20,000 nucleotides of DNA from Pachysolen tannophilus NRRL Y-2460 (taxonomy: Eukaryota): positions 1,517,078 to 1,537,077 of the forward strand of contig KV454012.1 in assembly GCA_001661245.1 (NCBI GenBank), read 5' to 3'. Shown here piece after piece: positions 1 to 20,000 of the stretch. Each line of letters starts with the position of its first letter. The stretch's first letter is position 1. The notes below the pieces were generated by a model. It searched no databases. It was not told the DNA's origin and was given only the letters and a program-made list of their open reading frames with translations. The position numbers and the translations under genes were made by a program.

Positions 1-88
1 TAAAAAAAAAAAAAAATGAAAAATGAAAAATCGAAAACTAGGTGAAAAATATATAAATGATTTATTTAAATTAAAACAATATGATCTA

Positions 89-94
89 ACGCGT
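89..94. promoter_or_regulatory. MCB (MluI cell-cycle box) element ACGCGT
   Basis: Exact ACGCGT in very AT-rich DNA 30 bp upstream of the ATG at 124. In yeasts, MCBs are MBF sites of G1/S DNA-metabolism genes. Function here is inferred. Confidence 0.4.
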
Positions 95-123
95 GGAAAC
101 ATGTTAAATATAAAACTTAAATA

Positions 124-1407
124 ATGGGGGTTCATAAAGAAACTGAAATATGTCGATTGCCTATTACTTTCAATCAACAGAATAAATATTATAGAGTTCA
201 TTGTTATCTTATAGCTGCAAAACTTCATCATGTTTCTCCTAAACTTATGGTTACGGATTTTACTTCGAATTTAAACATACTGACAACAGATTGTGATGAG
301 ATCATAATAGGTAATGAACAAGTGCTAAATAGAGCACAGTTATTGAGGATTAATATTTATCCAGAGAAGTTCAATGTTTTCATCAAGCTGTTAAAAGATC
401 GTAAACCAGATTTTTATCTTCGAGAGATTTACAGAAATGTTTTCCCAGATTTAATCTTTCTTACACTTGATATTAGATTGAATATTTATAATGGTACATT
501 GGAAGGTATTGTGGATAATATTTGGTTTTTAAGCTATGAAGAAGAGAATCAGTATGTTGATAAGTTGTTTAAAAGGTTTATTACAAATATGCCGGATTTT
601 TTCATTAGAGAAAATATATCTGATATTTCTAAAATTATACCTCAGAGATATTTAATTAAGTATGATGATAAAAAAAAGCACCAAACGATAGCTGAACGAT
701 TTATAAAGCTGAAAAAAGAAGATACATCTTTTGATCAGGTTATAGATTCTAAATACGAAGAAGATTTTGAAGAAAGTTCGGAGCCAGAAGTTTATAATGA
801 GCCAGAACCAGAAATAGAACCAGAAATAGAACCAGAAATAGAACCAGAATTAGAATCAGAATTAGAACGGACTGGACAAAATAATAAGATCTTATCAAGA
901 AATAATGGTATAATATCTATAGGGGATTTGAAAAAAAAAGTACTGAAAACTGGGATAGACGAAGATTTAACGTTTACTATAAGGGCAAAAGTTATAGCGA
1001 TATTACCATCTTTTGAAGAATTAATCAAAATTGACAATGAAACAAATCAAATTTGTTTAAAGAACATTGAAATATACGTAACGGACATTGATAATAAAGA
1101 TATGGTTTATGAAGAATCTCATCAATCGGTTTTAAAATTTCAAATATCAAATCATTTTCAAATTTTAAGTTTTTTATCAAATGAAAATACCCAGTTAGCT
1201 AGTAATTCTCAATTATTATTATTTAACCTTTTATTACAAAAGGAAGCTATGGATAAGAAATTTCAGAAATTGATAAGTTTAGGCAAATTTCATAAATTCA
1301 AAATTGAATGGAACAATAAGATTAAAATTAATGACAATCATAAGTTCTACCTTGAAGGATGGGAGTGTTTAAAATCCCCGTCACTGCACCAAATGGTTAA
1401 TGAATAA
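124..1407 (+). CDS. Putative two-OB-fold single-stranded telomeric DNA-binding protein (small Cdc13/Pot1-like)
   Basis: 427-aa ATG ORF, certainly coding. The N-terminal beta-rich domain contains LMVTDFTSN, like the V-T-D-[FY]-T-x-N motif of Pot1/Cdc13 OB folds. An acidic EPEI-repeat linker follows, then a C-terminal domain (ISIGDLK...FTIRAKVIAILP...IEIYVTD) resembling an OB fold. Size and layout recall Candida-type Cdc13. Family assignment is from recalled motifs only. Confidence 0.5.
   Translation: MGVHKETEICRLPITFNQQNKYYRVHCYLIAAKLHHVSPKLMVTDFTSNLNILTTDCDEIIIGNEQVLNRAQLLRINIYPEKFNVFIKLLKDRKPDFYLREIYRNVFPDLIFLTLDIRLNIYNGTLEGIVDNIWFLSYEEENQYVDKLFKRFITNMPDFFIRENISDISKIIPQRYLIKYDDKKKHQTIAERFIKLKKEDTSFDQVIDSKYEEDFEESSEPEVYNEPEPEIEPEIEPEIEPELESELERTGQNNKILSRNNGIISIGDLKKKVLKTGIDEDLTFTIRAKVIAILPSFEELIKIDNETNQICLKNIEIYVTDIDNKDMVYEESHQSVLKFQISNHFQILSFLSNENTQLASNSQLLLFNLLLQKEAMDKKFQKLISLGKFHKFKIEWNNKIKINDNHKFYLEGWECLKSPSLHQMVNE
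805..864 (+). repeat. 12-bp coding tandem repeat (GAACCAGAAATA x3 plus 2 variant units) encoding EPEI/EPEL/ESEL
   Basis: Directly visible: units at 805, 817, 829, 841 and 853. Confidence 0.95.
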
Positions 1408-1509
1408 TACTTTATGATATAGTTTATTATATATATATATATAGATATTTATATATGTATCTGTGTGTCTTAGTGTGTCAGTGTCTGTATAGTAAAATAG
1501 AAGTTATAA

Positions 1510-1541
1510 GTCAAAAAAGTCAAAAAAGTCAAAAAAGTCAA
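1510..1541. repeat. 9-bp tandem repeat (GTCAAAAAA)x3.5 immediately after the YJU3 stop codon
   Basis: Directly visible in the convergent intergenic region. Confidence 0.9.
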
Positions 1542-2543
1542 CTATAAAGAATCAAGTTGTTTGTCCATAAATTGTAAAATTTGATTTAAAGTCAGTGAGA
1601 ATATGTCATCAGTTTCAAGAAACAAATTGTGTCTAGCATTTGGGAAAGTTACAATCTTTCTGTTTTCATTTGGAATCTTATCATTGATTTTGTCGATGAA
1701 CTGAATACCACCATCCATAAGGTTTATCTTATCATCTTCTCCAAACAATATGAGAATTGGTTTATCGTGATTTTTGATCTTGGAGATTGCGTTGTTTTCT
1801 AATAAATCTCTTCCTCTAAAGATCATATCTTTTAATTGACCAATAGTACCAACTGGGTCTTCCATACTATCTGCAATGCAAAAATCTAAATAATCTTGAT
1901 TACTACTAACAAATTCAGCAGCCAAATTGGTATTAAATTTAATATCAGTCTTGAACCAACAAACAAACGTCACCATTTTTTCTATTATTAGTGATGGCTT
2001 ACTTTTTGGATGGAGCAAAATCAATGGTGCGGCAGATACAACACCTTTAACCTTATCCAAATGTTTCCCAAAGGCCAAATAACTTAAAACTAACCCACCA
2101 CCCATTGAATGACCTAAAAGATATAAATTCAATGGTTTCTTCTCTTCTAACAACTGATCATATGAATAATCGATAAAATTATCCAAATCTTTATAAGAAT
2201 AATGATCATTAGTAAGACCTTTTAATTTTCCTGGAGAAGTTAAACCCGCACCTCTTTGATCAAAAAACAAACATTCATACCCATTACAAGACAATTGATC
2301 CAATAATCTATCATAAACTTTTGCTCTTTCACAAAATCCATGAACAACTAAGAACCTTGCTTTAAATTTAACATCTTTAGGAATAGGCCAAAAAACAGTA
2401 TAAAATTCAACTTCAGAATTTGAAAATTTAATTTTCCGATGTAATGGAGAATTCTTCAGTTTATAAGGATAACTCAATTTATCAAACTCATAAACACTGG
2501 TGGATTTAGGGTCTATATCGGTGACTACATATTTTTGGGACAT
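1542..2543 (-). CDS. YJU3: Monoglyceride lipase / lysophospholipase, alpha/beta hydrolase
   Basis: HGFCE motif, FFDQRGAGLTSPGK, nucleophile elbow GHSMGG, catalytic Asp (DDKIN) and His (ARHNLFLE). Start placed at the first ATG (2543, MSQKY), not the TTG at 2585 used by the ORF track. Confidence 0.85.
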   Translation of the reverse strand: MSQKYVVTDIDPKSTSVYEFDKLSYPYKLKNSPLHRKIKFSNSEVEFYTVFWPIPKDVKFKARFLVVHGFCERAKVYDRLLDQLSCNGYECLFFDQRGAGLTSPGKLKGLTNDHYSYKDLDNFIDYSYDQLLEEKKPLNLYLLGHSMGGGLVLSYLAFGKHLDKVKGVVSAAPLILLHPKSKPSLIIEKMVTFVCWFKTDIKFNTNLAAEFVSSNQDYLDFCIADSMEDPVGTIGQLKDMIFRGRDLLENNAISKIKNHDKPILILFGEDDKINLMDGGIQFIDKINDKIPNENRKIVTFPNARHNLFLETDDIFSLTLNQILQFMDKQLDSL

Positions 2544-2691
2544 ATTTAATTCTAAAAATGATATCGTTATCGCTATTGCGGACAAAATGATAAGAGAAAA
2601 AAAGAAAAAAGAAAAAAGAAAAAATAATGGTATTAAAGATTAATGGGTTGAAAAAAAAAAAAAGAGACATAATTGCTAATTTTTTTTAATT

Positions 2692-3693
2692 TCAAAAATC
2701 TTGAGGTTCAGCAACTGCAGTTGATAAATTATTACCATTTACATCATCTATAAATTCTTCATCTTCAGCAAGTCTAGAAATTGGAGAATTTCCTTCTTTT
2801 GGAGTTAATCGACCAATAAATTTTTTCATACTTTCATCCATTCCAGAAAAACCTCTTATTATTTCAGCTAATGGCCAAGGAACTGCTCTCATGATAGGCA
2901 TAAAATTACCATAAAATGGAAGTTTAATTTCACCTCTTCTTCCTAATTCAACTGCACTTAATACATTTCTTGCAACGTGGGATGGATCTAATTCTGGAGC
3001 TAATAAAGTAGAAGGTGTTTTAACTCCGGTAAACATTCTTGTTTTCAATTGACCGGGACAAATTAATAAAGTTTTTACACCTTTTGGATTTAAAGATGGA
3101 GGACCTAATTCATAAGTTAAAGATTCATGTAATGCAATTAATCCAGATTTTGAAGCTCCATAAGCACTTAATCTTGCTGGAGACATATAACCCAATACAG
3201 ATGCAATAGTAACAATATAACCTCTTTTAATTTTTAACATATCAGGTAAAAATGCTTTAATAGTATAAAAACTAGACATTAAATTAATTTGTATAGTTTT
3301 TTCAATATCATCAAAACTTAAATCAATTAAAGACTTACCTCTAGTTATACCAGCATTATTTATTAATAATGAAACAATCCCAACTTCTTTTTTAACAATT
3401 TCACTTGTTTTTAAAACTTCTTTTCTATTACTAACATCACATTTATAATAGTATACATTTTCTAATCGGTCCTCTGCATTACTTGGAACTACAATATCTA
3501 ATACAACAATTTTAGACGTATTTTTCTCCAAAAATTGTTTAACTAATTCTTTACCTAACCCTGAACATCCTCCAGTAATTAATACAATATCTCTATGTGG
3601 ATCAAAATAATTCCCAATAACAATATTAGAAAAAGTCCTATAAGCTTTATTAAAACGATAAAACGCTAATGATATTGAAATCAGACCTGTCAT
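2692..3693 (-). CDS. Classical short-chain dehydrogenase/reductase (YDL114W/TDA5-like, 17beta-HSD11/retinol dehydrogenase-like)
   Basis: TGGCSGLG Rossmann motif, NNAG and catalytic YGASK (YxxxK). It is divergent from IWR1, as YDL114W is in S. cerevisiae. Confidence 0.9.
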   Translation of the reverse strand: MTGLISISLAFYRFNKAYRTFSNIVIGNYFDPHRDIVLITGGCSGLGKELVKQFLEKNTSKIVVLDIVVPSNAEDRLENVYYYKCDVSNRKEVLKTSEIVKKEVGIVSLLINNAGITRGKSLIDLSFDDIEKTIQINLMSSFYTIKAFLPDMLKIKRGYIVTIASVLGYMSPARLSAYGASKSGLIALHESLTYELGPPSLNPKGVKTLLICPGQLKTRMFTGVKTPSTLLAPELDPSHVARNVLSAVELGRRGEIKLPFYGNFMPIMRAVPWPLAEIIRGFSGMDESMKKFIGRLTPKEGNSPISRLAEDEEFIDDVNGNNLSTAVAEPQDF

Positions 3694-3975
3694 CTTGCTT
3701 ATTCCTTGAAGACAAATTACAAACTCAACTTAAACTCACTAATTCCAACAAGTCCATTACAACTCTGAAATCTACTAAAACACTATACACACACACACAA
3801 CAGAGAAAGAGAAAAAGAGAAAGGTACCTTGTAATCCTCCGTAGAGGGAAAAGGGGGTACCGTTTGGGGGTAAACCACAAAAGCAACTAAAACGGGGAAA
3901 AGTGATTTACTTGAACACTACTTTAAATTTTGGACCGTGATGGTGTATGATTTGTTTACTACCTTGAAATGAGGG

Positions 3976-4005
3976 TCAGGTTAGGTCAAGTTAGGTTAAG
4001 TTAGG
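3976..4005. repeat. Degenerate pentamer array TCAGG TTAGG TCAAG TTAGG TTAAG TTAGG (10-bp period)
   Basis: Directly visible in the SDR/IWR1 divergent promoter. Confidence 0.8.
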
Positions 4006-4104
4006 TATTATTGATGTGAATAAATTTGGATCTAATTTGATATAATTGATCTTTAGAAGTTTTTGAGGTTATTTTTTGCAAATATATATATATATATATA
4101 TAAA

Positions 4105-5235
4105 ATGGAAGAAGAATTAGTGAGGGTACTAAGGGTCAAGAGGAAAAGAGACCAAGATCCGTTACAGGCGTTGGTATTAAAGAATCCAAATTTCAGTACT
4201 AAGAGATTGAAGAAGGATTATTATTTCAAATTTGCAAGAACGGATTCAGAGGAACTAGAAGCTGCTACTTTGAGTAAAGATAAGATATTACAAGTCGATT
4301 CCAGAACGGGACAACTTTCATTATTATCGACCAATAATGTTAATAATGGAGGAGAAAAGTTTAATAACAATAATGATAATAATGATGATGATGAAATGGA
4401 TCAAAATCAACTATCTGATGAAATCTTGATGATGGTGAAGGAACAAGAAGAAATCGCCAAGAAGAAGAATAGTAGTAATCTTGTAAAAAACCTGCAGAAG
4501 CAACAGCTTAAGAGACCTGTTAGGATAAAACATAAGCCTTCGGAACCTGTAAAAATGAAAAATTATAGTGATACAGAATATGTTTATGATGTTTATTATA
4601 GAGGTAAGGATAATGATTCTGAAAAATATGAGAATTCAAAGATTGGTTATATTAGATATGATGAAGAATTGTTTAATTTTTTGAGCAATAACGATGATAA
4701 TGCAGGTAATGATGAAGAAATAAATTTTAATGATGATGATGATGATTCTAATGCAGAGGATTATTATCAGAATGATTACCCTGAGGATGAAGATGATGAT
4801 CGTAATTCTGATATAGTGGATCCTGATCTGGAATATCTGGAAGAGTTTAATGGTCTTGTTCTGAGTGATGATGAAGATGATAGTTATGAAATATCGCATA
4901 ATAAAAAAAGATTTACACGGAAAGAATATTTGAATTATAAAGAAGGTGGAGAAGAAGATGAAGAAGAAGAAGAACTTAACAACGAGATTTTAAACGATAG
5001 CTTAGTACAAGAAGGTTTTGATAACCTTTATAATGAATATTATGGTAGAAATGATTCAGATGATGGTGTATATTATGAGGGTCCAACAAGTTTCTTGGAT
5101 AATGGTAACTTATCTGAAGAAGAACAAGAATTTAAAAGAAATACGTTTTTCAAAAGTGATGAAGATGATGATTTGGCTATCCACAGAGATCGTATATTCG
5201 GAGAATTAGAAAGAATGATTACCGATGAGAATTAA
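4105..5235 (+). CDS. IWR1: RNA polymerase II nuclear import factor Iwr1
   Basis: N-terminal LRVKRKRDQDP NLS, YVYDVY, and the signature DDDSNAEDYYQNDYPEDE in an acidic protein. First ATG is at 4105 (AAAATGG context); the track's TTG start at 4063 runs through a (TA)n tract. Confidence 0.9.
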   Translation: MEEELVRVLRVKRKRDQDPLQALVLKNPNFSTKRLKKDYYFKFARTDSEELEAATLSKDKILQVDSRTGQLSLLSTNNVNNGGEKFNNNNDNNDDDEMDQNQLSDEILMMVKEQEEIAKKKNSSNLVKNLQKQQLKRPVRIKHKPSEPVKMKNYSDTEYVYDVYYRGKDNDSEKYENSKIGYIRYDEELFNFLSNNDDNAGNDEEINFNDDDDDSNAEDYYQNDYPEDEDDDRNSDIVDPDLEYLEEFNGLVLSDDEDDSYEISHNKKRFTRKEYLNYKEGGEEDEEEEELNNEILNDSLVQEGFDNLYNEYYGRNDSDDGVYYEGPTSFLDNGNLSEEEQEFKRNTFFKSDEDDDLAIHRDRIFGELERMITDEN

Positions 5236-5691
5236 TAATTACAAAACAATTTAGTACTATTTCTTTAAACATAATTTCTCCATTTTCCAACAAATCAAAC
5301 TAGTTAAGTAGACTTTTTTTTTATTTCTTTCTTTCTTTACTGCGGAAGTATTGATCATGGAAATAGATGACAACATCGACTTTGGTTTTGGTTTCAGTTA
5401 ACATATTCAGGTAAAAATTTGATAACTGCTTCCTCCTCCCCCCGCTCCCAGTTTGCAGAGTTCAACAATATCGTCAATCAAAAAATTGAAAAAACTATCT
5501 CATCTACGAATTATTCTGTATTCGAAATATCATATTTGACTTTTATTTCTTTTATTGAATTTTTGTTGAATCTTTTAGCAGAGAAAATTCAACTCATACT
5601 TTTATTTAGATAAAGAAAAATGGCCCTTTGGCAAAAAAAAAAAAATTTTTTTATATCATTATAGTGAAATCTTTCTCTCATTCTAACGAGA

Positions 5692-5699
5692 TATATAAG
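5692..5699 (+). promoter_or_regulatory. TATA box (TATATAAG) downstream of a poly(dA)/poly(dT) tract
   Basis: Matches TATAWAWR and is preceded by an A-run/T-run at ~5633-5652. It is ~790 bp from the URB2 ATG, so it may serve a separate transcript. Confidence 0.35.
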
Positions 5700-5719
5700 T
5701 TCAAAAATGACTCAAGGAC

Positions 5720-5743
5720 GATATCGATATCGATATCGATATC
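5720..5743. repeat. Palindromic microsatellite (GATATC)x4
   Basis: Directly visible; a perfect 24-bp self-complementary run. Confidence 0.95.
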
Positions 5744-5849
5744 CGAAATTTAAAATCTTTTGAAATACAAGAACTGATAAGTCCTATGAATTTTTGAAAT
5801 AACTTTTAGTTACTTGCTATAATCACTGATATTTCTTTCTTCTATCTCG

Positions 5850-6090
5850 TTTGCTTTCAACAATTCATGGTATTCTACTACCAGAGAAGCACAAAACTTC
5901 CTCCAAGCTCTCGACTTACAGAGAAAATACATTTAAGTTCACAGTCACCCTTAATACCTGGTGCTCTGAAGAACTTGACACAGTTCAGCAATTCTTGTTC
6001 ATGTGAAAACCTTTTATCCAAGCAATCGGTTACGCCCCTATGATAGTGGATAAACTCGTGCCCATGCCTTTTTCCACCAAACACATTTAC
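5850..6090. ncRNA. Candidate structured non-coding RNA (unidentified)
   Basis: Hand count gives 85/200 G+C (~42%) over 5881-6080, in otherwise very AT-rich intergenic DNA. Stems: 6013-6020/6047-6054 and 6003-6009/6070-6077. No recognisable protein in any frame I read. Confidence 0.3.
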
Positions 6091-6371
6091 TGATAATCTT
6101 TATCTAATAAACTTTTGAGATGTCCTGAAATGACATTGAAATGTTAAATTCAAAAATTAAAACATTTCAAATTATACAAGAAAATTTTCTAATCATTAAT
6201 TTGATTTATAATTACCTAAAGAGCATCTGATAACATGCTCTGCCTAGCTATCCTCCATCACAAATCCTCAATCCCAATCATCAACATCGCAATAATATAT
6301 TAAAATTATAATGAAAACCGTTATTATTGTCACTTTTGTCATCATAAAATTCGCATCGCTATAATGACACA

Positions 6372-6385
6372 GGAAAATTTTTTTG
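6372..6385. promoter_or_regulatory. RRPE-like element upstream of URB2
   Basis: GGAAAATTTTTTTG contains AAAAWTTTT ~100 bp upstream of the ATG of a ribosome-biogenesis gene. A PAC-like GCGATG lies on the minus strand at ~6354-6359. Confidence 0.5.
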
Positions 6386-6483
6386 AAGTCTTCGTCTTTA
6401 TACAACTATTAATCTAAAAAGATCAGGAACAAGATAATTTATTTTGAGTTGTTGAGGTCTTCCATATAAGAGAAAGCTGCTAA

Positions 6484-9400
6484 ATGAGTTCCAAGAATGG
6501 TATGGTAAGTTTATGTTCTTTTCTTTTTTATTGTTAATTTCTTTTTTTTGTGTTGTGTTGTTTAAATTGAGTTTTAATTTGCTAACAAATTGTTAAAGAA
6601 GCAGGTGAAAGATTTATCAACTGCAGAAGGGCTAACCCGTTTCTTAAGATCAAAGGATATTGTAGTTCAGCAGTTAATAGAGATATCAAATGGTTTATTA
6701 GATGATGAATATAGTAGCGTTTTACCGAATAAGGTGGATTTTATATTTGAATTGCTTGTGGATAGGTTAAACGATTTTAAGGGAAATTTTAAAGATTTTA
6801 AATTAAACTATGAGATTTGGTTGTTATTCATCAAAAATTGGAGTAACTTTAGTGAAGAGGTTGTTTCTCAAAGAAATAAAATATTCAAGCTTTTGAAAAT
6901 TTCAGATATAGTTGAATTTGTCTTGAAAGAAATAGCAAATGATGACAATACTAAAATTGGAGATAGAGTTAAATTATTAGATTCCATTATGCAAATGTGC
7001 GATTTAGTATTAAGTCAATTATATTTAACTATAACTGTTGAGCAAGGCTTGAATATATTGCAAAACTACGTAAGGATAATACACCAGAATACTTTCAATT
7101 TCCAAAATGTATCGAGATGGACAATTACAATAAACAAAATGTACAATGTGTCAGTATCAGATAAACGTATTACTCAAAAATTCACAAATGAATTTTCTTC
7201 AAGATGTTTATTTGGAATCTTGAGAATTATATCAGATAATAAAATTGATGAAACGAGTAAGAGAATTTTAGAAAGCATAATATTGGAGACAGTCTTAAAC
7301 AAGGATAATATATCTTTTTTCAAAATAAATGTTAAAACTTTTCTATCAATTTTGGCAACAGAAACAGATACTGAATCATCCATGTTGTACTTGTATAAAC
7401 TTGCTGTTTGGAGAATAAATGATGTAAATGTTTTGCAAGAGGTTTTCATCTTGATTTCAGACAAATTTCCAACAATTCTAACTACATTAATGAGTTATTT
7501 GTTGCTGTTGAATAGAACTTTGTCTAAAGATTTTTTATCCCAGTTGATCGAAAAATGCTTCATTAGCACTGACAGTAATAATTACAAGTTAGTTTCTCAA
7601 ATTTTGGAATTGAATTTAGAACTTGGAGTACGATTTGCCGACAAAATTTTTGATTTATTTATTTTGGACGGTAAAAACCTCGATTTGAACATTTTTTTCG
7701 AAATCTCCTCAAAAGTGATTAATTGTTTTCTGAGAATGAGAGAATTAGAAAAATTGTATGAAATCTGGTTAGGACTTATTCCTATAAATTATAATTTGTT
7801 TGCAAATGATAAGTTCATATCTTTGGTTAGCAGAGAGACAACAAGTTTTTCAGATTCGCAGCTATTAAATTTATTGAATATTACTTTATTACCGAAACTT
7901 TCGATAGAGACAGATAGACAGCAAGAAGAGGAAGAAAAAGAAAATGATAATGGGAGCGGGGATTTAAAATATAAGGTTGATCAATGTTTGATTGCCTTAA
8001 TTACAATTGTTCAAAGTTTGTTTAACTCAAATCAGCAAAGGGTGAATTACTTGAAACCTGCTTTGTTCGCAGCTTTGAGCTCTGAAATCGATCTTTATAG
8101 CTATAGTCATAAAACGATATTATCGTTTTGGAGATTAAAATATTTGATATTATGCTTGTACAATGATGATGATTTTGAAGAGTTAAATATCGAAGAATTA
8201 GGTTCAAAGGTTACAGAATCTTGGCTTGAAAGTGTTTCTCAGGGTAAAGATAGGAACCAATATATTTATTTCACTTTATTCAGGTTAAGAGAATTAAGTG
8301 AAATTAGTATATCACCTCAACTAATTGATGATTTTATAAAATACATTTCAGATAATAGAGATGACATCGAACTTTTGAAAATATCATTTGATAGATGGTT
8401 GGTATTTTTCAATTTATTCTTTAGCAGAGATCAAATTAGACAAATTGTAAAAATTGTTTTAGAGGATGTTAACAAGAAAAATATTAATCAAGCAAAAGAA
8501 GAATTATGGAATCAAAGTTTTGAAAATGAATACATTTACGAACAGCACCAAATAGTTCAAGAATGCATTGATCAATTGATAGAGATTATTGCGGAACGAA
8601 AAGAACCATTACTTTCATACTTGGAGTTAGCCAGAAAAATTCCAACACAATGCTTCAACAGGTTTGATAAAATCAAGCTATTAAACATTTTATATGAGCT
8701 TTCAACTAAAGTGGGACAACCAGAAATTATCTTGAAATCATTATCAATTATTTTAAATTTATTATCTCAGCCTACTTTTAAATCAAACATTGAATCTGAT
8801 ATTCACAAAATTTATAAACTTATTGAAATTGCTGAAGAATCAAATAATGACTTCATACTAAATACGATATTGGACATTTTCACAAATATTTGGAAACATA
8901 ATTTAAATCAGCACTCAGACAAATTGAACGAGGAATGGATTTCAAATTTGCTACAAAATTTAACTGAATTTTTTAATAAATTTGAAGTCAATAGAATGGA
9001 GGCCAAATTACCTCCTGAATATTTAGTTTGTTTTGTGATACTAACAAATATTCCTTCTGATAAGAAAGGTATTAATAGAGAACAATTGAGCAACTTGAGT
9101 TCTAATTTTGCGAAATCAGCATTGTCGTCGTTGACAACATTAGTTTCCAACTATAATGAAAATGAAATTGTTCTGAGTTCAATGTCCTGGTTATTGAGGT
9201 CATTATATGAAATTGATGTTGATATTAACAACAAACAACTATTTGTTGAAATGAAAGTTATTGTCAGAGACGTCGGTAAAGTAACAAGGTCTCCTACAGT
9301 TAAGTCCCACTTGTTTTTATTACTTTGTAAATTATTAGATTCAACAATAACAGAATCGTTATATTTGATGTCCTTATACGTTGTGTTGAAAACAGAAAAC

Positions 9401-10372
9401 CTTGGAGCCGATATAACTTTTACTGATTTAGATAGAGGCATTGAAAACTATCTTAAGAAATTGGACTTTGATGTTTTCATGGATAGCTTAAGCTCTTTAC
9501 TTGCTTCGTTCAGTGAAATTGAACAAAATTTTGATATTTATGTTTCTTTACTCAGCATTTTTCTCAAAAATATTCATTTCTTCAAAGCTAAAGATGTTAA
9601 CACCAGATCACAAAAACTTTTAACTTCAGCATTATCAACAGTTTCAACTTATCATGATAAATTGATGGCACAGGATGATGACCAGGATTCAAAAGCAATT
9701 TTAATCGTTTTGAACATGTTGAAATCAGTTTTAGTGGATATTAATTGGGCTTTAACCCAATATTCATTTGAATTAATAATGTCCTTAGTAACCAAGACTA
9801 TATATTCATTACAACTGAATTTGCAAATTCCAAATTCTACGGCAATTTATGTGTTGTCAACACAGGTTGTTTCTAACGCATTATTATTTCATAGATTTAG
9901 GCTTTCAGGCCGTCATCATTTGATTACTTCTACATTTGTGCCTTTAATGGAGTGTTTATTCATTAAAAACAATAAAAAAGTTTTCAATGAGTCAATGAAC
10001 AGTAATAAAGGTGCAATTTTCAAGTCCATAGACTGTGCAACATCATTTCAGAGAATCTTAAGTAATTTATGTGAACCACCCAATAACTTACAGAATAACT
10101 CAGCTCAATTGAACAGTTCCTCTTCATTGATAAAAAAATCACTCAGAAAACATTTACCAGTATTGCTAATAAATTATGTAAACTTTCAATCCAAGTACAA
10201 GATGGATAATAAAATCAGAGAAGAAGTAGCAAATGGTATAACTGTAATCTTTGACGTTTTATCACAAGATGAGTTAATTGTCATTAGTGCTTCCTTGGAT
10301 TTCCTGGGACGAACCTATTTCAGAAACTTGTACGATGACTATAAAAAGTTTGGCAAATGGAGAGATGACTAG
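6484..10372 (+). CDS. URB2: Nucleolar pre-60S ribosome biogenesis protein Urb2/Npa2; spliced, exon 1 6484-6504, exon 2 ~6605-10372
   Basis: C-terminal Urb2 domain (HRFRLSGRHHL...LSNLCEP...LRKHLPVLL...IFDVLS...LYDDYKKFGKW) and N-terminal STAEGLTRFLRSK. The long ORF has no early ATG, but the exon ATG AGT TCC AAG AAT GGT ATG splices to it in frame. Confidence 0.9.
6505..6604 (+). other. Spliceosomal intron of URB2 (phase 0, ~94-100 nt)
   Basis: Donor GTAAGT at 6505, T-rich body, branch point TGCTAAC at 6580-6586, and acceptors AAG (6598), AAG (6601) or CAG (6604), all in frame. Confidence 0.85.
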
Positions 10373-10485
10373 ATTTATCTAGCTGTATATAGGCCATTAA
10401 ACCAATGTTATATCGTTAGTTGTATAGTTGTATATTTTTAATTTATTAATGGTGTTTCTATCACTTTTACAGTCTTTTATGCGTA

Positions 10486-10497
10486 GGAAATTTTTCA
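10486..10497. promoter_or_regulatory. RRPE-like element plus poly(dT) tract upstream of CNS1
   Basis: GAAATTTTTCA (reverse complement TGAAAAATTTC), followed by a long T-run at 10502-10520. Confidence 0.45.
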
Positions 10498-10637
10498 TGT
10501 ATTTTTTTTTTTTTTTTTTTCAATAATTTTCACATTCTTTGAGTTGATCGATGACTTGACCAAAAACTATAATTCATAAATTGAAATAATATCTAATTTT
10601 AACTATAACTAACTCAAAGACGATTTTATTGTAGATT

Positions 10638-11822
10638 ATGGGGAAAATAGAGGAAGTTCATGATGAGGAACCAACTAAAGATCAACTAATAGATGAAGCT
10701 ATAAGTGAATGGGAAAGGAAAAGGTATGTCCCAAAGCTGGGGGAACCAGATTTACCACCTCAATTGCGCAAAATGGCGAACAAAAGTGTTGATGATTACA
10801 TGAAAGAATTCAATAAAATGCCTTTCTTTATGACTCAGTTGGAGGATGATGATGGAGAGAATACACAGTTGGAAGCGTTGAAAGCATTAGCGTACGAAGG
10901 TGAGCCTCGTGAAATTGCAACGAATTTTAAAAATCAAGGGAATGATTGTTATAAGGTAAAAAGGTATAAAGATGCTATTGAATATTATAATAAGGCAATA
11001 GGAGTGGACTGTGGAGATGAAAAGATTGAACTGGCACTATATTTGAATAGAGCTGCTTGTAACTTGGAATTGAAAAATTATAGAAGATGTATTGATGATT
11101 GTAAAATGTGTTTGAAAATAGAACCTAATAATGTTAAAGCATGTTTCCGATCAGCAAAAGCTTTTTTCGCAATAGGAAAGTTAGAAGAGGCTTCTCTGGT
11201 CCTGGAGTATGCACTAGGGATAGATCCAGAAAATGCAGCAGTTAAAAGTGTGATGGTGCAGGTTGCTGATAAAAAGCTGAAATTGAAAGAATTAGAAGAA
11301 AAGAAACAAAGAGAATTAGAAGAGAAAAAATTCATTCAAGATACATTAGAAACTGCAATTCAAATAAGAGGAATGAAAATAATTAGATCTTCTAAACCTC
11401 CTGAAATCTTAGAAAATTCTGTTTTGAGATTAGAAGATTCAAAAGATCCAAATGCACAATTAATTTTTCCTGCAATGATCTTATATCCAACAACTGATGA
11501 ATTTGACTTTGTTGCGGAAGTGAGTGAACTAACAACAGTGAGGGAATTAATGGAGTTGGTTATGGATCGACCAGAAGAGTATTTTAAGGATCCAAAACAT
11601 GAGAACTTTGTTCCTAAGAAATTAGAGGCTTACATGGAAACTGAAAGAGGAGGCTTGATTAAAATAGGCAAAAAGATTCCTATCAATAATGCATTGATGG
11701 CACAGAATGTTAAAGTTCCTTTGTTTGATAATTCTTTAAGAATTTATTTTGTTCCTAAAGTAGATTCAGCGAACTGGTTGAAAACATGGGATGAACAGAA
11801 GGCTTTGAATAGACGAAGCTAA
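10638..11822 (+). CDS. CNS1: Hsp90/Hsp70 TPR co-chaperone Cns1 (TTC4 family)
   Basis: LPPQL, PFFMT, LEALKALAYEGEP, TPR motifs (NFKNQGNDCY, NRAACNLELKNYRRCI) and C-terminal wheel domain (YPTTDEFDFV, METERGGLIK). Confidence 0.95.
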   Translation: MGKIEEVHDEEPTKDQLIDEAISEWERKRYVPKLGEPDLPPQLRKMANKSVDDYMKEFNKMPFFMTQLEDDDGENTQLEALKALAYEGEPREIATNFKNQGNDCYKVKRYKDAIEYYNKAIGVDCGDEKIELALYLNRAACNLELKNYRRCIDDCKMCLKIEPNNVKACFRSAKAFFAIGKLEEASLVLEYALGIDPENAAVKSVMVQVADKKLKLKELEEKKQRELEEKKFIQDTLETAIQIRGMKIIRSSKPPEILENSVLRLEDSKDPNAQLIFPAMILYPTTDEFDFVAEVSELTTVRELMELVMDRPEEYFKDPKHENFVPKKLEAYMETERGGLIKIGKKIPINNALMAQNVKVPLFDNSLRIYFVPKVDSANWLKTWDEQKALNRRS

Positions 11823-12024
11823 CTCATTTATGATGAATACAAAACATCAACGTTAACAAACTTATTTATAGACTTTTAATTTTGCGATTGATTAATTACA
11901 AACTAAATACATGAGCAGTACAAAACAATGTTCAGTTAAAATAGATAATCTCTGGTAATATATTCAAGAAAAAAAAAAAAAAAATGCTAATAACCGTAAT
12001 TAAGAATTTTTAAAAATAAAATAC

Positions 12025-15000
12025 TTATTGAAGTCTCCAGCCCATTTTTTTGGAATAGTCTTCAATTTCTTGCTGATTTAGCATATCTTGAACTCCCCAT
12101 TGAGCAGAAGAAGACCTTGCTCTAAATTTTGATAGTCTTGAATTTTTGAAAATTTCTTCCATGTTTAAAGGAGCAACTGGACCAAATATACTATCCGGAT
12201 TAATATTTTGCTGATTTAAAAGCAGTTGTTTCAAACCTGGTGAATTAGCCCAACTTTTTAATACGGTTCCCTCTTCATCATCTTCTGATTCAGAATATAT
12301 CTCAGGCAACAGTATAGGTGATTTTGAAGGAGTAGTCGAACTAGCGATGACTCGACGAGATGCTGGGGTAGTTGAGGTTATGTTCATAGGTTTAGAAACT
12401 ATATCGTTATTAAACTTGATTTTTTCAGAAGAAAATTTGATGGCGTCAACTTGTGGAATACTTGATGTTTGGTTCAATCTGGCATGTTGTAACATTGCAG
12501 TTTTCATTAAAGTTTGCGGCTGTTGTATATTTTTCTGCTGATATGAAGCGCCCACAGCAGTCTGTTCTTTTCTAGCCCCAGACACCCTGGTAGCCTTTTG
12601 CCCTAGTCCTTTGCCTTCTTCTGTTTTTAAACGTTTGACTGATGATTCATGCAGAGAGTTATTCTCTGCAGTAGTAAGTTGCAGATCATGGTGATGATAA
12701 TCTATGACTTGCTGTTTTCGTTTGAGCGAGTTGTTTATTGATGACTGACGATTGGCATGTTCCGATGATTTCATCGATTTTTCTCTCAGTCGATTTAAAG
12801 GCTGCTTCAATTGTTCATCAATTGAAATCATTTTGTGAGGATTTGACAACCTTTGTCTTCTTAATTCTTCAAGTCTTTGTCTTTCTTCTGCCATTTTTTT
12901 ATTGATTCTATAATGTGGAGCTATAGATGTTGTAGTACTAGTTTTTGATGCATGCTTGTTTAATGATGAAGAAGTTAATGATTCTTTAGCTTTAAATTTG
13001 TTTTTACTCAAGTCCATTCCAGAAGAAGATTTCCTTAAAGGCAATACAAGCTTTGACGGTACATCATTCTCTGTTAAATGCACTACATTTGCTTTCTTGA
13101 CAGAGTCTAATTCCATATTTGGTGACTTTGAACTAGTGGTTCTTCTCAGAGATGTTGATGCTGTCGATAACGTTGATGAAACAGTGAAAACAGGTTGTTT
13201 TGGAATCGGTCTCAAATTTGTATTCAAAGGGTTCAATGTGACAGCAGTCCTTGATTCTGTGTATTTTTTAGTTAATGGACTTTCTTCTTGAAAGTTATCA
13301 TTACGAGAACTCTGGTGACGAACCGTGGATTTTTTCACATTTCTTGCAGCACTAGACTCGGTATCAGCAGTCAACCTAGTTAATAGATTACCTCTTGAAG
13401 TACTTCTTTGAATTGAGTTAGCAGTAGGTGGTCTCAAGATTGGCTTGGGAGGAACTTGATCAGACTTATTTGAGCTTTCCTTTATATCAACTTTTTGTTT
13501 CTTTGGGGAATATATCAAGTTCTTGGCACGCTTAATAGCATTTGCAAATATGCTATTTAAAGCTCCACTTTTTGCTGGTGATATGCTGTTCTGCAATTCG
13601 ATCTTACTAGAATCTGATTGAGGCTTACTTGAAAAAGAATCTATAGGACTCTTTGATGGTGATTTCGCTACCCAGTCGTTATCTGAATTCTGCCTCAGAA
13701 CTCTGAAAGGAGATGATTCATCTTTATGCTCTTTTGAAATTGTGTTTGAAAGTGATTTCAAAGTTGTCGTATTTTTATGTAATTGTGGATATAATGATTT
13801 TGGTTTAAGTGATTGTGGTGATATTTTAGGTGAATCAGATTTAGCAGCTACTAATTTGGGAGCCAATTCTATTTTAGCACTGGTATCTAATTTTACCAAT
13901 TTTTCAATTTCTCGAGTTCTAGAAGTGTTAGAAGAACTTTTTGTACTTGACTTAACTGTCAAAGGTTCTTTTGATGGTAAAGATGCAAAACCAGAAAATT
14001 TTTCGGTAATAGGAGTAATCGAAGGTAATTTTTTTGAGCCATTTCCTTCAATATCTAAATTTTTATCTTCTTTGTTATATAAATCTGCTGAATTGGTTTT
14101 AGGATAATTTGTAATAACTGAAGGACCACTTTCTGGTTCATGGACAACTGTAAACGAATCTGTATTGGAATTCCCATTAGTCTGTTTAAATTTTATTGTC
14201 TTGGTGATGGCTTGGAAAGATTCATCCATGGAAGTATCATACACCGGATGATTTGCATGGTCATTATCATTATTATTATTACAGTCATTGTCATTGTTAT
14301 CGTTGTGGTTGTAGTTATTTTCCAGTTCTGGCGCTGTGATATTTTTATGATTTTCCTTTGGAGGAATATAGGAGATGGGTTCAAAATTTTCTGCTTTACG
14401 CAATAGAACTGAATCATCCGATGGTGAGTGTCCATTTTGAAAATTGAGTTGAATTGTGGGTTGATTTTGCTTGATATTTTCAAATGATTTTTCAATCTGA
14501 ATTGATGTATTAATATCAGAAAAAGTTGATCTTCTTTTCCCATTTACAGAAGTTGCAGTAGATAATTCCTTGGTAATACGAGGATTTGGACTTTGATTTT
14601 TCTGTTTCCTTATATTTTCATCTCTAGTAGTTTCTTTTGGAGGTGAAATAGAAATTTCTTTATTTAGAGGGGCCAATTTTGGAATGAGTAAATCATTATT
14701 CTCATGTTCAAGAATTTTAGTTGATTTCGGTATTATTTTTTCGACTTGATCAATGATTCTTTGTCTTTCCAATCTCTTTTTATCATTTGTTAAATCTTGG
14801 TCTATATCTTTATCGTCTTTACTTATTGTGAAAATAGGTGTTGGAGGCTTTTCAATATTGATATTTATCTTTGTAGGTGATGATTTCATGTTTGTCTTAT
14901 TGATATTATCTGTAATATCTTTCAATGGCGATTTTGACTCTTTTATAGCTTCATTCCGTATTTTTCTAACCGGTGAATCTTTTGTGTTCAATCTTTTGGG

Positions 15001-15234
15001 AGATTTTAACAATAATAAAACACTCGCAGATTCATCCGAATTGACAACTTCATTCATCTGCTCATTTAACCAGGCCAATTCCGCAGAAACAGAAAACGCA
15101 AACTGCTTCGAATGATGGGCAACCATCGTGTTGGCAACGTTCATCTCGCTCACCACCCATTTCGAAGTACCGGGTACCACATTGTTTGGTTTCTTTGATG
15201 CTGTTAGTCCCCAGAAATTGGAAGTATTTAACAT
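12025..15234 (-). CDS. SLI15: Inner centromere protein INCENP/Sli15 (chromosomal passenger complex)
   Basis: C-terminal IN-box (LPEIYSESEDD...WANSPGL...NPDSIFGP...EEIF...FRARSSSAQW), N-terminal PGTSKW...ELAWLNEQM, and a long S/T/P/K-rich disordered middle with many SP sites. It is convergent with CNS1, as in S. cerevisiae. Confidence 0.9.
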   Translation of the reverse strand: MLNTSNFWGLTASKKPNNVVPGTSKWVVSEMNVANTMVAHHSKQFAFSVSAELAWLNEQMNEVVNSDESASVLLLLKSPKRLNTKDSPVRKIRNEAIKESKSPLKDITDNINKTNMKSSPTKININIEKPPTPIFTISKDDKDIDQDLTNDKKRLERQRIIDQVEKIIPKSTKILEHENNDLLIPKLAPLNKEISISPPKETTRDENIRKQKNQSPNPRITKELSTATSVNGKRRSTFSDINTSIQIEKSFENIKQNQPTIQLNFQNGHSPSDDSVLLRKAENFEPISYIPPKENHKNITAPELENNYNHNDNNDNDCNNNNDNDHANHPVYDTSMDESFQAITKTIKFKQTNGNSNTDSFTVVHEPESGPSVITNYPKTNSADLYNKEDKNLDIEGNGSKKLPSITPITEKFSGFASLPSKEPLTVKSSTKSSSNTSRTREIEKLVKLDTSAKIELAPKLVAAKSDSPKISPQSLKPKSLYPQLHKNTTTLKSLSNTISKEHKDESSPFRVLRQNSDNDWVAKSPSKSPIDSFSSKPQSDSSKIELQNSISPAKSGALNSIFANAIKRAKNLIYSPKKQKVDIKESSNKSDQVPPKPILRPPTANSIQRSTSRGNLLTRLTADTESSAARNVKKSTVRHQSSRNDNFQEESPLTKKYTESRTAVTLNPLNTNLRPIPKQPVFTVSSTLSTASTSLRRTTSSKSPNMELDSVKKANVVHLTENDVPSKLVLPLRKSSSGMDLSKNKFKAKESLTSSSLNKHASKTSTTTSIAPHYRINKKMAEERQRLEELRRQRLSNPHKMISIDEQLKQPLNRLREKSMKSSEHANRQSSINNSLKRKQQVIDYHHHDLQLTTAENNSLHESSVKRLKTEEGKGLGQKATRVSGARKEQTAVGASYQQKNIQQPQTLMKTAMLQHARLNQTSSIPQVDAIKFSSEKIKFNNDIVSKPMNITSTTPASRRVIASSTTPSKSPILLPEIYSESEDDEEGTVLKSWANSPGLKQLLLNQQNINPDSIFGPVAPLNMEEIFKNSRLSKFRARSSSAQWGVQDMLNQQEIEDYSKKMGWRLQ

Positions 15235-15407
15235 TCCCCTTGATTTATTATAATAAATGTGATTTCCTACTTGAATTCTATCGGCGGTTAACTCTTATCC
15301 TAACAAGCACATAAATAGATTAAATATATATATATTTATACATATATATATATATATATATCAACAGCGGTAAACTTGACATCATTTTGGCGGCACCTCT
15401 TCTTCTT

Positions 15408-15433
15408 TTGTTTACAAAATCTTGTTTGTTTAC
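15408..15433 (-). promoter_or_regulatory. Two forkhead-type sites (GTAAACAA) upstream of SLI15
   Basis: TTGTTTAC at 15408-15415 and 15426-15433, matching the Fkh1/2-Hcm1 consensus; plausible for a mitotic gene. Confidence 0.4.
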
Positions 15434-15784
15434 TAATTTCCGATTGGGGAATATTTGTTAGTAGGAACACTACTTTAGTAGTTCTTCTTCCTTTTTTTTT
15501 GTTTCCTTTTTTGGAATTTTGTGGTATTTGACGAACGACTTTAATTGTGTAAAGTGGTGTGTGTGGTGCAAATGGTGTAAGGTGTCTGTAGCTGGTGAAA
15601 AAACAAAAAAACACCAACAGAAAAAAGCGACCCCCAAAGAGGAATCTCTCTAAAAAGATGTATATGTATTATGTATATGTATATATGGAAGAATTCATAG
15701 GTCTGAGAAAGACAAGGAAGCTAGTTCTAGGGAAAGTGGAAAGTAAAGGTGTGATTTGAGAAGATATAGGAAAGGATATAAGAG

Positions 15785-18700
15785 ATGGATTCTGTGAATC
15801 TGGTTGTTGTTTACAAGTCTTTGAGGAATAACCTTGTAAATTTACCTTCATCGTTAGTGTCCATGATATTTGGAGCAGATATCAATGTTCAAGATGTTAT
15901 TTGTGAGTTTGTTTGGGAAGGCAAAAGGAATTCGTTTAATTATGGTTATTGTGGCTGGTCTGGGTATACTTCGAGAGTTTCAGCTCTGATGACAAATGTT
16001 AATAAGGAGTATGTGGAGATTGACCCAATTTTTGCATCATCATTAGGATTACAAGACTCTAGTGAGATTACACTCAATCTTAAATTCAATAACTATAGTG
16101 TTGCTTCTACAGTTGAGCTTGAGCCTGTTTCTTCGTTTGATTGGGAATTGGTTGAATTAAACGCTGGAGTGTTGGAAAATAATTTATTATTTCAAACGAG
16201 GTGTATCTTTGAAAATCAATCTATTATAGTTTATCCAAGTTCTACAACAAGTGCAAAATTAAAAGTTTTAAATTTTAACCCAAAGACTATGGGATCACAG
16301 GGAAACTACAAAAAATCACCAGCTTATGCAAAGATTGGAGATAATACAGAATTTCATATAAAACCAAAAATTAATAAGAAAAATGAAGAGGATAAAAAAA
16401 AATCAACAAGGAAAAGTAATGGTAGCATCAAGTCTAAACTGTCGCAACATGAAATTGTGCCGAATGTATTGTTTAGAGGTATTTCAATGCCTCATGAACT
16501 TTTCAATATAAATGATCCCTTGCACACTGAAAATAAATTTGAAGTTTATGTGAATTTTGATGAATGTATCAGTAAACTACAATGTGCCAAATATGTGTAT
16601 GTTTCGGTGATACCTGGACCAGGGATTAGTCCTAAAACTGGATGGTTGAAAAACTCCAACTCAAATGATACTGGTGACATTAACACCAGCAGCAGTGGCA
16701 ACAACGCCAGCAACAACAACAGCACCAATCATAATGCCGAACTCCCAGTAAAAGAGTCTTCTAAAGTAGTTGCCAAATTGGTACACTATCTGAATGCTCC
16801 TGATTGTCATGTGGGTTTATCAAAAATTTTATCCATTTCATTAGGTCTAGAAGGTTCAATTGGTAATCTTATAAAACTTGAATCTGCCACATCTCCTTTA
16901 ATATCGAAACCAAAAGAATTAATTATTCACCCATATATAACAAAAACAGAACCTTCAGTGAAATTACAAGGAATCGATATTCAAAAGGCTGGTGCACTTG
17001 ATAAGAAAAAGGATTTAAAAATTCAACAACAGAAATTAAATGAAAAATTAAACGAAATTTTAAAAGATTCAAAAATAATTGATTCTAATTGTTTAACAAA
17101 TTATTGTAAATTACCAATCTTAGATGATTTTGTGTTACCTTTTGGAGGAATCTTAGAATTTAAGAAGATTCGAGATGGTTGGTGCGAACCTTTAAATCTA
17201 AAAGAAGTCAAAATTGAGATCGGTGAAAACATTTTGAAAGCAGAGTCTTTAATTCCTGGAAAGTTAATATATAACCAGTCTCTGGACAAAGATTTGTTAA
17301 AAGAATATGAAGTGGTTGGTCAAGATAAGTTGATAAATTCAATTGTCAGGATATTGAAACGTGGAAATATTGGCGCATCAATATACGGGAACTCTGGCAG
17401 TGGTAAAACAGTGATAGCAAACACTGTTTCTGAAAACATGGCGAAATTGGGGTTTTATGTTAAGAGTATAAACTGCGAATCATTGGCCACTTTGAATCCA
17501 ACTAATTTGTTAAAAGCATTTGAAGATGTTATAAAAGAAATTAGTTGGTCTTCACCATCTTTGTTGATATTAGAAAATTGTGATTCGATCATGCCACAAG
17601 AATTGGAACATTCTGATAATTCACAAACAAAACAATTATCAGAGTTTTTAAATACTCAATTTTTGGACAAAGTTATGAAAAGGCGGAAAGTCAGTTTATT
17701 GTTAACATCAAAATCGAAAAATAGTATAAATTCGTTACTTCTTTCCTCACATTTGATTGAAGAAGATTTCAACTTGAAATCTCCAGATCAAGAATTGAGA
17801 AAAAAAATTTTGGAATATTATTTAATTAAATTAGATTTGAAGGTTGCTCATAAAGAAATGATTAATGATGTTTCAGTTGACACCGAGGGTTATTTACCTG
17901 GAGATTTGAAAATTTTTATTGATAGAGCTTATCATGATTTAATTTCTGAAATTATTGAAACAGAACAAGATCAACAACATGAACAGGAGAAGTTGCCTTT
18001 AAAAATTAAAAAATCAAATTTTTCAAAAGCTTTAGAAGGTTTTACTCCTTCATCCTTACGTGGTGCCAAATTACTGAAATCTACGGTAAACTGGAATGAA
18101 ATTGGTGGTTTAAGAAAAGCAAAACAATTACTTTCAGAAACATTAGAATGGCCAACAAAGTATGCTCCTATATTTGCTAATTGTCCCTTAAGATTGAGAT
18201 CTGGTATTTTGTTATATGGATATCCAGGTTGTGGTAAAACGTTATTGGCTTCTGCTATTTCTTCACAATGTGGGCTAAATTTCATTTCCATCAAGGGTCC
18301 AGAAATATTGAACAAATACATTGGTGCTTCTGAACAATCTGTCAGAGAATTATTTGAAAGGGCATCGCTGGCTAAACCTTGTATATTATTTTTTGATGAA
18401 TTTGACTCTATTGCTCCCAAGAGAGGCCATGATTCTACTGGAGTAACTGATAGAGTTGTTAATCAAATGCTTACCCAAATGGATGGTGCAGAAGGTTTAG
18501 ACGGGGTGTACGTCTTGGCAGCAACAAGTAGACCAGATCTCATTGATAGTGCATTGTTGAGACCTGGTAGATTGGATAAAAGTGTCTTGTGTGGATTACC
18601 TGACTTGGAGGATAGATTAGATATTTTAAGTTGTATCACTTCAAAGATGGTTATAGATAAGAGTGTTGATTTGAATGTGATTGCTGATCTGACCTCTGGT

Positions 18701-19210
18701 TATTCTGGGGCAGATTTACAAGCAGTAGGTTATAATGCATATTTAACTGCTGTTCATGAGAAATTAGAAAATGATGAAAAGTTGATTATTGAAGTTCAAA
18801 AAGAATTAAATTTTTCAGGTAATAATAAGAATAAGAATTTAGAATTTTTCCAAATTGGTAAAGGTAAAAATTTCAAATCTTCATTACAAGATTTAAAACC
18901 ACTGGAAAAATTAGTTATAGCCAAACAATTGGAACATATTTTTTCTAATTTATCGATAGATAGACAAGAAGATGAAATGTCCCAAAATAGTTTAATAAGT
19001 TCTAACGGTCAAGATAAAAATAATGGTGTAATTTTAAAACAAGAACACCTTTTAAAATCGTTAAAAGATACAAAGAAATCAATTTCTGAAAATGAACTGC
19101 TCAAGTTGTCCAAGATTTATAATCAATTCTTAAGTCCAAATGAAAGAGATGGTAAGATGCCTGATGGACTTGCAAGCACTGATATTGGAGGTAGAACTAG
19201 TTTAATGTAA
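15785..19210 (+). CDS. PEX1: Peroxisomal AAA+ ATPase Pex1
   Basis: N-terminal NNLVNLP and LEPVSSFDWELVE; D1 Walker A GNSGSGKT with degenerate Walker B; D2 GYPGCGKT, FFDEFDSIAPKRGHDSTGVTDRVVNQ and ALLRPGRLD; C-terminal IGGRTSLM. Confidence 0.97.
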   Translation: MDSVNLVVVYKSLRNNLVNLPSSLVSMIFGADINVQDVICEFVWEGKRNSFNYGYCGWSGYTSRVSALMTNVNKEYVEIDPIFASSLGLQDSSEITLNLKFNNYSVASTVELEPVSSFDWELVELNAGVLENNLLFQTRCIFENQSIIVYPSSTTSAKLKVLNFNPKTMGSQGNYKKSPAYAKIGDNTEFHIKPKINKKNEEDKKKSTRKSNGSIKSKLSQHEIVPNVLFRGISMPHELFNINDPLHTENKFEVYVNFDECISKLQCAKYVYVSVIPGPGISPKTGWLKNSNSNDTGDINTSSSGNNASNNNSTNHNAELPVKESSKVVAKLVHYLNAPDCHVGLSKILSISLGLEGSIGNLIKLESATSPLISKPKELIIHPYITKTEPSVKLQGIDIQKAGALDKKKDLKIQQQKLNEKLNEILKDSKIIDSNCLTNYCKLPILDDFVLPFGGILEFKKIRDGWCEPLNLKEVKIEIGENILKAESLIPGKLIYNQSLDKDLLKEYEVVGQDKLINSIVRILKRGNIGASIYGNSGSGKTVIANTVSENMAKLGFYVKSINCESLATLNPTNLLKAFEDVIKEISWSSPSLLILENCDSIMPQELEHSDNSQTKQLSEFLNTQFLDKVMKRRKVSLLLTSKSKNSINSLLLSSHLIEEDFNLKSPDQELRKKILEYYLIKLDLKVAHKEMINDVSVDTEGYLPGDLKIFIDRAYHDLISEIIETEQDQQHEQEKLPLKIKKSNFSKALEGFTPSSLRGAKLLKSTVNWNEIGGLRKAKQLLSETLEWPTKYAPIFANCPLRLRSGILLYGYPGCGKTLLASAISSQCGLNFISIKGPEILNKYIGASEQSVRELFERASLAKPCILFFDEFDSIAPKRGHDSTGVTDRVVNQMLTQMDGAEGLDGVYVLAATSRPDLIDSALLRPGRLDKSVLCGLPDLEDRLDILSCITSKMVIDKSVDLNVIADLTSGYSGADLQAVGYNAYLTAVHEKLENDEKLIIEVQKELNFSGNNKNKNLEFFQIGKGKNFKSSLQDLKPLEKLVIAKQLEHIFSNLSIDRQEDEMSQNSLISSNGQDKNNGVILKQEHLLKSLKDTKKSISENELLKLSKIYNQFLSPNERDGKMPDGLASTDIGGRTSLM

Positions 19211-19326
19211 TGACACGACTTTTAGTTTTCTCGAGTTGAGTAATAATAATAATAATAATAATATATATATTTATTTTATTTAGTTGAATTGTAGGATATC
19301 TTTGTCAATTAAAAAAAATAGATGAT

Positions 19327-19764
19327 ATGGCAATCCAGTATATATTAGTATTGAACAGACAGGGGAAAGTTAGGTTATCGAAATGGTTTAATAATTCAAT
19401 TTCAGAACAAGAAAAGTTTAAGATTAAAAATTCTATACATAGATTATTATCTTCAAGAGATAACAAACATCAATCGAATTTTGTTGAATTTGAGAAAAAA
19501 AAATTATGTTATAGAAGGTATGCTGGATTATATTTTATAATGTGTGTTGATCTATTAGATAATGAATTATATTATTTGGAGAGTATACATTTTTTCGTTG
19601 AAGTATTGGATTCATTTTTCAATAATGTATGCGAATTAGATTTAGTTTTCAATTTTTATAAAGTTTATGCAATAATGGATGAAGTATTTATGGCTGGAGA
19701 GATTGAAGAAATAAGTAAAGAAGTTATTTTGAATAGAGTGCTGTATCTTGAGAGATTGGATTAA
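19327..19764 (+). CDS. APS2: Clathrin adaptor AP-2 small (sigma) subunit
   Basis: [39 protein letters not shown] and [15 protein letters not shown], typical of sigma-2; 145 aa. Confidence 0.9.
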
Positions 19765-20000
19765 AAGAAATTGGATAGTTGGCGAAAAGTGAAACTAGTT
19801 TGGTTTAAATTTTACCCAATAATAAAAATAAAAAAATTTATGAATTTATGAATTTAGGTTAACAGCAAGAACAACTCATTTCTGGCTTACAATTGAACAA
19901 TAATTTGAACAATAAATGATTTAAGCAAAATGCACAAAAAAAGAAAAAGAAAAGAAAAAAAAAAGGTAAAAGAAATAATATATATATATATATATATATA

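What the first reader, a model, noticed from the sequence alone, without database searches (positions are those of the whole stretch)
18368..18370. CTG codons appear not to encode Leu: alternative genetic code, CUG=Ala favoured
Seen in the sequence: in-frame CTG at informative positions. Pex1 D2 reads LFERAS[CTG]AKPCILFFDE (18368), where the recalled family consensus is RAQAAKPC (S. cerevisiae RAQSVKPC). Other sites: Pex1 KL[CTG]KS (18074) and LKP[CTG]EK (18902); Cns1 IE[CTG]ALYLNRAAC (11031), YVPK[CTG]GEP (10737) and EEAS[CTG]V[CTG]EY (11196/11202; S. cerevisiae EEAKSAATF); Sli15 IN-box LKQ[CTG]LLNQ (12223-12225) and PI[CTG]LPEI (12310-12312); Aps2 RV[CTG]YLE (19741). Homologues mostly have small or polar residues there, while the motif leucines flanking these sites use other Leu codons (TTA/TTG/CTT/CTA). 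Established: yeasts have CUG-Ser clades and a rare CUG-Ala clade (Pachysolen, Nakazawaea, Peterozyma). Inference: Ala fits best; Ser or ambiguous decoding is not excluded.
Basis: partly seen in the sequence, partly recalled or inferred. Interest (0 to 1): 0.75.

Follow-up and report, generated by a model that had tools for sequence, protein, structure and literature searches.

The report
Known CUG-to-alanine code of Pachysolen

Summary

The organism is named by a public record. Pachysolen tannophilus NRRL Y-2460 protein PACTADRAFT_32661 is identical to the Urb2 ORF over 1127 residues, except that it has A at all 5 CTG codons. Six of 8 further ORFs translated with NCBI table 26 match public proteins exactly, on a contig of the same length. 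The table-1 versions of Pex1 and Cns1 do not.

In ortholog alignments of Pex1, Cns1 and Urb2, Leu is the commonest residue at 1 of 16 well-occupied CTG columns. For the other five Leu codons it is 187 of 297 (Fisher p = 6e-6). A Codetta-like score ranks Ala first, Ser 2.7 nats behind and Leu 6.0 nats behind. On its own the window rejects Leu but cannot separate Ala from Ser.

Ala rests on published work: 97.2% of 907 fully supported CUG positions read as Ala by LC-MS/MS, and the tRNA(CAG) carries G3:U70 and A73 (PMC4937558).

Verdict: interpretation correct, already known, low interest.

The parts
18368..18370 (+). Focal CTG codon, Pex1 residue 862 in the D2 AAA domain (ERAS[CTG]AKPCILFFDE)
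   Evidence: In frame. The ortholog column is A 101, S 32, L 2 of 147, and S in S. cerevisiae Pex1. With table 26 the whole ORF is an exact public protein.
15785..19210 (+). PEX1 (1141 aa), 10 CTG codons (aa 6, 68, 219, 336, 500, 764, 862, 969, 1040, 1105)
   Evidence: ORF and CTG list. Pfam AAA and PEX-1N. PDB Pex1 of S. cerevisiae, E = 5.9e-161. The table-26 translation is exact in the public collection and the table-1 translation is not.
10638..11822 (+). CNS1 (394 aa), 5 CTG codons (aa 34, 132, 187, 189, 214)
   Evidence: Pfam Wheel and TPR. PDB Cns1, E = 2.7e-105. Column counts over 120 orthologues.
11202..11204 (+). Counter-example: Cns1 residue 189, a CTG in a conserved Leu column (TPR helix)
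   Evidence: L in 113 of 120 orthologues. S. cerevisiae has A at this position.
12025..15234 (-). SLI15/INCENP (1069 aa), 8 CTG codons (aa 304, 513, 696, 816, 851, 861, 975, 1004)
   Evidence: Pfam INCENP_ARK-bind at 978-1029. Residue 1004 aligns with A of human INCENP. The table-26 translation is an exact public protein.
19327..19764 (+). APS2 (AP-2 sigma, 145 aa), 1 CTG codon (aa 139, 19741-19743)
   Evidence: It aligns with L of mammalian AP-2 sigma. The table-26 translation is an exact public protein.
6484..10372 (+). URB2: exon 1 at 6484-6504 (MSSKNGM), intron at 6505-6598 (GTAAGT ... TGCTAAC ... AG), exon 2 at 6599-10372. There are 5 CTG codons (aa 173, 248, 729, 943 and 1106 of the 6989 ORF).
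   Evidence: The public 1264-aa record PACTADRAFT_32661 equals the window ORF except for A at all 5 CTG codons. The N-terminal 137 aa were mapped to the window. Pfam Urb2.
4105..5235 (+). IWR1 (376 aa), 4 CTG codons (aa 130, 242, 245, 253)
   Evidence: Pfam Iwr1. The table-26 translation is an exact public protein. Columns not examined.
2692..3693 (-). Short-chain dehydrogenase (333 aa), 1 CTG codon (aa 4)
   Evidence: Pfam adh_short. The table-26 translation is an exact public protein. Column not examined.
1542..2543 (-). Monoglyceride lipase, Yju3-like (333 aa), 2 CTG codons (aa 29, 317)
   Evidence: PDB 4zwn, E = 2.6e-60; the CTG sites align with V and T of the S. cerevisiae enzyme. The table-26 translation is an exact public protein.
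124..1407 (+). ORF of 427 aa with no Pfam family, 5 CTG codons (aa 53, 89, 196, 274, 421)
   Evidence: No exact public protein under table 26. Columns not examined.

Best explanation
The window is nuclear DNA of the budding yeast Pachysolen tannophilus (strain NRRL Y-2460 or an identical one). This species uses NCBI translation table 26, in which CUG is read as alanine.

According to the literature, the decoder is a tRNA of alanine type whose anticodon has mutated to CAG. Alanyl-tRNA synthetase recognises the acceptor stem (the G3:U70 pair and A73) rather than the anticodon, so this tRNA is charged with Ala and inserts Ala at CUG.

All 41 in-frame CTG codons of the nine genes here, including Pex1 residue 862 at 18368-18370, are therefore alanine codons.

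Most of them sit at weakly constrained positions. I infer that they are evolutionarily young codons that arose after the old Leu meaning was lost. A few sit on ancestral Leu columns (Cns1 189, Aps2 139) and would then be Leu-to-Ala substitutions.

Shown here: the organism's identity, how the public records translate these genes, and the depletion of Leu at CTG columns. Taken from the literature: alanine in peptides and the tRNA identity elements.
For: Identity of the organism
- One search lists a protein that its source names PACTADRAFT_32661 [Pachysolen tannophilus NRRL Y-2460], at 100% identity over 100% of the Urb2 ORF.
- One search finds exactly five differences in 1127 residues. All five are at CTG codons, with L under table 1 and A in the record.
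- 6 of 8 ORFs translated with table 26 are exact members of the public collection (NCBI, UniRef). Each lies on a contig of 2,193,613 bases, the same length as for the named record.
- One search also shows that the table-1 translations of Pex1 and Cns1 (2 of 2 tried) are absent.

CTG is not Leu
- Leu is the plurality residue at 1 of 16 CTG columns with at least 50% occupancy, against 187 of 297 for the other five Leu codons (Fisher p = 6.4e-6).
- The mean Leu fraction is 0.10 for CTG columns, 0.47 for other Leu codons and 0.12 for all non-CTG columns.
- None of 5000 samples of 16 ordinary Leu sites reaches the observed A-minus-L score.

Ala ranks first
- Summed HMM emission log-likelihoods over 16 CTG sites put A first, S at -2.7, K at -3.0, E at -4.0 and L at -6.0 nats. 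CTA (also n = 16) gives L over A by 21.6 nats.
- Individual sites: the Pex1 862 column is A 101, S 32 of 147. Sli15 1004 aligns with A of human INCENP. Cns1 189 aligns with A in S. cerevisiae.

Literature
- PMC4937558 (abstract and Results part 1): LC-MS/MS of P. tannophilus NRRL Y-2460 found 907 CUG positions fully supported by fragment ions, 97.2% of them read as Ala.
- The same paper reports that the tRNA(CAG) has A73 and G3:U70 within G1GGC4 and no extended variable loop.
- PMC5951914 (four passages): the Ala clade is Pachysolen, Nakazawaea and Peterozyma.
Against: The window alone does not establish Ala.
- CTG columns are unlike ordinary GCN columns. Ala is the plurality residue at 2 of 16 against 51 of 96 (p = 0.003).
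- The A-minus-S score is +2.7, whereas 16 random GCN sites give 14.2 +/- 3.1, and 0 of 5000 samples fall as low as observed.
- A Gaussian fit of the two scores is actually highest for Thr-like and Cys-like site sets.
- Mean Ala and Ser fractions at CTG columns are equal, 0.12 each.

The scoring method has limited resolution. Thirteen of the 60 other sense codons were not returned as their standard residue, and TGT (Cys) also came out as A.

Some CTG codons lie on Leu columns: Cns1 189 (L in 113 of 120), Aps2 139 (L in mammalian AP-2 sigma) and Pex1 1105 (L in S. cerevisiae; R 64 and L 24 overall).

Coverage is incomplete. Only 24 of 41 CTG codons were examined against homologues, and of those 24 only 20 gave a usable comparison (16 well-occupied columns and 4 pairwise). 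The remaining 17 were not examined: 5 in ORF 124-1407, 1 in the SDR, 4 in Iwr1 and 7 in Sli15.

No tRNA gene lies in the window and no genome is held, so the tRNA was not inspected here.
Confidence: 0.97

Rival explanations
1. CUG is read as serine, as in the CUG-Ser1 (Candida, Debaryomyces) or CUG-Ser2 (Ascoidea, Saccharomycopsis) yeasts, through a serine-type tRNA(CAG).
For: Ser is second best, only 2.7 nats behind Ala. The mean Ser fraction at CTG columns equals the Ala fraction, 0.12 each. S. cerevisiae has S opposite Pex1 862 and Cns1 187. Several CTG codons sit in Ser-rich stretches of Sli15 and Pex1.
Against: The organism is P. tannophilus, for which proteomics gives 97.2% Ala at 907 CUG positions and the tRNA(CAG) is of the Ala type (PMC4937558). 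Only 0.12% of 5000 samples of 16 ordinary Ser sites reach the observed A-minus-S score. Ser is the plurality residue at 2 of 16 CTG columns against 78 of 209 for Ser codons (p = 0.057).
Confidence: 0.01
2. Standard code: CTG is an ordinary, rare leucine codon that happens to lie at poorly conserved positions.
For: CTG is not especially rare here: 41 codons, more than CTA (31) or CTC (13). Some CTG codons lie on Leu columns: Cns1 189, Aps2 139 and Pex1 1105.
Against: Leu is the plurality residue at 1 of 16 CTG columns against 187 of 297 for other Leu codons (p = 6.4e-6). None of 5000 samples of Leu sites is as un-Leu-like. L scores 6.0 nats below A, whereas CTA with the same n gives L 21.6 nats above A. 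Public records of this species translate CTG as A, and published proteomics agrees.
Confidence: 0.005
3. Mostly Ala but ambiguous: a minor fraction of CUG is decoded as Leu (or another residue), as in Ascoidea asiatica. This would be tolerated or even useful at the few CTG codons on conserved Leu columns.
For: One CTG codon lies on a well-sampled conserved Leu column, Cns1 189. Three more align with L in single reference proteins: Aps2 139, Pex1 1105 and Pex1 1040, the last in a poorly aligned stretch. The tRNA(CAG) has G37 and an anticodon identical to Leu tRNAs. The paper also reports 8 positions with ambiguous and 18 with non-Ala peptide matches (PMC4937558). Stochastic Ser/Leu decoding exists in A. 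asiatica (PMC6041473, abstract in the search listing only).
Against: The same paper finds the non-Ala matches no more frequent than for the unambiguous AUG codon. It argues that the lack of an extended variable loop prevents mischarging. S. cerevisiae itself has Ala at the Cns1 189 position, so Ala is tolerated there.
Confidence: 0.015

Closest known systems
NCBI translation table 26, the Pachysolen tannophilus nuclear code (CUG = Ala); Muhlhausen et al. 2016, PMC4937558
   Same: It is the same organism and the same codon. Public proteins of this locus carry A at CTG. CTG avoids conserved Leu columns.
   Different: Nothing differs. The window is one instance of the published case. The tRNA and the peptides were not re-examined here.
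CUG-Ala clade relatives Nakazawaea and Peterozyma (Krassowski et al. 2018, PMC5951914)
   Same: The same reassignment, shared by descent according to the paper.
   Different: The window is not from these genera. The best non-self Cns1 relative is only 62-63% identical.
CUG-Ser1 code (table 12; Candida, Debaryomyces, Babjeviella) and the CUG-Ser2 clade (Ascoidea, Saccharomycopsis)
   Same: The same codon is taken away from Leu in budding yeasts by a tRNA whose synthetase does not read the anticodon. CTG is likewise depleted at conserved Leu columns.
   Different: The new meaning is Ser through a Ser-type tRNA with a long variable arm. Here the meaning is Ala.

Membership tests
CUG-Ala nuclear code (NCBI table 26, Pachysolen clade) | The organism belongs to the Ala clade (Pachysolen, Nakazawaea, Peterozyma) | tested here: met
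   A named P. tannophilus NRRL Y-2460 record is identical to the window's Urb2 ORF apart from the CTG positions. Six of 8 table-26 ORF translations are exact public proteins on a contig of the same length. Clade membership comes from PMC5951914.
CUG-Ala nuclear code (NCBI table 26, Pachysolen clade) | CTG codons do not sit preferentially on conserved Leu columns | tested here: met
   Plurality Leu at 1 of 16 CTG columns against 187 of 297 for other Leu codons, p = 6.4e-6. None of 5000 Leu samples is as extreme.
CUG-Ala nuclear code (NCBI table 26, Pachysolen clade) | Ortholog columns at CTG favour Ala over every other residue | tested here: inconclusive
   Ala ranks first, but by only 2.7 nats over Ser across 16 sites. 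The CTG columns also differ from ordinary GCN columns.
CUG-Ala nuclear code (NCBI table 26, Pachysolen clade) | A tRNA(CAG) of Ala type: G3:U70, A73 and a short variable arm | not testable with these tools
   No tRNA gene in the window and no genome held. Reported as present in PMC4937558.
CUG-Ala nuclear code (NCBI table 26, Pachysolen clade) | Ala found at CUG positions in peptides | not testable with these tools
   Published: 97.2% of 907 fully supported CUG positions (PMC4937558). I did not check whether peptides of these nine proteins were among them, because the supplements were not opened.
CUG-Ser codes (table 12; Ser1 and Ser2 clades) | The organism lies in a Ser clade, and CTG columns favour Ser | tested here: not met
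   The organism is P. tannophilus. Ser scores 2.7 nats below Ala. Only 0.12% of samples of Ser sites reach the observed A-minus-S score.
Standard code (CUG = Leu) | CTG columns resemble those of the other Leu codons | tested here: not met
   as above.

The most novel reading that the evidence does not exclude
CUG decoding in Pachysolen is not strictly Ala. A small share might be read as Leu, dependent on site or condition, and this would matter at the few CTG codons on conserved Leu columns (Cns1 189, with L in 113 of 120 orthologues, and Aps2 139). The code change would then still be incomplete, as in Ascoidea asiatica.
Probability: 0.02. Interest if true: 0.5.

Novelty: already known. Interest (0 to 1): 0.1.

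Why it matters
For the scan, this window and every other window of this genome must be translated with table 26. Otherwise each protein carries false leucines, 41 in these nine genes. As biology it adds nothing to the case published in 2016. It does show that a careful read of 20 kb can detect a sense-codon reassignment. It also shows that 20 comparable CTG sites (16 columns and 4 pairwise) suffice to reject Leu but not to name the new amino acid.

Tried and rejected
- **Whole genome:** none is held, so there was no genome-wide Codetta-like run and no tRNA(CAG) inspection.
- **tRNA scan of the window:** 0 genes.
- **Earlier findings of the scan:** none for this genome.
- **Sequencing runs:** 5 runs from 2 studies hold the Pex1 stretch, one of them possibly the source. 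No RNA holder is listed and the names are coded. I did not pursue this and did not use read laying.
- **Urb2 ortholog search:** only 5 non-self relatives, so its columns are thin.
- **Naming the residue from the window alone:** bootstrap classification does not single out Ala. Log densities were Thr -5.2, Cys -6.4, Lys -9.1, Gln -10.1, Ser -10.4, Gly -10.4, Val -11.2, Ala -11.7, Glu -16.6 and Leu -26.1.
- **One-step origin of CTG codons:** I asked whether CTG columns are enriched for residues one base change away from CTG (L, V, P, Q, R, M). The result was 8 of 16 against 770 of 2358, p = 0.18, not significant.
- **Early idea of a close Saccharomyces relative:** the strong PDB matches to S. 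cerevisiae Cns1 and Pex1 suggested this. I dropped it after searches showed many closer relatives among Pichiaceae and CUG-Ser1 yeasts.
- the third homologous-protein search and the structure tools, because the question was already settled.

Full report
**Observation**

The window is AT-rich (30.5% G+C). It holds nine long ORFs:
- an unnamed 427-aa ORF;
- a Yju3-like monoglyceride lipase;
- a short-chain dehydrogenase;
- Iwr1, Urb2, Cns1, Sli15/INCENP, Pex1 and Aps2, named from Pfam and PDB matches.

The focal triplet at 18368-18370 is an in-frame CTG, codon 862 of Pex1.

There are 41 CTG codons among 5354 codons, and every one of the nine ORFs has at least one. CTG (41) is more frequent than CTA (31) or CTC (13), which is odd for a G-ending Leu codon in so AT-rich a genome.

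**Which organism**

A homology search with the Urb2 ORF returned a protein at 100% identity and 100% coverage. Its source names it PACTADRAFT_32661 [Pachysolen tannophilus NRRL Y-2460].

A residue-by-residue comparison found exactly five differences in 1127 residues. All five are at the five CTG codons, with L under the standard code and A in the record.

I then looked up exact sequences for the other eight ORFs translated with table 26. Six of 8 (lipase, SDR, Iwr1, Sli15, Pex1, Aps2) are in the public collection (NCBI, UniRef). Each lies on a contig of 2,193,613 bases, the same length as given for the named record.

The table-1 translations of Pex1 and Cns1 (2 of 2 tried) are not in the collection. 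The table-26 translations of Cns1 and ORF 124-1407 are also absent.

The Cns1 search agrees with a deep lineage near the Pichiaceae and the CUG-Ser1 yeasts. Its best relatives are 62-63% identical and include Ambrosiozyma monospora, Candida boidinii, Spathaspora and Babjeviella.

**Independent test on the window: raw ortholog columns**

I aligned Pex1 with 147 of the 150 representatives; three longer than 1500 aa were dropped. Cns1 was aligned with 120 relatives and Urb2 with its 5 non-self relatives.

These three proteins carry 20 CTG codons, and 16 of them fall in columns with at least 50% occupancy.

| Codon class | Columns where its own residue is the plurality | Test against CTG columns |
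|---|---|---|
| CTG, scored for Leu | 1 of 16 | |
| Other five Leu codons | 187 of 297 | Fisher p = 6.4e-6 |
| CTG, scored for Ala | 2 of 16 | |
| GCN (Ala) | 51 of 96 | p = 0.003 |
| CTG, scored for Ser | 2 of 16 | |
| Six Ser codons | 78 of 209 | p = 0.057 |

The mean Leu fraction is 0.10 for CTG columns, 0.47 for other Leu codons and 0.12 for all non-CTG columns.

**Independent test on the window: Codetta-like score**

I built HMMs from the orthologues only, aligned the query to them and summed the log emission probabilities over codon sites. Sixteen CTG sites fell on match states.

Ala ranks first, with Ser at -2.7, Lys at -3.0, Glu at -4.0 and Leu at -6.0 nats. All five other Leu codons come out as Leu, and CTA with the same n of 16 gives Leu over Ala by 21.6 nats.

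The method is coarse. Thirteen of the other 60 sense codons were not returned as their standard residue, and TGT also came out as Ala.

**What the window cannot show**

I drew 5000 samples of 16 sites with the same per-protein make-up for each residue class.
- No Leu sample is as un-Leu-like as the CTG set.
- Only 0.12% of Ser samples reach the observed A-minus-S score of +2.7.
- Ordinary Ala codons give 14.2 +/- 3.1 for that score, and none falls as low as observed.

So CTG columns look like weakly constrained positions in general. Mean Ala and Ser fractions are both 0.12. The window alone rejects Leu firmly but does not name the new amino acid.

My inference is that these codons are young and arose at tolerant sites after the Leu meaning was lost. 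That fits the tRNA-loss-driven model stated in the abstract of PMC4937558.

**Results against the reading**

Some CTG codons do lie on Leu positions:
- Cns1 189 is L in 113 of 120 orthologues, though S. cerevisiae has A there.
- Aps2 139 aligns with L of mammalian AP-2 sigma.
- Pex1 1105 aligns with L in S. cerevisiae. The column overall is R 64, L 24.
- Pex1 1040 aligns with L in S. cerevisiae, in a poorly aligned stretch.

Pairwise against solved reference proteins, the 13 CTG sites I could place are opposite L three times, A, S and T twice each, and E, Q, K and V once each.

Seventeen of the 41 CTG codons were not compared with any homologue.

**Mechanism, from the literature**

I read the abstract, outline and first part of the Results of Muhlhausen et al. 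2016 (PMC4937558). They report the following:
- The P. tannophilus tRNA(CAG) groups with alanine tRNAs.
- It carries the discriminator A73 and the G3:U70 pair within G1GGC4, and it lacks an extended variable loop.
- LC-MS/MS of strain NRRL Y-2460 covered 1433 of 16,824 CUG positions.
- Of those, 907 were fully supported by fragment ions, and 97.2% of these read as Ala.
- Deviations were no more frequent than for AUG.

I read four passages of Krassowski et al. 2018 (PMC5951914). They place Pachysolen, Nakazawaea and Peterozyma in one Ala clade. A second 2016 report (Riley et al., PNAS) I only recall; I did not see it. I opened no supplements.

**Verdict**

The interpretation (CUG not Leu, Ala favoured) is correct. 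The phenomenon is the published Pachysolen nuclear code, NCBI table 26. It is already known and of low interest, except as a reminder to translate this genome with table 26.

Noticed in passing
window 6484-6598: URB2 has a 7-codon first exon (6484-6504, MSSKNGM). A 94-nt intron follows at 6505-6598, with a GTAAGT 5' site, a TGCTAAC branch-point-like motif at 6580-6586 and AG at 6597-6598. The plain ORF call starting at 6989 therefore misses 137 N-terminal residues of the public 1264-aa model. The upstream part of exon 2 (6614-6988) has no CTG.
   Followed up: yes
window 124-1407 (+): This 427-aa ORF has no Pfam family. It has an acidic EPEIEPEIEPEI repeat and 5 CTG codons. Its table-26 translation is not an exact public protein. 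Its function and gene model are unknown.
   Followed up: no
window 10638-11822 (+): The Cns1 ORF is clearly intact and well conserved (E = 2.7e-105 to S. cerevisiae Cns1). Yet neither its table-26 nor its table-1 translation is in the public collection, and no relative above 63% identity was listed. The public annotation may lack this gene or model it differently.
   Followed up: partly
window 2692-5235, 10638-15234 and 15785-19764: Three gene pairs are worth noting. The SDR and IWR1 are divergent neighbours, CNS1 and SLI15 are convergent neighbours, and PEX1 lies next to APS2. From memory these resemble S. cerevisiae neighbourhoods (YDL114W/YDL115C and YBR155W/YBR156C). No tool was used to check this.
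   Followed up: no
window 5236-6483: There is a gap of about 1.2 kb between IWR1 and the URB2 start, with no ORF of 100 aa or more. I did not examine it for small or intron-containing genes or for RNA genes.
   Followed up: no
CTG columns of Cns1 and Pex1: Several CTG codons sit where orthologues mostly have a residue whose codons are one base change from CTG. Examples are Cns1 34 (P 89 of 120), Cns1 187 (Q 69 of 120), Cns1 189 (L 113 of 120), Pex1 764 (Q 63 of 146) and Pex1 1105 (R 64 of 143). Overall the count is 8 of 16 against 770 of 2358, p = 0.18, so this is only a hint.
   Followed up: partly
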